A DNA stretch of 64,000 nucleotides from an uncultured virus (IMG/VR IMGVR_UViG_3300027724_000009) (taxonomy: Duplodnaviria; Heunggongvirae; Uroviricota; Caudoviricetes): IMG/VR virus record IMGVR_UViG_3300027724_000009. One strand, written 5' to 3'. The translations under genes were made by a program, and so were the position numbers. This document shows, piece after piece, positions 1 to 64,000 of the stretch. The first letter of the stretch is position 1. The number at the start of each line of letters is the position of its first letter. Under the pieces are notes generated by a model that was not told where the DNA came from, did no database searches, and saw nothing but the letters and a program-made list of their open reading frames with translations.

Positions 1-127
1 GCAGAAGGATGGGATGTTTGGGGTAACGAAACTGATAAATTTGAAGAAGAAAAAGGAGGGAAAATTTTTAATAATTCTTTTCCACCACAAAGTTTATTTG
101 GAGATGTATCGTAGCATTTCTTATAAC
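1..127 (+). repeat. Exact 127-bp direct repeat of 1971-2097 (3' end of MT-A70 gene through TTATAAC)
   Basis: Identical sequence; the copies diverge right after TAAC (GGTTTCGGG vs AGTCGTAT). Confidence 0.95.
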
Positions 128-243
128 GGTTTCGGGTTTGGCGAAGTGGCTGAACCTGATGCTAAATAGAATTACTAAACTTTAAAATTAAAAACGAATG
201 ATTGATAGAATTACTGAACAGCCATTTTGCCAAACCCGTGTTA
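124..243 (+). other. attC-like recombination hairpin 1
   Basis: TAAC-ggttt-CGGGTTTGGCGAAGTGGCTG ... CAGCCATTTTGCCAAACCCG-t-GTTA; 20-bp stem with G:T pairs. Confidence 0.65.
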
Positions 244-1013
244 TGTGCAGGGCGGTTGATAACCTTGAACTCCTTTTGTCGCAACCTGATGAAAGTGTAG
301 ATTTGATTTATTGTGATATACTTTACGGAACGGGCAGAAATTTTGGGGATTATCAGGACCTAAAACCGATTAGAAGTGAAATTGAAGCACATTATTTGCC
401 AAGATTAAAAGAAATGCACAGAGTATTAAAAAGCACAGGAAGTATTTATTTACAAATGGATACTAAAATAAACCATTGGATTAGATGCTTAATGGATGAA
501 GTTTTTGAATATGGTAATTTTAGAAATGAAATAATTTGGTGCTATTCGGGTGGTGGAAGAAAGAAAAAAGATTTTGCAGAAAAACACGATGTAATTTATA
601 GATATTCAAAAACTAAAAATTACACTTTTAATGAGGTTAGAATACCATACACAATAGGTGGTGGAACTGATACAGCATTGAAAAGCGGTAAAATAATGGA
701 TAAAAATATCAATGGTAAAGTACACAATTGGAAACCAAACGAAGAAGGTAAAATCCCTGAAGATTGGTGGTGTATTCCTTTTATTAATCCGATGAGTAAC
801 GAAAGGATTGGTTATTCAACACAAAAACCAAAGGCATTAGTTGAACGAATTATAAAAGCAAGTTCAAACGAAGGTGATACAGTTGCTGATTATTATTTAG
901 GTAGTGGCACAACCGCAGTAGTTTGTAAAGAACTTAACCGAAATTTTATAGGTTGCGACATTAATCCAAAGGCTATTGAAATCACAAATGCTCGTTTAGA
1001 TGCAGTTTCGTAG
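198..1013 (+). CDS. DNA methyltransferase, N6_N4_Mtase family (beta class)
   Basis: DLIYCDILY (variant of DPPY), STQKPKALVERIIKASSNEGD, DYYLGSGTT, FIGCDIN. Confidence 0.9.
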   Translation: MIDRITEQPFCQTRVMCRAVDNLELLLSQPDESVDLIYCDILYGTGRNFGDYQDLKPIRSEIEAHYLPRLKEMHRVLKSTGSIYLQMDTKINHWIRCLMDEVFEYGNFRNEIIWCYSGGGRKKKDFAEKHDVIYRYSKTKNYTFNEVRIPYTIGGGTDTALKSGKIMDKNINGKVHNWKPNEEGKIPEDWWCIPFINPMSNERIGYSTQKPKALVERIIKASSNEGDTVADYYLGSGTTAVVCKELNRNFIGCDINPKAIEITNARLDAVS

Positions 1014-1022
1014 CCTTGCACA

Positions 1023-1148
1023 TAACGGTTCGGGTATTGCCGAAGGCAGGGATTTGAAAGACAAAAGTTTCAACCTTGCACAAATACCCAATAGAAGTAC
1101 AAACGATTAATTAACCGAGAATGCCCTGCTTTTGGCAATACCTTGTTA
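1023..1148 (+). other. attC-like recombination hairpin 2
   Basis: TAAC-ggttc-GGGTATTGCCGAAGGCAGGG ... CCCTGCTTTTGGCAATACCT-t-GTTA. Confidence 0.65.
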
Positions 1149-1378
1149 GGTGCAGTGCTTCTCAGAAATTCAAAAATATGATTGAAATAATAACAGAAAA
1201 AGTAGAAATGCCAAGTCTAAGCACCAAAAGAAGGTTTCAAAAGATTTGCATAAATAACAAATGGGAAGTAATAGACACACATAATGAAAATAAGACAAGA
1301 TATAAAGGTGCTTATGAAGATGTGATGATTGCTTGTCATAATTTGAATAAGAAATTTTATCGTGACGGTGTCGTTTAG
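1121..1378 (+). CDS. Hypothetical cassette protein (start may be 1178)
   Basis: ORF fills the span between cassette inverted repeats. Confidence 0.6.
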   Translation: MPCFWQYLVRCSASQKFKNMIEIITEKVEMPSLSTKRRFQKICINNKWEVIDTHNENKTRYKGAYEDVMIACHNLNKKFYRDGVV

Positions 1379-1433
1379 CATTGCACCTAACTGCTGTTAT
1401 AAGAAGTGCGGTTAATTAAACGATAAATTTAAT

Positions 1434-2084
1434 ATGGAAACGGAAAGAAAAGAATTATTAAAAATGTGCGATGGCAAAAAATATAATGTTATTTATGCTG
1501 ACCCTGCTTGGAGATTTTCGCAAGGAATAAATAGGCGAAAAGACATAAGAGAAAAGTTTGGAACGAATGAGGAATTATCAATACAATATCCTACTATGTC
1601 CGATAAAGAAATAATTGAATTGAATGTAGCCGATTATGCTGATGATAATTGTGTTTTGTTTGTATGGACTACTGATGCTCATTTAGAAGTAGCAATAAAG
1701 GCAATAAATAATTGGGGGTTCAAATACAAAACCGTTGCTTTTACTTGGAACAAAAAGCGTGGTTTTATGGGTAAATGGACTGTAAAGCAATGTGAAATAT
1801 GCCTACTTGCTACAAAAGGAACAGCACATAAATTACTGAAATCTTTTAAGGAGAAATCATACTTGGAAGAAAATAAAACAGAACATAGTAAAAAGCCAAA
1901 CGAATTTAGAAAACGGATTGAACGAATGTTTGGCGATGTTCCAAAACTTGAAATGTTTGCACGAACAAGAGCAGAAGGATGGGATGTTTGGGGTAACGAA
2001 ACTGATAAATTTGAAGAAGAAAAAGGAGGGAAAATTTTTAATAATTCTTTTCCACCACAAAGTTTATTTGGAGATGTATCGTAG
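1434..2084 (+). CDS. MT-A70 family adenine methyltransferase
   Basis: YNVIYADPAW, YPTMS, LFVWTT, WGFKYKT, HSKKP, LEMFAR..GWDVWGNE. Confidence 0.92.
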   Translation: METERKELLKMCDGKKYNVIYADPAWRFSQGINRRKDIREKFGTNEELSIQYPTMSDKEIIELNVADYADDNCVLFVWTTDAHLEVAIKAINNWGFKYKTVAFTWNKKRGFMGKWTVKQCEICLLATKGTAHKLLKSFKEKSYLEENKTEHSKKPNEFRKRIERMFGDVPKLEMFARTRAEGWDVWGNETDKFEEEKGGKIFNNSFPPQSLFGDVS

Positions 2085-2093
2085 CATTTCTTA

Positions 2094-2172
2094 TAACAGT
2101 CGTATAAACGTAGTCCATGAATCCGGAAAGCAATCAAGTACCACATAACAGGATTACGGTTATACTTTGTTA
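2094..2172 (+). other. attC-like recombination hairpin 4 (array end)
   Basis: TAACAGTCGTATAAACGTAGTCC ... GGATTACGGTTATACTTTGTTA. Confidence 0.55.
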
Positions 2173-2227
2173 TAAAAAAACAGAACGATAATTTGGATAG
2201 CTATATAAACTTAATTAACTTTGAGCA

Positions 2228-2584
2228 ATGGCAATAACAACAGTGATTTTAAAAAATAGTGATGTTCCGAGTATGAATATCCTGCTCCGTATGCATTGGA
2301 CTAAACGTGCAAAGATGTTGGAACAGATACAATGGAAAATTCGCTCACAGACAGTTTCCCGGCACCCAGGTAAGGTGCGTATCGTATTCCACAGGTTTGC
2401 AGTGAAATTAATGGATTGGGATAACTATGCAGGTGCATTCAAATTCATAGGCGACGCATTGCATGGCAACAAGATTATCGTAGATGATAAACCTGCAATC
2501 GTGGTAGAGTTCATACCGAAACAAACACAGGTTGACACGTTGAAACAACAGAAAATTTTAGTAACAATAGAGGATATTATTTAA
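2228..2584 (+). CDS. RusA-like Holliday junction resolvase
   Basis: PSMN, DWDN..KFIGDAL....IIVDD acidic triad pattern. Confidence 0.65.
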   Translation: MAITTVILKNSDVPSMNILLRMHWTKRAKMLEQIQWKIRSQTVSRHPGKVRIVFHRFAVKLMDWDNYAGAFKFIGDALHGNKIIVDDKPAIVVEFIPKQTQVDTLKQQKILVTIEDII

Positions 2585-2605
2585 TCACCAATAAACAAAC
2601 ATTTT

Positions 2606-3259
2606 GTGCAGAAGTTATTTTCAAATGGAAAAATCTTAATGGCACCAGCAGGTACCGAATTAGACGAGGTAATCTCAAAGTTGGTAGAAAATGCCAAAGA
2701 GAATTACTCAAAGGAAATCGTATTCGACTTTGCAAAAGAGCCGTTTCCAAACTACATCATTCCGTCTGATGTTACATTCGACCAAATCAGAGAGTATTGT
2801 TATCCCGACATTACCTTAGAATTTAAGGTGGTAGGCAATGAAGTGACAGAATACCATTCTAACCAACTGAAAGAAATCAAATACACATTTACACCGGAGG
2901 AAAAATTGGAATTAGCAGACCGGTTATGTGAGTTCGAAAAAATGAGAGAGGAGCAAGAGGAAATGAAGAAAGCTGAAACGAAACGTCTTGCTGACATCGT
3001 TAAAAATACCGAAACGAATATATCGATCATTGCATCTAAGTATCGTGAGGGATATGAGTGGCGTAATGTAGATACGATTTTAGCATTTGACTTTGCTAAT
3101 AAGCAGAGAATTTACATGGAGCCTGGCACTCACGTTGTATTGCACGTTGAGGATTTGAAAGCTGAAGATTATCAGTTACAACTTAACCTCGATAACATGA
3201 CAACTCCGGTAGAGGAAAAGACTGAAGAACAGGTAACAGACGAGGACATCTTTAAATAA
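2606..3259 (+). CDS. Hypothetical protein (coiled-coil middle)
   Basis: Long ORF preceded by CACCAATAAAC leader motif. Confidence 0.7.
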   Translation: MQKLFSNGKILMAPAGTELDEVISKLVENAKENYSKEIVFDFAKEPFPNYIIPSDVTFDQIREYCYPDITLEFKVVGNEVTEYHSNQLKEIKYTFTPEEKLELADRLCEFEKMREEQEEMKKAETKRLADIVKNTETNISIIASKYREGYEWRNVDTILAFDFANKQRIYMEPGTHVVLHVEDLKAEDYQLQLNLDNMTTPVEEKTEEQVTDEDIFK

Positions 3260-3265
3260 TAGTAT

Positions 3266-3496
3266 ATGTTTATAGTAGCACTAATTTTTTCGTGGTTTCC
3301 AAGTGTGTTTATTTCACTCCGGTTCTTATTAGCAAAGGTTTATGCAAACCTGCAGAAAAAGAATGAAGCAGAGAACAATTTGGAATCACTGTTGATTATA
3401 AATACTGTAATGGTTGAGTTGGAAACATTGTCGAGATATTTTTTGTGGTACGGAATTACCGCAACTGTATTAATTTTAATTATTAAATACGTATAA
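3266..3496 (+). CDS. Small membrane protein
   Basis: Two hydrophobic segments; tight packing. Confidence 0.55.
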   Translation: MFIVALIFSWFPSVFISLRFLLAKVYANLQKKNEAENNLESLLIINTVMVELETLSRYFLWYGITATVLILIIKYV

Positions 3497-3497
3497 A

Positions 3498-3890
3498 ATG
3501 AAAACAGAAATAAAAAAAGAAATCTTTGCATTTGTAAAGCGTGATTGGATTTACATTGCAATATTCGCAGCAACATTGATAATTACAGGTATCGTATTTC
3601 GCATTCAGAGTTCAGCTGATAACACGAAAGAATTAAGTGGTATTATTAAGGCCATATATGCTGAAAAGCAAATGGTAATTGATAGCCTGACAAAACAGAA
3701 CAAACTCCTGCAAAGTAAGATAGATACGCTGACGTGGAGGAAAAATGTTATTACAAAAGAAATTGTTTACATAAAACAAAAACAGAATGGAATTATTAAA
3801 ACTACAAGCCAAAAGATTGCTGATGTTGATACTTTTGGTAGCGAAAGCATCATTAGGTATTTCTCAAATAAATCCTCCGGTAAAAATTAA
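3498..3890 (+). CDS. Membrane-anchored coiled-coil protein, possible spanin component
   Basis: N-terminal TM plus coiled coil; overlaps next gene. Confidence 0.45.
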   Translation: MKTEIKKEIFAFVKRDWIYIAIFAATLIITGIVFRIQSSADNTKELSGIIKAIYAEKQMVIDSLTKQNKLLQSKIDTLTWRKNVITKEIVYIKQKQNGIIKTTSQKIADVDTFGSESIIRYFSNKSSGKN

Positions 3891-4245
3891 TGATAAATTC
3901 TGTTTTGACAAACAGAGTACGTTGGAACTTATAAAAAGCGATATTAAAGCAAAGTCATACGATAGTTTACTTTTGACTTCATTGACTTATGAAAAATTAG
4001 TTGTAGAAAAAAATAATATTAATGACAGTATTATTTTAGATCAAGCAACACAAATAGATAATTTATCATTAATAGCTTCAGAAAAAGATAAACAAATTGT
4101 ACTTTTAAAGAACGAGAATAAAGCACTCAAAAAGGAAAACAGGAAAAGAAGAAGAAAGTTGTTTTTTTCAAACTTTACAATAGTAACCGGAGTAGCGATA
4201 GGTGTAACGACGTATGCAGTCATAAAAGCAAAATCAAAGAAATGA
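3787..4245 (+). CDS. Signal peptide, coiled coil and C-terminal TM; possible spanin component
   Basis: Topology and overlap with upstream gene. Confidence 0.45.
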   Translation: MELLKLQAKRLLMLILLVAKASLGISQINPPVKINDKFCFDKQSTLELIKSDIKAKSYDSLLLTSLTYEKLVVEKNNINDSIILDQATQIDNLSLIASEKDKQIVLLKNENKALKKENRKRRRKLFFSNFTIVTGVAIGVTTYAVIKAKSKK

Positions 4246-4496
4246 AATTAAATTTATCAGAGCATCAGATATTAGTTGCAGATTGCGTAACGATTGCAGA
4301 ATTTGTAAAGCAGTTGAGAGCAAGTACAGGCAATGAAAAGATTAATGCTTCCACTATCCATTATCATTTAAAAAATACTGATAATTTGGATTATGTAGAG
4401 GTAAATAATGTATTTCTTATTGTAGTAAACGATAAAGCAAAATCATTCAATCCTGGTAGTTATTATAAAGGCAGAATTAGTAAAATGGATTTATAA
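4242..4496 (+). CDS. Hypothetical protein
   Basis: ATGA overlap; followed by terminator. Confidence 0.6.
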   Translation: MKLNLSEHQILVADCVTIAEFVKQLRASTGNEKINASTIHYHLKNTDNLDYVEVNNVFLIVVNDKAKSFNPGSYYKGRISKMDL

Positions 4497-4530
4497 ATTT
4501 TTGGTTATTTATTAAGTTTTTTTAGTTCTT

Positions 4531-4558
4531 ATGCACCTCGAAAGAGGTGCATTTTTTT
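4531..4558 (+). terminator. Intrinsic terminator
   Basis: ATGCACCTC-GAAA-GAGGTGCAT followed by T tract. Confidence 0.85.
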
Positions 4559-4580
4559 GTTTAAAATATTTCTCAGATAG

Positions 4581-4626
4581 TTTGTATAATTGTATAAATT
4601 AAGTATTTTTGTCTAAGCAACAAAAC
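4581..4626 (+). promoter_or_regulatory. Bacteroidota-type promoter with TTGTATA tandem repeat
   Basis: TTTGTATAATTGTATAAATT..TATTTTTG..AGCAACAA. Confidence 0.6.
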
Positions 4627-4635
4627 AAAGTTTAT

Positions 4636-5469
4636 ATGAGTTACAGAGTACCAACACCAAACACAAATTTCGACCTTGAAACAACAGGAACGAACGTATT
4701 AACTGATAGAATCGTACAGATTGCATTGGTTTACACAAACAGTATCGGAATGAGAGATACAAGAAATATCCTCATTAATCCCGGAATACCTATACCGGTA
4801 GATGCAACAGACGTACATGGCATAACAGATGAAATGGTGAAAGATGCATCGACGTTTCCTGAAATAGCAAACGACATCTTTCAGTACATGGTAGATGTTA
4901 CGTTGATAGGCTTCAATATTAAGAATTTTGACATTCCATTACTGAAAGAGGAGTTCAAAAGATGTGGTATTGATTGGGATGTACCAAAAGATATTATCGA
5001 CGTGTTCCAAATGGATAAAGCATTGTACCGTCGTACCCTGAATAACGTTTACAAGCAACATACCGGTTTAGATATTGACGGAGCGCATGATGCTTTAAAT
5101 GATGTATATGCAGTAGATGTAATCCTGCAGTCCATGGTTAAATATAATAATACCGAAGTACAAAATTTTTTAACAACAAGTAAGGACCAGGTGGATATAG
5201 CCGGTAAGTTCTTATTGGATGAGGTAGGAAATATCGTATTCGGATTTGGTAAGTTTCAGGGTAATCAAGTAAGTAAACATATCCAATACGTGCAATGGAT
5301 GAACCAACAGGAATTTTTTACTGCAGATACAAAAGACTTCTGTAAAAAAATATTGGCCGGAGCATTTCGTGTTGAGCAGCTGACAAATAAACCTGCAGAG
5401 GTAGTGGATGAGGCCAAAGAAAAAATATTGAGAGATTTAGAAAACGCTGAAGTAGATCCGTTCGCATGA
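4636..5469 (+). CDS. DEDDh 3'-5' exonuclease (DNA Pol III epsilon-like)
   Basis: FDLETTG, VHGITDEMV, GFNIKNFD, AHDALND; C-terminal FGFGKFQG. Confidence 0.9.
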   Translation: MSYRVPTPNTNFDLETTGTNVLTDRIVQIALVYTNSIGMRDTRNILINPGIPIPVDATDVHGITDEMVKDASTFPEIANDIFQYMVDVTLIGFNIKNFDIPLLKEEFKRCGIDWDVPKDIIDVFQMDKALYRRTLNNVYKQHTGLDIDGAHDALNDVYAVDVILQSMVKYNNTEVQNFLTTSKDQVDIAGKFLLDEVGNIVFGFGKFQGNQVSKHIQYVQWMNQQEFFTADTKDFCKKILAGAFRVEQLTNKPAEVVDEAKEKILRDLENAEVDPFA

Positions 5470-6047
5470 CAACAGATGTAACCGCATACGACAACTGCAT
5501 ATCTACCTATTCAGGTTTGAGGTTTGATTTTATCAATCCACGTCCTGACATGGTGAACGTATTGGATATATGCAAAGGATTAGCCAATAAGCCACATTTT
5601 TCAGGACAAACACCGGAGTTCTTTAGCATTGCAGAGCATTGCATACTCGTTGAGAGTTTGCTACCTTATGACGCAGAGCCGGAGGAACGTTTATGTGCAT
5701 TGATACATGACGGTAGTGAGGCTTACCTGCCTGACATGATTAAACCGATAAAGCTATTACTACCATTATTCAAGGACATTGAGGATGGAGTACAGTCGTG
5801 TATTTTCGATTATTTTGGTTTGGATGAGCGTTACATGAAAAGAATTAAGAAATACGATATTATGGCACAACAGATTGAGTATAACGTATTTTATTTTAAT
5901 CATGCAACTTTAGCTAATAATTACCATATTTGTTATCTGAAACCCAAAGATGCATATTTAGCCTACATCAAACGTTTATTCTACATTTTACAAACTATAA
6001 AATACGACAGTAATGGCACTAAAAAAAAGTATTCAATCATTCAGTAA
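5466..6047 (+). CDS. HD-domain phosphohydrolase (YfbR/YfdR-like 5'-deoxynucleotidase)
   Basis: FSIAEHC, LIHDGSEAYLPDMIKPIK. Confidence 0.85.
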   Translation: MTTDVTAYDNCISTYSGLRFDFINPRPDMVNVLDICKGLANKPHFSGQTPEFFSIAEHCILVESLLPYDAEPEERLCALIHDGSEAYLPDMIKPIKLLLPLFKDIEDGVQSCIFDYFGLDERYMKRIKKYDIMAQQIEYNVFYFNHATLANNYHICYLKPKDAYLAYIKRLFYILQTIKYDSNGTKKKYSIIQ

Positions 6048-7599
6048 CGTCGAATCTATTGAGATTGACAAAATAGTACACAATGGGAACTATCGAAAAC
6101 ATATTGACGAGGAGAAAATCATTGAATTAGCAGAATCAATGAAATCGGTGCAACTTCTGCATCCGATTATGGTAAGAGATACCGGCAAAGGTAAATATCA
6201 TTTAGTATTTGGTGAGCGTAGGTTGTTGGCTGCGAAGTCCCTGGGTTGGGAAAAAATTGACTCCCGAATTATTCAGAATGTAAAACCTGATAAGTTAGTA
6301 GAGATACAGCTGATAGAAAACGTGCAGAGAGAGCAACCACACCCTATTGACGAGAGTGAAACGTTTGTGCAGTTGACGAAAATAACCTCCGTAGAGCAGA
6401 TTGCATCAACCATTGGTGTATCGGAGCAGTATGTATATGACCGAATACACTTAAAGAGCCTGAATGCAGAGATAAAGCGTTTATTTAAAGACAGCCACAT
6501 TACCCTCCACCATTGTTTACAGTTTGCAAAATTGCAAAACGCAAAACAGTTGGAACTTCTCGAACGTATAAAGTACAATGTACCATACAATGAAAAGGAG
6601 GGAGAACACCGGTTTGCATACCGTTCAGTGAAAGAAATGCGACGTATCATTGAAAAGGAGTTTGTATGCTTACTGACAAAGGCACCTTTTGACATTGAGG
6701 ATAAAAGATTGAATAAAAGCGCCGGCAGTTGTATTAACTGCATGAAACGTTCTGGAGCCAACAGGACATTGTTTGGTGACGTGCAGAGCGACGATTTGTG
6801 TTTTGATACCAAATGTTTTTGGAAGAAAACGTCTGCAAAGCTGACTACATTAGAGAAACAGTTAGTGGATGCAGGTAATACCGTTATCCGTATAGATACG
6901 TCTTTAATTCCGGATGAGAATGAGCACGAAAACCTGGTATCACTTACAGAGGTACATCAAATTCCTGAAAATGAAGTAGATAACATCGATTCCAAGTTAT
7001 TCGGTATCATCTTCAGTTCAGACAATATTCAGTTGTTAGGTACAGTAATTAAACTTTATGAGAAAGTGCCTGAAGTTAATGAAGTGGAAACAATAATACA
7101 TAATGAACCGGTTAAAGCGACTGTTACGCCTAGTCAAAAGCGTATGGAAAACGTTAAAATAAAGAATGGCCGTATTTCCCTTAAAAATAAACTGAAAGAG
7201 GAGGTTGGTTTTATGTTAGGAGCAAAAGAATTGGATAAAATGCCTGTTTCAATCCTGAAAATGCTATTTTATAATATCATTGCATTCAATGAGGTATCTG
7301 AATTGTTGGAAAATTTAAAATGGAAATATGACGGAATGCCGGTGAATAGTCCTGAAATTATAGAGTTGGACATTATGAAACTTGTCAATGAGAACGTCAA
7401 TAATCAGTCGTATGAGCGAGTTTTAATGGAAATGATGATATTTATTGTATTCGTGACTATTGAGAACAATCAGGTGTATGAAAGCACATTTAAACCGATT
7501 TTTGAATTAGCCAAAGATATAGGTGTAGATGTGGAGGCATTGGAAAATACAACATCTGAAGATTTTGCCATTACAATTCAGCAATTATTGAATGAGTAA
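6013..7599 (+). CDS. ParB/RepB/Spo0J family protein with Cys-rich domain
   Basis: LLHPIMVR, VFGERRLLAA, LIENVQRE; GSCINC..LC....CF. Confidence 0.88.
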   Translation: MALKKSIQSFSNVESIEIDKIVHNGNYRKHIDEEKIIELAESMKSVQLLHPIMVRDTGKGKYHLVFGERRLLAAKSLGWEKIDSRIIQNVKPDKLVEIQLIENVQREQPHPIDESETFVQLTKITSVEQIASTIGVSEQYVYDRIHLKSLNAEIKRLFKDSHITLHHCLQFAKLQNAKQLELLERIKYNVPYNEKEGEHRFAYRSVKEMRRIIEKEFVCLLTKAPFDIEDKRLNKSAGSCINCMKRSGANRTLFGDVQSDDLCFDTKCFWKKTSAKLTTLEKQLVDAGNTVIRIDTSLIPDENEHENLVSLTEVHQIPENEVDNIDSKLFGIIFSSDNIQLLGTVIKLYEKVPEVNEVETIIHNEPVKATVTPSQKRMENVKIKNGRISLKNKLKEEVGFMLGAKELDKMPVSILKMLFYNIIAFNEVSELLENLKWKYDGMPVNSPEIIELDIMKLVNENVNNQSYERVLMEMMIFIVFVTIENNQVYESTFKPIFELAKDIGVDVEALENTTSEDFAITIQQLLNE

Positions 7600-8062
7600 G
7601 TTCAGCCTATCAGTGAATGAAGAAAATCTTTTTCGTTCATCTTTGAAGATAGGAAACGGATTGACTGTTTCATGTGAAACAATCGGTAAGCACCCCAAAG
7701 ATGTATCGGAACACCTCAAAAACAATGAGGCGTTTCTGAATTTGTGTAAATCCGACCTGGGAGTGGTAAACAATGCGATCATTGCAATTAATACCAACCT
7801 GTTAGTTGACGAGAAGTTTGACAAGTTCCTGCAGACTAAGGAGAGAGCCAAAGTAGTCATTACCACAATAGTTTTTTGGGAGGAGTATTGCCTCCGGAAA
7901 GAAGTTACCGCGGATAAAGTGGTAAAAGTAGTTCATTTGTATAAGGGATTAGGTGATTGCGCGACGTCGGTAGGTATGCTTACCTCTGAATTTAAGGAGT
8001 ATATTATGGCAGATGAGAAATTAGCAATGTATATTTATACTAACCAAATATTCATATTCTAA
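7592..8062 (+). CDS. Hypothetical protein (possible HTH)
   Basis: Overlap-coupled ORF. Confidence 0.6.
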   Translation: MSKFSLSVNEENLFRSSLKIGNGLTVSCETIGKHPKDVSEHLKNNEAFLNLCKSDLGVVNNAIIAINTNLLVDEKFDKFLQTKERAKVVITTIVFWEEYCLRKEVTADKVVKVVHLYKGLGDCATSVGMLTSEFKEYIMADEKLAMYIYTNQIFIF

Positions 8063-8553
8063 TGAAACATACTAAAAAAACCGACCGGGATTACAAGCAT
8101 TGGACTGATAGCGACATAGAAACGCTGACGTTGAATTATATCGATAAAACAAATAGTGAGTTGGCAATCTTATTAAATAGGAATGCAGATACAATACGGA
8201 AACAGTTAAATAAACTGAAGCTGAAACGTCCTCTGAAGTCTGAAATAAAGAAAATTGAGAAGAAAGTCAAAAAGGTTGACTTTTTTTCATGCCTAAATTC
8301 CGGCAGAAAGATATTGGAGCAGGAGAAACGTAAAGCCGAGGCTATCAGAAAACGTGATGAGCGGATGAAACAGGAGAAAAAGTGGGCCGACGGATTTTTA
8401 GAAAAAGAAAAACCGGTATTTGTACCGAGGAACATACCACGAAAGCCGGTAATTGTGAATGATAGAACAGTGATTTATGTAGATGCATCATTGAACGAGG
8501 AGCAGGTACAGGCAGTAGTACAGAAATTCATTGAAAAAACTAAATGGATGTAA
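8062..8553 (+). CDS. HTH-like DNA-binding protein
   Basis: WTDSDIETL...ELAILLNRNADTIRKQL. Confidence 0.6.
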   Translation: MKHTKKTDRDYKHWTDSDIETLTLNYIDKTNSELAILLNRNADTIRKQLNKLKLKRPLKSEIKKIEKKVKKVDFFSCLNSGRKILEQEKRKAEAIRKRDERMKQEKKWADGFLEKEKPVFVPRNIPRKPVIVNDRTVIYVDASLNEEQVQAVVQKFIEKTKWM

Positions 8554-8801
8554 TGCAGGAACAGTTCTCTGATAATATTGAAAATATTGACGATGTATTC
8601 AAGTCATACGGACTACAATCAGAAACGATTGAATTGGTATTCGTACAAAGTTTACTGAAGAATATTAAACCTGACTTACAGTTTGGTATGTGCGATAAGT
8701 TGGCAGAGCGGATATGTATAGATACCATGCTCCACAAAATCAGTCAATTCAATATGGCAATGGAAAAGGAACACGATTTACTAATAAAGCAAAAACAGTA
8801 A
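8544..8801 (+). CDS. Hypothetical protein
   Basis: Coupled ORF. Confidence 0.55.
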   Translation: MDVMQEQFSDNIENIDDVFKSYGLQSETIELVFVQSLLKNIKPDLQFGMCDKLAERICIDTMLHKISQFNMAMEKEHDLLIKQKQ

Positions 8802-8804
8802 CGT

Positions 8805-9224
8805 ATGCCGATAAACTATAAAGAATATCCTGATAATTGGCTGACAGAAATAAGACCTGCAGTTCTTGCCAGGGCAGAGAATAAATGCGAGGAGTGCGGA
8901 GTAGCAAACCAAGCAATAATAAAACGTTGGCCGGACGGCAGGGTAACATATCCTAATTCAGCAGAATGGGAAATGATTAACAACAGGGTAAAGAACCACG
9001 ATTACTCTTTCACACAGGCAATCAAGAAATACGGATTTACAAGAGTGGTATTGACGATAGCACATTTAGATCACGACAAGTCAAACGAGAAAGTACCATT
9101 GGACCGGCTAAGAGCATGGTGCCAAAAGTGCCATTTAGGTTACGATATGCCAATACACGTAAACAACAGGAAGTATGGCAAGAAACACGTAGATAACAAT
9201 TACAAATTAGAATTTACCGATTAA
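8805..9224 (+). CDS. HNH-like zinc-binding nuclease
   Basis: CEECG ... LTIAHLDHD..N...LRAWCQKCH. Confidence 0.8.
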   Translation: MPINYKEYPDNWLTEIRPAVLARAENKCEECGVANQAIIKRWPDGRVTYPNSAEWEMINNRVKNHDYSFTQAIKKYGFTRVVLTIAHLDHDKSNEKVPLDRLRAWCQKCHLGYDMPIHVNNRKYGKKHVDNNYKLEFTD

Positions 9225-9439
9225 TGGACCTGTTTAACCAAGCTGAAGAAAAGAAAGATTACACGATTTTCAATAATATGACAGATTATGAGAAACGGTG
9301 CCTCATTACTACAAACTATTGGAAAGTACGAAATGGTGAACAGGAGATTGACGTTCCGGAGGAACACGAAAAGTATCATGCACTATGGAAAAATGAAAAG
9401 GCGAGAGCATTACTCCACAAGAGCAAAATAATCAGTTGA
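9224..9439 (+). CDS. Hypothetical protein
   Basis: TAATG overlap. Confidence 0.55.
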   Translation: MDLFNQAEEKKDYTIFNNMTDYEKRCLITTNYWKVRNGEQEIDVPEEHEKYHALWKNEKARALLHKSKIIS

Positions 9440-9591
9440 TTTCATTGCTTTCATTGTGCTAAAAAAGACAAGTGTTGAATATTGCACAATATAGTGGAGG
9501 AACGACAGAATTTGAATTTATAAAGAACTGAAAACTAAAACGATACCTTATACCCCAAGAGGTGAAATTCATCGGGTGAAAGACAGACAAA

Positions 9592-10641
9592 ATGGAAAGC
9601 GTAAACGATTTTAAGTTAGAAGATTTACTCTCATATAATTGGCTATTGTCGAAAGGGTACGTTATTTCTCTGCCTGAAAAGGACAACAAGTTTGCAATAG
9701 TATTCGTGGCCCGGATTCTGTACCGGCAGGTACCCAGAGGCAAAAACATGACTGCATCTAAAAATCTATCAAAGGTAATGGACGTTACCACTCGTACACT
9801 GTACAAGTATATCGATTGCGGATTTGCAATAGATAAGATTTTCAAGGATGCTACTTACCTGAAGTACACGAAAGAACGTAACGACATATTCACAAAGCCA
9901 TTTATATGCAGGATAATCGATAAGTCAACAAAGCAGGAAATAGTGGAGTTTGATGTAACGATACAAACTTTGTACGACAGTAACCTAATCGTGGATATTT
10001 CGGAGGCTGACAAAGCTGACAAGCCGAAATTGGATATGAGGAAAATAATTCAACTCCGGAATGATATACTGAATGAGGATATCGTGGAATTGAATGATAC
10101 CAACAGGGAGGACATGGAACGGTTGGCAATGCATATTTGCGAGGTATTCGGTACAGGATGCGTGACAATAACTGAAGCGTGTGACAGGTACAATGTAAAT
10201 TACCTCACATGGATTGATTGGTTGAGAAAGAATGCCTACATACGGCAGATGTACGAGGAGGCGTGTAGAGCGGCCGCACTCATTAACCACACCCGGCAGT
10301 TATCGTTGGTAGATAACAGGCTGAATGCATTACTGAATAATGGATTTGTGGAGGAAACAACATTCACGTATGACAAAGTATTCCTGCCAGGCAGGTTAGA
10401 GCCGGTATATCGGGAGAAAACAAAGGTAGTCCGTCGCAGGGATTTAGATTTATCTCAACTTGCAATGATAAAAGGTATGTTATACCGTAGTTTAATCAGT
10501 TTACCTCCGTCCGATCCCGACGACTTCAGTAATTGGAGCACAGAGGAAATATTAAATTACGTCAACAGTATGGACGATACAGAAAAAATGGATAAATTGA
10601 GTGTAATTCAGACAGAGATATTGAAAAATCCTCCTGAATAG
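9592..10641 (+). CDS. HTH protein, possible terminase small subunit
   Basis: ITEACDRYNVNYLTWIDW..YEEA and GFVEET pattern resembling TerS; second HTH near the N terminus. Confidence 0.45.
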   Translation: MESVNDFKLEDLLSYNWLLSKGYVISLPEKDNKFAIVFVARILYRQVPRGKNMTASKNLSKVMDVTTRTLYKYIDCGFAIDKIFKDATYLKYTKERNDIFTKPFICRIIDKSTKQEIVEFDVTIQTLYDSNLIVDISEADKADKPKLDMRKIIQLRNDILNEDIVELNDTNREDMERLAMHICEVFGTGCVTITEACDRYNVNYLTWIDWLRKNAYIRQMYEEACRAAALINHTRQLSLVDNRLNALLNNGFVEETTFTYDKVFLPGRLEPVYREKTKVVRRRDLDLSQLAMIKGMLYRSLISLPPSDPDDFSNWSTEEILNYVNSMDDTEKMDKLSVIQTEILKNPPE

Positions 10642-10680
10642 AGAATAAAATAAGGTTTATACAACATTATAAATAAAAAC

Positions 10681-10724
10681 TTGCATAATTGAAAAATAGT
10701 ATTAAATTTGCAGTAGCAACAACA
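10681..10724 (+). promoter_or_regulatory. Bacteroidota-type promoter with TAGCAACAAC leader
   Basis: TTGCA..TAAATTTG..TAGCAACAACA. Confidence 0.65.
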
Positions 10725-10726
10725 TA

Positions 10727-10927
10727 ATGGTAGAAATCAGTATCACCAAATTAGTAGTATTATTTTCAAAGTTGTTAGTTGCAAAGTTCATTGAAGATAG
10801 GATATTAGGAAAGAAAAAGTTTGGATGCTATACACAGTACATCATGCTAACAATTTACGTTGTATTTTGGTTGCAGGTTATTTATTTTGTAGTGTTCTTT
10901 TACATTAACTTTCTTTTTAGCTTATAG
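10727..10927 (+). CDS. Small hydrophobic protein
   Basis: Directly after promoter; C-terminal TM. Confidence 0.45.
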   Translation: MVEISITKLVVLFSKLLVAKFIEDRILGKKKFGCYTQYIMLTIYVVFWLQVIYFVVFFYINFLFSL

Positions 10928-11105
10928 GTAAAATTAATGAAGCTGACAGTATGTAGGCATCGAGGCATACTGAAAGAAACTTATCAGGTTGTGATTATTC
11001 TAACAATGCACACTACCGGTGAGATAACGAAGCCTTATAATATCCGGCAAGACCAGGTGAGTACCGACACAGGTGAAAACAGTTGCTGAATTGATTTTAC
11101 CTATA
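10923..11105 (+). ncRNA. Putative structured ncRNA of unknown class
   Basis: 16-bp closing stem TATAGGTAAAATTAAT/ATTGATTTTACCTATA with several inner hairpins; no ORF. Confidence 0.55.
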
Positions 11106-11209
11106 TTTAATACAAGTCAACAAAGACTATAAAATGGAGTTCTTTATTTTCCAATGCTTAAAATTAACCGTTTACATTCCGGCTAATTTTTCTCGACGGC
11201 ATTGGATTT

Positions 11210-11298
11210 GGTGAGGTGCGAAATTGGTAAACGAACATTGCGGAGCGATGTGGCAGTTAAAGCGTAAGTCCTTTCAGGTTCGAGTCCTGACTTCACCA
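11210..11298 (+). tRNA. Degenerate class II (long variable arm) tRNA-like gene; anticodon uncertain, possibly GGA
   Basis: Acceptor GGTGAGG/CTTCACC-A, D loop AATTGGTAA, T arm TCAGG-TTCGAGT-CCTGA; anticodon loop non-canonical. Confidence 0.6.
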
Positions 11299-11406
11299 CA
11301 AGGAATGTTGGGTTCCGTCGTGCCATTGGTAGAGTGGTATTAGTTCAGGGTTTTTATGTTTCATCGAGAGGGAATTTCTGCCTACCCTCTTTTTTAATTT
11401 ATAGAC

Positions 11407-11907
11407 ATGAAAAAAATAGTATTTCTTTTGTCCGTTATTTTCGTTATCGGTTGCAGTAAAAACGAAAACATGGTCCCGGATAATCCGGCCTCCACATTGA
11501 AAGCCAAACGTCTTGCATATCTGCAACAGAGCGTAGGTACATTTTACAGTTATGACGATACGCTCGGTTTATCCGATTCTGTGAAAGTTACACACCTGAA
11601 AGATTCTTTATTTCTTAGTGTTTACAGTTCGGAGTTCGATACATCTTTCATAATGACATTGGACACAATAGATGCAGATAGTATTGGATATTTTACCGCA
11701 TTGCCTTTCTCGTTCAACGTTCTGAAGAATGTGAGTTTTGACGACAATATTACAGGGTGCCAGGTTACGAATGGATTAAGCACGTATTATCCTGAATACA
11801 TAGTGTTCAGTTTCGTGATTGACGGAACGTATCACAGTACACTAAGTCCTGCAATGGATAATCAGCCGGTCACTGACTTTTTATTCACTCGTCAATTCAG
11901 CAGGTAA
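11407..11907 (+). CDS. Lipoprotein
   Basis: Signal MKKIVFLLSVIFVIG-C lipobox. Confidence 0.75.
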   Translation: MKKIVFLLSVIFVIGCSKNENMVPDNPASTLKAKRLAYLQQSVGTFYSYDDTLGLSDSVKVTHLKDSLFLSVYSSEFDTSFIMTLDTIDADSIGYFTALPFSFNVLKNVSFDDNITGCQVTNGLSTYYPEYIVFSFVIDGTYHSTLSPAMDNQPVTDFLFTRQFSR

Positions 11908-12377
11908 TGAGCAGAGCATATCCAATCGGTATTATGCCTCCAAATACCGAAGAAACAATCAAAAAGGAGGTGGAGATTGCCATTGAATACCATAACGGAA
12001 ACGAGGATATTTTTGTAGAGTTATGCGATAACGTGGTGCGTTCTGCAGATTATGAGGAAGTAATGAAAAATGCAACAGAGCGGAAAGCGTTTGGTTACAT
12101 GAAGTTAGGCCAACTGAAAAAGGTATTAGATACAGGTAAACTGCAGGAAACGATAGATGTAATTATTTCAGGTGACAAGCCAAAGGAATTAAGCGCTCCT
12201 GCAGGATTAGATGCACCTGAATTAAGTGTGGAGGAAATGAAACGTGCATTGGAAAATGCAATGAACAATAAAAATCAGTTCGGCCATTCTAAGAACCACA
12301 ACAAAGCATGGTTTGACAGGAAGAAAAAGAAAAGCCGGAACAAACAGGCAAAACAATCACGTAAAAAAAACCGATAA
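11907..12377 (+). CDS. Hypothetical protein with basic C terminus
   Basis: Coupled ORF. Confidence 0.6.
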   Translation: MSRAYPIGIMPPNTEETIKKEVEIAIEYHNGNEDIFVELCDNVVRSADYEEVMKNATERKAFGYMKLGQLKKVLDTGKLQETIDVIISGDKPKELSAPAGLDAPELSVEEMKRALENAMNNKNQFGHSKNHNKAWFDRKKKKSRNKQAKQSRKKNR

Positions 12378-12378
12378 T

Positions 12379-12711
12379 ATGTTATACCAACTCGAAACAA
12401 AAATAAAGTTGACATTAGAGCATGAGCCAGGGTGGACAACATCAAAACACAAAGAGTGTAAAATTCAACTGAATATACCGTCTAATTTCGACGCTAATCA
12501 GTATTTCGATAAGGAGGGTAATCTGACTGCCAACGGTGCAAAATCACAGACTATTGTAATGCTATCAGGTATCTCCGCAAATATTCATGCATCACATCAA
12601 GCCGGTGTTTGGGATAGTGCAGAGCACTTACGTTACATCATTAACGAATTGGAAAAACAATTTGTGCAGGTTGCGAACGTAGATGTAACAGAATATGGAA
12701 ATAAAGTGTAA
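12379..12711 (+). CDS. Hypothetical protein
   Basis: ORF packing. Confidence 0.6.
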   Translation: MLYQLETKIKLTLEHEPGWTTSKHKECKIQLNIPSNFDANQYFDKEGNLTANGAKSQTIVMLSGISANIHASHQAGVWDSAEHLRYIINELEKQFVQVANVDVTEYGNKV

Positions 12712-12755
12712 ATTTATATTCTAATCAATTTTAAATCCTCAAAACAGGAATTATT

Positions 12756-13151
12756 ATGAAGAAATCTTTAGTACAAATCTTGTGTTTCTTACTGTTATCA
12801 GTAACACTCACAAGTGTAAGTTTTGCACAGGATGAATCGCCCGGAAAGGTGAGTACCTATGCAACTTATCAGCCAAAAATTACGGTGCATTCCGTAGAAG
12901 TTTGTAATGAGGTTATGGAATACAGTTTCGACTGTCCCGAATCCTATTCATTCACTCCATTGCAGGAGCCGGTGGCAAAGATTTTTACCGGCAGTATGGA
13001 ACTAAGTAACGCAGATCACGCAAAAGCACAATGTAAAGCTGATAGTAAGGTCGGGTGGCAAAGATTAATTCTAAACTCCTCAATAAATAAAGTATTACTT
13101 GCCGACATAGCCAATAGTGGAACAGGAACGTCTTACCATTACCGGTGTTGA
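12756..13151 (+). CDS. Secreted protein
   Basis: Sec signal ending SFA-QD. Confidence 0.65.
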   Translation: MKKSLVQILCFLLLSVTLTSVSFAQDESPGKVSTYATYQPKITVHSVEVCNEVMEYSFDCPESYSFTPLQEPVAKIFTGSMELSNADHAKAQCKADSKVGWQRLILNSSINKVLLADIANSGTGTSYHYRC

Positions 13152-13185
13152 GTGAGCCAAAAAAAACAAAGTTAAAAACATTTAG

Positions 13186-13213
13186 AAGATGCGACGAAAG
13201 TTGCATCTTTTTT
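13186..13213 (+). terminator. Intrinsic terminator
   Basis: AAGATGCGAC-GAAA-GTTGCATCTT plus T tract. Confidence 0.8.
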
Positions 13214-13262
13214 ATTTTGTATAGTTGTATAAAATAATTATTTTTACAGAAATAAAACCAAC

Positions 13263-13937
13263 ATGGCAAAGAATAACGGCAACAACAAAAAAGAGCAAAC
13301 TCCTCCTGCAGAGCAGGAAGATTTGCAGTTAAAAAAAATGAAGATTTCAGATTTGGTGCACGATGCAAAGAATGCAAACAAAGGTACTGACAACGGTAAG
13401 GCAATGATAAAAAAATCTATTGAGAGCAATGGTTTAGGCCGTTCAATACTCATAGATAAGAACAATCAAATCATTGCAGGAAACAAGACAACATCAAATG
13501 CAGAGGAGCAGGGATATGACGACGTGGTGGTTGTAGAAACTACCGGCAATACCCTGGTTGCAGTGAAGCGTATGGATATTGACTTAGATACTCCGGAGGG
13601 CAGGGAATTGGCATTGGCTGACAACCGTACATCTGAAATGAATTTGAATTGGGATAAGGATATCCTGAAAAACGTATTCAGTCCTGAAGTATTGGAGAAA
13701 TACAGTATGTCACTCGAAAAGAAAAAAGTGGAGGTGAATACTCAACGGTACCCGATAGTTCCGAAATTCGATGAGAGTTATCATGCGATCATTATTATTG
13801 CGAAATCTGAAACACAGTTATCATTTTTAAAAACCGCATTGAGTTTAGAAACCGAGAAGTCTTACAAGAATGACAGTACAGGCACCGGTTATGTAATAGA
13901 TGCAGAAAATTTCAAAAACAAATGGGAGGCGAAATAG
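13263..13937 (+). CDS. ParB/Srx-like N-terminal domain protein of the type found in phage DNA-modification loci
   Basis: NAN..SIESNGLGRSILID.NNQIIAGN..LALADNRTSE..WD. Confidence 0.7.
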   Translation: MAKNNGNNKKEQTPPAEQEDLQLKKMKISDLVHDAKNANKGTDNGKAMIKKSIESNGLGRSILIDKNNQIIAGNKTTSNAEEQGYDDVVVVETTGNTLVAVKRMDIDLDTPEGRELALADNRTSEMNLNWDKDILKNVFSPEVLEKYSMSLEKKKVEVNTQRYPIVPKFDESYHAIIIIAKSETQLSFLKTALSLETEKSYKNDSTGTGYVIDAENFKNKWEAK

Positions 13938-14668
13938 ACATCAAAGTAGTAATACCGACTGCAGGTAGATACGATACCATTACCACACATAAGGTGGTTG
14001 ATAACTGCATACTATGTGTACCTGAAGAACAGGAAAAATTCTACCGAGTATCGTGCCCGGACACAGAAATAGTTACGCATCCTCCACTTGTTGGATTAGG
14101 AGCAAAACGTAATTGGATATACGAAAAGTTCGGCCATGTGTTTATGTTAGATGATGATTGCAAAGGAATGCGTAGAATGTACTCTGAAAATAAGGAGCAG
14201 GATAAAGTGGATAGCAAAACTGCATACGATTTAATTCAGTTCACAGGCAATATGTGCCACATGGCAGGGTTGTATGTATTCACGTTCAACAGATACGCTC
14301 AACCTAAAAACTATCATGGACATTCACCGATTAAACTGAAATGATTAGTGTACGGCCAAGCTATGGGTTGGTTGGCAGGTTCCAAGATTAAGATGCGGAA
14401 TGACATCAAATGCAATAACGATATTTATCTGTCATTGATGAATGCGTACAAGCATAGAATGATATGGCAGGACGAGCGTTTCACGTTTGACTTCTATGGA
14501 TATGGCGGCAATAAAGGTGGCCTGGCATCCGTCCGTACTGAAGAAGTGGAGAAAAATGATTTTCTTTTACTTAAAGAAATGTTTGGTGATGCAGTTGCTA
14601 CCAAAAAAGGAACGTGGGATAAGAAACCTAAAAAGCCTTATGAATTAGTAATTAAATTGCCGTATTAA
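13922..14668 (+). CDS. GT-A fold glycosyltransferase (TAGT/GREB1-like) interrupted by in-frame TGA at 14342-14344
   Basis: VVIPTAGR, GLGAKRNWI, FMLDDD, C-terminal NND and GNKGGL; ORFs 13922-14344 and 14348-14668 share a frame. Confidence 0.7.
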
Positions 14669-14671
14669 GAC

Positions 14672-15313
14672 ATGATAACACACGACTACAAACTGATTTA
14701 TATTCATATTCCTAAGTGTGCAGGACGCAGTATTACCGATATGTTTAATCAACGTTTCGACCATTGTACTGCACAATACTATCAGAATGAATATCCTCGT
14801 CAATTCAAGCAATATGACGTGTTTACGATAGTACGGAATCCGTATGACAGGTACGTTTCAATGTGGAACTACATTAAAAATCACAGACGGCACCAAAAGG
14901 AGGACATCTACAATCAGTATTTCGACGACGACCGGTATGATTTTAAGCATTGGCTACTGAAAAATATCTTTGCGTACAAAGGTGGTTATCCTGCAACAAG
15001 TGCAGAGGGTGGACGTGGATTTGACGATAAGATAGGCAGTGCATTTTGGTTCAGTTCACAGTATTCCAGGTTGAGTAATTGGAATAAGAGCCTAATTGTG
15101 CCAAATGTATTCCACTTTGAGAAAATGGATGAGGTTTATAATTTCTTATCAGAGCGTATGGAACAAGTAGCAGCAATACCACATCTTAACCAATCGAAAC
15201 GTAAAGAATGGACGTATTATTACGATGATGAAATAATCGAACACCTACATAAGTTTCAGCCATTTTTAACGGATATAGAAAAGTTAGGATATGAACTACT
15301 TAGAGAAGTATGA
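14672..15313 (+). CDS. Sulfotransferase family 2 (PAPS-dependent)
   Basis: 5'-PSB YIHIPKCAGRSI; 3'-PB FTIVRNPYDRYVS; PHLNQS; D.EKLGY. Confidence 0.88.
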   Translation: MITHDYKLIYIHIPKCAGRSITDMFNQRFDHCTAQYYQNEYPRQFKQYDVFTIVRNPYDRYVSMWNYIKNHRRHQKEDIYNQYFDDDRYDFKHWLLKNIFAYKGGYPATSAEGGRGFDDKIGSAFWFSSQYSRLSNWNKSLIVPNVFHFEKMDEVYNFLSERMEQVAAIPHLNQSKRKEWTYYYDDEIIEHLHKFQPFLTDIEKLGYELLREV

Positions 15314-16391
15314 TTACCTCATTGTAGGTTCCGGTTTATTCGGAAGTACGTTTGCAGAGCGGATGCACAGGAAAGGCAAACGAGTTCTCATTATTGAGAA
15401 ACGTAACCATATCGGAGGCAACGTATGGACGGAAGAAATGAATGGTATTCACGTCCATAAGTACGGCCCTCACATATTCCACACCAACTCCGAGGACGTA
15501 TGGACATACGTTAACCGGTTCTGCAAGTGGAGGCAGTTTCAGTATTCACCGATTGCCAATTACAACGGAGAACTGTATTCACTACCATTTAACCTCCACA
15601 CGTTCTATCAATTCTATGGTATCAAAACTCCTGCAGAACTTCAGAGTAAGATTGAGCAGATCACGTCGAAGTATCAGAAACCGAGTTATGATAACGTGGA
15701 GGATTTCGCATTAGCTATGTTGGGAGAGGACTTATACCGAAAGCTGATTTATGGATACACAAAAAAGCAATGGAATGCAGAGCCGGTAACAATATCCAAA
15801 AGCATCATTGCCCGGCTACCAATACGGCAGATGTTCGACAGTAATTATTTTAACGATTTGCACCAAGCAATACCGGTAGGTGGTTATGCTGAATTGGTAA
15901 CGAACATGACAAAGAAAATTGAAGTTATAAAAAACACCGATTTTCTTTCAGCAAAAAAAGAATTTGAAAATATTGCAGAGAAAGTGATTTACACAGGCAG
16001 TATCGATGAGTATTACGGTTACGAATTGGGTGAACTTGAATACCGTAGTTTGAGATTTGAAACGGAGCAGCTGCCAACGGAGAACTACCAGGGCGTGGCC
16101 GTTATGAATTACACAGATGAGCACACTCCATTTACGAGAGTGATAGAGCATAAACATTTTGAACGGATGCAATCTAAAAGCACCGTTATCACTAAGGAGT
16201 TTCCTGCTGAATGGAAAAAAGGTATGGAACGTTTTTATCCTGTCAATACTGAAATGAATAATGCGTTACTTCAGAAATATAAAAAAATAACAAATAAAAA
16301 TACATTATTTGGAGGTCGTTTAGGTAGTTATCAGTATTACAATATGGACCAAATTATTGCATCTGCATTAAAGCTATCAAATAGTTTATAA
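15291..16391 (+). CDS. glf: UDP-galactopyranose mutase
   Basis: GSGLFG FAD motif, HIGGN, HKYGPHIFHT, YRSLRFE, TRVIEHKHF, GRLGSYQYYNMDQ. Confidence 0.96.
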   Translation: MNYLEKYDYLIVGSGLFGSTFAERMHRKGKRVLIIEKRNHIGGNVWTEEMNGIHVHKYGPHIFHTNSEDVWTYVNRFCKWRQFQYSPIANYNGELYSLPFNLHTFYQFYGIKTPAELQSKIEQITSKYQKPSYDNVEDFALAMLGEDLYRKLIYGYTKKQWNAEPVTISKSIIARLPIRQMFDSNYFNDLHQAIPVGGYAELVTNMTKKIEVIKNTDFLSAKKEFENIAEKVIYTGSIDEYYGYELGELEYRSLRFETEQLPTENYQGVAVMNYTDEHTPFTRVIEHKHFERMQSKSTVITKEFPAEWKKGMERFYPVNTEMNNALLQKYKKITNKNTLFGGRLGSYQYYNMDQIIASALKLSNSL

Positions 16392-16420
16392 TCAAGTATT
16401 TATATTTTAATAAAATAACG

Positions 16421-16464
16421 TTTGCATATAGCCAAACTTTTGTTTAAATTTGTGGTAGCAACAA
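16421..16464 (+). promoter_or_regulatory. Promoter with TAGCAACAA leader
   Basis: TTTGCA..TAAATTTG..TAGCAACAA. Confidence 0.65.
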
Positions 16465-16479
16465 TTAAAATTTGAAACT

Positions 16480-17094
16480 ATGCACTTAACAACAGTACAA
16501 GGGTATGGGTTCTTTGAATGCAGTTCTGCATTTCAAAAATCAATACGTCGTGGCGACGAAACAAACGCACTCTACTTTGCAGTAGAACTCTTTAATTCAG
16601 GGTACGATGAGTACGTTTGGAAACGTATGAAAGTAATCACCTCTGAAGACATTGGATTAGCCGAGCCGAATGCTCCTGCTATCATTCAATCGTTATACGA
16701 AATGTATAATGATGCGAAAGCCAAAAAGCACGAAAAAATGCCTCAACGTTTGCACTATGTACACGCAATTATGTATTTGTGCAGATGCAAAAAATCACGT
16801 CTAATTGATTGGACCATGATTGCATTATGGAGAGAGCATAAATTAGAGAAACGTGAAGTTCCGGATTTTGCATTTGATATGCATAACGCAAAAGGCAAAC
16901 AGAAAGGCAGAGGTATCGACCATTTCTACAATGACGGTACGGAGTTGACAAATCACGTTCCGCAGGACGGTGAAGAAGAATGGAAACAGAAAGCATGGAA
17001 ACTCCATAAGGAGCATCCATTACCCGACCTGCCTGTAAAAAAAGAGAAAGGCAAAAAGAATGATTTATTTGATAACCAAAATTCGGAGGTATGA
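16480..17094 (+). CDS. Stand-alone MgsA/RarA C-terminal-like domain protein
   Basis: SAFQKSIRRGD..ALYF...SEDIGLAEP; no Walker A. Confidence 0.75.
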   Translation: MHLTTVQGYGFFECSSAFQKSIRRGDETNALYFAVELFNSGYDEYVWKRMKVITSEDIGLAEPNAPAIIQSLYEMYNDAKAKKHEKMPQRLHYVHAIMYLCRCKKSRLIDWTMIALWREHKLEKREVPDFAFDMHNAKGKQKGRGIDHFYNDGTELTNHVPQDGEEEWKQKAWKLHKEHPLPDLPVKKEKGKKNDLFDNQNSEV

Positions 17095-18320
17095 AAACGG
17101 TAAAAGACATCATTAAAAAAATCATTAAAGACGGTGAAGTTATAGGAGTTAATGGCCGGGTACTGACTTACATTAGTAAGGAAAATGACGGAACGTATGC
17201 AGTTGTGATGCATAATGATTTGGTGCCAAAATTGCGATCGTATGCAACAGAACAACAGTTGATTAAATGGTTCTGCAATACATCAGAAACATTACCTGTA
17301 AGAACTATCGAACAGATGATAACTGAAGTGAATGACGCAGGTATCTATTACATTAATGAGCAAGGAGTTTACATCAAATATATCAGTGAGAACAGGTGGA
17401 ATGACGGAAAGCACAGAGCGGTAGTTTGTGGCCCTGGTATAAGAGCATCAGGAAACAATGCTCCGTATAGTGATGAGCAGCTGATTAAATGGTTCGGTAC
17501 AACTAAGTGGAGGTTAGCAGGTTTACTCTGCAATGAGTTATCAGATAACCGTCACACAGTTACAGAATTTCAGGATTACATTGCACAAATAGATTATAAT
17601 GATGTAAGTCCTATTGACGATGTAAGATACGATAAAATCAAGCCATTGACAGGCAAAATAACCGAGGTTATTCAATCGGATGCTATAATACCTGCCTACA
17701 AGCCTAAAAAGGTTAAAAATGTGGTGCCAAAGCCTGAAAAACGTAAGAACTACAAAGGCACTCCAAAGGAACAGTTACCGCCTGAAGTTATCACATACCG
17801 GAAAGGATTGAGCGCTCAACAGGTTTATAAACGTCGTATTAATATCCTCGATAGATTGGATTTCGACAAAGTGAAAGCATTATTTGATGCAGTCATTGAG
17901 GCACAGGATGCATACGAATACGATTTATCAGAGGAGGGTATTATTGCCAAAAATATCAATAAGACTACAAAGGAATCGTTCTGCAGATATGGTGACGCAA
18001 ATCACATTACACGAACTATCAGAGTAAAATATCTAAATGATAAGGTAGGAGTTGCATTAGATGTTCAGGCATATTGGATGCAGGAGAATTTCAATAAAGA
18101 TATTGAGCCGGATGATTTAGCTGCATTCATTACTAATTATGAGAATGGTGCAGAAGATTATCCGCTTTATGCAAAGATTGATGAGTGTAAACAAGAATGG
18201 AAAAATTACACAGGAATTAACTATGACAGTAAGTTCATTAAACATTACATTAACCGAAAATTGAACGCTGAATTTAAAGAGTATTCTAAAGTTCCTGCAG
18301 GTGATGGTGATATATTCTAA
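17091..18320 (+). CDS. Hypothetical protein with duplicated N-terminal module
   Basis: YISKEN..EQQLIKWF repeated as YISEN..DEQLIKWF. Confidence 0.65.
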   Translation: MKTVKDIIKKIIKDGEVIGVNGRVLTYISKENDGTYAVVMHNDLVPKLRSYATEQQLIKWFCNTSETLPVRTIEQMITEVNDAGIYYINEQGVYIKYISENRWNDGKHRAVVCGPGIRASGNNAPYSDEQLIKWFGTTKWRLAGLLCNELSDNRHTVTEFQDYIAQIDYNDVSPIDDVRYDKIKPLTGKITEVIQSDAIIPAYKPKKVKNVVPKPEKRKNYKGTPKEQLPPEVITYRKGLSAQQVYKRRINILDRLDFDKVKALFDAVIEAQDAYEYDLSEEGIIAKNINKTTKESFCRYGDANHITRTIRVKYLNDKVGVALDVQAYWMQENFNKDIEPDDLAAFITNYENGAEDYPLYAKIDECKQEWKNYTGINYDSKFIKHYINRKLNAEFKEYSKVPAGDGDIF

Positions 18321-18335
18321 AAAAAAGTGAGAGAG

Positions 18336-18400
18336 TTTGCATATTTGCAAACTCTTTTGTATTTTTATCGTAGCAACAACAAATTTTTTAACCAATAAAT
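18336..18400 (+). promoter_or_regulatory. Promoter and leader TAGCAACAACAAA..AACCAATAAA
   Basis: Same architecture as the other phage promoters. Confidence 0.6.
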
Positions 18401-18408
18401 TAAAAGTC

Positions 18409-20028
18409 ATGTTTGACAAAGAATTTTACCCTACTCCAAAGCATGTAATTACTAAGATGTTACAGCCTTATATGGACCAAAAAAAGCGAGTTTATGGTGG
18501 AACTGCAAATTACTTTACCGACATATCAATACTCGAACCGTCTGCCGGTAAGGGCGACATCTTAGACTACATTAACGACAAGTTTTCAGGTAAGAGAGCC
18601 GGATTGCGGTACTACTGCATTGAACGCAACCAAGATTTGACGCATATCCTGAATGAGAAAGACTACCGAGTAATAGCGCATGATTTCCTGCAGTATTCCG
18701 GAGATTACTATTTCGATTTTATCATTATGAACCCTCCGTTCTCGAATGGCGACGAGCACCTGCTGAAAGCGTGGGACGTATTACGTGGAGGAGATATCGT
18801 ATGCTTACTGAATACCGAAACGTTAACCAATCCGAACACAGAGCGGAAACAACATCTGCTGAAGCTGATTGAAAAGCATGGTAGTTTTGAGCATTTGGGA
18901 GCGGTATTTGCTGACAGTGAACGGCCAACCAATGTAAGAGTGAGCATGGTACGCCTCCACAAAGTTGAGGAGGAAAGTGCATTCAACTTCAAATTTGAGA
19001 AAGTTACAAAGGAATCACAGTTCGACCTGAATGAAGATATTTTGGGTAACGAAATTGCCCGAAAGGATTTGGTAGGTAACATGATGCTTCAGTACGACGA
19101 ATTGCGTAAGGCATACATTGACTACAATAAAGCAAGGAGCCGGGTATCATTCTACTCCAATGGCCTTATGACACAGTATTGCAGTATTTTCAAAGACGTA
19201 ATTGATAAACTTAATCAGAATACATTACGTGGTGACTATAATCAGTTTTGCGATCTCGTCAAAAAAGAGATATGGCGTGTGATATTTGGTAAGATTGATA
19301 TGGATAAATACATGACGCATGATGTACGTCAAAACTTCTCCAAGTACATTGACAAACAGGGAGCAATGGATTTTACCAAAGAGAACGTGGCCCAGGTTGT
19401 AGAAATGCTATTCACCAACAGATTTACGATTTTAGATAAGGCCGTAATTGATGTATTCGACATCTTTACAAGGCACCACAAAGAAAACCGGTATCTAATC
19501 GAGGGTTGGAAAACGAATGACAAATGGAAAGTAAACCGTAAGGTTATCCTGCCATATTACGTTAAGTACGGTGAGTACATGAGCCAACATGACCTGAAAC
19601 AGTTTGGAGATAAATTCAGTATCTCATATCACAGAGCGAGCGAGTACACCGACATTGATAAAGTGATGTGCTACATTACAGGGAAAGATTTTAAAAACTG
19701 CACTACTATTTCGGAGGCATTAAAAGATAGTTTCCAAAGGTTAGGCCATGTGAAAAATGAGAAGTTTGACAATACCTGCACAAGCACGTTCTTTAATATC
19801 CGATTTTTCAAAAAAGGTACAATACACATAGAATTTCGGGATGCTAAGTTGTGGGAGCAGTTCAATCTTATGGCGTGTGCCGGGAAGAAGTGGTTACCGG
19901 AAACAGAGCAACGTGAATACGATGCTAAAATGCAGTATCGTGAAGAACCTGAACTAACTATAACACCGAAAATGATTGAGGCAAATTTGGAGCCAATAAC
20001 GGCACAATTCGAGTTGAATTTTGTATAA
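18409..20028 (+). CDS. Class I SAM-dependent DNA methyltransferase with DUF4942-like C-terminal domain
   Basis: FYPTP, ILEPSAGKGD, IIMNPPF; FNIRFFKKGTIHIEF. Confidence 0.85.
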   Translation: MFDKEFYPTPKHVITKMLQPYMDQKKRVYGGTANYFTDISILEPSAGKGDILDYINDKFSGKRAGLRYYCIERNQDLTHILNEKDYRVIAHDFLQYSGDYYFDFIIMNPPFSNGDEHLLKAWDVLRGGDIVCLLNTETLTNPNTERKQHLLKLIEKHGSFEHLGAVFADSERPTNVRVSMVRLHKVEEESAFNFKFEKVTKESQFDLNEDILGNEIARKDLVGNMMLQYDELRKAYIDYNKARSRVSFYSNGLMTQYCSIFKDVIDKLNQNTLRGDYNQFCDLVKKEIWRVIFGKIDMDKYMTHDVRQNFSKYIDKQGAMDFTKENVAQVVEMLFTNRFTILDKAVIDVFDIFTRHHKENRYLIEGWKTNDKWKVNRKVILPYYVKYGEYMSQHDLKQFGDKFSISYHRASEYTDIDKVMCYITGKDFKNCTTISEALKDSFQRLGHVKNEKFDNTCTSTFFNIRFFKKGTIHIEFRDAKLWEQFNLMACAGKKWLPETEQREYDAKMQYREEPELTITPKMIEANLEPITAQFELNFV

Positions 20029-20046
20029 CTTATAAAATCAAAAACA

Positions 20047-20373
20047 ATGTTTTACGACGCTTATTCAAATTATAGAAAATTCATGCACGAGGACTCTGTT
20101 TATTCAGCATTTATGGCAAAAGAAAGTGAGGTTGAAATTGAATTACCTATGGTACAGGATTATAAATTACGTGAGATACTTGATGCATGGAATAGTTATG
20201 GTGGGATGCGTTGGCGTATCAGGTATGTAAATGATTATTGGTATGTTTATCAATGGGGAGTTGGCAGCTGGATATGGGAGAAGTTGGTATCACATATTGA
20301 GAGGGATAAATTCCACAATGAATTATACATTGCAACAGTTGATGCACGATTAATAAAAACAACTTTATTTTAA
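20047..20373 (+). CDS. Hypothetical protein
   Basis: ORF with A-rich leader. Confidence 0.6.
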   Translation: MFYDAYSNYRKFMHEDSVYSAFMAKESEVEIELPMVQDYKLREILDAWNSYGGMRWRIRYVNDYWYVYQWGVGSWIWEKLVSHIERDKFHNELYIATVDARLIKTTLF

Positions 20374-20400
20374 ATAATTTTTCACCAATAAACAATATTT

Positions 20401-20865
20401 ATGAGCACATTAGTAACAGAACGTAACATCTTTGAAAAAGAATGGTGCGTTGACAATTTTAAAGACTATGCGGTGATTGACTTCACGACTAGAGAACGCA
20501 TTGTCGATGTAGTTTACAGTAAACCAAGTATGCAAAAGAAAATAGCATTGGTTATCTCTGCAGTACCGGAAATGATTGATGCACTAACGATGATATCGAG
20601 AGTGCTGGATGAGCAGCTGACTGCAGATGCAAAAGAAAATCCGGATATAGCCGAGGCATTGAAAGTGTACGAGAAGATTATCGAAAAGGTAGTTCCGATT
20701 GAATTTACTTTGAATTGTGGTAAAGTTATCGAGAAAGGTGATGCATACTACATAGTTGAAAATGGTAGTGTAGTATGGCAGCAACTAAGCCACAAATCAG
20801 ATTTAGAAAAGATAGGATTTGAAACTCCAACACAAGCAAATGAGTATCTACAATCCCGACAATAA
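20401..20865 (+). CDS. Hypothetical phage protein
   Basis: ALVISAVPEMIDAL resembles the common phage AAPEL motif. Confidence 0.6.
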   Translation: MSTLVTERNIFEKEWCVDNFKDYAVIDFTTRERIVDVVYSKPSMQKKIALVISAVPEMIDALTMISRVLDEQLTADAKENPDIAEALKVYEKIIEKVVPIEFTLNCGKVIEKGDAYYIVENGSVVWQQLSHKSDLEKIGFETPTQANEYLQSRQ

Positions 20866-21331
20866 AAGCGATACCGTTGAACGTATTGTAAAAGACTTCT
20901 TATTCAGCCGTAGGATTGCTACCGATGTAATTGCATTGCTGATTGAATCGGGTAAATCTGAAAAGGAAGTAAGAGAGTATTTCGTTAATGCATTCAAAGA
21001 TAACCATGTATCTACCGTTCAGGCAGAATCGTGGTATTCAATGCTTTTAGCAATAGCTAATAACGATTACCTTAAAAAAAGCATGAAGATAATGGACGGT
21101 GAGTATATCCGTAGGCCGTCTGCAGCTTATTTTATCATGCAATATTACATAGACTTTGAGGAGTTCACTAAGCAACAGAGTGTATTGATTATAGCAGATC
21201 ACGATAAGATTGCTGAAGAAAAGGCAAAAGCATTTTCCTCCACAATAAAAAGCATATCAAACGTTGAAGTTTCCCGGATATCGAAATTTGAATTTGATTT
21301 ATTAAAAAACGATTTAAAAATTATACGATGA
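20840..21331 (+). CDS. Hypothetical protein
   Basis: ORF packing. Confidence 0.55.
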   Translation: MSIYNPDNKSDTVERIVKDFLFSRRIATDVIALLIESGKSEKEVREYFVNAFKDNHVSTVQAESWYSMLLAIANNDYLKKSMKIMDGEYIRRPSAAYFIMQYYIDFEEFTKQQSVLIIADHDKIAEEKAKAFSSTIKSISNVEVSRISKFEFDLLKNDLKIIR

Positions 21332-21795
21332 GCATAGTAATAGATTTTAAAAAGGAAAAGTTATCTGAAATAACAAAAGAAACTTTCAAAGAAGCTATAT
21401 TTTTAGCATACAAAGACGGTGTAACAAGTGTTGCACCATTAGGTTTTAGTGGAAATACAATAATACTACATGGTAGTAGTAATGAAAAAACAAGTCGTGT
21501 ATCACAAGTAAGTGTTCGAAATTACTCTGGTGATGCTGAATTATTAATTACCGATATTAAAGGTAGTTTTTTATTTTATGGTCGATTTCGTGTTGACTTA
21601 GGTATAGATTTTGTTGCACATCAATATTGGATTATATTCAAGAAAGTACGAAAATATATTTTAAAGGAAGTACCAAGAATAAGTGAGTTTAAGGATATCG
21701 AAATACCACATAATTGCAATAGAAGTAGTGGTTTTGATATTTTACATCATGCACAATTAAATTACTATAAAAAACACGATTCACTGCTTAATTAA
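21328..21795 (+). CDS. Hypothetical protein (AT-rich)
   Basis: ATGA overlap. Confidence 0.55.
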   Translation: MSIVIDFKKEKLSEITKETFKEAIFLAYKDGVTSVAPLGFSGNTIILHGSSNEKTSRVSQVSVRNYSGDAELLITDIKGSFLFYGRFRVDLGIDFVAHQYWIIFKKVRKYILKEVPRISEFKDIEIPHNCNRSSGFDILHHAQLNYYKKHDSLLN

Positions 21796-21799
21796 CTAT

Positions 21800-22060
21800 A
21801 TGAGAGTAACAGAAAAAATAGATAGACCTATGACAGAAAATGATTTCGATTCATTTAATTTTAAATCAGATAGTGATTGCTCCGAGCAGGAGTTTATGAA
21901 CAAGTACGATTTTATGGTACAGGATAAACGGCTGACAGTTGAGTATCTGAAGATAAAATACAAATGGATGAAAGGAGAGGCCACATGGCGTGACGTTTGT
22001 GTGGAATACTTCAAAACAAATGCTTATTTAACAAGTGTAAAAAATATAAAAGATGTATAA
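21800..22060 (+). CDS. Hypothetical protein
   Basis: ORF packing. Confidence 0.55.
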   Translation: MRVTEKIDRPMTENDFDSFNFKSDSDCSEQEFMNKYDFMVQDKRLTVEYLKIKYKWMKGEATWRDVCVEYFKTNAYLTSVKNIKDV

Positions 22061-22379
22061 TATTAAACTACCTGAATTGGTGCAGTCATTAAAAAATTCA
22101 GTTTACGTTTGCAAGGATTATGTGCCTTATCAGATTACCAAAAACGGTACTTTTAACGTTGATAAAAATGAGTATGACTTAGAATTAGGTTGGTTGCAGA
22201 AACACGAAAAAACAGATATCATTGGAGAAACAATAGATACTTATGTCGTTAGAATTATTCATGGAAATCATGGAATATGGATTGGTGATATAGTAGTAAG
22301 TTTATATTACTTTTTACCTTTAGGAGTACATAAAAGCAGGTTTGTAAGTTGGAATAATAATCAGTTAAAATTAATATAG
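22053..22379 (+). CDS. Hypothetical protein
   Basis: ORF packing. Confidence 0.55.
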   Translation: MYNIKLPELVQSLKNSVYVCKDYVPYQITKNGTFNVDKNEYDLELGWLQKHEKTDIIGETIDTYVVRIIHGNHGIWIGDIVVSLYYFLPLGVHKSRFVSWNNNQLKLI

Positions 22380-22383
22380 TATT

Positions 22384-22581
22384 ATGGCAAAAGAAATAAA
22401 AGAGCCGGTTAAATATACCTGCACAAGTTGTGGTGGTGATGCATACATAGCGTTTGTACCGGAAACTATAAAGCGAGGAAAATTGAAAGGACAACAGAGA
22501 GCAGGTTGGAACGGTATAGTTAAGCCGGGAGAACGTATCTGTCTGCCATGCGGAAAAAAACGTCAACTTAAAATTTTATAA
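22384..22581 (+). CDS. Small zinc-ribbon protein
   Basis: CTSC ... CLPC. Confidence 0.6.
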   Translation: MAKEIKEPVKYTCTSCGGDAYIAFVPETIKRGKLKGQQRAGWNGIVKPGERICLPCGKKRQLKIL

Positions 22582-22591
22582 AATAATAACT

Positions 22592-22972
22592 ATGGATTTA
22601 TCTGAAGCATTCGAACATCTACTCGAAAATGTAGATAAGAACAAATATACCAAAGGAACGGTAGCAAGTTGGAAGAACCGATTTAATGCGAACAAGCTAT
22701 CCTATGAAAAAATGCATGAGTTGTTGCTCGATAACAATTACAAGTGTTTTAAGAGCGATGAGGTTTGGTTGCAACCTGGCTCCGACAAGCCGTATGAGTT
22801 TGCGGTATTGGATAAGGATGAGATTTTGATTTACAAAGAAATATTCGCATCTTCAAAGTCTGAAGCAACAAACAAATTGAAAGCGGAGAATTATATCCTG
22901 CTGAATGACCTAAGTAATAAAAAACGGATTGAAAGTATAGTAAATTTGCTCAATGTATTTCAAAACTCGTAA
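22592..22972 (+). CDS. Hypothetical protein upstream of TerL
   Basis: Overlaps TerL start. Confidence 0.55.
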   Translation: MDLSEAFEHLLENVDKNKYTKGTVASWKNRFNANKLSYEKMHELLLDNNYKCFKSDEVWLQPGSDKPYEFAVLDKDEILIYKEIFASSKSEATNKLKAENYILLNDLSNKKRIESIVNLLNVFQNS

Positions 22973-24596
22973 AGAATTAGCATTAATCGAATTAGCCAAA
23001 CGTCGAAAGATTGGTAACTACCAAGAACGGCCTGATTTATGGTTGAGTGAAAGATTTGGTGAGCCATTGAGCGTACTGAAGTGGAGTGAATTTGAGGGAT
23101 ATGAGAACCATAAATGGGACGGCACCGTAGATCCGTTCATGTCTGCCTGTAAAGCATTGACGGCCCGGAAGTGGGTTGGAATTGAAAGCGCAACTTCAGT
23201 AGGTAAAACATATTGCCTACCACGCATCATTTATTGGTTTTTAGACACGTTCCCAAACTCGCTTGTAATTACTACTGCTCCGAAAAAAGACCAACTAAAA
23301 AAGATTCTATGGACGGAAATGGGGAATGCATACCATAAGTTCAAAAAGATACGGCCACACTCCGAATTTATTACCCTGAATATTGCAGTTGATAAGCGTA
23401 CCAAAAAAACCTCCACACAGAAAGTTGATGATAGCATTGAGGGAGGAATGGGTTGGGAGGTATTAGGTATCGTTTCCGGTGTGGCCGCAGGTGAGGATTC
23501 AGCGACCAAAATGCAGGGTTTTCACAGGGAGAATATGTTATTTGTCATTGACGAAATGGCCGGTGTGCATCCTGCAGTATTGACGGCAATCATTAATACG
23601 TGTACGGCACCAAATAACCTGATTATAGGCGTAGGCAATCCCGATAGCCAAATTGATACCCTGCATACGTTCTGTCAGTTGAAAAAAACAGAGCATATTA
23701 TTGTATCTGCATACGACCACCCGAACGTTGTGAATAAGCGAATGATAATACCAGGTGCAGTATCAGTTGAGAGTATCGACATGAGAAAGGAGGAATACGG
23801 AGAGGAAAGTAACTTCTACAAAAGTCGTGTACGTGGTATTGCTCCGGAGGAGGGAACCGGCTCATTATTCAGAGCGGAGTATATAGACCAATGCTACATA
23901 TACAATAAGGATAAGTTTCATGGCAATCCTGAAAAGATTGGTAATAATGCCGTCGGAGTGGACGTAGCAAACAGTGAGCAGGGTGACATGGCTTGTTTAG
24001 CATGGGGTAAGGGTAACAAATTATTTCAGTTGCAGGAGTTCCAATGTGATAACGCCACACATCTTGCGTATAACATGATGTACGATACGCATGAATTGGC
24101 ACGTTTTGGTTATAAGAACTACAATACCCTGAAGATTAAGGATTACAAGATACACGACCGTAATATCGGTATTGATACGGTAGGTGTTGGTGTAGCTACT
24201 ATCAATGCATTCTATGACAAAAGAAAAGATGTGGTTGCACTTATCGGAGGCCAACTTCAGGAGGCTTTAAATTTGGATAATGACGGCAATCCGCTTTATA
24301 ACTTTCAGAACTTACGTTCTCAAATGTACTTTGAGTTCAGGGAAGATTTGCGTACCAATGGCGTAATTTTAGATCTCGACAAAAAGACATTCCTGAAACT
24401 TAAAAAAGAACTGTTAGCACACACATACAAAGTTTCCGGAGGTAAGATATTTGTGGAATCAAAGGACGATATTAAAAAGAAACTCGGTGGAAAATCTCCG
24501 AACCTATCAGATAGTGCAGTTTATTGGAATTTCGTTCGTAAAAACTACTACAAAAAAACTATGTCATTACCGTTTTCAGGTAGCGCAAAGAAATAA
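22953..24596 (+). CDS. terL: Terminase large subunit
   Basis: Walker A SATSVGKT, Walker B FVIDEMAG, GNP, nuclease GVDVA, IDTVGVG, SPNLSDS. Confidence 0.92.
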   Translation: MYFKTRKELALIELAKRRKIGNYQERPDLWLSERFGEPLSVLKWSEFEGYENHKWDGTVDPFMSACKALTARKWVGIESATSVGKTYCLPRIIYWFLDTFPNSLVITTAPKKDQLKKILWTEMGNAYHKFKKIRPHSEFITLNIAVDKRTKKTSTQKVDDSIEGGMGWEVLGIVSGVAAGEDSATKMQGFHRENMLFVIDEMAGVHPAVLTAIINTCTAPNNLIIGVGNPDSQIDTLHTFCQLKKTEHIIVSAYDHPNVVNKRMIIPGAVSVESIDMRKEEYGEESNFYKSRVRGIAPEEGTGSLFRAEYIDQCYIYNKDKFHGNPEKIGNNAVGVDVANSEQGDMACLAWGKGNKLFQLQEFQCDNATHLAYNMMYDTHELARFGYKNYNTLKIKDYKIHDRNIGIDTVGVGVATINAFYDKRKDVVALIGGQLQEALNLDNDGNPLYNFQNLRSQMYFEFREDLRTNGVILDLDKKTFLKLKKELLAHTYKVSGGKIFVESKDDIKKKLGGKSPNLSDSAVYWNFVRKNYYKKTMSLPFSGSAKK

Positions 24597-24625
24597 TTTA
24601 TACTTAACTTTAGGAAAAGTATAAC

Positions 24626-27085
24626 ATGGGTTTTCTCGACGATTTCGGAAATATAGTATTGAGGTATGCGTTTGGTGAGCATAAGAATAACCAAGCACAA
24701 ACTACTGCAAAGCCTACTGTTATTAAGGCTAAGACGGAGCCGGGATTTATGCCTGTTGGTAATGTCAGAAGTAGTGTAGAATCGGGTGCCTCCACGTTTG
24801 CACCGACCGGAAAATTGCAGGAAATAAAGCCTGATTTTGCTATTGAATATCTATCTACCATTGAAAATTTGGCCGCATTCAATCCGGATATCTCTTATGG
24901 ATTAGACAACATTGTTACGTTGGGTAATACAGAGCACGATATTTACTTCTCCGATAAGATACCTGAAAGTAAGCAATCTGAAATGCGTAATTACCTATTA
25001 GAGCAGGAGCGAACGTGGTACGGATTTAGTGGAGGAGTGAGAAGTTTGAAAGGAGATTTACTCACACAGATTGTGATAAATGGTGCACTATCTGCAGAGG
25101 CCGTTCCACGAGAAGATTTAACTGCCATTAAGAAAATCGTTCGTGTATCTCCAAAGCACATACGTTTCATATACGACAAAGAGGCCGATGAATTTTATCC
25201 GTATCAGAATGTAAATATTTTGAGTAAAGCGAGTAGTGATTATCCAGGCAAAGTAAAGCTGAATACGACCACATACAAGTACATTGCTTACCGCAGATAC
25301 TTTGAAACTCCGTATGCAGTTCCTCCGTTTATTACGGCCATTGAAGCGTTATGCATTCAGCGTCCAATGTTAGCCAACTTCAAAAACATCATGGATAAAA
25401 TGGGTATGCTCGGTTTTCTTACTGCAACAGTAACGTCACCGGAGCAGAACGACGGAGAGGACGATACCGAATATTGGAACCGTTGCGTTGAGTATTTGGA
25501 CAAGTACATTTATCCGCAGATGCAGAAGAATTTATCTTCAGGATTAGTTGTAGGATTTAAAGATGCACATGAGTTCAAGTTGGAGGGAAACAATATGAAC
25601 GTGGCAGGAGCCGACGGATTGGTACAGTTAGTTCAGTTAATGATATTTGCAGGTTTGAAACAAGATCCGAATATGTTAGGCCGTAACTATTCCACTACCG
25701 AAACGTTCGGGCGTGTTATCCTCGAAAAAATGCTATCTCAAATCAGAGATTATCAAAGTTTAGTGGACCAATTCTTTAGCGAGATTTACACGATTGCATT
25801 GCGTTTGAAAGGCTATGAACCTGGGTATGTGAAAGTAGTCAGTAAACCTCCGATGATTAATGACAGGCTGAAAGATGCACAGGCTGAAACTGCAGAAATA
25901 TCGAATGTATTGGCGAAACGTAATGCCGGTATCATTGGACAAAAGAAAGCGGCCAATGAGTTAGGGTACGATGAGCCGGAAACAGAAGATTTCGAAATTC
26001 CCGGACAACAGACAGATGCAGGTACCACTCCACCTGCAGAAAAAAAAAAGGTAGCACCGGCCAATAACAGTAGCGAGTTAATCGATTACTATGAACAGAA
26101 ATTAGGAGTGGATATTCCTGAATGGAGTTACGAATGCAACCTGCCACACGTTAAGAAAATATACAACTTTGACGGAACAGACTTTGGTGACAAGAAAACG
26201 AATAGCCTATCTACTGCATACATCAAAGAAACAGGCAAGGTATTCAATAAAGCCATTGATAAAGTTTCCAATGCCGTAGGAGCAAAGTTTGATAAGTACA
26301 ATGAAAATACTGCCTTAAACGATATCCAAAACGAAGTATGGTTAACAATACTGTCAAAGTGGGATAGCAACTTTGTGGTACCAATGAATGACGTTATCAA
26401 ACGTAACGTGGAGGCGATATACAACAACTTCAGGAAAGACAAAAAAGCATTCGGTAATACTAAGACTACATCTGCCAACCAACAGAAGTTTGCATCTGCA
26501 GACGATATTCCTGAAGCAGTATTCTCGCTGAAAGATTATCGTACCATTGAATACATGGAGCAACACGACAATATGTATTTGGGTAAGTTCATTACTGATA
26601 AAGATACCAAAGCCAGGGTGTATAAATACATTGAGGCCAACTACATTGACGGCAATCTGCCTATAGGTAAAAACAAATCAGAGATACAGAAATTTATCGA
26701 TGCATTCCGGGAGCAGTTATCTTTAGAGGCTTGGAAGATTCGACGTATTATTGATACTTCAGTAACGAAACTAAAATCGTTCGGGCACCTGCGGTATCTT
26801 TCACAGGCCGAGATAGAAAAATTCGAGGTGATTGAATTAATCGACAACGTTACGTGCCCGTATTGCGAACACATGGACGGCATGGAGTTCAGCGTCGAAA
26901 CGGCAGTCAGCACGATAGACGATGAGATCAGTGCAGGTCCCGGGAAGTTGGCAGCAACGAGTCCGTTTGCGACGACGTATAAAATCGATGCGTTCAAAAA
27001 ATTAACGCAGGAAGATTTGGAGAGTAGCAATATCGTAAAGCCTCCGTTTCATCCGCATTGCCGAGGCCGTTTGGTATCTGTCTAA
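24626..27085 (+). CDS. Portal protein fused to MuF (Phage_Mu_F) head morphogenesis domain
   Basis: Follows TerL; C-terminal TCPYCEHMDG ... PPFHPHCRGRLV. Confidence 0.8.
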   Translation: MGFLDDFGNIVLRYAFGEHKNNQAQTTAKPTVIKAKTEPGFMPVGNVRSSVESGASTFAPTGKLQEIKPDFAIEYLSTIENLAAFNPDISYGLDNIVTLGNTEHDIYFSDKIPESKQSEMRNYLLEQERTWYGFSGGVRSLKGDLLTQIVINGALSAEAVPREDLTAIKKIVRVSPKHIRFIYDKEADEFYPYQNVNILSKASSDYPGKVKLNTTTYKYIAYRRYFETPYAVPPFITAIEALCIQRPMLANFKNIMDKMGMLGFLTATVTSPEQNDGEDDTEYWNRCVEYLDKYIYPQMQKNLSSGLVVGFKDAHEFKLEGNNMNVAGADGLVQLVQLMIFAGLKQDPNMLGRNYSTTETFGRVILEKMLSQIRDYQSLVDQFFSEIYTIALRLKGYEPGYVKVVSKPPMINDRLKDAQAETAEISNVLAKRNAGIIGQKKAANELGYDEPETEDFEIPGQQTDAGTTPPAEKKKVAPANNSSELIDYYEQKLGVDIPEWSYECNLPHVKKIYNFDGTDFGDKKTNSLSTAYIKETGKVFNKAIDKVSNAVGAKFDKYNENTALNDIQNEVWLTILSKWDSNFVVPMNDVIKRNVEAIYNNFRKDKKAFGNTKTTSANQQKFASADDIPEAVFSLKDYRTIEYMEQHDNMYLGKFITDKDTKARVYKYIEANYIDGNLPIGKNKSEIQKFIDAFREQLSLEAWKIRRIIDTSVTKLKSFGHLRYLSQAEIEKFEVIELIDNVTCPYCEHMDGMEFSVETAVSTIDDEISAGPGKLAATSPFATTYKIDAFKKLTQEDLESSNIVKPPFHPHCRGRLVSV

Positions 27086-27094
27086 TTTCCTGCA

Positions 27095-27374
27095 CTCCAC
27101 AAAAAAAAGAGAGATATAAGATGTAGTATTCAGAACTTTCGTTTTTAGAAATATTATTCAAAACATGATAGAGCATTTTTGAACCTGAAATATGGTACAA
27201 AAATGCTTTTTTTATTTTCCTTAACAATTTAGTAACAGTTTGTAACGAGTTGAAATAAGCGTACTTATGATTTTATTTTGAAAATAATGGTATTATAATA
27301 GTGCAGGATATTGCACAAAGCAAATATCCTGCATAGATTTACACTATCAAATTGAAATAACAACAAAAATAAAC
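27095..27374 (+). repeat. Island-leading regulatory element, copy 1 (similar to 40219-40510)
   Basis: Shared AAAAAGAGAGATATAAGATGTAG and GGATATTGCACAAAGCAAATATCCTGCATAGATTTACACTATCAAATT. Confidence 0.85.
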
Positions 27375-27394
27375 ACTTTAAAAAAACAGCAATT

Positions 27395-27550
27395 ATGAGA
27401 ACATTTAAAGTAAACTTCAAAACAGCATCCGGAATCGCTAAGACGTATTTCATTGATGCAATGGACGCAACCGCAGCACTTTTATTCTTTAGTGCAGAAG
27501 CATTATTTCATAATTACGACGGAGTTTCTGCCGTTATTAATCACATCTAA
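27395..27550 (+). CDS. 51-aa hypothetical protein (MRTFKVNFKTASG...)
   Basis: Read manually; first ORF after the element. Confidence 0.55.
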   Translation: MRTFKVNFKTASGIAKTYFIDAMDATAALLFFSAEALFHNYDGVSAVINHI

Positions 27551-27561
27551 AAATTAGTACC

Positions 27562-28032
27562 ATGCAATATCTCGCTGAGGAACCAAGAACGTATTTAAAG
27601 AATCTGCCTGAGTTTTCTATAAAGTATAAAAAAGGGCAAGTAAAAGAAGTAAAAATCATTAACGCACAGACTGCCTATGAACTGCTAAAAGAATTGTATG
27701 ACGCAGACACATTGGAGTATTGTGAGAGTTCAATCGTAATTTTCCTGAATAGAAATAACAGAAGTATCGGTTGGTTCAAAGTTAGTCAGGGAGGTATTTC
27801 AGGTACAGTTGTAGATAACCGAATGATATTAGCGACGGCATTAACCGCTGGAGCATCATCAATAATTATGAGCCATAATCATCCGAGCGGTAATATTAAT
27901 CCAAGCGATATTGACGACAAATTAACAAGTAAACTAAAACAGGCTTGTGATATATTAGACATCAAATTATTAGACCATATTATAGTGACTGCAGACGATT
28001 ATTACAGTTATGGTGAACAGGGTAAAATTTAA
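27562..28032 (+). CDS. RadC/JAB domain protein
   Basis: SQGGISGTVVD, IIMSHNHPSGN.NPS..D, LLDHII. Confidence 0.92.
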   Translation: MQYLAEEPRTYLKNLPEFSIKYKKGQVKEVKIINAQTAYELLKELYDADTLEYCESSIVIFLNRNNRSIGWFKVSQGGISGTVVDNRMILATALTAGASSIIMSHNHPSGNINPSDIDDKLTSKLKQACDILDIKLLDHIIVTADDYYSYGEQGKI

Positions 28033-28055
28033 TCAAATCAAATAAAAAAAATAGC

Positions 28056-29189
28056 ATGAAAAATTTAGTAGCAACAGAAATGTTTATCATGGGCCCAGGG
28101 GGTGGCATGGAAAAATTGGAACCAATGAAAGAGTTACCGTTATACACGAAAGTCAGAAAATACGGAGCCGGTATGTTGGACGTGGACGGAGTAGTCATAG
28201 AACCTGCAAACGAGCATGGCGCACAGAAATGCGTTTCCATATCTGAAAGTTATAACGTATTTTTTACAATAGACCGTTATTCACGTCCATTAAGCAAGAA
28301 ATTTGGTATAGGTACTTACTACTATGACGACATGAGCAAAGTAGAAAAATCAGAAGTCCTAAAGTACATTGAGAAAGCAATCAAAGCCGACGTTGAACGT
28401 GCTGAAAAAAAACGTATAAAAGCCGAAGCAGATGCAAAGGAATTAGCCGAATTACCTGCAAAGTTTCCACACCTGAAAGCAGTAACAGAGAACGCTGACA
28501 AAAAAGAGGTGAAAGATAACCTTATGGCCGATCTTAAAAAGAACTTTCCCGGCATCCGATTTTCGGTAACGAAATCGAATTACTCCACTTATCAAATCAG
28601 GTGGACGGACGGACCGACCAAAAAAGAAGTGAATGCAATTAGCGACAAGTTTGAGGCATACAGTAGCGACATCACAGGAGATTTTTACGATTATACACCG
28701 AGCCTGTTTAACAGAGTATTCGGAGGATTCAAATTCGTATTCTGTAATAGAGATATGAGTCCTGAAGTAATGCAGGTAAATAAAGATTTGGAGGTAGGTA
28801 GTTATCAGGACAAATTGGATTTGGTATTTAACGTATGGCAAAAGACTAGTTTCCCTGCCAAGTTCACTCCTACAGGCATCAAACATAAAGACGATGTTAT
28901 GAGCGGTAATGACAGAGCTGATTTTTACGAGATAACCTTTGATACTCCGGCACCTGCTGAAGTGGAAAATACAGAAGTTATGGCAGGTGAAATCGTATTT
29001 CCGAATGGAGTGAAAATAGTTGACTATTCTGAAAGAGCCATTGCACTAATCGGAGATACTAAGCCTATCAAAGATACATTGAGTGGATTAGGTGGCCGTT
29101 TCAACTTCAGATTAACTTGCGGAGCAGGTTGGATATTTCCAATGACAAAAAAAGAAACAGTTGTTAACGCTTTAAATAAGTTATCGTAA
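28056..29189 (+). CDS. Protein with LPD29-like domain and C-terminal DYSERAIA domain
   Basis: LKKNFPGIRFSV...IRWTDGPT; VDYSERAIALIGDTKPIKD.L..LGGRFN. Confidence 0.7.
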   Translation: MKNLVATEMFIMGPGGGMEKLEPMKELPLYTKVRKYGAGMLDVDGVVIEPANEHGAQKCVSISESYNVFFTIDRYSRPLSKKFGIGTYYYDDMSKVEKSEVLKYIEKAIKADVERAEKKRIKAEADAKELAELPAKFPHLKAVTENADKKEVKDNLMADLKKNFPGIRFSVTKSNYSTYQIRWTDGPTKKEVNAISDKFEAYSSDITGDFYDYTPSLFNRVFGGFKFVFCNRDMSPEVMQVNKDLEVGSYQDKLDLVFNVWQKTSFPAKFTPTGIKHKDDVMSGNDRADFYEITFDTPAPAEVENTEVMAGEIVFPNGVKIVDYSERAIALIGDTKPIKDTLSGLGGRFNFRLTCGAGWIFPMTKKETVVNALNKLS

Positions 29190-29374
29190 TGCAATACAAT
29201 CTAAATTTTCTATACGAAAGCGGTGAAATATTAGTAGCCAACGTATCCGGTAAAAAGAGCCAAATGTTGGCCGTAATTAAAGCAGATAATTCGATAGAAT
29301 ACATCAAACAGAACTTACCTACTAAAGTGAAAAATCAGATTGAATTAGAGGCAAATAACAGAGTAAATTATTAA
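29189..29374 (+). CDS. Hypothetical protein
   Basis: Coupled ORF. Confidence 0.5.
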   Translation: MQYNLNFLYESGEILVANVSGKKSQMLAVIKADNSIEYIKQNLPTKVKNQIELEANNRVNY

Positions 29375-29376
29375 CC

Positions 29377-29580
29377 ATGCAAAAGATTATACCGAACCGA
29401 CGAACGAACATGATTGCAGAGGATATGTTTGCGGAGGATATGCTCCAAATATTCGACAAGAAAACAGGAGCATACATCGGTTTAATCAAACGTGGTGAGC
29501 CTATACCTGAAATATACACGCTCGATAAAACAGAGCAAAAAATAGAAGTTATAGACGTAAATCAATTATCATTATTCTAA
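29377..29580 (+). CDS. Small protein ending in QLSLF (beta-clamp motif)
   Basis: C-terminal NQLSLF. Confidence 0.55.
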   Translation: MQKIIPNRRTNMIAEDMFAEDMLQIFDKKTGAYIGLIKRGEPIPEIYTLDKTEQKIEVIDVNQLSLF

Positions 29581-29590
29581 ATAATCAGTA

Positions 29591-29881
29591 ATGAAAAAGA
29601 CAATAAAACCAGTTGATGTAACTAAGATAGCAGACTTTTATAAACGTCAGATGCTAAGAGAAACAGTAAACATTATTCAAAATTTTGGAACGATGTACGT
29701 GGACACTGCAGATAATAAAGAGCATGTATATTGCCTGAATAAAGTACAGGAAATGTTAAGCAAAATTGATGAGAAAGAGAAACAGAAATTTAGCAAACGT
29801 TCGTTGAATGAAATAAAAATACTCGAAAGCGTATTGGCAAAGAACGATTGTGCCTACATCAGATTTATAGATATTTATTAA
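29591..29881 (+). CDS. Hypothetical protein
   Basis: ORF packing. Confidence 0.55.
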   Translation: MKKTIKPVDVTKIADFYKRQMLRETVNIIQNFGTMYVDTADNKEHVYCLNKVQEMLSKIDEKEKQKFSKRSLNEIKILESVLAKNDCAYIRFIDIY

Positions 29882-29898
29882 CAATTAAAATTAGCAGC

Positions 29899-30063
29899 AT
29901 GACAAAGATTATTATTTTAGACTTCAACACAGGTGAAGCACACATATACACGTATGACAGTGCAGAGTTCCCAGAGGCAGAAGATTTCGTAAACTCCGAG
30001 GGTTTTCAATCAAGTAATTGCCAATGGCTAACATCGGATTCATTAACACTAACAATTCATTAA
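29899..30063 (+). CDS. Hypothetical protein
   Basis: MTKIIILDFNTGEAHIY; leader present. Confidence 0.5.
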   Translation: MTKIIILDFNTGEAHIYTYDSAEFPEAEDFVNSEGFQSSNCQWLTSDSLTLTIH

Positions 30064-30065
30064 TT

Positions 30066-30602
30066 ATGGCAAATTGGTGTAGCAATCACGTAAGCGTTAC
30101 CGGTGACAATCCGAACGTACAGGCATTCGTTAATGAGATTATTGAATTAAGCCTGAAGTACAGAAAAATTGAGGAGGGTGTACTGCCTGAATACTGCGAA
30201 TATTTAAAAGACGGTTATCTCTTTTTTGATAACGAGATTTATGAGAAAGAAACGACTGATTTCAGCGCGGATAATCCATGCTTTAACTATTCTACCCAAT
30301 GGAGCCCGAACCTGGCAATCCTGAAGTGTATGGCAGAACATCACAAAGTAAACATTGAAAGTGAGTACGAGGAAATGGGTATGCAGATTTACGGAAAGTG
30401 GACCTACAATGACGGCATCGAAAATGACGTATGGTTAGAGCAGGAGGATTTCGACCTATATACCGAGTATGAGGAGAATTATACCTATACATACAAAGGT
30501 GAAGTGTATAACTCTGAATGGGAAGTATTGGAGTTGATTTTGGAGAATAAGATTGCAGAATTAAAGAAACAACATTTTTTAACCAATAAAGAAACAGTAT
30601 GA
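30066..30602 (+). CDS. DUF1281/YubB ferredoxin-like protein
   Basis: MANWCSN...TQWSPN...YEEMGMQIYG. Confidence 0.7.
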   Translation: MANWCSNHVSVTGDNPNVQAFVNEIIELSLKYRKIEEGVLPEYCEYLKDGYLFFDNEIYEKETTDFSADNPCFNYSTQWSPNLAILKCMAEHHKVNIESEYEEMGMQIYGKWTYNDGIENDVWLEQEDFDLYTEYEENYTYTYKGEVYNSEWEVLELILENKIAELKKQHFLTNKETV

Positions 30603-30814
30603 AAAATATAGAAATCAGAACACAGGACAAAGCTACCAAAAAGACGACGTACAGAATTAATCTGTCAAACGTGATAGTATTTTTACGGCACGACGAGGAC
30701 AAGATTATCGTTCGGGATGATGAGCAGGTAATGGTAGAAGTTTACCACAATGGAGAGTTGATATTTTCAGACAGTAAGATTGAATTTTATAACAAGCTAA
30801 AAAATAATGTATGA
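30599..30814 (+). CDS. Hypothetical protein
   Basis: ATGA overlap. Confidence 0.5.
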   Translation: MKNIEIRTQDKATKKTTYRINLSNVIVFLRHDEDKIIVRDDEQVMVEVYHNGELIFSDSKIEFYNKLKNNV

Positions 30815-31032
30815 GTTACGATAAAATGATGAAGTGGAACAGTAAACATATCAAAGGCACCAAGCAGACAGTAATAATGCATACAAATAGTGGATTTACT
30901 CCGTCGAAAGTTTTTTTAGATAGTTATTTTGAGTACAGGAATGAATGCAAAAATGCAGGTATAGTTCCGGAATCATGCGAGTATTATTATCACAACAAAA
31001 CAGAATGCAGAAAAAAATTAAACGAAAATTAA
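30811..31032 (+). CDS. Hypothetical protein
   Basis: ATGA overlap. Confidence 0.5.
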   Translation: MSYDKMMKWNSKHIKGTKQTVIMHTNSGFTPSKVFLDSYFEYRNECKNAGIVPESCEYYYHNKTECRKKLNEN

Positions 31033-31100
31033 GTAACTATTGATTATATCAAACTGAAGTACGATATTTGTGCAAATCAATACACAGGTAAATTAAAGTT

Positions 31101-31412
31101 ATGGATTCAACAACGGAAAAAACATTACAGGATTTAGGTCGGAAAGTAAAAATGCTGCGAGAGGCAAAGGATATCAGTCAGGATGAGTTGGCAAGTAAGC
31201 TGAACCTGGTAAACGGCCATTCTTATATCTCGAAAATTGAAAAAGGTGCAGTAAACATCACGATAGAAAAAATGTGTGAGGTGTTATCTGTATTGGATTG
31301 CGAGTTTACTGTATTCGTAAAACCGAATTTCAAATTGAGCCAAAATAAAGCCAAAAAAACGAATGAAAAAAAAGGAGTGCTCAAACCCAAGAAGATAAGT
31401 TTTACAAGTTAA
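31101..31412 (+). CDS. XRE/Cro-type HTH transcriptional regulator
   Basis: LREAKDISQDELASKL...SYISKIEKG. Confidence 0.9.
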   Translation: MDSTTEKTLQDLGRKVKMLREAKDISQDELASKLNLVNGHSYISKIEKGAVNITIEKMCEVLSVLDCEFTVFVKPNFKLSQNKAKKTNEKKGVLKPKKISFTS

Positions 31413-31436
31413 ATCAAAGTACATACAAGCTAAATG

Positions 31437-31471
31437 AACGGCATAGTGGAGGATATCTGCTATGCCGTTTT
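31437..31471 (+). terminator. Hairpin closing island 1
   Basis: AACGGCATAG ... CTATGCCGTT then TT. Confidence 0.6.
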
Positions 31472-31520
31472 GATTTATAACGATTTTTTCATTATACTTA
31501 GAGATAAAGTAAAGTTACTT

Positions 31521-33029
31521 ATGTCTAAGAAAGGGAAAATTACAATGTTTAATAATACCAATGGTTTACTGTTGGCACCCAAATTTATTGAACTTGATAG
31601 CGGTAAGAAACAGTCATTTAGTTGGGATAATGAGGACTACAGGCAGTCAGTCGTAAATCCCGATATCTCCAATGCGATTGCAAAAAAGGAGGATTTTTTA
31701 GCGTTCAATTTCCGTCACATATCTGCAACCATTGTAGGAGCATGGAGTTGGAAAGCTACCGAGTTTAATGAGAAAGTTTTGAAAGAGGCTAAATCATTGC
31801 TCGAATATAAACCTGCATTAGTAAATCACAATGCGGAAACAGGTAATATAATTGGTGTTAATGGTAAAGTGGTTTATGAGAATGCATACAAGGCAAATGA
31901 CGGCACCATTATTCCTGCAGGACTGAATGCACCTATTTGGATTGACGGCAAGTTACATACGGATATATGCCGTAAATTATCGGCATTCCCGGTGCCACAT
32001 ATCCAATCGGTATCAGTATCTCTCTTATTCGAGTGGGAGCCGTCACATACGTTTACGGACCAAAGCGGTAACGAGGATGATTGGATGTTCGAAATGCGTA
32101 TCGGTACCCTGGTTGACGGTACAATGGTAAGACGTGTGGTTACTAAAATTGTGGACTTCTATGAAACATCATTGGTATTTTTAGGAGCAGATCCGTTTGC
32201 AAAAATAGTAGATACCGAGGGCAAGTTGGTGAATGTAGAGAAATCTGCAATCGTTGGCAGACAGATGTTTTCGGATGATAAAATTGGTAGCGATTATTAC
32301 AAAAGAAGTAACGGCCATTACTATTTAATGGACGATGTTACCTTTGCAAACGAAAAAAGTATAAATTTAAGAGAACGAATTAACGTCGATTTTTCAAAAA
32401 ATGGAAATTCACCCAAAAATAACGAAATGAAAGTATTAAAATTATCCGGCAAAAAAGAAGATTACGCACAGGAAGTGCTTACTACCTTAGAAGAATCTTT
32501 CAAAGTTGAATTTGTTGAGTTGAAAGACGAAACAGAAACAATCACAAACCTGACAAAAGAGGTGGAGGAGTTCAAATCTGCAAAGACTACTGCAGAAGAA
32601 TCTTTGGCTAAAGTTCAAAGCGAATTAACTGAAGCGAAAAATGCATTTGCTGAATACGAGAAAATCGTTCCGGTAGCTGAACTTTCCGAGTTTGCAAAAG
32701 TTATCGACCTGGCACAAGTAAAACCTTTGGCAGAGTTCGGACGTAAGGTTGAATTATCCAAGCGTGAGGAGTGCATCCGTTTATACAAGGTTTCTGTAAA
32801 AGACAAAACCAATGATGCAGTCATTAAGACAATCAATGAAGCGAGTTTCGATGCATTGGAGGGATTGATGCAACAGTATGGCGGTACCTGCATGGAGCAG
32901 TTCGGTGGAAAATGTGACGAATGTAATTCTACTAAAGTGAGTTTCCGTTCTTCAGTGAACGAGGGTGAGCAGAAAGAGGAAACAGAGAAAACGTCATTCG
33001 TTTCTATGGCAGAACAAATCAGAAATTAA
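31521..33029 (+). CDS. Prohead protease/scaffold protein
   Basis: Position; NH..., SVSVS, ETSLVFLGADP; coiled-coil C terminus. Confidence 0.7.
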   Translation: MSKKGKITMFNNTNGLLLAPKFIELDSGKKQSFSWDNEDYRQSVVNPDISNAIAKKEDFLAFNFRHISATIVGAWSWKATEFNEKVLKEAKSLLEYKPALVNHNAETGNIIGVNGKVVYENAYKANDGTIIPAGLNAPIWIDGKLHTDICRKLSAFPVPHIQSVSVSLLFEWEPSHTFTDQSGNEDDWMFEMRIGTLVDGTMVRRVVTKIVDFYETSLVFLGADPFAKIVDTEGKLVNVEKSAIVGRQMFSDDKIGSDYYKRSNGHYYLMDDVTFANEKSINLRERINVDFSKNGNSPKNNEMKVLKLSGKKEDYAQEVLTTLEESFKVEFVELKDETETITNLTKEVEEFKSAKTTAEESLAKVQSELTEAKNAFAEYEKIVPVAELSEFAKVIDLAQVKPLAEFGRKVELSKREECIRLYKVSVKDKTNDAVIKTINEASFDALEGLMQQYGGTCMEQFGGKCDECNSTKVSFRSSVNEGEQKEETEKTSFVSMAEQIRN

Positions 33030-33064
33030 TTATTTATTTTATCAAATTATAAAAATCAAAAAAG

Positions 33065-33508
33065 ATGACAGGTTCTATCCAAACAACCCCTACACAAGTC
33101 ATAAAAAACATGACTTCAGATGCGTTACAACTAACTTTTGTAAGTTCAGCAGGTAGCGAAATAAAAGCAGGACAGGAGGTATATCAACATACTGACGGTA
33201 CCGTTAAAAAACGTACATTAGGTACGCAAATTCCTTTGGGAATTGCATTATCTGATACTCCGGACGGAGAGCGTGTATTAGTGCGTGTGCCTCATCAAAT
33301 GGTTATCGAGGGTATTGCGAAAGGCGGTGCTTTAAATGCAGGTGTTGCAGTAGTTCCTGACGGTACATTAAATGCAGACGGATATCCGAACTATGTAGCA
33401 GCCGGTGCATCAGCCTATGTGTCAGCATTCACATTGAAAGCAGCAGTTGAAGATGCAAGAGTTCGTATCGGTATCATTCAGGGTGTGTATTTAACGCCTG
33501 GAGCATAA
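33065..33508 (+). CDS. Capsid decoration/cement protein
   Basis: Small Gly/Ala-rich protein between scaffold and MCP. Confidence 0.6.
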   Translation: MTGSIQTTPTQVIKNMTSDALQLTFVSSAGSEIKAGQEVYQHTDGTVKKRTLGTQIPLGIALSDTPDGERVLVRVPHQMVIEGIAKGGALNAGVAVVPDGTLNADGYPNYVAAGASAYVSAFTLKAAVEDARVRIGIIQGVYLTPGA

Positions 33509-33550
33509 TCGTTAATCGTAATCAATTAGTAATCGTATAAATCAAATAAA

Positions 33551-34897
33551 ATGAAAGAAAACCTATTAAAGTTGAGAAAACACAACTTAGCAGTATTCAA
33601 AGGTGATAAAACTGACAGACTTCAAGCAGATGAAGTAAAGACGTTAACCGAAGAAACGATCCCGGATTTTGCAAAAGAAATTGCGTTAACTAGACAAGGT
33701 AGAGCAACCGATGCTTACGGTCGTGTTATCCCGGCATACAATATTTCGTTTGCAGATGCTATCAGCATCCACTATGGTATTCAGCCGGCAAAGCAAACCG
33801 AAAGTGGCGAAAAGTTAAGCTACAAGCAACAACAAAAGCATGTTGTTAAGGAGTTCCTGAAGCAAATGGATATTTTCATGGGTTCCGATACTCTGAAAAC
33901 TGCGGCCGCTCGTTTGGGTAATGCGAATTTAGGTGTTCAGTCTTTGACAGATGCACTTACTAAATATTCACAGTTCGATGCATTAGCGAATACCTCCGGT
34001 GTTCCTGCAGACTACCGTTTCATCATTCCTGAATTAATCTTAACGGCTATCCGTTTGGATTACGATGCAAGTTCATTGCACCAGGGTTGGGTTGCCACGA
34101 CGCAATCAATCTCACAGGACGAAATCACAATGCCGTTCATCAAGAAAGGTAATGCGGTTGCACGTAAAGTTGGTGAGGGTGAAAGTATCGAATTTGGTTC
34201 CGTATCATTCGGTAAAAAGAAAGCCGGTGTATTCAAAGTTGGTTTGGGTTTCAAAATCACAGACGAACTGATTGAGCGTTCATCTTTGGACATGATTTTC
34301 ACGTTCTTAGGTGAGGTGGGTGTAGATATGTCAATCTGCGCTGACTATGAGGCTTACAGAGTATTGGTGAACGGTGAGCAATCTTCAGGTGCAGAATCCG
34401 CTCCGACTATCGGTGTTGCGACTGCCAACACATTCAACTTCAAAGACATCAAACGTGGTACGTCCCGTTTACGTCGATTGAAAAGAATGCCTGATACAAT
34501 CATTACAGGTGAAAACGACGGTATCGATATCACTTCATTACCGGAGTTTCAGGGTTTCAATGGTGGCAACAAAATGGCAACTATTCAGTCAATCTTAGGA
34601 GTGCCTGATACATTGAAAAACGACGTGTACACAGTTGGAAGCAATCAGATCATGTTGTTAGACAGTACAAAAGCAATGGCGAAATTGCAGTACGGTTCTA
34701 TGAAAATGGAGGAAAGAAGAAATCCACAAACACAGGAGAACGAAATCTTTGTAAGCGACTATATCGGATTTTCAATTATCAGACGTGATGCACGTTTAAT
34801 CATTGACAAATCAGTATTGTTCAGCGCACAAGGTTTCCCTGCATACATGGATATCGACGCACGTATCAACGAGGCGTTCAAATACCATGAGGAGTAA
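33551..34897 (+). CDS. Major capsid protein (HK97 fold)
   Basis: Position; KVGEGESI, KVGLGFKITDELI. Confidence 0.85.
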   Translation: MKENLLKLRKHNLAVFKGDKTDRLQADEVKTLTEETIPDFAKEIALTRQGRATDAYGRVIPAYNISFADAISIHYGIQPAKQTESGEKLSYKQQQKHVVKEFLKQMDIFMGSDTLKTAAARLGNANLGVQSLTDALTKYSQFDALANTSGVPADYRFIIPELILTAIRLDYDASSLHQGWVATTQSISQDEITMPFIKKGNAVARKVGEGESIEFGSVSFGKKKAGVFKVGLGFKITDELIERSSLDMIFTFLGEVGVDMSICADYEAYRVLVNGEQSSGAESAPTIGVATANTFNFKDIKRGTSRLRRLKRMPDTIITGENDGIDITSLPEFQGFNGGNKMATIQSILGVPDTLKNDVYTVGSNQIMLLDSTKAMAKLQYGSMKMEERRNPQTQENEIFVSDYIGFSIIRRDARLIIDKSVLFSAQGFPAYMDIDARINEAFKYHEE

Positions 34898-34922
34898 TAT
34901 TTTTCACCATTAAATAAATAGT

Positions 34923-35372
34923 ATGGAAATTTTTGTAAAGTTGAAAGATGCAAGTAACTCACACAGTATATTGCATCAGCAAAAAAACCTGTTCGGTAAA
35001 AAAGTTGAGAAAGTTCTGAAAGACGTTTACGTTTCAAAACTTTTGAAAGACGGAGTTATCGTGGAGGCAAAAGAAACGGAATACGACGCTTGGGTAAAGA
35101 GCAATCCGGTTGAAGTTTCTGCTGAAGAAAAAGCTATCGAGGATAACAAGGTAAGCGAAAAATCAGAAGTGGAAAAAACAGAAGAAACAACTGCAGATGA
35201 AACGTTCGTGGATTTGGCAGAGAAGTTCATCGACCAGGGTATCGTAACCAAAGACAGTAAAGGGTACAAACTCGAAAGTGAGTATATCGGAAAGAAGAAA
35301 AATGATGTCGCAAAATCATTATCGGAATTACCGGCAGAAAAGTTGGAAGAATTGAAAGCCTTATTGGACTAA
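34923..35372 (+). CDS. Hypothetical acidic/lysine-rich protein after MCP
   Basis: ORF followed by terminator. Confidence 0.65.
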   Translation: MEIFVKLKDASNSHSILHQQKNLFGKKVEKVLKDVYVSKLLKDGVIVEAKETEYDAWVKSNPVEVSAEEKAIEDNKVSEKSEVEKTEETTADETFVDLAEKFIDQGIVTKDSKGYKLESEYIGKKKNDVAKSLSELPAEKLEELKALLD

Positions 35373-35393
35373 GATTTATTCATACAGAAAAAG

Positions 35394-35426
35394 AAAAACG
35401 GATGCTCACAGTATCCGTTTTTTTTA
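35394..35426 (+). terminator. Intrinsic terminator
   Basis: AAAAACGGATGCT-CAC-AGTATCCGTTTTT. Confidence 0.8.
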
Positions 35427-35441
35427 TTTATATTTAGTATT

Positions 35442-35987
35442 ATGGCAATAGGAACAGTAATACAATTAGTGAAAGAGCGACTACCTTTCATACCTAATGA
35501 TAACACGTATGACGCTCGAATAGAATCTCTGAAATTAGAGGTTTATTATGCACTTCAGCATTGCACAAAATTGACAGATGCAGAGGTAGAGGACGATTCG
35601 AAATATACCGGCCTCCGGAGGTTCTTAGTGGCACGATATGTTTGCTACCTGCTTATCTACAATAAAATCATTGAGGTAGTTGGTGGTGTAGGAGGTAGTG
35701 CTCCGTCCGGGAACAAGCGTATCAAAAAAGGTAAAGCTGACGTTGTTGAGGCCGAATTTGACTATGCAAAAGCATCCGACGGTACCACATTGACTATGGA
35801 GGCAACAAACTTGATGAATGGCCTGTTAAAAGAGATTTGCAGTTATGCAAGTACGTTGAAATGTAGCCTACCATTATGCTCCGGCATTATAAAGAGCAAA
35901 GGTTACGGCCCTGCATTCATAGCGTATGGTGGCACGTCGAATATCTGCGGTTGTGGCAGTAGTTCTAATCCTCAAAACGACTATTAA
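35442..35987 (+). CDS. Head-tail adaptor (putative)
   Basis: Synteny. Confidence 0.55.
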   Translation: MAIGTVIQLVKERLPFIPNDNTYDARIESLKLEVYYALQHCTKLTDAEVEDDSKYTGLRRFLVARYVCYLLIYNKIIEVVGGVGGSAPSGNKRIKKGKADVVEAEFDYAKASDGTTLTMEATNLMNGLLKEICSYASTLKCSLPLCSGIIKSKGYGPAFIAYGGTSNICGCGSSSNPQNDY

Positions 35988-35989
35988 TT

Positions 35990-36445
35990 ATGGCATCATT
36001 ACTGACAGATAGCGAATTTGATGAGATACGTGATACGATTAAAGACGTTACCGATACTTTCCTGCGTTTACCTATCGTATGGAAGAAAGACAAGAATACT
36101 GCAACCAGGTTCATGCGTGACATCGACGGAGAGCGTACATACGACGATATAGCATTGTCGGGATTGGTTGTTTGGAACGATCAAGGGAACGGAGCATTGT
36201 TGAGCAAAGGATTGAATGGTGCCATTGATTTAGCCGACGGTTATGTATTGCTGAATTACGAAGATGCACAAACTGCAGGTGTAGTTTCCTCCACACATAA
36301 CCAAATCGTAAATCCTGCGAAAGATTATCTCGTTTTCGATAATGAAAAGCATGAGATTTTATCGTTGAATATGTTAGGACAACTGAAAGACAAAAACTGT
36401 TTATTGAAAGTTCACTTTAAGAAGAATATCAGGCCAAATGGCTAA
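35990..36445 (+). CDS. Head closure protein (putative)
   Basis: Synteny. Confidence 0.5.
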   Translation: MASLLTDSEFDEIRDTIKDVTDTFLRLPIVWKKDKNTATRFMRDIDGERTYDDIALSGLVVWNDQGNGALLSKGLNGAIDLADGYVLLNYEDAQTAGVVSSTHNQIVNPAKDYLVFDNEKHEILSLNMLGQLKDKNCLLKVHFKKNIRPNG

Positions 36446-36932
36446 GAATATAAAAAAAGTTGGCAGGTGGGATTTAGCCGGTATGGTTACAAAAAATCTG
36501 AAGCATGACATTAAAGATAGTAACCTTATCGTGAACAGGAAAATGGGTTCCTTATTGGAGCGGTACGTCATAAAGTGGATTAAGCGCCAACCTGGGTTGT
36601 GGGCACCATTGAACGAGAAGTACAAAAAGCGGAAAGAGAAACAGGGTTATTCAAATCTGACATTGAGGCGTACAGGTACGTTGATTAATAATATCACATC
36701 GGTAGCAAGTATGGACACGATCTTCTGCGGAGTAAAGCGTGAAGTAAAGTACAATGACGGAGAGAGCGTGGCGAACATTGCGTTGATTATGGAAGTAGGT
36801 AGCGCAAAGCGTAACATTCCTCCACGACCATATTTAACTCCGGCCATGAGGTGGATGGGTATGAAAATCAGAACGGAGAAATTGTACGAAGTAATGCTCA
36901 TGGATTATATCAGAAAAAAATACGGAATATGA
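36438..36932 (+). CDS. Neck/virion morphogenesis protein
   Basis: WAPL, LRRTGTL, EVG..NIPPRPYL. Confidence 0.7.
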   Translation: MAKNIKKVGRWDLAGMVTKNLKHDIKDSNLIVNRKMGSLLERYVIKWIKRQPGLWAPLNEKYKKRKEKQGYSNLTLRRTGTLINNITSVASMDTIFCGVKREVKYNDGESVANIALIMEVGSAKRNIPPRPYLTPAMRWMGMKIRTEKLYEVMLMDYIRKKYGI

Positions 36933-37681
36933 AATTCAAGCAATCAGAAATAAGCGACGGTATATTCGAAGTAATACGCAAAGCGGTGGTGGCCGGCGGT
37001 TATCTGCCTGACTTTGTTTCAGCCGGTAGCAGTAGTGCATATCAATCTGCCAAAGGAGCAATTATCAGTTCCGGTAAAGAAGTAATTGAAGTATTCAATG
37101 TCGGTACCTATAAGAGCAAGGGTGAGGATATGAATAATAACATTATTATCAATAGAGCATCGGTTGTCCCTGCAAAGATTGGTACAGGTAAAGAAATAGC
37201 ATTCGTTCAAAATGATAATGGAACGTTTGATAAAATTCACACTCCCGACACTCGATATGACATTATGTATAGTATATCGTACAATACAATTAGCGAAAAA
37301 TACGCTGAAATTATTGAGGATATTATACTGAATGCATTTGAATCAAGAAAGTTTATAAGAGCGGTAAGGAGCAATGGTGATATAATAATGAACGTTTTAG
37401 ATGATTACAATAACGACCTATCTGACGACTTTGGTGGTAGTATTGAATCAATAGAAAACGTTGCAGGTTTTTGGCTTATGAATCGTGGATTTGTTGATAC
37501 TTCAGGTACTAATTTTATTGAGAAACAGTGGAGGTTTGAAGCTATTAATATTGATTTAATTGGTTGGAAAAATATTGATACGGTACCACAATTAGTTCAG
37601 TTTGATTTCGCTTTAGGCACCGAGCCTAACAATACAAATGCAGGTAATGAGGATTTATTCAACATAGATTTAGAAATTTAA
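36929..37681 (+). CDS. Tail terminator/completion protein (putative)
   Basis: Synteny before sheath. Confidence 0.5.
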   Translation: MKFKQSEISDGIFEVIRKAVVAGGYLPDFVSAGSSSAYQSAKGAIISSGKEVIEVFNVGTYKSKGEDMNNNIIINRASVVPAKIGTGKEIAFVQNDNGTFDKIHTPDTRYDIMYSISYNTISEKYAEIIEDIILNAFESRKFIRAVRSNGDIIMNVLDDYNNDLSDDFGGSIESIENVAGFWLMNRGFVDTSGTNFIEKQWRFEAINIDLIGWKNIDTVPQLVQFDFALGTEPNNTNAGNEDLFNIDLEI

Positions 37682-37737
37682 AAGTATTTGTATAAATTAC
37701 AGTATAACGATAATCTAAAAATTTAAAATTCAGGAAA

Positions 37738-39699
37738 ATGACAAACTTATCAGGAACTCCCGGAGCATCTACCAACATATCAGATGTAGGCGTAATACCG
37801 GCAAATAGCAATAAAGGAATTATTTGTGTAAACATCATTGCCAAAAGAGGAAAGTTAGGTAAGCAATATTTGATTACCAATGCTACCGAATTGAAAAGAA
37901 TATTAGGTGGTGCGATTCCCGGGAATCAAGACTTCTACAAGTTGTCAAGAGGCTTAAACAAAGGAGCAAAGTTGCGAGTAGCGAGAGTTTTTCATTTGAC
38001 AGATCAGGACGACGCAACTACCGTTGAGGGTGACGTTGCAACAGTTACGGCCACACAAAACGTTACTGAAGTATTAGCGAGAGCAAATGCAAAATTGACT
38101 ACCGTTCCGAGCGGTGACGTTGTGGTTCAGTATGTAGTGAATACAGTAAGTGGTGAGGTAGTGATTGCATCGTACACAATTCCGACATCAGGTAGTCCAA
38201 CGGTAGCAACTGTAAATACGGCATTATATACTGCGGTAAATGCAGGTACAGGTACGCATGGTTATACTGCTACAATCGACGGTGGTTACATCGTTACGGT
38301 GATTGCACCAACCGGTTCCGGAGAAGATGCGAACAGATATTTCCTGAACGTGGTACAGACAGGAGCAACTGCAGGAACAGTAGCCGGTAATGGCCGTTTT
38401 GCAGGTGGTGTTACAGGTGTTGACGCATCGGTGGAAATTGATGCTGAAGCAGTAGGCTCCGGTTACAATGGTACAGTAATTGAAATCGTAAAATCAATTT
38501 CAAATCAGCCGGGTAAAGTTGACATCAAAGTAACGTTACCCGATAACGATTTACCAATACAAGTGAGCAACTATGACAGAGTGCTAACATCTGAAACGTG
38601 TGCATCTTTGAACGGACAAATCGGTGTAGTAGCATTCGACTTCAGTTCAATGAATGTAGGTAATATGTTACCTATTGGTACGTTTATTTTAGCAGACGGT
38701 ACACAGGACGTATCATTGATTAATGATGCTGATTTTATCGGTAGTCCAATATCTAAAAACGGATATCACTCATTCAATGACGTGAGTGACAGTATGCGTA
38801 TTTGGAACGTTTCAAAGCCTACACATACTGCTAATCAGGGATTGGTTGCATACGTTATGGCTCGTGGTGATATGCGCTGCAGAATTTATACTCCGTTAGG
38901 ATTAAGCATTGAAGGTATCACTGATTTCAGAAACGGTACCGGCTCATTCTCTCATCAGCCGATTGATTCTTTTTACGGAGATATGTGGTACACAGACATC
39001 GAAATAAACGATCCTGCAAATTCCTCTAATACAGGATATGTAATAAGCGGTATTGGCGACCAATTAGCTAACAGAACATTAGCAGACGATAAAGCAGGTG
39101 TTTGGATATCTGATTCCGGTGAAATGTTCGGTAAATTATTCGGTGTGAATGACGTGGCGATTAACTTCAAATCTCCTGCATACAAAGGTTATTACGACGA
39201 TTTGTATGAGGGTGGTGTGAATGCTATCGTAAATCATCCGACGTTCAAAATCACGAATTGGGGTAACAGAACATTGAACCTGAACCGTACCTCTTTATTG
39301 AGCAAAACAAACATTGCCGACCTGGTGGTTTATATTTCAAGAGAGGTAAAGCTGATTGCAGAGCGTATGTCTTTCAATCCGAATGATTTGGTTATGTTCG
39401 GAAGATTATACAGAAAGGTGCGTCCGTTCATTATCGACGAGTTGATTGCCGGTAGAGCAATCGAGGGTGGTACCGGCCCGAAATACGGTGAGGGAACATG
39501 GTGGCATTGGTTAGGCGACCAAAACGCTAAGAACCTGAATGAACTTCAGTTCAACACAAAGAGCGACGTAGATGCAGGTAAATATCGTGTTCGTTTTGCA
39601 TTCAAGCCGATTGCATCAAACGAATACATAGCTATCGACATTGCACCTGCAGATAGCGTAACTATTCAAAACATTCAACAATTATTAACAGTAAACTAA
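37738..39699 (+). CDS. Contractile tail sheath protein
   Basis: TPG N terminus, GVNAI, WGNRTL, FNPND, FKPIASNEYI. Confidence 0.9.
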   Translation: MTNLSGTPGASTNISDVGVIPANSNKGIICVNIIAKRGKLGKQYLITNATELKRILGGAIPGNQDFYKLSRGLNKGAKLRVARVFHLTDQDDATTVEGDVATVTATQNVTEVLARANAKLTTVPSGDVVVQYVVNTVSGEVVIASYTIPTSGSPTVATVNTALYTAVNAGTGTHGYTATIDGGYIVTVIAPTGSGEDANRYFLNVVQTGATAGTVAGNGRFAGGVTGVDASVEIDAEAVGSGYNGTVIEIVKSISNQPGKVDIKVTLPDNDLPIQVSNYDRVLTSETCASLNGQIGVVAFDFSSMNVGNMLPIGTFILADGTQDVSLINDADFIGSPISKNGYHSFNDVSDSMRIWNVSKPTHTANQGLVAYVMARGDMRCRIYTPLGLSIEGITDFRNGTGSFSHQPIDSFYGDMWYTDIEINDPANSSNTGYVISGIGDQLANRTLADDKAGVWISDSGEMFGKLFGVNDVAINFKSPAYKGYYDDLYEGGVNAIVNHPTFKITNWGNRTLNLNRTSLLSKTNIADLVVYISREVKLIAERMSFNPNDLVMFGRLYRKVRPFIIDELIAGRAIEGGTGPKYGEGTWWHWLGDQNAKNLNELQFNTKSDVDAGKYRVRFAFKPIASNEYIAIDIAPADSVTIQNIQQLLTVN

Positions 39700-39709
39700 T
39701 TCAAAAGTC

Positions 39710-40150
39710 ATGGCAATAAATAATCCACAAGGCAACTTTAATTGGCGTTTAGATTTGGACGATGTATCAAACGAACGTTTACAAAACGTACAACTGCCGT
39801 CGGTAGAATGGACGGAGCATAAGCAGGGTACCCAGGGTAACGATCCCGATACGAAAACTCCGGGCAAGAAAATCGTAGGAGATATGACTGCAGAAATGGT
39901 AGTTCCCGATACAGGTGATACCGATTTATGGAACAAGCTGAATAAAGCAAAAACCATGAAGCGTTCGCAGTATTGCGGTAACGGTGTTCTGTATGAATTG
40001 GATGCGAACGGCCAACCGGTGCAGACGCATATTTTGGAGAACGTGTGGATTAAGAAAGTGGAGACCGCTAATTATGAAACGAAAGGAGATAACTCCGATA
40101 ACCTTATACGAACCGTAACTTTCAGCGTAGGCGATACTAACGTACAGTAA
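39710..40150 (+). CDS. Tail tube protein (T4 gp19-like)
   Basis: Follows sheath; KTPGK, ENVWIKK. Confidence 0.85.
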   Translation: MAINNPQGNFNWRLDLDDVSNERLQNVQLPSVEWTEHKQGTQGNDPDTKTPGKKIVGDMTAEMVVPDTGDTDLWNKLNKAKTMKRSQYCGNGVLYELDANGQPVQTHILENVWIKKVETANYETKGDNSDNLIRTVTFSVGDTNVQ

Positions 40151-40176
40151 TACGCAGGAAGTGTTTATTGGTGAAA

Positions 40177-40208
40177 AAGCCTGACTATTTTTATAGTCGG
40201 GTTTTTTT
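40177..40208 (+). terminator. Intrinsic terminator
   Basis: GCCTGACTAT..ATAGTCGGGT plus T tract. Confidence 0.8.
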
Positions 40209-40218
40209 ATTTTATATC

Positions 40219-40510
40219 CTCCACTCAAAAAAAAGAGAGATATAAGATGTAGCCTGAATACCAATGCAGATTTATCGTATTCAGAAATATTAATAAAAAC
40301 TACATAGAGAAAAAATCAGCCTATTTTCAAGCCTGAAAATGGTTTCTTTAAATTCCTTAACATTTTAGTAACAGTTCATAACAGATTGAAATAAGAGTAT
40401 TTACATTTTTATTTTGAAAATAATAGTATTATAATGGTGTGGGATATTGCACAAAGCAAATATCCTGCATAGATTTACACTATCAAATTAAAACAACAAC
40501 AAAAATAAAC
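40219..40510 (+). repeat. Island-leading regulatory element, copy 2
   Basis: Similar to 27095-27374. Confidence 0.85.
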
Positions 40511-40620
40511 GACATGACAACAAAGGAAGTATTTGAAGCATAAGCGAATACACGCCACAAATCGAAGTAACACAGGAAACAGATAAAAATCAATTACAAT
40601 TATTTTAAAAAATAAACACC

Positions 40621-40845
40621 ATGCAAACACCACCATCACAAGAAGTACAAACAGCCATTAATGAAAATAACAAAGTTTTAGACTTTATTAAAACATGGCA
40701 AAGTAAAAATGAATACAACCCTAAATTTTTAGATGAATTTAACGCAAAGTTTAACGCAGAATTTAACGACTTTCTGAAAGCGGGAAACTTTACAGCAGAA
40801 ACAATTAAATTCTTTATTTATAAACCCGATTTAATCACAAAGTAA
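40621..40845 (+). CDS. Hypothetical protein (island 2)
   Basis: A-rich ORF with leader. Confidence 0.55.
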   Translation: MQTPPSQEVQTAINENNKVLDFIKTWQSKNEYNPKFLDEFNAKFNAEFNDFLKAGNFTAETIKFFIYKPDLITK

Positions 40846-40855
40846 AAATAATAAA

Positions 40856-41149
40856 ATGAATACAGCAACAGCAACCACAGCACAAGAAATAAATTTAATT
40901 TCTTACAACATACACGGGCAGAAATTAAGAGAAGGAATAATAAAAATTGACTTTGAAAAAGAAAAAGTAATATTTCCAAGTGGTAAAGAATACAGTGTTA
41001 TAAATGATTATGAATTTACATACAAGATTTTAAAAGGAACAATAAAGGCAGCCGGAGGAATAAACGGACTAAGTAAATTCTTTAATGAAATAAACAGACA
41101 AGACAGTCCATTTAACCCATGTTATACAAATTTATTTATAGAATTATAA
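40856..41149 (+). CDS. Hypothetical protein (island 2)
   Basis: ORF. Confidence 0.55.
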   Translation: MNTATATTAQEINLISYNIHGQKLREGIIKIDFEKEKVIFPSGKEYSVINDYEFTYKILKGTIKAAGGINGLSKFFNEINRQDSPFNPCYTNLFIEL

Positions 41150-41213
41150 ACATCAATTTTTAACTCCACAGCATAAAGCAGGAAAAATTAACTAACAAAC
41201 TAAAAAAGATTTT

Positions 41214-41513
41214 ATGAATAACTACAACTCAATTAAAGCTAAAATACAAAATGAAGGATGCTATATTGAAGCAGAAACGTATAAAAATGGAGTAACAATA
41301 CACTCTTTAATAAAAAGAGAAGATGAAACTACCAAAACCATATTTTGTGAAATTGCAGCTAACATAGCGAAAATGTTGGAAAAAGAAACAGGAAAGGCAA
41401 TAACACACAAAGAAGGATTAACCGTAGCATTAAATTTTAATCCAGTTCCGGTAAAGCATAACATGGTAAGAACATTCCATTATAACGACACAGAAGAAAA
41501 ACTATTTAATTAA
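41214..41513 (+). CDS. Hypothetical protein (island 2)
   Basis: ORF. Confidence 0.55.
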   Translation: MNNYNSIKAKIQNEGCYIEAETYKNGVTIHSLIKREDETTKTIFCEIAANIAKMLEKETGKAITHKEGLTVALNFNPVPVKHNMVRTFHYNDTEEKLFN

Positions 41514-41549
41514 CCAAACTATTTTAATCAAATCACTAAAAAATTACTT

Positions 41550-41903
41550 ATGTTATCACATACTATCAAAAAAACGGCAAAAAAGTTATTCAGCGGCAAA
41601 TATAAAGGGTTATTTATGTTATTGGAAATTAACCAGCACGCAATATCTTTTAAAAACGTTAACGGCGTTGTTTTCTCTTATCAATCCGGACCTGATATTG
41701 AAAACTTTTTTAATTTATTTCCTGGTTGTGGTTTTTTAAGTGCTGGATATGTGAAAGAAGGAACCGTATATGGACCTACTTTTAAAAGTGAATATAACAC
41801 TTGTGGTCTTATAGATACGGCAGAATATACTGCTTTTTATCAGCAAGCAACCGACAACCCAGACTTTATAAAAAGAACCGCTTTACAAATCACATTAAAC
41901 TAA
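41550..41903 (+). CDS. Hypothetical protein (island 2)
   Basis: ORF. Confidence 0.55.
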   Translation: MLSHTIKKTAKKLFSGKYKGLFMLLEINQHAISFKNVNGVVFSYQSGPDIENFFNLFPGCGFLSAGYVKEGTVYGPTFKSEYNTCGLIDTAEYTAFYQQATDNPDFIKRTALQITLN

Positions 41904-41908
41904 ACAAG

Positions 41909-42070
41909 ATGCAGAACACAGCAGAAAAATATAAAATCGTGCTATTAACTACACAAGGACTAAAAACGGAAATATACAGCACCAGCACGCCGTTAGAAGA
42001 TTTTACCGCCGAAATGGTGAAAAAGTACGGAACATTCACAACCTACACAAGCAATTTAATAACAAACTAA
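41909..42070 (+). CDS. Hypothetical protein (island 2)
   Basis: ORF from internal ATG. Confidence 0.5.
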   Translation: MQNTAEKYKIVLLTTQGLKTEIYSTSTPLEDFTAEMVKKYGTFTTYTSNLITN

Positions 42071-42080
42071 AAACTATTTT

Positions 42081-42269
42081 ATGAAAAAGGAATTAAAACA
42101 GGCGATTATCAATTTCATTTTTGAGAATGAGAAAGATTTTCAATTAAACAACAGAACTTCAAACGAATTTTCGGCTTATATGTACGATTCAAGCGGGAAC
42201 TATCTAATCGGTGGTGAAGATGTAGCAAGGTTTATTCGTGATGCGATAAAACTATTAACCGAACAGTAA
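42081..42269 (+). CDS. Hypothetical protein (island 2)
   Basis: ORF. Confidence 0.55.
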   Translation: MKKELKQAIINFIFENEKDFQLNNRTSNEFSAYMYDSSGNYLIGGEDVARFIRDAIKLLTEQ

Positions 42270-42336
42270 AAACAAAACACATTTCAACGAATCCGCAAGG
42301 CAGTAACGGAATTTTTAACAATCTAAATTTAAGAAA

Positions 42337-42558
42337 ATGAAAATCAAAAAATTTGACTACTCACAAAGCACGGAGGATATTTTCTATAAGATAATATATC
42401 CGATCTATGCAACTCAATTTCTTTATGGAGATAACTATGAAAACTTTGCGTTCCTGGTATCAGCAAATTTCATACTCAACAACACGCAATGGGAAATAAT
42501 ATTGGAACATTGGGAAGAAAAGGAAAGTATTTTAAAAATTTCACATACAAATATTTAA
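42337..42558 (+). CDS. Hypothetical protein (island 2)
   Basis: ORF. Confidence 0.5.
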   Translation: MKIKKFDYSQSTEDIFYKIIYPIYATQFLYGDNYENFAFLVSANFILNNTQWEIILEHWEEKESILKISHTNI

Positions 42559-42561
42559 GAC

Positions 42562-42720
42562 ATGAAAATCAAAGACTTTATAAAGGTATTCGGAGAAAGT
42601 GGACACAGCGCACGATTTGAAGGATGCACAGCCAAAAACGGAGATAAGGCAACCGGAGAATATAAAGTGGAAGCAAATGAAGTCCTATACACATACACCG
42701 ATAAAAAAGAGAGGACGTAA
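42562..42720 (+). CDS. 52-aa hypothetical protein (MKIKDFIKVFG...)
   Basis: Read manually. Confidence 0.45.
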   Translation: MKIKDFIKVFGESGHSARFEGCTAKNGDKATGEYKVEANEVLYTYTDKKERT

Positions 42721-42819
42721 GACGGTTGCTGAATTATCACAGTTGAACTAAAAAGTATTAAATTTCGGGTGTGCAAGAGTGCACACTCGAAATATTTTTC
42801 TAACTTTAAATAAAAAATC

Positions 42820-43290
42820 ATGTACGGATTAAAAGCAACAACGAAATCAAATTACTGTTTAGTTATGGTATGGCAGAAAGATAGTTTGGACAATAATCGT
42901 CATATCTTACTGCACCTGGCACCCGAATTAAGAGCGAAGCTACAAGTAGCATTCTCTATAATCGACGGAGCACCGGTATTCAATCCGAATATCGATAAAT
43001 CAAATCTGCAGTTTACAGATATAGGGTTTGATATTACTAAACACGTCAAACTGATAGGCAATTTAATAGACGGTAGTACGGATGCCATTGACGAAATGTT
43101 TACCGAAAGCGACAAAATTCTATTCGTAGAAAAGGTCGATACCTCTGAATTTGCAGAGTATTTCACAGAAGTTCGTCAGGCAATATTGCACCTGAAAGAC
43201 GAATTATTTTCGATAGAAATTATCGGAGTAAATGAGGAGCATGATTTGTGGTTAGCGGATGCTATTGAAACAAAATTTATAAAACACTAA
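42820..43290 (+). CDS. Hypothetical protein
   Basis: ORF. Confidence 0.6.
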   Translation: MYGLKATTKSNYCLVMVWQKDSLDNNRHILLHLAPELRAKLQVAFSIIDGAPVFNPNIDKSNLQFTDIGFDITKHVKLIGNLIDGSTDAIDEMFTESDKILFVEKVDTSEFAEYFTEVRQAILHLKDELFSIEIIGVNEEHDLWLADAIETKFIKH

Positions 43291-43301
43291 AATTAGCAAC
43301 A

Positions 43302-43685
43302 ATGAAAGCAGTATTAAGTCAACAAAACGGTAGCAGTATGCATTCATACCACAATACAACAGGTATGCAAAAACCGGAGTTAAAAGCAGCCGAACAAAAG
43401 GCACAAAAACAGGACGTTCTCGTACTTCAGGTATTCAAGGACAACCGATTGAAAGACTTTACGCCATGCGAGGTGTATGAGTACATGATAAAAAAGGGTG
43501 TGATTAGCCGTAAGGTTCCTATCACTTCTATACGCAGAGCAATCAGCAATCTTACTGCAACAGGTAAGGAAGATTTAGAGAAACTGCCAGGCAAACGTGA
43601 GGGAGCATACGGCCAACCAAACAGGACGTGGAGGCTGAACAGAGTGAAATATAACGTCGCTGAACAAATGGAAATGTTTAATTAA
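43302..43685 (+). CDS. Winged-helix DNA-binding protein
   Basis: FTPCEVY...PITSIRRAISNLT..G. Confidence 0.65.
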   Translation: MKAVLSQQNGSSMHSYHNTTGMQKPELKAAEQKAQKQDVLVLQVFKDNRLKDFTPCEVYEYMIKKGVISRKVPITSIRRAISNLTATGKEDLEKLPGKREGAYGQPNRTWRLNRVKYNVAEQMEMFN

Positions 43686-43690
43686 GAGTT

Positions 43691-43954
43691 ATGGAAAAGA
43701 GCAAAAAAAACAGTCACATGATGAATGCAGAAACGTGGAGAGCGTATATGTATATGAAAGTGACGTTAGAAAATATATATAGCGGAAAGTACCCTAATGG
43801 CGTTAAATTTAAGCCAAAAGATTATGAGGATGCTAAAGAACAAGTGGAATTATGTACGCAGGTTCTTATGGACCACAATGTAGATTTACCGATATATGAG
43901 GCACCGGTTTTTGAGCCGGTTGCAGGTTCACAGTTGGATTTGTTTATGGTATAA
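43691..43954 (+). CDS. Hypothetical protein with C-terminal QLDLF
   Basis: GSQLDLFMV. Confidence 0.55.
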   Translation: MEKSKKNSHMMNAETWRAYMYMKVTLENIYSGKYPNGVKFKPKDYEDAKEQVELCTQVLMDHNVDLPIYEAPVFEPVAGSQLDLFMV

Positions 43955-44034
43955 AAATATAATATTTGCAGAAATGCAAACTTATAAAGATATGTGTTTG
44001 ACTTGCTGACAGACATATTGTTTTTTAAGTGTTT

Positions 44035-44062
44035 AGAGAGGTGTTCGCATCTCTCTTTTTTT
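44035..44062 (+). terminator. Intrinsic terminator closing island 2
   Basis: AGAGAGGTG-TTCG-CATCTCTCT plus T tract. Confidence 0.85.
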
Positions 44063-44104
44063 TGTTTATATTTGATATTATTCACCAATGAAAAATTTAT
44101 AATT

Positions 44105-45001
44105 ATGTCTAATGTTTTTGGAAATCGTAAACGTGGTACACACGTAATTCCCTCCGGTGTGGAGGTTGAACTGCAATCCCTAAGAGGTAAGCACCAAGAG
44201 GATATTTCGATTAATGACGAGGCTAAACGTCGTGATGCAATCGATACTATGTTGCTTGAATGCGTTACCAGGATTGGAAGTAATTCAAGTCCTAATTTAA
44301 AGGATATTCAGAACCTGTTGTCTGAAGACAGAAAGGAAATGCTTATGGCGCTCCGTCAGTTGTCGAACGGATTTAATCCGACGTTCACTTTTAAGTATGA
44401 GTTTCCGACTCAAAACAGTAAAAGACTAGAGCAAACGTATGAAGTTATTTTCGACAAAGAGGACTTTCCTAAAAAACCGTATGAATGGACGTTAAAAGCT
44501 ATGGAAATTTCGTACAAAGAGGAGCGTGGAATACCTGAACAAGACGAACTGAATAACGAGCAAAAAAACGAAGTTATGCAGTTACCGTTCCCGGTATTAT
44601 TCGAGGATTACAATGAAATGCTGAAGTTGTATAAAAAGCAAACATTAAAACTGCCTGAAAGCGGTGTTACAGTAGTTTACAACCTGTTGGACGGTAAGAC
44701 TGAAAACAACTATGGCAAAACATTGAAGTCCAATAAAATAAGTTCCCACACGTATATCGTGATGCGTGACGCAAAGTATTTAGATCCCGACAAGTTGGAG
44801 CAAGGCAAGGAGATACCAATTATCTTGCCATTGGGAGAACTGTCGATTGTTGATATAGAGTTCTTACGTGGTGAAATGAGAAAGGTGGAGGCCGATATTC
44901 ATACTACTGTGGTGGTACAATACAAAGGCGATGCATCTATACAGGCGCAGGTAAATCTGATAGCTACTCCGGCTTTTTTCTTCCCCAGCTTGGCACTTTA
45001 A
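44105..45001 (+). CDS. Tail assembly chaperone
   Basis: Upstream of TMP; IPSG, EDRKEMLMALR, terminal FFFP. Confidence 0.7.
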   Translation: MSNVFGNRKRGTHVIPSGVEVELQSLRGKHQEDISINDEAKRRDAIDTMLLECVTRIGSNSSPNLKDIQNLLSEDRKEMLMALRQLSNGFNPTFTFKYEFPTQNSKRLEQTYEVIFDKEDFPKKPYEWTLKAMEISYKEERGIPEQDELNNEQKNEVMQLPFPVLFEDYNEMLKLYKKQTLKLPESGVTVVYNLLDGKTENNYGKTLKSNKISSHTYIVMRDAKYLDPDKLEQGKEIPIILPLGELSIVDIEFLRGEMRKVEADIHTTVVVQYKGDASIQAQVNLIATPAFFFPSLAL

Positions 45002-45186
45002 AAGGGTACGAGTTGGGATTCCGGGTTATGGATGCGTGGTTCGATTTAAGTTATGGAGGACTGTCAATTTCACTCGAAGAATTATATGCAATGCCATACG
45101 ATAATATTTACTCGCTTTTAATGCGTATGGACATTCAGAAAAAACATGAAAAAGCGGAAATGGATAAAGCAAAACACAAAAAGTAA
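44974..45186 (+). CDS. -1 frameshift extension of chaperone (gpGT-like; own ATG at 45028)
   Basis: Slippery T-TTT-TTC at 44974-44980; -1 frame open to TAA at 45186. Confidence 0.65.
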   Translation, partial: FFLPQLGTLKGYELGFRVMDAWFDLSYGGLSISLEELYAMPYDNIYSLLMRMDIQKKHEKAEMDKAKHKK

Positions 45187-45190
45187 AAGT

Positions 45191-47644
45191 ATGATATTCG
45201 GAGGAGGTAGCGTAGGTGGTGGTGCAATCGGAACAGGGATTGTATTCACGTTGTACGACCAATTTAGTGCAACATCTGATAAGATTGCCACAAAGTTCAA
45301 AACTTTGGAGGGTATATCTGAACAAGCAGCAAACAAAATTGACAGTAGTTTATCGAAAATGAAACTTGGTTTTGCTTCAATGGTAGTAGGTGCAGGTATA
45401 TTAGCAACTTTGGCATTTCCTATTGATAAAGCAGCAGAATTTGAACAAGGACTTTCCGCAATAAAAGCGGTATCAGGTGCTACCAATGCAGAAATGAAAA
45501 TACTTAGTGATTTATCACTCGAAATGGGTAAGAAAACAAAGTATTCTGCATTAGAATCAGCACAGGGTATTGAGGAGTTAATTAAAGCAGGTGTTTCCTT
45601 GAAAGATGTTGTAAACGGAGGTATAGAGGGTGCATTGAATTTAGCGGCCGCAGGTGAAATAGAAGTCGCAGATGCAGCCGAAATTGCTTCTATGGCATTA
45701 AATGCATTTAGGAATGATGCGCTAACAGTAACGAAAGCGGCTGACATCTTAGCAGGAGCGGCCAATGCTTCTGCAACCGATATCAGTGGCCTGAAAATGG
45801 GTTTATCACAAGCATCTGCAGTTGCATCCGGTTTTAAAATGACGTTTCTTGATACGAGTACGGCATTAGCAGTATTTGCACAGAATGGTTTGAAAGGTTC
45901 AGACGGTGGTACCTCTTTAAAAAATATGTTGCTGAATTTAATACCGACAACAAAGGCACAGATTGAACTTTCCAAAAAATTAGGATTAGTTACTGCAGAC
46001 GGTGCGAATGCATTTTTTGATAGTACCGGTAAGATGAAAGATTTAGCCGGTATCTCCGATGTATTGCAAAAATCATTTAGTGGATTAACCGATGAGCAGA
46101 GAGCATCTGCAATGGTAACTTTATTTGGTACCGATGCAATCAGAGCATCAAATATCCTGTATAAAGAGGGTGCGAAAGGCGTGAATGATATGCAACAAGC
46201 CATGACAAAGTTTACTGCATTGAGTGTTGCAACGGAGCGTATGAATAACCTAAAAGGAGCAACAGAGCAGATGAAAGGTTCGTTTGAAACGATGATGATA
46301 GTAATAGGTTCAGGATTTACAAAGCCGTTATCTTTGCTCGTAAAAGGTTTCCAATTTTTGTTCGATATTGTTACATCTTTGGCAAGTACAAAACTCGGTA
46401 AGGTATTACTCATCACGTTTGGAATTATAGGAGCAGGTGCATTGGTATTAGGTGCGTTTGTATTAGTGACAAATTTAGCCACGTTTGCATCCGGCCAACT
46501 CGCATTGGCATTCGCATCTTTGGGTAAGACTGCCATTGCAACTGCATTCGCTGAACAGGGATTGATTGCAGGTACTAAAGCGTTGACGGCATCACTCCTG
46601 CCATTGATTTGGGAGTTCCTGCCAATTATAGTTGCAGTAGCATCCGTTATCTATCTGTTTTACAGAATGAAAAAAGGGTTTGAGGACTTCAATGCTATGG
46701 CCGACGGTACAGGTAAAAAGCTATCAGGTATCTCCGGTGTATTCCAAAAAATCGGTGGTGTAATTCAGGCGTTCATGGAAATTTGGAGTAGTGCTACCGA
46801 CGACGGATTTACGTTCTCTGATAACACGTATAAGGCTTTAAAGAACATGGGTATCTATGAGTTTGCAGTCAACATGGGTGTAGCATTCGGTTACATTCGC
46901 CAGGGTTTCCAAATGTTGGGTAAAGTGGCATCTGCAATATGGAACGTACTTCAGCCGATCTTTGGTTCAATAGGAAATCTGATTGGAACGGTGGCAATTA
47001 TTATCGGTGTGGTATTGGTAGGTGCAGTAATAGCATGGACGGCTTCAATGATAGGAGCGGCCATTGCTACATTGGCGGCCACATGGCCTATTTTACTGAT
47101 TATCGGAATAATCATTGCACTCGTTTACGTTATTCAAAATTTCGGTAAAATTTGGGATTGGGTGGTAGAAAAATTCAAAGCAGGTTGGCATTCAATGGTG
47201 GAGGCAGGAAAGTCTATTTTTATGGAGTTCATAGTTTGGTTGGGTGGATTAGGCATACAGTTCTTTAATTGGGGAGTTTCACTTGTGCAGAGCATCGGTG
47301 ACGGTATTATTTCAGCGTGGGAATGGTTGAAAGGTGAAATGCTTTCCCTGATTGCCGATTTACCCGGAGGTAAGATTTTACTTTCAGCATTGGGTATTGA
47401 TGTTCCTGAAGCAAACGGCACCGGTAATGGTGGAAATGTTAGTGGACCAACTCCGTTAACCACTCCGTCTGCAATAGGCACCACTATTGCTCAACAGAAA
47501 AGTGTTCGTGGTGAGAATACTAATTCATTCACTCAAACAGTTGAGAAAAAAGAAACGTTACAAACGGTTAAATTGCAGATTGACGGCAGGGAATTAAAAA
47601 CTGCATTGGATAAGGTTGATAAAGAACAAAATTCTCGAAAATAA
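45191..47644 (+). CDS. Tape measure protein (TP901-type core)
   Basis: FEQGLSAIKAVSGAT, ADILAGAANAS, GLKGSDGGTSL; hydrophobic repeats. Confidence 0.92.
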   Translation: MIFGGGSVGGGAIGTGIVFTLYDQFSATSDKIATKFKTLEGISEQAANKIDSSLSKMKLGFASMVVGAGILATLAFPIDKAAEFEQGLSAIKAVSGATNAEMKILSDLSLEMGKKTKYSALESAQGIEELIKAGVSLKDVVNGGIEGALNLAAAGEIEVADAAEIASMALNAFRNDALTVTKAADILAGAANASATDISGLKMGLSQASAVASGFKMTFLDTSTALAVFAQNGLKGSDGGTSLKNMLLNLIPTTKAQIELSKKLGLVTADGANAFFDSTGKMKDLAGISDVLQKSFSGLTDEQRASAMVTLFGTDAIRASNILYKEGAKGVNDMQQAMTKFTALSVATERMNNLKGATEQMKGSFETMMIVIGSGFTKPLSLLVKGFQFLFDIVTSLASTKLGKVLLITFGIIGAGALVLGAFVLVTNLATFASGQLALAFASLGKTAIATAFAEQGLIAGTKALTASLLPLIWEFLPIIVAVASVIYLFYRMKKGFEDFNAMADGTGKKLSGISGVFQKIGGVIQAFMEIWSSATDDGFTFSDNTYKALKNMGIYEFAVNMGVAFGYIRQGFQMLGKVASAIWNVLQPIFGSIGNLIGTVAIIIGVVLVGAVIAWTASMIGAAIATLAATWPILLIIGIIIALVYVIQNFGKIWDWVVEKFKAGWHSMVEAGKSIFMEFIVWLGGLGIQFFNWGVSLVQSIGDGIISAWEWLKGEMLSLIADLPGGKILLSALGIDVPEANGTGNGGNVSGPTPLTTPSAIGTTIAQQKSVRGENTNSFTQTVEKKETLQTVKLQIDGRELKTALDKVDKEQNSRK

Positions 47645-48126
47645 TGCAGTACAATTTCAATACAACAAAGAGTGAATTATACATTGTGGAATTACGGCCT
47701 CCGTTCCAAAGGTGTATGATACAATTCGTGCCTGAAAATATCAGTAATCCGAGGAAAGCAAATCTGCAGGACGTGGTAATCGTAGGCCGTAATAATGAAA
47801 TGATGCAGTATGTGAGCGGTAGTGAAAATATGACATTGAATTTAGACTTTTACAGTGACGACGTTGAAAGGAAAGATGTGATTAAAACGATAAATTGGCT
47901 GAAATCATTGACATATAACGACGGAGCACCTGGTAGTTACCGGAATGTTAGAGTGATATTCGGAGAACTGTTTAAGAACGACGTTTGGGTAATTGATTCC
48001 GTAGATCCCGACATGAGTATATTTGATGCTGAAAATGGTTGGTTGCCTGTAATGGCAAAAGTAAAAGTGAGTTTCAAATTAGATACGCAAAGAAATATTA
48101 ATTTAAACGATGTAAGAGATAGATAA
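47644..48126 (+). CDS. Baseplate hub/tube initiator protein
   Basis: Synteny; QFVPE, QYVSG. Confidence 0.65.
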   Translation: MQYNFNTTKSELYIVELRPPFQRCMIQFVPENISNPRKANLQDVVIVGRNNEMMQYVSGSENMTLNLDFYSDDVERKDVIKTINWLKSLTYNDGAPGSYRNVRVIFGELFKNDVWVIDSVDPDMSIFDAENGWLPVMAKVKVSFKLDTQRNINLNDVRDR

Positions 48127-48444
48127 ATGGCAGGTTTATATTTACACGATTTTGACTTATACAGTAATGGCCGGATAATAGTTCTGCCAAGTGGTAATAA
48201 ATTGCTGAAACGTGATAAAATAAAGTATTCTCCACAAGAGCCTGATATTTACCATACAGTAGTTGCAGGAGATACACTTACATTTTTAGCATGGAAATTT
48301 TACAGTAGATTTACTTCAGATGCTCCTAAGTATTGGAAATACATAGCAGACGTTAACAACATCAAAAATCCTCTCGATATCCGGCAGTACATAGGTAAGA
48401 ATATTGTAATACCGAATTTTGCATTGATTAAATTAAGCGAATAA
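48127..48444 (+). CDS. LysM-domain baseplate protein (gpX-like)
   Basis: HTVVAGDTL..LAWKFY...WKYIADVN.I.NP. Confidence 0.85.
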   Translation: MAGLYLHDFDLYSNGRIIVLPSGNKLLKRDKIKYSPQEPDIYHTVVAGDTLTFLAWKFYSRFTSDAPKYWKYIADVNNIKNPLDIRQYIGKNIVIPNFALIKLSE

Positions 48445-49673
48445 TGGCAAGCAGTCCATATTACATAATCCAGATAAAAGAAAGTGGCAGGAACATAACG
48501 AACTATGTTACAAATCTGCATTATGAGGATTGCATCAAAGAGGATGATTTGGTAGAGTTGAAAATTGACGGAGCCACATTAGAATTGATTGATAGCGATG
48601 ATTTTATTGTCGGTAATCATGTGATATACAGTTTCGGATTAGGTGAGCGTGTGCAGTCCGGCCAAAGGTTGGCAGTGATTAAAGATATAGACGTGGATTA
48701 TGCCAAAACAATTTCCATGACGATAAAATGTAGAGATACAGGCTTCTACATGAAAAAGGAAACGTCGAATAAAGTTTACACGAATAAAACGAGTTCACAA
48801 ATAGTGAGCGATATCTGCAATTTATACGGATATGTGCCAAATATTGACGAAAGTACATTTGTTCATAAGAGCATATCACAGGGAAATAAAACGTTTCACC
48901 AATTCTGCAATGAGTTAGCTAAAAAAGAGGGAAGTAATGGTAAGGACGGAAGTTTTGAATTTTACGTTCGTGGTAATGAATTATACTTTCAGAAACGTAA
49001 CCTGAAGAAAGATAGTAAGCGACTGTTTACCTATGGTGACGGTAATGATATTGTAAAGTATTTCAATCCGTCATACAGTCAGGAAAATGAGGGAAAATCT
49101 GATTCCGTTACCGTTGCAGGTATAGACAAAGAAACAGGTGAGCAGTTTACATCTAAAGCTGGTAGTAAAAGCAATCCCGAAACTGCATTAGGTAAAGTTC
49201 AGCATTCATTCGATTGGAAAGGTAAGGAGGTTGGTATAAGCAATCCTGCACCTATTGGTGAAGTAATAACTACCGGTAAAAATATTGCCGTTCCGGTAGA
49301 TGATAAAGTAGCTGCAGATAAAATAACTTCAGCATCACAAAAAGATGCAAATAAATCACAGTTGCAAATGGAAATGGGTATAGACCTGGACCCGACAATT
49401 AATGCAGGTGATATTATTACCGTATCAGGAGTAGCAAAAAAACATTCCGGTAATTGGTATGTAACAAAAGTGGTGCATCAAATTGGTAGTGGTGCAAGTA
49501 CCGTCATAAGTGCCGATAAAAACGCATCAAATAAATCATTGACTAATAATACTGCCAAAACGAGTACAAACACAAGCCAAAACAATGATGTGAATGAAAC
49601 AAAAGGCAAAAACAGTCAGGAACAGGTAAAGAAAATTCATAGTTATAATTGGGAGGGTAAAGAAAAAAAATAA
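48444..49673 (+). CDS. Baseplate hub (P2 gpD/late control D-like)
   Basis: Synteny; SGNWYVTKVVH. Confidence 0.8.
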   Translation: MASSPYYIIQIKESGRNITNYVTNLHYEDCIKEDDLVELKIDGATLELIDSDDFIVGNHVIYSFGLGERVQSGQRLAVIKDIDVDYAKTISMTIKCRDTGFYMKKETSNKVYTNKTSSQIVSDICNLYGYVPNIDESTFVHKSISQGNKTFHQFCNELAKKEGSNGKDGSFEFYVRGNELYFQKRNLKKDSKRLFTYGDGNDIVKYFNPSYSQENEGKSDSVTVAGIDKETGEQFTSKAGSKSNPETALGKVQHSFDWKGKEVGISNPAPIGEVITTGKNIAVPVDDKVAADKITSASQKDANKSQLQMEMGIDLDPTINAGDIITVSGVAKKHSGNWYVTKVVHQIGSGASTVISADKNASNKSLTNNTAKTSTNTSQNNDVNETKGKNSQEQVKKIHSYNWEGKEKK

Positions 49674-50380
49674 TGAGCGCTTTCAGAGAATTTTTAGATA
49701 ACATGACAAGTGGAGGTTTGGAATACTTCGGTTTATACTATGGAAAGTATGAGGCATTGGTAGTAGATTGCGACGATCCTGAAAAACGTGGACGTTTAAA
49801 AATTTCCTGTCCGAGAATTTACGGCAATGAAAAATACGATAAGTGGGTTTATCCAAGTGGTTTATTTGCAGGTAAAAACTATGGTATGCACTTTATACCT
49901 CAAAATGGTGATGTTATCAGGCTTACATTCGACGGAGGTAACGTAAATTTCCCGGTGTGGGAGTACGGTTGGTGGCTGAAGTCAAAGAGCATTCAGATTG
50001 CCGACAAAGACATTTACTGCATTGTTACTCCGAAAGGACATAGTTGGGTAATTGATGAGAAAAATGACAGGATTTACTTCAGCTACAAAGACGGAAAGGT
50101 AATTGAAATCAAAGGACAAAAAATAAGTTTGGGTAAGAACGGAGGTTCTGCCGAGAAAGCAGCATTGGGTGAAACTCTAAAAAAACGTTTAGAGGAAATA
50201 TGCGATAATCAAAAAGATATTTGTGATGCAATGGTAGCCATGACAGTAACGTGTAATCCACCAGGTTCACCGTCAACAACGCCAATAAATAGTGCGTTAT
50301 TTGCACAATACGGAGCAAGAGCGACGACGATAAAATCACAGTTGATTGAAATACTATCTGAAGTCGTTACATTAGACTAA
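49673..50380 (+). CDS. Baseplate spike (gpV/Gp5 OB fold)
   Basis: DPEKRGRLKI, FIPQNGD.I..F.GG...P. Confidence 0.85.
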   Translation: MSAFREFLDNMTSGGLEYFGLYYGKYEALVVDCDDPEKRGRLKISCPRIYGNEKYDKWVYPSGLFAGKNYGMHFIPQNGDVIRLTFDGGNVNFPVWEYGWWLKSKSIQIADKDIYCIVTPKGHSWVIDEKNDRIYFSYKDGKVIEIKGQKISLGKNGGSAEKAALGETLKKRLEEICDNQKDICDAMVAMTVTCNPPGSPSTTPINSALFAQYGARATTIKSQLIEILSEVVTLD

Positions 50381-50401
50381 AATTTTCATTATATTGTATT
50401 T

Positions 50402-50788
50402 ATGAACTTAGAATACTTAGGTGTTAGTGAGAAATTTACGTTTCAACCTGATTTGAATAGCAGGGTAGCATTAGTATCAGATGTGGAAAGTATAAAACAA
50501 TCAATGAAAGATATTCTAAGCACAGGTATTGGTACAAGATTTTACAATGAATACTATGGTAGTTATTTGGAGTATCTAACGTTTGAGCAGAATGATGTAA
50601 TATTAAAAGATTTACTAATTTATTATTCAATCGATGCATTGAGAACGTGGGAAAAAAGAATTAAAGTATTGAATGTTGACGTAAAAGTTGGAGTTGATAA
50701 AATGGAATTACTTATTCCGTTTTTAATCCTGCAATCGAACGAGATACAGTCATTAATCTATCCATTTTACAGAGAAATAACACAATAA
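50402..50788 (+). CDS. Baseplate wedge gpW/gp25
   Basis: ILSTGIGTRF...YGS, WEKRI. Confidence 0.85.
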   Translation: MNLEYLGVSEKFTFQPDLNSRVALVSDVESIKQSMKDILSTGIGTRFYNEYYGSYLEYLTFEQNDVILKDLLIYYSIDALRTWEKRIKVLNVDVKVGVDKMELLIPFLILQSNEIQSLIYPFYREITQ

Positions 50789-50790
50789 AA

Positions 50791-52458
50791 ATGGCATTAA
50801 CAAATCCGTTCATAGGTTATTTAGACAGGTCGTTCCTTACGATTAAACAGTCTATTTTAACACGTATTGCAAATCCGGTTACAGGCATACCAGAGATAAC
50901 CGACCATTCAGATAGCAATCCGTTTGTAAAGCGAGTATCAATATGGGCCGGAATAGCCGAAATGTTGGGTTATTACATCGACAATATGGCAAAGGAAACA
51001 TTTGTCCATACTGCAGATTTATACGAAAGTTTTTACAGGCTATCAAAGGCATACGATTATCGTATTCGTGGCCGTATTCCTGCAAGTGGCACAATAAATA
51101 TCACGCTGAATAATCCGGCACCATACAATATTACCATACCGAGCGAAACGGAAGTACAAACTTCAGAGGGTATAAAGTTTTTGACATTGAGTTCTGCAGT
51201 AATCGTTACAGGCCAAACGAATGTGAGCATACCGGTTAAGCAATGGACAAAAGTTGTTGCATCTGTAATAGCAATTTCCGACGGCAGCCAAAATCAGGTT
51301 TATGAACTGAATGAGAATGTAGTTGACAAAAGTATTAATATTATCGTTGACAACACGATACCGTATATTAATGTTGACAGTTTTGTAAGGAGTTTACCGT
51401 TGAGTTACCATTTCATTGCAGGAATGAATGAGAATGCAAAAATGCAAATAGTTTTTGGTGACGATATCAATGGAGCAATACCGTTGGCAACAAAAGACAT
51501 CAAAGTAGGTTGGTATGAAACGAGTGGTAGAAATGGTAACGTCGGTTCCGGCCTTATCAATACCATAAATTCAGTATTGACATTGCCGACAGGTTTTACG
51601 GCTTCAGTAACCAATCTGTTAGCCATTACGAACGGCACCAATGCAGAAAGTATTACCGAGTTGAGGAAATACATACCGTTATCATTGCGTACCTTATACA
51701 GAGCCGTAACGAGGCAGGATTATATTGACGTAGCAGAATTGATACCAGGTGTAGCGAAAGCAGGTTTGGAGCACTCCTGCGGAAAGACGGTGGACATCTA
51801 CATTGCACCGAACGGTGGAGGAGCACCAAGTCCTACATTGCTGACAGATGCATACGATTTTATGGAACTGCGTAAAATGATAACCACAAAGCACAGGATT
51901 TTTGGTGCAGGGCAGGTTATTATTAAGCATCTGATAAATGTAAGGTCAAAGCCTCAATACTTCAATGTTGACACGTATAATGAGGTTAAAGAGGCAGTTG
52001 AAAACTTCTATAATGTAGAAAATCAAACGATATCAGGAAAGGTGCATATTGGCGACATATATCAATTAATTGAGGGATTGCCAAAAGTTGAATATTCAAC
52101 AGTAGGTATTTTAACTCCGGTTCCTTATGCAAGGCCGCTCGATACAGGTTATCCTATTCTCGATTGGGCGAAAGAAGTTTTGATATCGTCACAAAATGCT
52201 ACTTACAAGTTAGTTTTTACGACTAGTACACAATTTAATTTAGTTAGAAATAATGTTTTTGTAAATAGCTATTCAGTAGGAGTTTTAGTAACAACAAATG
52301 ATTTAAAGTTTACAGTGTTCGGTACATACACAATAGGAAATAAATATGAGTTTAAGACGTACAACTATAATTCAGGAAGTGTGGATTTAGCAGAGCCGAG
52401 TTTACCGGTATTTGATATTACAGAATTTGAATTAAATGTAACAGGTGGGTTGGTATAA
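50791..52458 (+). CDS. Baseplate J-like wedge protein
   Basis: FGDDINGAIP, NGTNAES..ELR, RAVTRQDY. Confidence 0.88.
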   Translation: MALTNPFIGYLDRSFLTIKQSILTRIANPVTGIPEITDHSDSNPFVKRVSIWAGIAEMLGYYIDNMAKETFVHTADLYESFYRLSKAYDYRIRGRIPASGTINITLNNPAPYNITIPSETEVQTSEGIKFLTLSSAVIVTGQTNVSIPVKQWTKVVASVIAISDGSQNQVYELNENVVDKSINIIVDNTIPYINVDSFVRSLPLSYHFIAGMNENAKMQIVFGDDINGAIPLATKDIKVGWYETSGRNGNVGSGLINTINSVLTLPTGFTASVTNLLAITNGTNAESITELRKYIPLSLRTLYRAVTRQDYIDVAELIPGVAKAGLEHSCGKTVDIYIAPNGGGAPSPTLLTDAYDFMELRKMITTKHRIFGAGQVIIKHLINVRSKPQYFNVDTYNEVKEAVENFYNVENQTISGKVHIGDIYQLIEGLPKVEYSTVGILTPVPYARPLDTGYPILDWAKEVLISSQNATYKLVFTTSTQFNLVRNNVFVNSYSVGVLVTTNDLKFTVFGTYTIGNKYEFKTYNYNSGSVDLAEPSLPVFDITEFELNVTGGLV

Positions 52459-53102
52459 TGACATTCGTACTTAAAAATATAATTTTTGATTTTTTCGGAA
52501 TACGTGATAAATCTGAAGATTTATACAAAGACGTAAATGGAAAAGGATTGCATCAGCGTTTCAATGAAATGTTGGCTGAAGATGTTGACGAAAATGAGAT
52601 TGATAAGACGGAGAACGTGGTAAAGTACACAGTAGATCCCGACCAATGTTTAGATAAGTTCTTTTTTTATCGTGAGCAGGAATATGGTGGTTTGTATTCA
52701 ATATCTGCCGTACCTGCAATAAGGAGAAAAATTATAAAATATGCATCTTATTTAAATAGAATAAAAGGTACTGAAGAAAGTTATATTTTTCCATTACTTT
52801 TATTAGGATTCAGTACCGTTAACATTTACGAATATGTGAATACTTCAGGATTTGATAGTCCAACAACTTTTGATGATGAAGTACGAAGATTCGATATGAA
52901 ATGTAACAGTTGTGGCCGGTACAGGATTGACATTACAGGAAGTATTACAATGACGAACTCATTGCTTAACTCCATAATGAATGTAGTGAGGTATAACGAG
53001 CCTATAAATGCGACTTTGGACGGTATTACATATAATGGTGATACTATTAGTATTGTAGGTGATTTTAGTGATGATTTTAGTGATGATTTTTTTAATGATT
53101 AA
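52458..53102 (+). CDS. Baseplate/tail protein I-like
   Basis: RKIIKYA..LNRIKGT; follows J. Confidence 0.7.
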   Translation: MTFVLKNIIFDFFGIRDKSEDLYKDVNGKGLHQRFNEMLAEDVDENEIDKTENVVKYTVDPDQCLDKFFFYREQEYGGLYSISAVPAIRRKIIKYASYLNRIKGTEESYIFPLLLLGFSTVNIYEYVNTSGFDSPTTFDDEVRRFDMKCNSCGRYRIDITGSITMTNSLLNSIMNVVRYNEPINATLDGITYNGDTISIVGDFSDDFSDDFFND

Positions 53103-53112
53103 TAAATAAAAT

Positions 53113-53721
53113 ATGTCAATAGCAGCATTAAAAGCAAGTATAGCATCCGTAATAAAATTAAACGGTAGTAAATCTATTTATGCTACACACTTACAGGCCA
53201 AATTATTTGAAATGATAGATGAAATGCATCCTGAAAATTATATTAGCGGTAATGAAACGGCTTCTACTTTAGGCGCAACGATTAATGGAGCTTCTGCTGC
53301 AATACCAAACAATACAGACTTAGTAGCAACGGCAGAAAATGCAGGACTTCTTAAAAAGATTACTTGGACAAATGTAAAGGCGTTTTTAAAGACATATTTT
53401 GATACTATCTATCAAACTGTATTAATTTCGGGTACTTCGATAAAAACTATTAATTCAACATCGTTACTCGGTGCGGGCGATATATCTATAACTCCAAATG
53501 CAACACATACGGGCGAGGTTACGGGTACAACGGCTTTAACTGTTGATAAAACTGCAATTACAAACAAGACGGCAGTAACGATTGATACGGCTGATTATGT
53601 TTTAATTTCAGATAGTTCCGATTCTGGCAATCTTAAAAAAGGATTAGTTTCTGATTTAGGTGGGTTTGATGACGGGGATTTCACATTGGTAGCATCTTTT
53701 AAATCACTTTATAATTATTAA
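53113..53721 (+). CDS. Tail fibre-related protein
   Basis: LISGTSIKTINSTSLLG and THTGEVTG fibre motifs. Confidence 0.6.
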   Translation: MSIAALKASIASVIKLNGSKSIYATHLQAKLFEMIDEMHPENYISGNETASTLGATINGASAAIPNNTDLVATAENAGLLKKITWTNVKAFLKTYFDTIYQTVLISGTSIKTINSTSLLGAGDISITPNATHTGEVTGTTALTVDKTAITNKTAVTIDTADYVLISDSSDSGNLKKGLVSDLGGFDDGDFTLVASFKSLYNY

Positions 53722-53725
53722 TATC

Positions 53726-53938
53726 ATGCCAAACGTAAAAATAAATCAAAATAACTACGATAATAAGCTGATAGATTGGAAGAACTCAGCAACTAACAGA
53801 AGTGACTTATTATACTTTGTCACGGATGAGTTGAACGAGAAAGACATTCAGCAATTAGCTTGGAAAAAGGGTTTAATCATAAAGATTGAAACGATAGGAT
53901 TCCTAAGTAAAATAACATTTTTAGACATTTTAATATAA
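53726..53938 (+). CDS. Hypothetical protein
   Basis: ORF packing. Confidence 0.5.
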   Translation: MPNVKINQNNYDNKLIDWKNSATNRSDLLYFVTDELNEKDIQQLAWKKGLIIKIETIGFLSKITFLDILI

Positions 53939-53942
53939 TATT

Positions 53943-54641
53943 ATGGCATTAGTTGGCATATATAAAATAACGTCACCATCTAATAAGGTGTATATAGGTC
54001 AATCTGTCAATATATTAAATAGAAAAGCGTCTTACAAAAGACAAGATTGTAAAAAACAAGCAAAACTATATATGTCACTTTTGAAGTATGGTTTTGATAA
54101 ACACTCTTTTGATATTTTATGTTTGTGTGATAAAAGTGAATTAAACGAAAAAGAAAAATCATACATTTTAGAATATGATAGCTTTTTAAATGGTTTGAAT
54201 TTAACAAGTGGTGGTGAAAGTTGCAATGTGCGGTCAGATGAAACAAGGATGAAAATGAGTTTAGCACAAAAGCGTAACACCAAAAGTAAGGGACATAAAC
54301 ACACGGAAGAATCTAAAAAGCTAATGAGTGAAAATAGAAAAGGAAAAGTAATTAGCGAAACTGGTAGAAAAAATATGAGTTTGGTTCAACTTGGCAAAAA
54401 GATGTCAGATGAAACAAAGCAAAAAATTAGCGACAAATTAAAAGGAAAGAAAAAAAGCAAAGAGCAAATATTAAAGTTTAGTAAATCTATGATTGGAAAC
54501 ACAAATAGATTAGGCAAAAAAAAGACATTAGAGGAAAGATTAAAAATATCTAAAAGCAAAATGGGTAGTATAATTCCATTGGAAGTAAGAAATAAAATAT
54601 CATTAACATTAAAAAATAAATATCATGGCATTAGCAGCTAA
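53943..54641 (+). CDS. GIY-YIG homing endonuclease with NUMOD3 repeats
   Basis: GIYKIT....VYIGQS, LNLTSGG, HTEESKKLMS/SDETKQKIS repeats. Confidence 0.92.
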   Translation: MALVGIYKITSPSNKVYIGQSVNILNRKASYKRQDCKKQAKLYMSLLKYGFDKHSFDILCLCDKSELNEKEKSYILEYDSFLNGLNLTSGGESCNVRSDETRMKMSLAQKRNTKSKGHKHTEESKKLMSENRKGKVISETGRKNMSLVQLGKKMSDETKQKISDKLKGKKKSKEQILKFSKSMIGNTNRLGKKKTLEERLKISKSKMGSIIPLEVRNKISLTLKNKYHGISS

Positions 54642-55080
54642 GAATATCCCTGTTGTGGCGAATGTGCCTAACGGCGGTGTAGCACTTATAGCAGCATCTT
54701 CAAACACGGTAACATTAGGTAGTAATACAAACGGCGCAACGGCATACACAGCAGGCACAGCAGGTGGTCGTGTAATGAGCTTAACGGCAGTTACTGATGA
54801 TACGGTAACGGTTAACGTATTTGTATGGATTCTTAGAGGTGCAACTGTTATACCGATTGCACTTGTAAACGTTCCTTTGAGTTCAGGTAATACGAATGCA
54901 GCACGTTTCAATGTGGACTTTTTAGACGGTGTGAATATCGTAGGATTACCGCTTGACAATACAGGTAAAAGATATATTCCTTTATTAGCAGGTGATGTTT
55001 TAAGAGTTGGTGCATTAGCGAATTTAACGGCAGCAAAAACTTGTTGGGTACATGCATCAGGTAGTGATTATCAAGCGTAA
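54625..55080 (+). CDS. Virion/tail fibre-associated protein
   Basis: Beta-rich, small-residue composition; context. Confidence 0.55.
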   Translation: MALAAKNIPVVANVPNGGVALIAASSNTVTLGSNTNGATAYTAGTAGGRVMSLTAVTDDTVTVNVFVWILRGATVIPIALVNVPLSSGNTNAARFNVDFLDGVNIVGLPLDNTGKRYIPLLAGDVLRVGALANLTAAKTCWVHASGSDYQA

Positions 55081-55958
55081 TGAATAACGGATTATATAAC
55101 GGTTTAGATAGCGGATTAAATCAAGGAAGATTTTCCGGATTAGATAATGGTTTAGCTTTAGGGTTGTTTGGTAATGTACGAGCTAAATTAGATAAAGATG
55201 TAATTCCTTATATAGAGAATGCTAAAATAATGAGAGCACAAGAAATTTTTGCAATAAATTATTTGGTTACTAATACAAAAAAGTTTTTTTTATGGGATAA
55301 AATCAAAGCTATTTACCCGTTTTTGGGTGATACTTTGTTATCAAATGCTTTTAATTTAAAAATACCTATTGATTCCAATTCTGCTTATAGATTAAATTTT
55401 GATACTAATCTTCCTTTAATTACAAGATTTGGCGTAGAGTTTATTGGTAATAGTTCTTCTTGGGCTACTACCAATTTAATACCTTCACAAGTTTTGATAA
55501 AAGGAAATCTCGCATTAGGTTGTTATATAAACGGAGGCAATTTAGGTGGTTCACCATATCCTGTAACTATGGGTTCATCAACTACCTTAAACACAAATAC
55601 AGATGTAATTAGTTTAGCAATAAGAACAACAGGAAAGTATTTTATACCAAATGGTGAAGCACAGCCTTTTGTATCTTCTTCTGATACAACTATAACAGGT
55701 AACTATATAGGCACAGCTTTGAATGGTTTAGCAAATCTATATAGAAATGGTATTGAATTAGGAAATACAGCAACAAGTACAAATGGTGGAATATCTGGTT
55801 CACCCATTTTTATTGGTGCATTAGGGCAGAATATAAGTAGTACTTATCAAAATGTCAGATTAGGTATTTGCTTCATATCAACGGGATTAACAAAAATAGA
55901 TGTACGTAATTTTGATATGATTATACAAAACTATGTTAGTATATTAAATAGAAGATAA
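55080..55958 (+). CDS. Putative receptor-binding/ConA-like protein
   Basis: WDKIKAIYPFLG, LYRNG, IFIGA; N-terminal GLxx repeats. Confidence 0.55.
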   Translation: MNNGLYNGLDSGLNQGRFSGLDNGLALGLFGNVRAKLDKDVIPYIENAKIMRAQEIFAINYLVTNTKKFFLWDKIKAIYPFLGDTLLSNAFNLKIPIDSNSAYRLNFDTNLPLITRFGVEFIGNSSSWATTNLIPSQVLIKGNLALGCYINGGNLGGSPYPVTMGSSTTLNTNTDVISLAIRTTGKYFIPNGEAQPFVSSSDTTITGNYIGTALNGLANLYRNGIELGNTATSTNGGISGSPIFIGALGQNISSTYQNVRLGICFISTGLTKIDVRNFDMIIQNYVSILNRR

Positions 55959-55974
55959 ACTATTTAATATTTAA

Positions 55975-56169
55975 AAAAAACTAAACAATATCAAAAATGA
56001 AAATTCTATTATAAATCATTCAGGAAAAAAGATTAGAATACATAATAGTTATTTAGATTCTTACCATACTAACGCTGATGTTGCAGTATTAAAGTTTTAT
56101 AAAAAAGCTTTGAGTAAAGAAGAAGTTATGAATAACTTTAATAATTTAAGAGGAAGGTTCGGAATATAA
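55975..56169 (+). pseudogene. Orphan LamG-like C-terminal fragment
   Basis: Frame without upstream start encodes KFYKKALSKEEVMNNFNNLRGRFGI*. Confidence 0.5.
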
Positions 56170-56203
56170 CTATTTATAACACAACCAAAAAATTTATGAA
56201 CTT

Positions 56204-56608
56204 ATGACAACAACGTTAATCATATTATCAGTTGTATTTTCCGTGTTTGCTCACGCACTTGGCTGTATTTCCGGCTATGCAAAAATGATATGCGACCTAA
56301 GTGAGGAGTCCAAGTTAAATAAAACTCCATACGAATATTGGCACAAACATTTAAGCAGTAAAAATAAGTACGAATACACAGGCAAAGTAAAGGTATGGTT
56401 AATGAAAAATTTGCTGGTAATGTTTACAGATGGTTGGCATAAATACCAATTCGTTCTTACTATTTGTTTGCTCGTTTCAGGTTTCTTCGTTGGATTTATT
56501 TCAGGTAAAATTACACCTTACTATTCATTCATGTTGCTGTCTGTTTATTTTGTAAGAACGGCAACATTTCATCTATTATACACATCTAAAAAATACAGAA
56601 AATTATGA
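56204..56608 (+). CDS. Membrane protein
   Basis: Several TMs; KNKY, FTDGWH motif. Confidence 0.65.
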   Translation: MTTTLIILSVVFSVFAHALGCISGYAKMICDLSEESKLNKTPYEYWHKHLSSKNKYEYTGKVKVWLMKNLLVMFTDGWHKYQFVLTICLLVSGFFVGFISGKITPYYSFMLLSVYFVRTATFHLLYTSKKYRKL

Positions 56609-56766
56609 TTGGAGGAATTGTCTTTTTACTAATCTCATTAGTGTTAGTAATTGTTTCTTTCTTTGCAAAGAAACTTAAAATCAAAACAGGTTTACAGGTG
56701 TTTATGATTTTATTCGGATTAACAGGAATAGTATTAGCAATACTATTTTTTACAAATACTATATAG
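56605..56766 (+). CDS. 53-aa two-TM protein (holin-like)
   Basis: Read manually: MIGGIVFLLISLVLVIVSFFAKK... Confidence 0.5.
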   Translation: MIGGIVFLLISLVLVIVSFFAKKLKIKTGLQVFMILFGLTGIVLAILFFTNTI

Positions 56767-56886
56767 TCCTTTAGAAGCATAATAATAAACCTCAATCTTA
56801 TTATTTATTTAGTTGCCACTTTTGAAAGTGGCACTTTTTATTTATATTGAATTGATAATTTATTCTCCACTTATAAAAAATGGAAT

Positions 56887-57438
56887 ATGGCGATATTTGT
56901 TTCAGCAGGACATAATCCGAACGGAATAAAGAAAGATCCGGGAGCCGTTGGCAATGGTTTTCGTGAAGCTGACTTAACCGTTGAGTTCCGTAATCTTGTT
57001 TTAGGGAGCCTTTTAAAGAGAGGTTTTAAAGGTATTGCAGACGATGATAGTGAAACGTTAGGACAATATCTGAAGCGTATTATTACCGGTAACGGTTCGG
57101 TCGTTTTAGAGTTTCATTTCGACGCTGCAATAAATCCGACAGCCACAGGTTGCACGTCATTGATTGGAAGTGATGCAGATAAAAATGATAAGCATTTTGG
57201 CAACGAACTTGTGGAGGCGACTGCACAAATCTTAGGTATTAAAAATCGTGGTTGTATTTCTGAAAGCGAATCACACAGAGGTCGTTTAGGATTGATGAGA
57301 GAGAGAGGTATTGTTGCATTATTAGAAATATGTTTTATCACCAATGCCTCCGATTTGAAGAAGTATCAGGACAACAAGTTTACACTTGCTGACAAGATTG
57401 CTGAAATAATTATTAAGTACGAAAATCTTATTAATTAA
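56887..57438 (+). CDS. Endolysin, N-acetylmuramoyl-L-alanine amidase (Amidase_3)
   Basis: SAGH, DPGAV..GFREA, LEFHFDA, LLEICFITN. Confidence 0.92.
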   Translation: MAIFVSAGHNPNGIKKDPGAVGNGFREADLTVEFRNLVLGSLLKRGFKGIADDDSETLGQYLKRIITGNGSVVLEFHFDAAINPTATGCTSLIGSDADKNDKHFGNELVEATAQILGIKNRGCISESESHRGRLGLMRERGIVALLEICFITNASDLKKYQDNKFTLADKIAEIIIKYENLIN

Positions 57439-57854
57439 TGGTAATAGATATTAAAAACATGAGCCCTTTAATCATTGCATTGATTACTATTTTTTTTAGT
57501 AGTCCTATTTTAGTTACCGTCGTAAATTTCTTTATGTACCGACGGAAGAACACAGCTGACGTTGACCATATTATCATGCAGAACATGGAAATATTGGTTA
57601 ACTCTTACAAGGATAATAAATTGCTCGATGAGCAAATAAAGTCCGAATTGCGTACCGAGATTGCAGAACATAAAATCAATCTAAGAACGATTAGAGAACG
57701 ACAGGAAATGTACCTGAAGAACTCTACTGATGCACTTTCATTACTTGCGAATACGCAAAAGGAGTTGGTAGTTATTAAAGAAAACTACCAAAAATGTATG
57801 AAAGAGCATGAGTTTGCAAGAAAAGAAATTGAAACATTAAAAGAAAAGTCCTAA
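57438..57854 (+). CDS. TM plus coiled-coil lysis-associated protein
   Basis: N-terminal TM; adjacent to amidase. Confidence 0.55.
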   Translation: MVIDIKNMSPLIIALITIFFSSPILVTVVNFFMYRRKNTADVDHIIMQNMEILVNSYKDNKLLDEQIKSELRTEIAEHKINLRTIRERQEMYLKNSTDALSLLANTQKELVVIKENYQKCMKEHEFARKEIETLKEKS

Positions 57855-57857
57855 GTT

Positions 57858-58238
57858 ATGGAAACAGCAAATAATAATGAAATTTTACAAAAAACGTTTG
57901 AATACATAGTAGGTACAGACGATATTGCATTTGCAATAGCAGGTGTATTTTTTGTTGTTATAGGTTGTATTCTTTCAGTAACAATTAGAGCATTGAGAGT
58001 AGGTGTTAAGATGCCAGGTACTCCGAATAAATTCAGCAGCAGGTATATGTTTAAAGATAAAATTGCAGAATTATTATTAGGATTTGTATTAGCATGTATC
58101 TGTATGAGGTTATTCAATGATTGGATTGGAGCACAGGCCACAATGGGTTTAGGTTTCGTATTAGGTTTCTGCAACTACCGGTTGGCTAATCTAATACCGA
58201 AAGTATTTAAGTTTTTAATTGAAGATAAATTAAAATAA
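57858..58238 (+). CDS. Holin-like three-TM protein
   Basis: Three hydrophobic segments; context. Confidence 0.55.
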   Translation: METANNNEILQKTFEYIVGTDDIAFAIAGVFFVVIGCILSVTIRALRVGVKMPGTPNKFSSRYMFKDKIAELLLGFVLACICMRLFNDWIGAQATMGLGFVLGFCNYRLANLIPKVFKFLIEDKLK

Positions 58239-58239
58239 A

Positions 58240-60432
58240 ATGGCACAAAAGATTTTATGGAATTGGCAAGACGATGATTCAACCAAACATCTTAATCAGC
58301 GTACATTAGGTATAGTAGAGCCAGGGTTGTATCGTGGTTTTGATATAGACCTTTCAGATGTTTCAAATATAAAATTGGTTCAGACTGTAACAGGTGCAAC
58401 TATTGTGCTTACAGATTCTCCGGTATTCACCACAGAGCAGAGAGGAGTAGTGGTTACAAAGCAGGGAGTAGTGATACATGAGGACGATGTTGTTGTGTTG
58501 CCATTCACTCCAAATACGAGCGGAAATCCTCGAATAGATGTTGTGATAATGGAGCATGAATACGTGGACGTTATGGACGGTTCAAACGTGGTATATTCAG
58601 TATTGTTGGGTACTCCTGCAGGAACTCCGGTTGCTCCGACGTTGACAAGTCCCAAAACACAGACAATTTTAGGGTATCTGTACGTTCCAAACGGTGCAGA
58701 ATACATGGATGCTCCGGGAGTAGTATATACGAGAGCAGTAACTCCGAACTTTGCAGGTGACGGCAGTATAGCACATCAATATTTGCTGAATATCTTTTTA
58801 GGTATTATCGGAATGGTTCGTAATTGCGTATTGGATAATGTTGGTAACGACGATCCTGTATATTATTTCAGTTTGAACTTAAACAGTGCGCCGGCCGGTG
58901 CCGTAAACAAGGATGCAAATAATTTCATTCTCGATTATGGTTACACAGGTGGAATACAGAATGAGAATGTAAGGTTGCGTTACGTTGGCCCAGATGAGAA
59001 TTTAGGTGGTAAGGAAGTGACGATTTATACAAAACAGGAGTTGCGTATTGATTTTGGTTACGACATATTGCCGAGCGACGGTGATGCGACGTATTGCTAC
59101 ATTCCTGCAAATAGCGTTTTTGTACTTAAAAGCGTATCGAATACCTCTCCGGTAGTTACAGACAACAATAAGTGGGTATTGGTGAATGCACAAAGAGCAT
59201 CTGAAAACAGGAGCAACAATTTTACTGCATCGAATAAGTTTTCAGGTACCGTTACAGAAAATACAAAACAGATCACGATTGGTGACGACGGTAAAAGCAG
59301 TTCATTTACTGCAACTGACGGAAATATCCTGAAGATTACATCTATGGGTTCTCCGAGCACAGTAGGAGCCACATCTGTAACCGGTTTTAAGGCATTGCCG
59401 GTAGATACGATTATCAAAATTGATTTGTCGGATGCAGGTATTACGTTGGACCATGTAATTTTCAAAAATAATGACTTTGTAGCAAGTGGAGGCAATCTGC
59501 CAATTTACACAACAAATTCAGGTGATTTGGTAGTAAACAAAGGTGGTTGTGTTTGGTTGAAAGCGGAGGCTTCAGCATATCGTGTGGTGGCCGTTCAGGG
59601 AGAGAAGAAACATTACGACGGTTATTTTGTATTAGATAACTCTGCATTCAATGCATTATCGAAAACAATTACTGTAAATAATAGAAATAACTGTTTTAGT
59701 ATTTTAGTACCAACTGCAGGTAGTTTGGAGAATATTAACGTGGTAGATGATTATGGTGCGACGGTAGATGTTCGCCCAGGTACAATTATCAATATACGTT
59801 TCAAGCATATAGGAGGTTCTATTGCAAGTAGTGGAGGCGTATTGACTGCAGTTCCGTTCCTTATTTCACTCGAAAACACATCAAATATCCGTTCCAATGT
59901 GAGCGACTTTGGTTATATTAGTAGTTTGGGTAAATCGTTGTCAATTATAGACGACCAAATTTACGGAGAAAGCGGTGATGTGATTACGTTCAGAAAGACA
60001 GATACCGTTTGGGAAATAGTATCTGCAAATCGTGATGCGTACTATGCTCACAAGTTGAACGATAAGAAAATTGACAAAGGAGTAACGTGGCTAACTGCAG
60101 ACTTCACGCATTCATCTATAAGTCCGAGAGAGGCTTCACGTCCGGCTATGCGATTATGTAAAAACGATTTAGGAATGATGATTGTTGAGTTTTCATTTGG
60201 AGTTTCAGCAGATATCGCAGCAGGTACAATTATTGGACGTTTTGTTGGTGTATTAAATGGTTATGTTTGGAGTAAGGCAGTACCGGTTACTTATAAACAA
60301 AATGGAGTAGGATTTTCAATAGGTCATTTATCTTTTACAATAGGACCAACATTTCAGGATATGCAGATAATTGCACTTACGGCAATCCCGAATACATACG
60401 GAATTTATCAACCAATACTTTTAATTCCATAA
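58240..60432 (+). CDS. Tail fibre protein
   Basis: GLYRGF, NPRIDVVI..GTP..PVAP N terminus; beta-rich body. Confidence 0.7.
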   Translation: MAQKILWNWQDDDSTKHLNQRTLGIVEPGLYRGFDIDLSDVSNIKLVQTVTGATIVLTDSPVFTTEQRGVVVTKQGVVIHEDDVVVLPFTPNTSGNPRIDVVIMEHEYVDVMDGSNVVYSVLLGTPAGTPVAPTLTSPKTQTILGYLYVPNGAEYMDAPGVVYTRAVTPNFAGDGSIAHQYLLNIFLGIIGMVRNCVLDNVGNDDPVYYFSLNLNSAPAGAVNKDANNFILDYGYTGGIQNENVRLRYVGPDENLGGKEVTIYTKQELRIDFGYDILPSDGDATYCYIPANSVFVLKSVSNTSPVVTDNNKWVLVNAQRASENRSNNFTASNKFSGTVTENTKQITIGDDGKSSSFTATDGNILKITSMGSPSTVGATSVTGFKALPVDTIIKIDLSDAGITLDHVIFKNNDFVASGGNLPIYTTNSGDLVVNKGGCVWLKAEASAYRVVAVQGEKKHYDGYFVLDNSAFNALSKTITVNNRNNCFSILVPTAGSLENINVVDDYGATVDVRPGTIINIRFKHIGGSIASSGGVLTAVPFLISLENTSNIRSNVSDFGYISSLGKSLSIIDDQIYGESGDVITFRKTDTVWEIVSANRDAYYAHKLNDKKIDKGVTWLTADFTHSSISPREASRPAMRLCKNDLGMMIVEFSFGVSADIAAGTIIGRFVGVLNGYVWSKAVPVTYKQNGVGFSIGHLSFTIGPTFQDMQIIALTAIPNTYGIYQPILLIP

Positions 60433-60433
60433 T

Positions 60434-60985
60434 ATGACAAATTCAGAAAGATATACGGTAATTGAAAGAATCTATGCGAATGGAGGTATCTTTAATATCG
60501 ACGTGACAACAGGCCCGGTATTGACTTCAGAGGGAATTGTAATAGACGACGACGTTCAGTTATTTTTAATTGTTGTTGCGGTGGCAGCCGGTATTAATGA
60601 TGCAGATACAAATTTATTGTCGAAAATGAGTGCAAAGTTTGCTACTTTAACTGCAACATTGCCAACTTCTGTTTACATAGATGCAAAAGGTTGCAATAGC
60701 AATACCAATCCGGCAGTTGCAGATGCAGGGATATTCTACCTAAGTCCACAGATTTACGATAATGGCGTCGATCCTCCACAGACTTATAATTTCAATGTGT
60801 TGGTAGTAGATTTTCTGAACAATCACACAGGAATAACAAGATTAACAAGCGGTCACGAGTTGTTTCCGTACTTTGAGGAATACAGAGCAAACCTGCAGTT
60901 GGAAGTTTTAGAAAACGTAATTCCGATAAATTATATCATTTATCACGAAGATACTAACGAATATTTAATAGTAGAAATACTGTAA
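60434..60985 (+). CDS. Hypothetical protein
   Basis: ORF. Confidence 0.6.
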   Translation: MTNSERYTVIERIYANGGIFNIDVTTGPVLTSEGIVIDDDVQLFLIVVAVAAGINDADTNLLSKMSAKFATLTATLPTSVYIDAKGCNSNTNPAVADAGIFYLSPQIYDNGVDPPQTYNFNVLVVDFLNNHTGITRLTSGHELFPYFEEYRANLQLEVLENVIPINYIIYHEDTNEYLIVEIL

Positions 60986-61020
60986 AGTTGCACGATTGAA
61001 AAAAAAGCGTTACTTTTACA

Positions 61021-61125
61021 GTCAGCCGGTCGCTATTGGTTTCAAACTTTGTTGTTGCTAAATTACCTCGTATGATTCCCCCCCGGCACCGGTGAAAATG
61101 CATAGATTAATTCTATGCATTTTTA
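61021..61125 (+). ncRNA. Putative trans-acting small RNA
   Basis: Own promoter at 60988-61020, CCGGT/ACCGG stem, terminator AAAATGCATAGA..TCTATGCATTTT; antisense to leaders. Confidence 0.5.
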
Positions 61126-61175
61126 TTTTGTATAACCGTATAAATTACTATTTTTGTGTAGCAACAATAAAGTAT

Positions 61176-63206
61176 ATGCAAGATTTCACCGAATTATATA
61201 ACGGCCTGAATGCGTTTAGGGAGTTATTCAAGCAAAGAATTTTACCGGAAACTGAAGTTAGTATCAGTGCAAAATTTCTGCGTGGTATAGCGCAAAAAGA
61301 TTATAAAACATGGACTATTGACGAGGCGATACGGCTTCACAATATCATTAAACCATACGGCCTGAAGTTGAAACGTGTAGGGTTTGATATTAGCAAAATT
61401 CCTGTAATACAGATACAGTTATCAGTAGTGAACAGGGATAACGTGGTTCAGCCGGAGCAGAGGAGGCTTATCGGTACCGACGGTAATTTCTTTATCATTA
61501 CGTTTCCGTACCGTAAAGAATTGTACGATGCAGTCAAAAATATACCGAGAGCCAGGTTCATGTACGATACAAAGCGGTGGATAGTTCCGTTGGAATTTGC
61601 GAAAGAGGTAACACATTTTGCCAATGGATATGAGTTTCAGATAGGTGAAAGAGCCATGAACTTAATCAATCTGCAGTACGAGAGCGGTGAGAATATGGAG
61701 TTGTCATACATGACGGAGTACATAGAGTTGAATATTCCACTAAAGAAAAAACTATATCCGTATCAAACCGTTGGTGGTGACTATGTGCGACGGAATAAGC
61801 GTGTGGTTATTGCCGACCAAATGCGACTAGGTAAAACCATGCAATCAATAGCCGGTATTTTGGTTACAAACTCATTTCCCTGCATAGTTATCGTTCCGAA
61901 ATCTTTGAGGCTGAATTGGCAGGATGAGTGGCATGATTGGACAGATAGAAAAGCCATTGTATTAAACCATAAAAACGTAAAGAAATTGCCGGAACTGATA
62001 CGTCAGGGTATGGCAGATGTCGTTATTACGAATTACGACGGCGTACAGTCATTCCTGATAGATGATTTGAAAGAAGTCAACATAACTACCGGCCCGAATG
62101 CAGGAACGAAATATCACAATGCAAAAGGGAATGATTTATGCAATCTTTTTAATTCAGCAATCATTGACGAGGCACATCATTGCAGGAACAAGCAGACGAT
62201 ACGGTACAAGTGTGTGCGTGAAGTATTCAAAGGTAAAGAGGTTCGTATATGCTTAACCGGTTCTCCGATAGTGAAAGGCCCGAAAGATTTGGCCGCACTC
62301 TTTGAACTGATAGGCCGTATTGAGGAGTTCGGAGGATATGACAAATTCATTAAGAAGTACAAAAAAATAGATGCAAAAACATTAGACGACAAAGGTAAGC
62401 AACTGCAGGAACTTCAGGAGTTGAATACAAAAATGCGTTCATTGTGTTTCATCCGTCGGGAACGGCACCAGGTTAATGAGCAGATATCGGAGAAGTTCAG
62501 AAAGGTGATACGAGTGGATTTGGATAATCAGAGCGAGTACGACCATGCTTGGTTATCACTTCAGTCATACATGGCAGAGAGAGCATTCACCACTTCACAG
62601 ATATCGAAAGCATTACAGGCTGAAATGTTGGTTAAAATGGGATTGCTGAAGCAAATTTCTGCGAGAGGTAAATCAGCATCCGTCAAGGAGTTTGTATCTG
62701 AATTGATAGATAACGGAGAGAAAGTGATTATCGGTTGTTGGTACAATGATACCGTTCAGTATTTCAAAGATGCTTTCCGGGAGTATGGAGCCGTTACTAT
62801 CTGCGGCAGAATCGACGGCCATGATATGAAACCTGAAGAAATCCATGAGAACAAGAAAAAGTTTCAGACAGACGATAATACGAAAGTTATTATCATTACT
62901 TATGGAAAGGGTGGTGAGGGACATACATTGAGCAAGGCATCAAGTTTGGTTATGGTTGAATTAGGTTGGACATACAAAGACCAGGCACAAATGGAGGACA
63001 GAGGCATTGCCGTTAATAAAACTGAAGATTTTAACGTGTATGTATTTCTCGGTAAAGATACATTGGATGAGGACACGTATGAGATAATTGATAAACGACG
63101 TGTGATTGAGAAAGAGGCCGTCGGTGGTTCAGAGCACATTGAGAACAGTGAAGAATCTGTAATTTCAGCTATGAAAGATAAAATTCTGAAAAAAATATCG
63201 AAATAG
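61176..63206 (+). CDS. SNF2-family helicase (HARP/SMARCAL1-like)
   Basis: LYPYQ, ADQMRLGKT, IIDEAH, LTGSP, GEGHTL, QMEDR. Confidence 0.92.
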   Translation: MQDFTELYNGLNAFRELFKQRILPETEVSISAKFLRGIAQKDYKTWTIDEAIRLHNIIKPYGLKLKRVGFDISKIPVIQIQLSVVNRDNVVQPEQRRLIGTDGNFFIITFPYRKELYDAVKNIPRARFMYDTKRWIVPLEFAKEVTHFANGYEFQIGERAMNLINLQYESGENMELSYMTEYIELNIPLKKKLYPYQTVGGDYVRRNKRVVIADQMRLGKTMQSIAGILVTNSFPCIVIVPKSLRLNWQDEWHDWTDRKAIVLNHKNVKKLPELIRQGMADVVITNYDGVQSFLIDDLKEVNITTGPNAGTKYHNAKGNDLCNLFNSAIIDEAHHCRNKQTIRYKCVREVFKGKEVRICLTGSPIVKGPKDLAALFELIGRIEEFGGYDKFIKKYKKIDAKTLDDKGKQLQELQELNTKMRSLCFIRRERHQVNEQISEKFRKVIRVDLDNQSEYDHAWLSLQSYMAERAFTTSQISKALQAEMLVKMGLLKQISARGKSASVKEFVSELIDNGEKVIIGCWYNDTVQYFKDAFREYGAVTICGRIDGHDMKPEEIHENKKKFQTDDNTKVIIITYGKGGEGHTLSKASSLVMVELGWTYKDQAQMEDRGIAVNKTEDFNVYVFLGKDTLDEDTYEIIDKRRVIEKEAVGGSEHIENSEESVISAMKDKILKKISK

Positions 63207-63207
63207 A

Positions 63208-63251
63208 TTTGTATAGTTGTATAAATTAATTAGATTTGCATTAGCAACAAC
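63208..63251 (+). promoter_or_regulatory. Promoter with TTGTATA tandem repeat and TAGCAACAAC leader
   Basis: TTTGTATAGTTGTATAAATT..TAGATTTG..TAGCAACAAC. Confidence 0.65.
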
Positions 63252-63296
63252 TTCTTATGAAACTTTTTATTTTTTCACCAATAAACTTTTTTATTT

Positions 63297-64000
63297 ATGG
63301 AACAGATCGTTCAAGAACAACAATGGAACATTGTTGAGGAAACAGATGCGTTGAAGATAGCATCTATTTTAACAGTAATCTTCGGAGATCCCGGCATGGG
63401 AAAGACATCACTTTCAATGCAGAGTGAAGAATCAATTTTATTGGACTTTGACGACGGATTAAAGCGTTCAACAAAACGTAAACGTGCAGTGCAAATGCGT
63501 ACTTTTGCAGGAGCATTGGATTTTATCCGTTCGGAGAAATTTAAGGAATTGAAACCACGTACCGTAATTCTCGATACAGGTGGTACGTTGTTGGACAACT
63601 ACATTGCACACTATGTAATCGAAAATGAAACTGCCAACAAAAAGAAAGGTGGAGGCTTATCACTTCAGGGTTATGGTGCATTGAAAGAGGTATTCAGTCA
63701 GTTTATTAATGAATTGAAACGAATGCAGATTGACATTGTTATCGTATGCCATACGGAACAGTACAAAGACGGTGAAAATCTGCGTTTCCGTCCGAAAATG
63801 ACAGGTGGTAGTTACGATATTCTTATGCAGGTAGCTGATTTGGTTGGTTACATGGAAAGTAAGAATGAGAAACGTACACTGAATTTCAATCCTACTGACC
63901 GTCACATCGGTAAAAATGCACCAAACTTTGCTAATTTCATCATTCCGCATGCAGAAACTATTGAGTTTGACAATTTTTTAGGCCGTATCATTGCTGATGC
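63297..64000 (+). CDS. AAA_24/Sak4-like ATPase (truncated by window end)
   Basis: Read manually: FGDPGMGKTS, LLDFDDG, VILDT, IVCH, ADLVGY. Confidence 0.85.
   Translation, partial: MEQIVQEQQWNIVEETDALKIASILTVIFGDPGMGKTSLSMQSEESILLDFDDGLKRSTKRKRAVQMRTFAGALDFIRSEKFKELKPRTVILDTGGTLLDNYIAHYVIENETANKKKGGGLSLQGYGALKEVFSQFINELKRMQIDIVIVCHTEQYKDGENLRFRPKMTGGSYDILMQVADLVGYMESKNEKRTLNFNPTDRHIGKNAPNFANFIIPHAETIEFDNFLGRIIAD

What the first reader, a model, noticed from the sequence alone, without database searches (positions are those of the whole stretch)
13263..16391. Candidate DNA hypermodification operon: ParB-like, glycosyltransferase, sulfotransferase and UDP-galactopyranose mutase
Seen: four tightly coupled genes behind one promoter (13216). 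Known: Glf makes UDP-galactofuranose; Sulfotransfer_2 enzymes use PAPS on sugars; ParB-like plus TAGT/GREB1-like glycosyltransferase pairs are described in predicted phage base-modification loci. Inference: the phage may attach a galactofuranose, possibly sulfated, to DNA bases, a chemistry I do not know to be described. No TET/JBP or hydroxymethylase is visible in the window, so the acceptor could instead be a virion protein or host surface glycan.
Basis: partly seen in the sequence, partly recalled or inferred. Interest (0 to 1): 0.85.

Follow-up and report, generated by a model that had tools for sequence, protein, structure and literature searches.

The report
Phage ParB-glycosyltransferase sulfo-galactofuranose cassette, transferase broken
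A sewage-sludge phage carries a coupled gene set (ParB-like helper, DNA-type sugar transferase, sulfotransferase, galactofuranose-making mutase) that probably puts a sulfated sugar on its own DNA, but in this genome the transferase is cut by a stop codon that other strains lack.

Summary
Other strains carry GGA there: the intact form is on 20 contigs, the truncated form on 32.

The transferase is a true TAGT (Pfam PF20691). Its model matches phage TAGT models far better than generic GT2 enzymes. Glf passes the NCBIfam equivalog cut-off, and the sulfotransferase keeps both PAPS-binding motifs.

In 45 dereplicated IMG/VR groups the conserved core is ParB-like + TAGT (43/45) + an MgsA_C-like protein (36/45), lying among anti-restriction genes. 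Sulfotransferase and Glf are an insert. The same sulfotransferase family recurs beside Glf in 4 of 5 phage lineages and with TAGT in at least 4 of 5, once flanking a DNA polymerase.

No thymidylate-synthase-like or TET/JBP enzyme was found in the window, in about 9 kb of flanks, or in 45 relatives (22 complete). The acceptor is therefore unknown.

Best reading (about 0.5): a ParB-assisted DNA glycosylation counter-defence cassette making sulfated galactofuranose, inactivated in this strain. This is a new variant of a known kind. The scan has noted similar ParB-TAGT cassettes on other DNA.

The parts
13184..13211 (+). terminator-like hairpin with T run, closing the upstream gene 12756-13151
   Evidence: 12-pair stem, T tail
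13217..13233 (+). promoter-like motif TTGTATAGTTGTATAAA, one of four copies in the window
   Evidence: 4 matches (4582, 13217, 61128, 63209), 0.09 expected. The other three precede a pol-exonuclease gene, an SNF2 helicase gene and a Sak4-like gene.
13263..13937 (+). ParB-like protein: ParB/Srx nucleotide-binding domain plus a small conserved C-terminal domain, with no HTH domain
   Evidence: phrog_620 1.4e-21. Model pLDDT 72.6. Foldseek top hits are the pNOB8 ParB-N domain and ParB-CDP. The conserved C-terminal YPIVPK...SYK block is in alignment A3.
13922..14344 (+). TAGT glycosyltransferase, N-terminal 140 codons carrying the DDD motif, ending at the premature TGA
   Evidence: PF20691 6.2e-14. 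D77-D79 are invariant.
14342..14344 (+). in-frame TGA at the codon of invariant Gly141; GGA in other strains
   Evidence: Intact Gly allele P0017 is on 20 contigs and truncated P0012 on 32. T>G at 14342 in run X15.
14345..14668 (+). TAGT C-terminal part in the same frame (an ORF can be called from GTG 14348)
   Evidence: The read-through extends the TAGT match to residues 7-184 and the phrog_842 match to 6-232.
14672..15313 (+). PAPS-type sulfotransferase (Sulfotransfer_2), soluble
   Evidence: PF03567 1.9e-8. Invariant PKxxGRS and RNPxxRxxS blocks in 20 homologues. No hydrophobic segment.
15291..16391 (+). UDP-galactopyranose mutase (Glf)
   Evidence: PF03275 2e-72. TIGR00031 equivalog 376.4 bits against 303.75.
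16421..16452 (+). TTTG-N20-TAAATTTG promoter-like site before the next gene (Bacteroidota-type consensus, recalled)
   Evidence: 7 matches in the window against 3.8 expected, so weak on its own
16480..17094 (+). MgsA_C-like protein, third member of the conserved core
   Evidence: PF12002 6.7e-11. Downstream of TAGT in 36 of 45 locus groups. Atlas hits.
18337..20028 (+). DNA methyltransferase with DUF4942; neighbouring anti-restriction cargo
   Evidence: PF13708 1.4e-35. Homologues lie in 10 of 81 related loci.

Best explanation
This is a phage DNA sugar-modification (counter-defence) cassette.

The conserved core is a small ParB-like protein (nucleotide-binding domain plus C-terminal domain, no DNA-binding HTH), translationally coupled to a GT-A glycosyltransferase of the TAGT family, usually followed by an MgsA_C-like protein.

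Inferred mechanism:
1. The ParB-like protein helps the transferase work on double-stranded phage DNA, as a ParB homologue does for a phage thymine dioxygenase.
2. In this lineage two genes are inserted between the transferase and the MgsA_C-like gene. Glf converts host UDP-galactopyranose to UDP-galactofuranose, the presumed donor.
3. A soluble PAPS-dependent sulfotransferase sulfates that sugar.

The predicted product is a (sulfo)galactofuranosyl group on phage DNA that blocks restriction.

Shown here: gene identities, coupling, comparative linkage, and the nonsense allele. Inferred: the donor, the sulfation target, DNA as acceptor, and the ParB role.

In this genome the transferase is inactivated by GGA>TGA at invariant Gly141, while co-circulating strains keep it. 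That is the pattern expected if a defence that recognises the modified DNA selects for loss.
For: Transferase identity:
- TAGT membership by Pfam and PHROG.
- Model pLDDT 86. The 21 best BFVD matches (E 5e-15 to 6e-8, TM 0.62-0.81) are TAGT-type phage proteins, including the beta-glucosyl-HMC-alpha-glucosyltransferase of Klebsiella phage PKO111. GT2-like phage proteins follow at E above 6e-7.
- The best PDB matches are GT-A enzymes at about 2e-5, including TarP. The 2023 preprint reports the same top PDB hit for DNA-modifying phage GT-A enzymes.

Linkage:
- Across 80 IMG/VR loci forming 45 groups, ParB-like is directly upstream in 43/45 and MgsA_C-like is downstream in 36/45.
- Seeding from the ParB C-terminal motif, 77 of 80 loci have a TAGT starting within 200 nt. 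Many contigs are shared with the first set.
- Inserts between TAGT and MgsA_C carry ArdC, N6 methylases, a DUF4942 methylase, RadC, DUF932 and a second TAGT.
- Close sulfotransferase homologues fall into 5 lineages (window, L085 group, L086, L087/G049, L171). Glf is adjacent in 4, and TAGT is on the same contig in 4. The fifth contig is cut but has MgsA_C.
- In L085 the order is PIF1 helicase, sulfotransferase, Glf, TAGT, DNA polymerase A, TAGT, primase-helicase.

Other support:
- The promoter-like motif is shared with replication and recombination genes.
- All cassette proteins lack hydrophobic segments.

Literature:
- A ParB homologue (NBD + CTD, no DNA-binding domain) activates a phage T-dioxygenase on dsDNA, and 5mYOX contigs co-occur with GTs (31%) and ParBs (27%) (PMC13229309: abstract, sections 12-13).
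- T2/T6 TAGT acts on DNA-linked glucose, and glucosyltransferase point mutants escape Brig1 (PMC13216743: passages).
- A phage Glf is proposed to feed DNA galactosylation in RL38J1 (PMC13326640: sections 28-29).
Against: - No enzyme that makes a hydroxylated pyrimidine acceptor was found. No PF00303 or PF12851 hit, and no 2OG-oxygenase hit even at E up to 5, in the window, nor at E up to 0.01 in 3.6 kb and 5.6 kb of flanking DNA from near-identical contigs.
- PF00303 is in 0 of 45 related records (0 of 22 that are at least 90% complete). Tet_JBP is in 0 of 45, but that search had no positive control. Both are in 0 of 5 sulfotransferase/Glf contigs.
- Phage 5mYOX enzymes often escape PF12851 (PMC13229309, section 12), so absence is not proven.
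- Many relatives are proviruses, which is unusual for heavily hypermodified genomes.
- A TAGT-family domain in human GREB1 glycosylates a protein (PMC7968844: listing and abstract only), so the family is not restricted to DNA.
- The transferase is broken in this genome, so here the cassette cannot work as proposed unless TGA is read through.
- There are no chemical data of any kind.
Confidence: 0.5

Rival explanations
1. The cassette is real, but its acceptor is not DNA. The TAGT would glycosylate a protein (a phage or host protein, perhaps the MgsA_C-like or ParB-like neighbour) or a soluble or polymeric host molecule, and the sulfated galactofuranose would serve that target.
For: - No acceptor-preparing enzyme was found in the window, its flanks or complete relatives.
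- The TAGT-family domain of GREB1 O-GlcNAcylates ER-alpha (PMC7968844, abstract).
- The closest solved folds include protein and teichoic-acid glycosyltransferases: ColGalT1, POMGnT1 and TarP.
Against: - Strict coupling to a ParB-fold protein.
- Anti-restriction and DNA methylase neighbours.
- Position around a DNA polymerase in L085.
- Closest structural relatives are phage TAGTs, including a T-even-type DNA-sugar transferase.
- The promoter-like motif is shared with DNA-metabolism genes.
Confidence: 0.25
2. Sulfotransferase and Glf are an independent moron that alters a host surface polysaccharide (for example for superinfection exclusion). They lie next to the ParB-TAGT pair only because this region collects cargo.
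For: - They sit in the variable slot between TAGT and MgsA_C, which holds unrelated cargo in other phages.
- Glf is common in prophage ends and capsule loci, for example the Streptococcus suis phages.
- L088 has Glf with four sulfotransferase paralogues in a 167-kb contig without TAGT.
Against: - The same sulfotransferase family lies with TAGT on the same contig in at least 4 of 5 lineages, in three different gene orders. One is outside the ParB/MgsA_C context, next to two TAGTs and a DNA polymerase.
- No membrane protein, flippase or polymerase gene is in the operon, and all products are soluble.
- The sulfotransferase has no full-length match in 50,697 phage records; the only two hits cover about a third of it.
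Confidence: 0.12
3. The TGA at 14342 is decoded, either as Gly under code 25 or by read-through, so the transferase is intact in this genome too.
For: - The TGA falls exactly on an invariant Gly, and TGA means Gly in NCBI table 25.
- Of ORFs ending in TGA, 8 of 10 have a further TAA/TAG within 7 codons, against 17 of 59 for those ending in TAA.
Against: - Only one in-frame TGA occurs in about 19,000 codons of long ORFs, against 1,164 ordinary Gly codons.
- TGA ends 10 ORFs at the expected gene ends.
- Reading through the sulfotransferase stop adds 30 codons over Glf.
- TAG-ending ORFs show the same back-up pattern, 5 of 6.
- Near-identical strains have GGA.
Confidence: 0.07

Closest known systems
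T2/T6 beta-glucosyl-HMC-alpha-glucosyltransferase, the characterised phage member of Pfam TAGT (PF20691)
   Same: Same Pfam family and PHROG. GT-A fold with DDD motif. A homologue from Klebsiella phage PKO111 is a top structural match.
   Different: The T-even enzyme extends glucosyl-5hmC made by a dCMP hydroxymethylase and alpha-GT. Here there is no hydroxymethylase and no alpha/beta-GT. A ParB-like partner, Glf and a sulfotransferase are present instead, and sequence similarity is remote.
Phage 5mYOX (TET/JBP)-ParB-glycosyltransferase post-replicative hypermodification clusters (PMC13229309; bioRxiv 10.1101/2023.12.21.572611)
   Same: A ParB homologue with NBD + CTD and no DNA-binding domain sits next to a GT-A DNA glycosyltransferase. 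The family keeps an R...DDD...(E/N)D(Y/I) block; the published R...DDD...EDY/F motif is quoted, and the correspondence was read by eye, not aligned. TarP is the shared best PDB neighbour.
   Different: The defining dioxygenase is absent. The ParB partner is coupled to the transferase rather than to an oxidase.
Rhizobium phage RL38J1 / Pootjesviridae galactosyl-5-hydroxycytosine pathway with phage Glf (PMC13326640)
   Same: A phage-encoded UDP-galactopyranose mutase is linked to DNA glycosyltransferase genes. Glf homologues of these phages match at about 39-40% identity.
   Different: RL38J1 has a 5hodCMP synthase (ThyA homologue); no sulfotransferase or ParB is mentioned in that paper (0 occurrences). 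No ThyA homologue was found here.
Human GREB1 TAGT-like domain (PMC7968844, abstract only)
   Same: Same glycosyltransferase superfamily name (TAGT/GREB1-like; the relationship is recalled from Iyer et al. 2013, which could not be read).
   Different: It is a protein O-GlcNAc transferase in a large eukaryotic protein, with no phage context.
Carbohydrate sulfotransferases of Pfam Sulfotransfer_2 and PHROG 3347 ('galactose-3-O-sulfotransferase')
   Same: Family match and both PAPS-binding blocks.
   Different: A much shorter (about 210 aa), soluble phage clade. No solved relative by sequence. Acceptor unknown.

Membership tests
TAGT (PF20691) | Pfam model above its gathering score | tested here: met
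   52.8 bits (N half) and 65.3 bits (read-through) against a cut-off of 27.5
TAGT (PF20691) | GT-A fold with acidic DxD-type motif | tested here: met
   Model pLDDT 86. GT-A matches in PDB. D77 D78 D79 invariant in 11 sequences.
TAGT (PF20691) | closer to phage TAGTs than to GT2 LPS/capsule enzymes | tested here: met
   BFVD ranks 1-21 are TAGT-type (E 5e-15 to 6e-8). GT2-like proteins follow from E about 7e-7 upward.
TAGT (PF20691) | intact reading frame | tested here: not met
   TGA at codon 141 in the window. Intact in other strains.
TAGT (PF20691) | transfers sugar to DNA (a hydroxymethyl/hydroxy pyrimidine or a sugar already on it) | not testable with these tools
   Needs nucleoside mass spectrometry or an enzyme assay.
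5mYOX- or ThyA-primed phage DNA hypermodification cluster | an enzyme that makes 5hmC, 5hmU or 5hoC | tested here: not met
   None in the window, the flanks, 45 related records or 5 sulfotransferase/Glf contigs. Divergent 5mYOX cannot be excluded.
UDP-galactopyranose mutase (Glf) | equivalog-level model match over the full length, with the FAD-binding GxGxxG | tested here: met
   TIGR00031 376.4 bits against 303.75. PF03275 2e-72 and NAD_binding_8. GSGLFG at residues 13-18.
PAPS-dependent sulfotransferase (Sulfotransfer_2) | family model above cut-off and both PAPS-binding blocks (5'-PSB PKxxGxS/T; 3'-PB RxPxxRxxS; motif definitions recalled) | tested here: met
   35.2 bits against 22. P14 K15 G18 R19 S20 and R55 N56 P57 R60 S63 are invariant in 20 homologues.
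ParB-CTPase fold protein | ParB/Srx nucleotide-binding domain | tested here: met
   PHROGs 620, 8071 and 723. Foldseek hits to ParB N-domains, sulfiredoxin and SerK. No Pfam ParB_N hit.
Canonical chromosome/plasmid-partition ParB | HTH DNA-binding domain and a parA/parS context | tested here: not met
   No HTH_ParB hit. The 224-aa protein has only the NBD and a small C-terminal domain. The window's other ParB (6013-7599) does have HTH_ParB. No parA was seen in the operon.

The most novel reading that the evidence does not exclude
A ParB-dependent TAGT attaches galactofuranose, which a dedicated phage sulfotransferase then sulfates, directly to phage DNA that carries no hydroxymethyl or hydroxy pyrimidine. 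That would be both a new acceptor chemistry for DNA glycosylation and the first sulfated DNA modification. The natural GGA/TGA polymorphism would be a switch driven by defences that recognise the modification.
Probability: 0.2. Interest if true: 0.9.

Novelty: new variant of a known kind. Interest (0 to 1): 0.6.

Why it matters
Phage DNA sugar modifications decide whether restriction enzymes, CRISPR and glycosylase defences work, and they supply tools for epigenomics.

All characterised routes start from a hydroxylated pyrimidine. This large ParB-TAGT-MgsA_C family lacks any recognisable enzyme for that step: at least 237 ParB-like clusters at 50% identity score E up to 1e-30. Either a new priming enzyme or a new acceptor is waiting to be found.

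The sulfotransferase-Glf insert predicts a negatively charged, furanose-based adduct. I found no paper on such an adduct: searches returned 0 papers.

The co-circulating intact and nonsense alleles in wastewater give a natural on/off pair for testing the chemistry in existing long-read metagenomes.

Tried and rejected
- Stop-codon recoding (code 4 or 25) was considered and rejected.
- Megablast of the region against 50,697 phage records gave no match.
- tblastn of the transferase found only two Clostridium phages at 25% identity among phages and nothing in plasmids.
- The nearest held record, G001, lies wholly inside the window (22338-45579) and adds nothing.
- Profile searches of the PDB by sequence found no relative for TAGT or for the sulfotransferase.
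- A search for longer, fused forms of the TAGT found none; this is weak evidence. The top 150 ParB-like representatives are nearly all stand-alone proteins of 200-240 aa.
- The complex prediction of ParB-like with TAGT gave no verdict: 0.31 against a mark of 0.32. It is not used as evidence either way.
- Weak-threshold Pfam scans of 28 unannotated window proteins found no oxygenase.
- Walking outward gave 3.6 kb beyond the window's end (L264) and 5.6 kb before its start (L265). L265 diverges from the window after position 128 and may be a strain variant. Neither shows a ThyA- or TET-like gene at E up to 0.01. A further walk found no new contig.
- The raw-read run X21 held no reads of this phage.
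- The sigma-70 consensus scan was below the shuffled expectation and is uninformative.
- No Rfam family and no tRNA were found in the window.
- Iyer et al. 2013, the origin of the TAGT name, is not held. Statements about it are recalled.
Full report
**What is there**

The window is a contractile-tailed phage genome with all genes on the + strand and about 37% G+C. Portal, sheath, tube, baseplate, tape measure and endolysin genes were identified. It is abundant in activated-sludge and wastewater runs.

At the finding's coordinates lie:
- a ParB-like gene (13263-13937);
- a glycosyltransferase in two same-frame pieces (13922-14344 and 14348-14668);
- a sulfotransferase (14672-15313);
- Glf (15291-16391).

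Neighbouring genes overlap by 16 and 23 nt or are 3 nt apart.

A terminator-like hairpin (13184-13211) precedes the motif TTGTATAGTTGTATAAA at 13217. That motif occurs 4 times in the window against 0.09 expected. The other three copies precede a polymerase-exonuclease gene, an SNF2 helicase gene and a Sak4-like gene. The cassette therefore appears to be expressed with DNA-metabolism genes. This is an inference from shared sequence.

A TTTG-N20-TAAATTTG site precedes the next gene. The Bacteroidota consensus is recalled, and the count of 7 against 3.8 expected is weak.

**Gene identities**

- *Transferase.* It belongs to Pfam TAGT: 52.8 bits for the N half and 65.3 bits when read through, against a cut-off of 27.5. 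It also matches PHROG 842, 'beta-glucosyl-HMC-alpha-glucosyltransferase', at 4.5e-22 across residues 6-232, which spans the stop.
- *Transferase structure.* A model of the intact allele (pLDDT 86) has as its 21 best BFVD matches TAGT-type phage proteins (E 5e-15 to 6e-8, TM 0.62-0.81). These include a T-even-type enzyme of Klebsiella phage PKO111, and generic GT2-like proteins score far worse. In the PDB it matches GT-A enzymes at about 2e-5, TarP among them.
- *Glf.* It passes the TIGR00031 equivalog cut-off.
- *Sulfotransferase.* It is above the Sulfotransfer_2 cut-off. The two PAPS-binding blocks are invariant across 20 homologues (motif definitions recalled).
- *ParB-like protein.* It has no Pfam hit but matches ParB PHROGs. 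A moderate model (pLDDT 72.6) matches ParB N-domains, sulfiredoxin and SerK. It has a nucleotide-binding domain and a small conserved C-terminal domain (YPIVPK...SYK) and no HTH domain.
- None of the proteins has a hydrophobic segment.

**The stop codon**

The TGA at 14342-14344 aligns with Gly141, which is invariant in 11 family members. It is the only place in the window where reading TGA through merges two ORFs of 60 aa or more. TGA ends 10 long ORFs normally, so a changed genetic code is unlikely.

The 90% cluster of this protein holds the truncated 140-aa form on 32 contigs and an otherwise identical 248-aa form with Gly on 20 contigs.

Laid contigs show T at 14342 in run X4, which may be the window's own source. 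They show G in a 2025 wastewater run, X15, on one low-depth contig with 7 differences in 277 nt.

This is therefore a natural nonsense/intact polymorphism. In this genome the transferase is most likely inactive.

An RNA library (X17) holds five identical pieces of the operon. That does not prove transcription.

**Comparative context**

A scan with a TAGT alignment gave 80 IMG/VR loci in 45 groups at 90% identity:
- ParB-like lies directly upstream in 43 of 45 groups.
- An MgsA_C-like gene lies downstream in 36 of 45 groups.
- In 17 of those 36 the two genes are within 200 nt. In the other 19 a variable insert of 0.3-5 kb separates them.
- Of 46 insert proteins scanned, 7 are N6 methylases, 3 DUF932, 2 ArdC-N (one with a metallopeptidase), 2 SymE-like, 1 RadC, 1 DUF4942 methylase and 1 a second TAGT. 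This is an anti-restriction island.

Seeding instead from the ParB C-terminal motif, 77 of 80 loci have a TAGT starting within 200 nt. One of the other three is cut, and one has an ORF-call overlap. Many contigs are shared with the first set.

The ParB-like family is large. There are 237 clusters at 50% identity with E up to 1e-30, and nearly all of the best 150 are stand-alone proteins of about 200-240 aa.

Among the 81 TAGT loci, Glf appears only in one other contig (L002/L013) and the sulfotransferase in none. In the window they are an insert in the variable slot.

**Are sulfotransferase and Glf tied to TAGT?**

The sulfotransferase belongs to a clade of about 60 proteins at 40-58% identity, each about 210 aa. 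It is almost absent from cultured phage records, with 2 partial hits.

Five lineages have usable context:

| Lineage | Gene order or content |
|---|---|
| Window | ParB-like, TAGT, sulfotransferase, Glf, MgsA_C |
| L085 group (complete 54.9-kb genome) | PIF1 helicase, sulfotransferase, Glf, TAGT, DNA polymerase A, TAGT, primase-helicase |
| L171 | ParB-like, TAGT, ..., MgsA_C, Glf (-), sulfotransferase (+) |
| L086 | MgsA_C, ..., Glf (-), sulfotransferase (+); contig cut upstream |
| G049 (L165 + L087) | ParB-like, TAGT, ..., MgsA_C, methylase, sulfotransferase; no Glf |

Glf is adjacent in 4 of 5 lineages. TAGT is on the same contig in 4 of 5, and the fifth is truncated. Three different gene orders argue for a functional link and against hitch-hiking.

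A distant sulfotransferase with Glf in a 167-kb contig (L088) has no TAGT. That counts on the other side.

**The missing acceptor step**

All characterised phage DNA glycosylations start from 5hmC, 5hmU or 5hoC. I found no thymidylate-synthase-like, TET/JBP or other 2OG-oxygenase gene in any of these:
- the window;
- 3.6 kb beyond its end and 5.6 kb before its start, taken from near-identical contigs (the upstream contig diverges from the window after position 128);
- 45 related records, of which 22 are at least 90% complete;
- the 5 sulfotransferase/Glf contigs.

Caveats:
- The Tet_JBP search had no positive control.
- PMC13229309 (section 12) reports thousands of phage 5mYOX contigs without a TET/JBP annotation.
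- Part of this genome is still unseen.

**Literature**

- *PMC13229309* (abstract, sections 12 and 13 read). A phage ParB homologue with NBD and CTD but no DNA-binding domain is required for a thymine dioxygenase to act on dsDNA. GTs (31%) and ParBs (27%) are the commonest neighbours of 5mYOX.
- *bioRxiv 10.1101/2023.12.21.572611* (passages). Phage GT-A enzymes with R...DDD...EDY/F motifs glycosylate 5hmC, resemble JGT and TarP, and about 65% of mined GT contigs lack a nearby 5mYOX or ThyS.
- *PMC13216743* (passages). TAGT is the T2/T6 second-sugar transferase and has a GT-A fold. Solitary TAGTs occur in 288 of 753 phages. Point mutations in a glucosyltransferase let T4 escape the Brig1 glycosylase.
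- *PMC13390438* (passages). T6-like phages carry a TAGT.
- *PMC13326640* (abstract, sections 28 and 29, passages). RL38J1 DNA carries galactosyl-5hoC, and a phage Glf is proposed to make UDP-galactofuranose.
- *PMC12704722* (passages). Phage ParB folds are often fused to DNA methyltransferases and bind CTP, ATP or GTP.
- *PMC7968844* (listing and abstract). GREB1 glycosylates a protein.
- Searches for TAGT + ParB + phage and for sulfotransferase + bacteriophage + hypermodification + DNA returned 0 papers.

**Verdict**

The most likely function is a ParB-assisted TAGT cassette that decorates phage DNA, extended here to use galactofuranose and sulfate, and inactivated in this strain. I put this at about 0.5. 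A non-DNA acceptor is about 0.25, an unrelated surface-glycan moron about 0.12, and decoding of the TGA about 0.07.

It is a new variant of known phage DNA glycosylation clusters. The unprecedented elements are the sulfotransferase and the absence of any priming enzyme.

Earlier notes of this scan describe the same ParB-TAGT core on other DNA with other furanose mutases, sulfotransferase-like enzymes and amino-sugar tailoring enzymes. I did not check those loci. They are leads and not independent support.

Noticed in passing
window 27085-27374 and 40214-40510: A roughly 290-bp intergenic element is present twice (78% identity). Its 3' part is nearly identical and includes the hairpin TGCAGGATATTGC...GCAAATATCCTGCA. 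One copy follows the portal gene and the other follows the tail-tube gene. No Rfam family matches.
   Followed up: partly
window, all + strand ORFs of 100 aa or more: ORFs ending in TGA (8 of 10) or TAG (5 of 6) have a second in-frame TAA/TAG within 7 codons, against 17 of 59 for ORFs ending in TAA. This suggests back-up stops behind weak terminators.
   Followed up: partly
window 4582, 13217, 61128, 63209: Four copies of TTGTATAnnnGTATAAA on the + strand (0.09 expected), each just upstream of a DNA-metabolism gene. This is probably the phage's early or middle promoter.
   Followed up: partly
window 1-2084 and L265 5043-6509: The window starts inside the 3' end of an MT-A70 methylase gene. A second MT-A70 copy lies at 1434-2084 (97% identical over 706 nt to the L265 copy), and the two flank an N6_N4 methylase. 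A near-identical contig has a different arrangement, so the methylase region varies between strains.
   Followed up: partly
window 9592-10641 and 22953-24596: A weak Sf6-type small-terminase match (E 0.0019) lies at 9592-10641. A 547-aa protein before the portal is likely the large terminase. The two bracket the cassette, so it lies within the packaging-gene region, as in other ParB-TAGT cassettes noted by the scan.
   Followed up: no
window 27562-29189 and 30018-30602: RadC-like JAB protein, an LPD29 'polyvalent protein' domain protein and a DUF1281_C protein lie just after the portal. This is further candidate injected anti-defence cargo.
   Followed up: no
window 5466-6047 and 6013-7599: A dNMP phosphatase-like protein (phrog_318, 7e-41) lies next to a second, canonical-type ParB with an HTH domain (528 aa). 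The nucleotide-pool enzyme could bear on DNA composition.
   Followed up: no
L088 (167-kb IMG/VR contig): Four sulfotransferase paralogues and a Glf lie within 14 kb of a very large viral contig without TAGT. This may be a separate glycan-sulfation island.
   Followed up: no

Follow-up and report, generated by a model that had tools for sequence, protein, structure and literature searches.

The window analysed here is a 64,000-nucleotide stretch of DNA from an uncultured tailed phage, referred to below as WIN. The region between the stop codon of its last late gene (60985) and the promoter of an SNF2 helicase operon, within 60986-61175, contains an inverted copy of a nine-base tag, TAGCAACAA, that occurs in sense orientation in the leaders of several other operons. 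A preliminary description, made from the letters of the window, proposed that this interval encodes a trans-acting small RNA or guide RNA, antisense to a leader motif shared by many phage promoters. The question is whether the inverted copy belongs to such an RNA, acts only on the gene next to it, is a binding site in DNA, or is a by-product of leader duplication. The feature is real, and it is conserved in related phages, whose comparison provides most of the evidence below.

The phage and its relatives

The window comprises most of a contractile-tailed phage genome of ~70 kb (G+C 37%), with nearly all genes on the + strand. PHROG and Pfam matches define a replication and DNA-modification block at about 0.2-22 kb and a virion block (portal, protease, major head, sheath, tape measure, baseplate, endolysin) that extends to 60985; the SNF2 helicase gene (ATG 61176), followed by an AAA_24/Sak4-like gene, lies 3' of the virion block. 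A tRNA/tmRNA search of the whole window found none. Promoters in the window are of the Bacteroidota type (-33 TTTG, -7 TAnnTTTG), the -7 element corresponding to the Bacteroidota consensus presented in a study of Bacteroides (PMC7366714). Relatives of the phage were found in Bacteroidota MAG contigs, and phage DNA was detected in activated-sludge runs.

Searching a phage collection by DNA matched no close cultured relative, and the nearest record (G001) represents another part of the genome, with no match to 60400-61800. The best match of the helicase protein, at 33% identity, is an uncultured faecal phage record, and the best named match is a Bacteroides phage (32%). Related phage records and loci are given G- and L-numbers here. 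About 60 helicase relatives were collected as proteins; the first helicase-based scans returned mostly distant SNF2 helicases (about 25-30% identity), and useful relatives were obtained only via a clade-restricted alignment, A2, which gave 14 IMG/VR loci and two MAG contigs. Whole records were compared for G002, G005-G009 and G004. Viral contigs were also searched with the DNA pattern TTGTTGCT...TTTG...AGCAACAA, which matched at least 119 stretches (123 among the matches listed). Nearly all of the matches listed are chance occurrences inside genes, the real ones being L165, L277, L240 and L203 only.

A non-coding unit upstream of the helicase operon

The interval can be divided into the following parts.

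60988..61018, + strand: putative small-RNA promoter (-33-like TTG at 60988-60990, 20-nt spacer, -7-like box TACTTTTA at 61011-61018)
61025..61093, + strand: stem 1 around a 57-nt loop, formed by GCCGGT (61025-61030) and ACCGGT (61088-61093) with GCU/GGC as an extension; present in both the MFE and the centroid structure
61034..61060, + strand: anti-leader segment, with core TTGTTGCTA at 61052-61060 and second block GGTTTCAAA at 61038-61046
61078..61084, + strand: C7 run, within a pyrimidine (UUCC-like) patch 8-25 nt 3' of the core
61094..61129, + strand: predicted terminator hairpin, 13 pairs, A+U-rich, with arms that include AUGCAUAGA and UCUAUGCAU, followed by UUUUUAUUUU

The anti-leader segment reads TATTGGTTTCAAACTTTGTTGTTGCTA. 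The -7-like box is a relaxed version of TAnnTTTG and lies 14 nt before stem 1, which was also picked up by a hairpin descriptor and has equivalents of unrelated sequence in seven other phages. On the + strand, 61021-61129 has a predicted folding energy of -33.3 kcal/mol (z -5.5; 0/200 shuffles as good); the minus strand folds less well (-28.2 kcal/mol, z -3.7). The core is predicted to lie at or near the apex of the inner loop, with a mean probability of being unpaired of 0.51, compared with 0.40 for the whole RNA. The C7 run is present as first described, and a UUCC-containing patch, read from the sequences, occurs 3' of the core in 6/8 of the elements described below, with UUCU in the other two.

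A promoter and terminator of its own had been claimed for the unit. Both calls depend on the Bacteroidota consensus (TAnnTTTG) and on folding; a generic sigma-70/terminator scan of 60500-61600 flagged neither, reporting 0 terminator-like sites and no promoter-like site on the + strand. The scan demands at least three G-C pairs, and the terminator hairpin is A+U-rich. A minus-strand promoter had been said to be absent, and no TAnnTTTG box was found on the minus strand of 61060-61540. The description of the unit as free of ORFs does not hold strictly, since a 49-aa minus-strand ORF (60954-61103) and + strand ORFs of at most 21 aa overlap the core; what does hold is that no ORF is conserved across the eight phages. 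No ORF longer than 51 aa covers the core in any of them, strand and length are inconsistent, and G008 has only a 9-aa ORF there.

RNA-run contigs (X15, X16, X19 and X20) aligned over 58000-64000 cover the neighboring genes and leave 61015-61615 uncovered, contigs being a form of data in which small RNAs cannot appear. A 10-nt identity between the terminator arm and a repeat at 27k/40k was attributed to chance, since around twelve 10-mer matches of this kind would be expected.

The leader tag and its complementarity to the unit

Six copies of TAGCAACAA lie on the + strand of the window (10714, 16456, 18371, 43294, 61159 and 63242) and one on the minus strand, at 61052-61060, within the unit. 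These seven matches compare with 1.10 expected, and 0/100 dinucleotide shuffles reach seven. The tagged leaders, and the promoter adjacent to the unit, are as follows.

4614..4638, + strand: leader TAAGCAACAAAACAAAGTTT of the RNase_T/DnaQ-like exonuclease operon, 2 nt past the -7 box; ATG 4636
10714..10729, + strand: leader TAGCAACAACA of a 66-aa gene, 3 nt past the -7 box; ATG 10727
16456..16482, + strand: leader of the MgsA-like ATPase, TAGCAACAA...TTTGAAAC; ATG 16480
18371..18411, + strand: leader of the DUF4942 methyltransferase, matching the reverse complement of 61034-61060; ATG 18409
43293..43304, + strand: tag TTAGCAACAATG, touching the start codon of a 127-aa tail-module gene, with no promoter box upstream
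61127..61156, + strand: helicase-operon promoter (-33 TTTG at 61127-61130, -7 box TATTTTTG at 61149-61156)
61159..61178, + strand: SNF2 helicase leader, opening with TAGCAACAA at 61159-61167; start codon 61176
63241..63299, + strand: leader TTAGCAACAAC of the AAA_24/Sak4-like gene, 3 nt past the -7 box; ATG 63297

The copies at 10714, 16456, 18371, 61159 and 63242, together with the variant at 4615 (TAAGCAACAA), lie 2-4 nt 3' of a TAnnTTTG box with a -33 TTTG upstream, and would thus form the first bases of their transcripts. The leaders of two late operons also bear CAA runs.

The pairings first proposed were recomputed and agree in detail. The reverse complement of 61034-61060 matches the methyltransferase leader (18371-18397) at 24/27 positions, and 61046-61060 pairs with 61159-61173 over 15 bp (14 Watson-Crick and one G:U). 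The other named copies (10714, 16456, 43294 and 63241) were all located, and 4615 pairs with the loop by way of a 2-nt bulge. Exact complementary runs of 9-13 nt connect the segment with seven leaders. The second block is complementary to the leaders at 16456 and 18371, so the match is bipartite in these (9+8 nt at 16456, 13+3+8 at 18371), as it is at 4615 (7+8 with the 2-nt bulge). The best-matching leader is the distal one at 18371, not the adjacent one at 61159.

Scanning whole genomes by RNAduplex (36-nt query) is not specific. The top match in WIN is intragenic (28633, -33.0 kcal/mol), and the hits are dominated by G+C-rich chance duplexes; leaders are present among the top 12 windows in WIN, G006, G009 and L291 and absent from them in G002, G008, L292 and G004.

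Conservation of the unit in related phages

Units of similar build were found in eight phages, WIN and seven relatives of ~70 kb, whose helicases are 43-50% identical: WIN, G002, G008/G003, G004, G006, G009, L292 and L291. G003 is a 94%-identical relative of G008, and L323 is a near-copy of L292; both carry the unit. The stems are unrelated in sequence from phage to phage (AGGGGUGCU/AGCACCCCU, CUAUCCUCCC/GGGAGGAUAG, CUGCGCUC/GAGCGCAG, CCGGAAC/GUUCCGG, GCGCAA/UUGCGC and GCUGUGC/GCACAGC) and their complementarity is kept. Each encloses a loop of 30-57 nt containing (U)UUGUUGUUGC(U/A) or a variant (summary consensus UUGUUG(C/A)(U/A)), and all invariant columns of an eight-way MAFFT alignment fall within this core, the stems remaining unaligned. 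The stem of G004 has 13 pairs and depends on five G:U pairs, which are possible on this strand only.

All eight elements lie on the + strand and end either in a hairpin with a U-run or in a second terminator hairpin after the loop stem. In G002, G008, L292 and G006 the U-run directly follows the loop-bearing stem; in WIN, G009 and L291 a separate, ordinary terminator hairpin stands behind it. A descriptor requiring a T-run and a stem of 6 bp or more around the core, devised after the elements had been seen, fits 7/8 of them, compared with 49/647 core occurrences in unrelated loci and 19/204 elsewhere in the clade genomes. Four of the eight elements have a perfect TAnnTTTG box within 55 nt upstream, where the background is 0.028 per element; the regular expressions used found no -7 box in G006 or G008. 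G003 and G008 agree completely in the element window (100% identity), whereas their flanks, taken in 100-nt windows, mostly show 86-97% identity (100% is reached in two others as well).

A tagged leader lies a short distance past the unit in 7/8 phages (WIN 108 nt, G002 98, G008 85, L292 92, G009 103, L291 114, G006 161). In G006 the neighboring genes differ and the helicase gene is about 38 kb away; a tagged leader still adjoins the unit. What may be a second unit of G008, identical in seed, lies on another scaffold, far from the first. An occurrence of TGTTGCTA ahead of a terminator in G002 (G002r 52049, 11 nt after a stop codon) was judged to be possibly due to chance. The 28-kb record G004 has the hairpin and no copies of the tagged leader. 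The complete relatives G005 and G007 (helicase identity 38-40%) lack the system; their leaders bear other A/C-rich repeats, (U/G/A)AAACAC four times in G005 and CTCTCAAYTATA in G007, for which a search revealed no convincing mirror hairpin. An integrase gene two genes upstream of the L292 unit is the one hint of the role in lysogeny that had been suggested, and no integrase was found among the 40 window proteins of one scan or the 30 of another.

Position and orientation of the tag

Across 10 genomes, the sense 7-mer of the tag lies in start windows (-40 to +25, making up 7-9% of the sequence) in 34/104 occurrences, and the inverted 7-mer in 1/70. Enrichment of the sense 7-mer is significant genome by genome in six of them (binomial p 0.036 to 1e-4). 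In G002, AGCAACAA occurs in 12 sense and six antisense copies, and a control word in none. The only inverted intergenic copy in a hairpin context is the unit itself.

The tag in WIN closely follows the -7 box. In G002, G008 and L292 it lies 11 to >20 nt past the box and in many cases within 0-2 nt of the ATG; two copies fall inside codons 2-4. The distance to the promoter thus varies in these relatives and the start codon remains close, so the tag moves with the start region of the mRNA rather than with the promoter. As judged from its placement in these sequences, the tag is an element of the leader, and hence of the mRNA, not of the promoter. The sharing of a tag first described for many phage promoters is upheld, with its extent reduced to about 6-9 early and replication leaders and its location shifted from promoter to leader.

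Co-variation of loop and leaders

In several genomes whose leaders differ from those of WIN, the loop differs with them. In L291 the leaders read AUCAACAAC(U) and the loop (A)GUUGUUGAU; in L292 and L323 they read AAGCAACAACUA and the loop UAGUUGUUGCUU. In G008, 6/8 leaders read GCAACAAU (also written GCAACAAUAA), and the loop, UUAUUGUUGC, has an A at the corresponding place (seed UUAUUGUUG). The pairs involved change from G:C to U:A in L291, from C:G to U:A in G008 and from A:U to U:A in L292. Covariation between the RNA and its targets in related phages, which had been suggested as a check, is thus seen as compensatory changes at three positions.

At leader position +8, opposite a loop G, the leaders have C 19, U 9 and A 6 times (n=34), and opposite the loop A of G008 they have U 6, A 2 and C 0 times. 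This pattern matches expectation, since G may pair with C or U and A with U only; Fisher's test for C versus U, loop G versus loop A, gives p = 0.004, a value that overstates the evidence because the leaders are paralogues. More generally, counts of this kind are not independent, as leaders within a genome are paralogous and the phages are related. In 6/7 genomes the longest Watson-Crick match of the leaders is with the loop of that same genome, which is the best in just 3/7 once G:U pairs are counted.

Bipartite matches are also found outside WIN. In G006, 5/6 leaders combine GCAACAA(C)(A) with A(4-7)CCA, facing the loop UGGUUUUUUUGUUGUUGC, and in G009 the second block is ACUUAAA in 3/6 leaders. 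Bipartite complementarity with bulges of variable length is tolerated by RNA duplexes. One conserved leader position does not follow the pairing: the loop base facing the conserved A before GCAACAA is itself A in both G006 and G009, so this A must be kept for another reason, perhaps as the transcription start or as a ribosome contact.

Alternative explanations

The main rival to a trans-acting RNA operates in cis. The hairpin would terminate the late operon or a short upstream transcript, and in RNA that reads through, the loop would fold back on the leader ~100 nt downstream; the first early gene would then have its start region hidden in read-through RNA, only transcripts from the proper promoter would be translated, and there would be no trans regulon. 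Such an insulator would explain why a tagged leader lies 85-161 nt past the unit in 7/8 phages, even in G006 with its different neighbors, where the adjacent leader pairs over 18 nt if two G:U pairs are allowed. It is nevertheless unlikely. The perfect -7 boxes directly upstream of 4/8 elements point to a dedicated transcript, and the best complement in WIN is distal (24/27 at 18371; the adjacent leader pairs over 15 bp). The loop, moreover, fits features common to all leaders of a genome, the possible second unit of G008 shares its seed at a distance, and an RNA that pairs in cis could equally pair in trans.

Two further explanations are a DNA operator and an inert by-product. As an operator, TAGCAACAA would be recognised by a transcription factor of the phage or its host at or near the points where transcription begins, and the inverted copy would serve as an extra site, for example in looping. 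Co-variation does not in itself separate an RNA from a DNA site, because a DNA site read both ways would co-vary alike, and a drifting protein specificity would also make all copies change together. A repressor would be well placed in WIN, G006 and G009, whose tag, 2-5 nt past the -7 box, overlaps the expected transcription start, and the 107 bp from 61056 to 61163, centre to centre, place the inverted copy about ten helical turns from the helicase promoter. An orientation-independent protein site, which the preliminary description had named as the finding that would speak against an RNA, should occur in both orientations at regulated promoters; the tag at gene starts is instead sense-only but for one occurrence. 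In G002, G008 and L292 it is displaced from the -7 box towards the ATG, sometimes into the first codons, and the single inverted intergenic copy always sits within an RNA-type hairpin with a U-run. Complementarity also spans 17-27 nt with variable bulges, and in the +8 pattern a loop G faces leader C or U and a loop A faces U only (G008: U 6, A 2). An operator is accordingly very unlikely. We give equally little credence to an inert by-product, in which the tag is an A/C-rich (CAA-repeat), translation-friendly leader and the inverted copy a decayed promoter-leader duplication lodged in a terminator loop. The near-identity with the 18371 leader over 27 nt does resemble a duplication, the A/C-rich leader repeats of G005 and G007 are of other kinds and lack an obvious mirror, and the two late-operon leaders carry CAA runs too. 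Against this, the element is kept in eight phages with helicases of 43-50% identity, in which the stems have turned over fully and the loop core has been retained; the loop-leader changes are compensatory; G003 and G008 share the element at 100% identity amid diverged flanks; and it has candidate promoter boxes of its own.

Proposed function

On balance, the unit probably encodes a trans-acting antisense sRNA that represses an early regulon defined by its leaders, as judged from comparison of the sequences. Conservation of the unit, co-variation and tag orientation all back the earlier proposal of one + strand sRNA antisense to the leader of several operons; the suggestion of a guide RNA found no support. 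We infer transcription of the putative sRNA, its pairing in vivo, the resulting repression and its timing.

According to the proposed mechanism, 61011-61129 would be the gene of a roughly 100-nt + strand phage small RNA. Host RNA polymerase would initiate a few bases past the Bacteroidota-type -7 box, the stem would keep the large loop open, and the A+U-rich terminator hairpin would form the 3' end. The loop would display UUUGUUGUUGCUA, with up to 27 nt around it, as the complement of the leader tag (U)AGCAACAA(C/U)A. Tagged early and replication operons include those of the exonuclease, ATPase, methyltransferase, SNF2 helicase and Sak4-like protein, among others, and the duplex would cover an A/C-rich, unstructured stretch 0-46 nt upstream of the start codon. 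In Bacteroidota, translation initiates independently of Shine-Dalgarno pairing, and very few mechanisms of sRNA action have been described. Ribosomes of such Shine-Dalgarno-poor hosts may need the A/C-rich leader stretch unpaired, so that its occlusion would lower the translation, and probably the stability, of the whole early set together. Since the unit comes after the last virion gene in the same orientation, late transcripts that read into it would raise the level of the sRNA, and might in this way bring about a late shut-off of early protein synthesis. Two observations reported for Bacteroides and its relatives accord with this mechanism: Bacteroidetes mRNAs lack a classical Shine-Dalgarno sequence and rely on adenines upstream of the start, and GibS, a Bacteroides sRNA, uses a conserved single-stranded seed to pair with start regions (both stated in PMC7366714).

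If real, the system would be an RNA counterpart of the protein-based early shut-off of T4, with a putative sRNA matched to most early and replication operon leaders of a roughly 70-kb phage. To our knowledge, the phage antisense RNAs studied so far each act on one gene or one operon, and a literature search of articles returned no paper on the tag motif or on a regulon-wide anti-leader phage RNA. The unit would also represent a natural case of seed-target co-evolution, open to compensatory mutations, and offers a handle on gene timing in uncultured activated-sludge Bacteroidota phages, on the role of A/C-rich leaders in ribosome recruitment, and on possible RNA-based exclusion among related phages.

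It is tempting to speculate, although we hold the idea to be unlikely, that an anti-leader RNA family exists in Shine-Dalgarno-poor Bacteroidota phages, in which a CAA-rich tag and a mirror-loop sRNA co-evolve, time early shut-off, silence incoming phages with the same tag and define immunity groups. Co-varying tag/loop pairs are AGCAACAA/UUGUUGCU, AUCAACAA/UUGUUGAU (the latter being the seed of L291) and ...CUA/UAG.... Were the idea true, whichever phage was resident or had arrived first would use its sRNA to silence the early genes of any newcomer with the same tag, and divergent tag/loop pairs would constitute RNA-based immunity groups, as c4 does for P1/P7, but regulon-wide.

Comparison with known systems

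The closest functional parallel is the c4 RNA of phages P1 and P7, to which the CI RNA of satellite phage P4 is related. The c4 RNA is encoded immediately upstream of its target and is processed from the operon transcript. Like c4, with which it shares this adjacency in 7/8 phages, the unit in WIN carries loop sequence complementary to phage leaders, 0-46 nt ahead of the start codon (9-13 nt exact, up to 24/27). In c4, complementary stretches placed in loops are thought to block translation near the ribosome-binding region, as outlined in a review (PMC12197685). The unit differs in having its own putative promoter box and terminator in place of processing from an operon transcript, in having 6-9 dispersed operon leaders as candidate targets rather than one antirepressor operon, and in belonging to a host phylum without classical Shine-Dalgarno sequences. 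Rfam 15 gave 0 matches over the whole window at the gathering score, and over 60950-61200, with E values up to 10, five weak and unrelated matches (the best to InvR, with 20.6 bits where the gathering score is 60), none of c4 type. The unit would thus act like c4 yet lies outside the c4 family by sequence and structure model.

GibS of Bacteroides thetaiotaomicron comes from the same phylum and is likewise an A+U-rich RNA, a class for which extended seeds are proposed in PMC7366714. Unlike the unit, it is host-encoded, with metabolic targets and a seed at its unstructured 5' end, and the two have no sequence relation.

Coordinated control of many early messages is also known from T4. RegA is a translational repressor and RegB an endoribonuclease, and the T4 motifs are Shine-Dalgarno-related. 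The likeness to the unit lies in a short start-region motif that marks many early mRNAs for coordinated later inactivation, as set out in two papers (PMC3014915, PMC1702504); the effector here, in contrast, would be a putative RNA and not a protein.

Terminator-loop and 3'-end-derived sRNAs of enterobacteria resemble the unit in carrying regulatory sequence in or next to a terminator hairpin at an operon end, and a role of terminator loops in base-pairing is indicated in one such account (PMC11979758). Those RNAs are host-encoded and associated with Hfq, in contrast to the unit, with its loops of 30-57 nt and the phage's own leaders as candidate targets. Loops of this length with conserved sequence also set the unit apart from a plain late-operon terminator, which has a short G+C-rich stem and a small loop. 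Three features of trans-encoded sRNAs are present: an intrinsic terminator on the same strand (8/8), a non-coding sequence, and a seed that is conserved and co-varies while the scaffold around it varies.

Sequence and gene neighbours of the predicted small RNA in related phages

The predicted small-RNA unit was compared across eight elements, those of the window and seven related genomes or contigs. Behind the core, the loop segment complementary to the tag that opens early and replication mRNA leaders, six of the eight carry a UUCC-like pyrimidine patch at a distance of 8-25 nt, and the remaining two carry UUCU. The window's version of this patch is the C7 run at 61078-61084. The genes near the unit include the following:

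L284:6351-6749 (-), genome G002: stand-alone receiver-domain response regulator (Pfam Response_reg, E 2.5e-15)
L316:2366-2749 (-), genome G008: stand-alone receiver-domain response regulator (Pfam Response_reg, E 7.9e-19)
L308:4174-4659, genome G006: Zeta_toxin/AAA_33-type kinase-like protein, first gene after the unit
L292:2-808: tyrosine integrase, two genes upstream of the unit of this contig

In both G002 and G008, the response-regulator gene lies two genes upstream of the phage's predicted unit. In G006, the SNF2 helicase gene is not the next gene after the unit; the neighbours differ, but a tagged leader is still found downstream.

An intergenic region of G008 (reverse strand, approximately 50030-50190) has UUUAUUGUUGCUUUG in a single-stranded stretch, preceded by a pair of short hairpins and followed by a G+C-rich terminator with a U-run. 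This is possibly a second small RNA, with a seed identical to that of the first unit.

Two relatives, G005 and G007, lack the AGCAACAA tag and have different leader repeats instead. The G005 leaders (reverse strand, approximately 38591-38625 and 43328-43360) carry (U/G/A)AAACAC heptamers, four in tandem, abutting the ATG, while the G007 repeat is CTCTCAAYTATA, found at 14002, 30418, 36477 and other positions. A mirror hairpin was sought for the leader repeats of these two genomes, and none was found in either.

Other features of the window

198-20028: dense DNA-modification cluster, also encoding two ParB_N-domain proteins, a sulfotransferase-like protein and a DUF4942 methyltransferase
198-1013 region: N6_N4 MTase gene, in the cluster
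1434-2084: MT-A70 methyltransferase gene, in the cluster
13922-14344: TET-associated glycosyltransferase, in the cluster
15291-16391: UDP-galactopyranose mutase, in the cluster
27264-27375 and 40400-40515: near-identical intergenic module of approximately 110 nt, ahead of two late operons
53943-54641: GIY-YIG-type homing endonuclease gene, inserted among baseplate and tail-fibre genes

The density of modification genes suggests that the phage DNA is hypermodified. The N6_N4 MTase and MT-A70 genes have an identical stretch in common at their 3' ends and in the sequence just beyond (1-110 and 1970-2080), visible as repeated entries among the -7 boxes.

Both copies of the repeated module contain a hairpin, GGATATTGC / GCAAATATCC, followed further on by AACAACAAAAATAAAC. 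The module, a candidate late promoter/leader, includes a CAA run that is complementary to the predicted small-RNA loop over 9-10 nt.

Lifestyle of the clade

Besides the integrase gene near the L292 unit, there is a 38%-identical relative (L322) at one end of a Crocinitomicaceae MAG contig of 172 kb. A unit of the L292 type is present in a Bacteroidota MAG contig (L323, 6280-6460), directly before the helicase region of that contig. Some members of the clade may be temperate.
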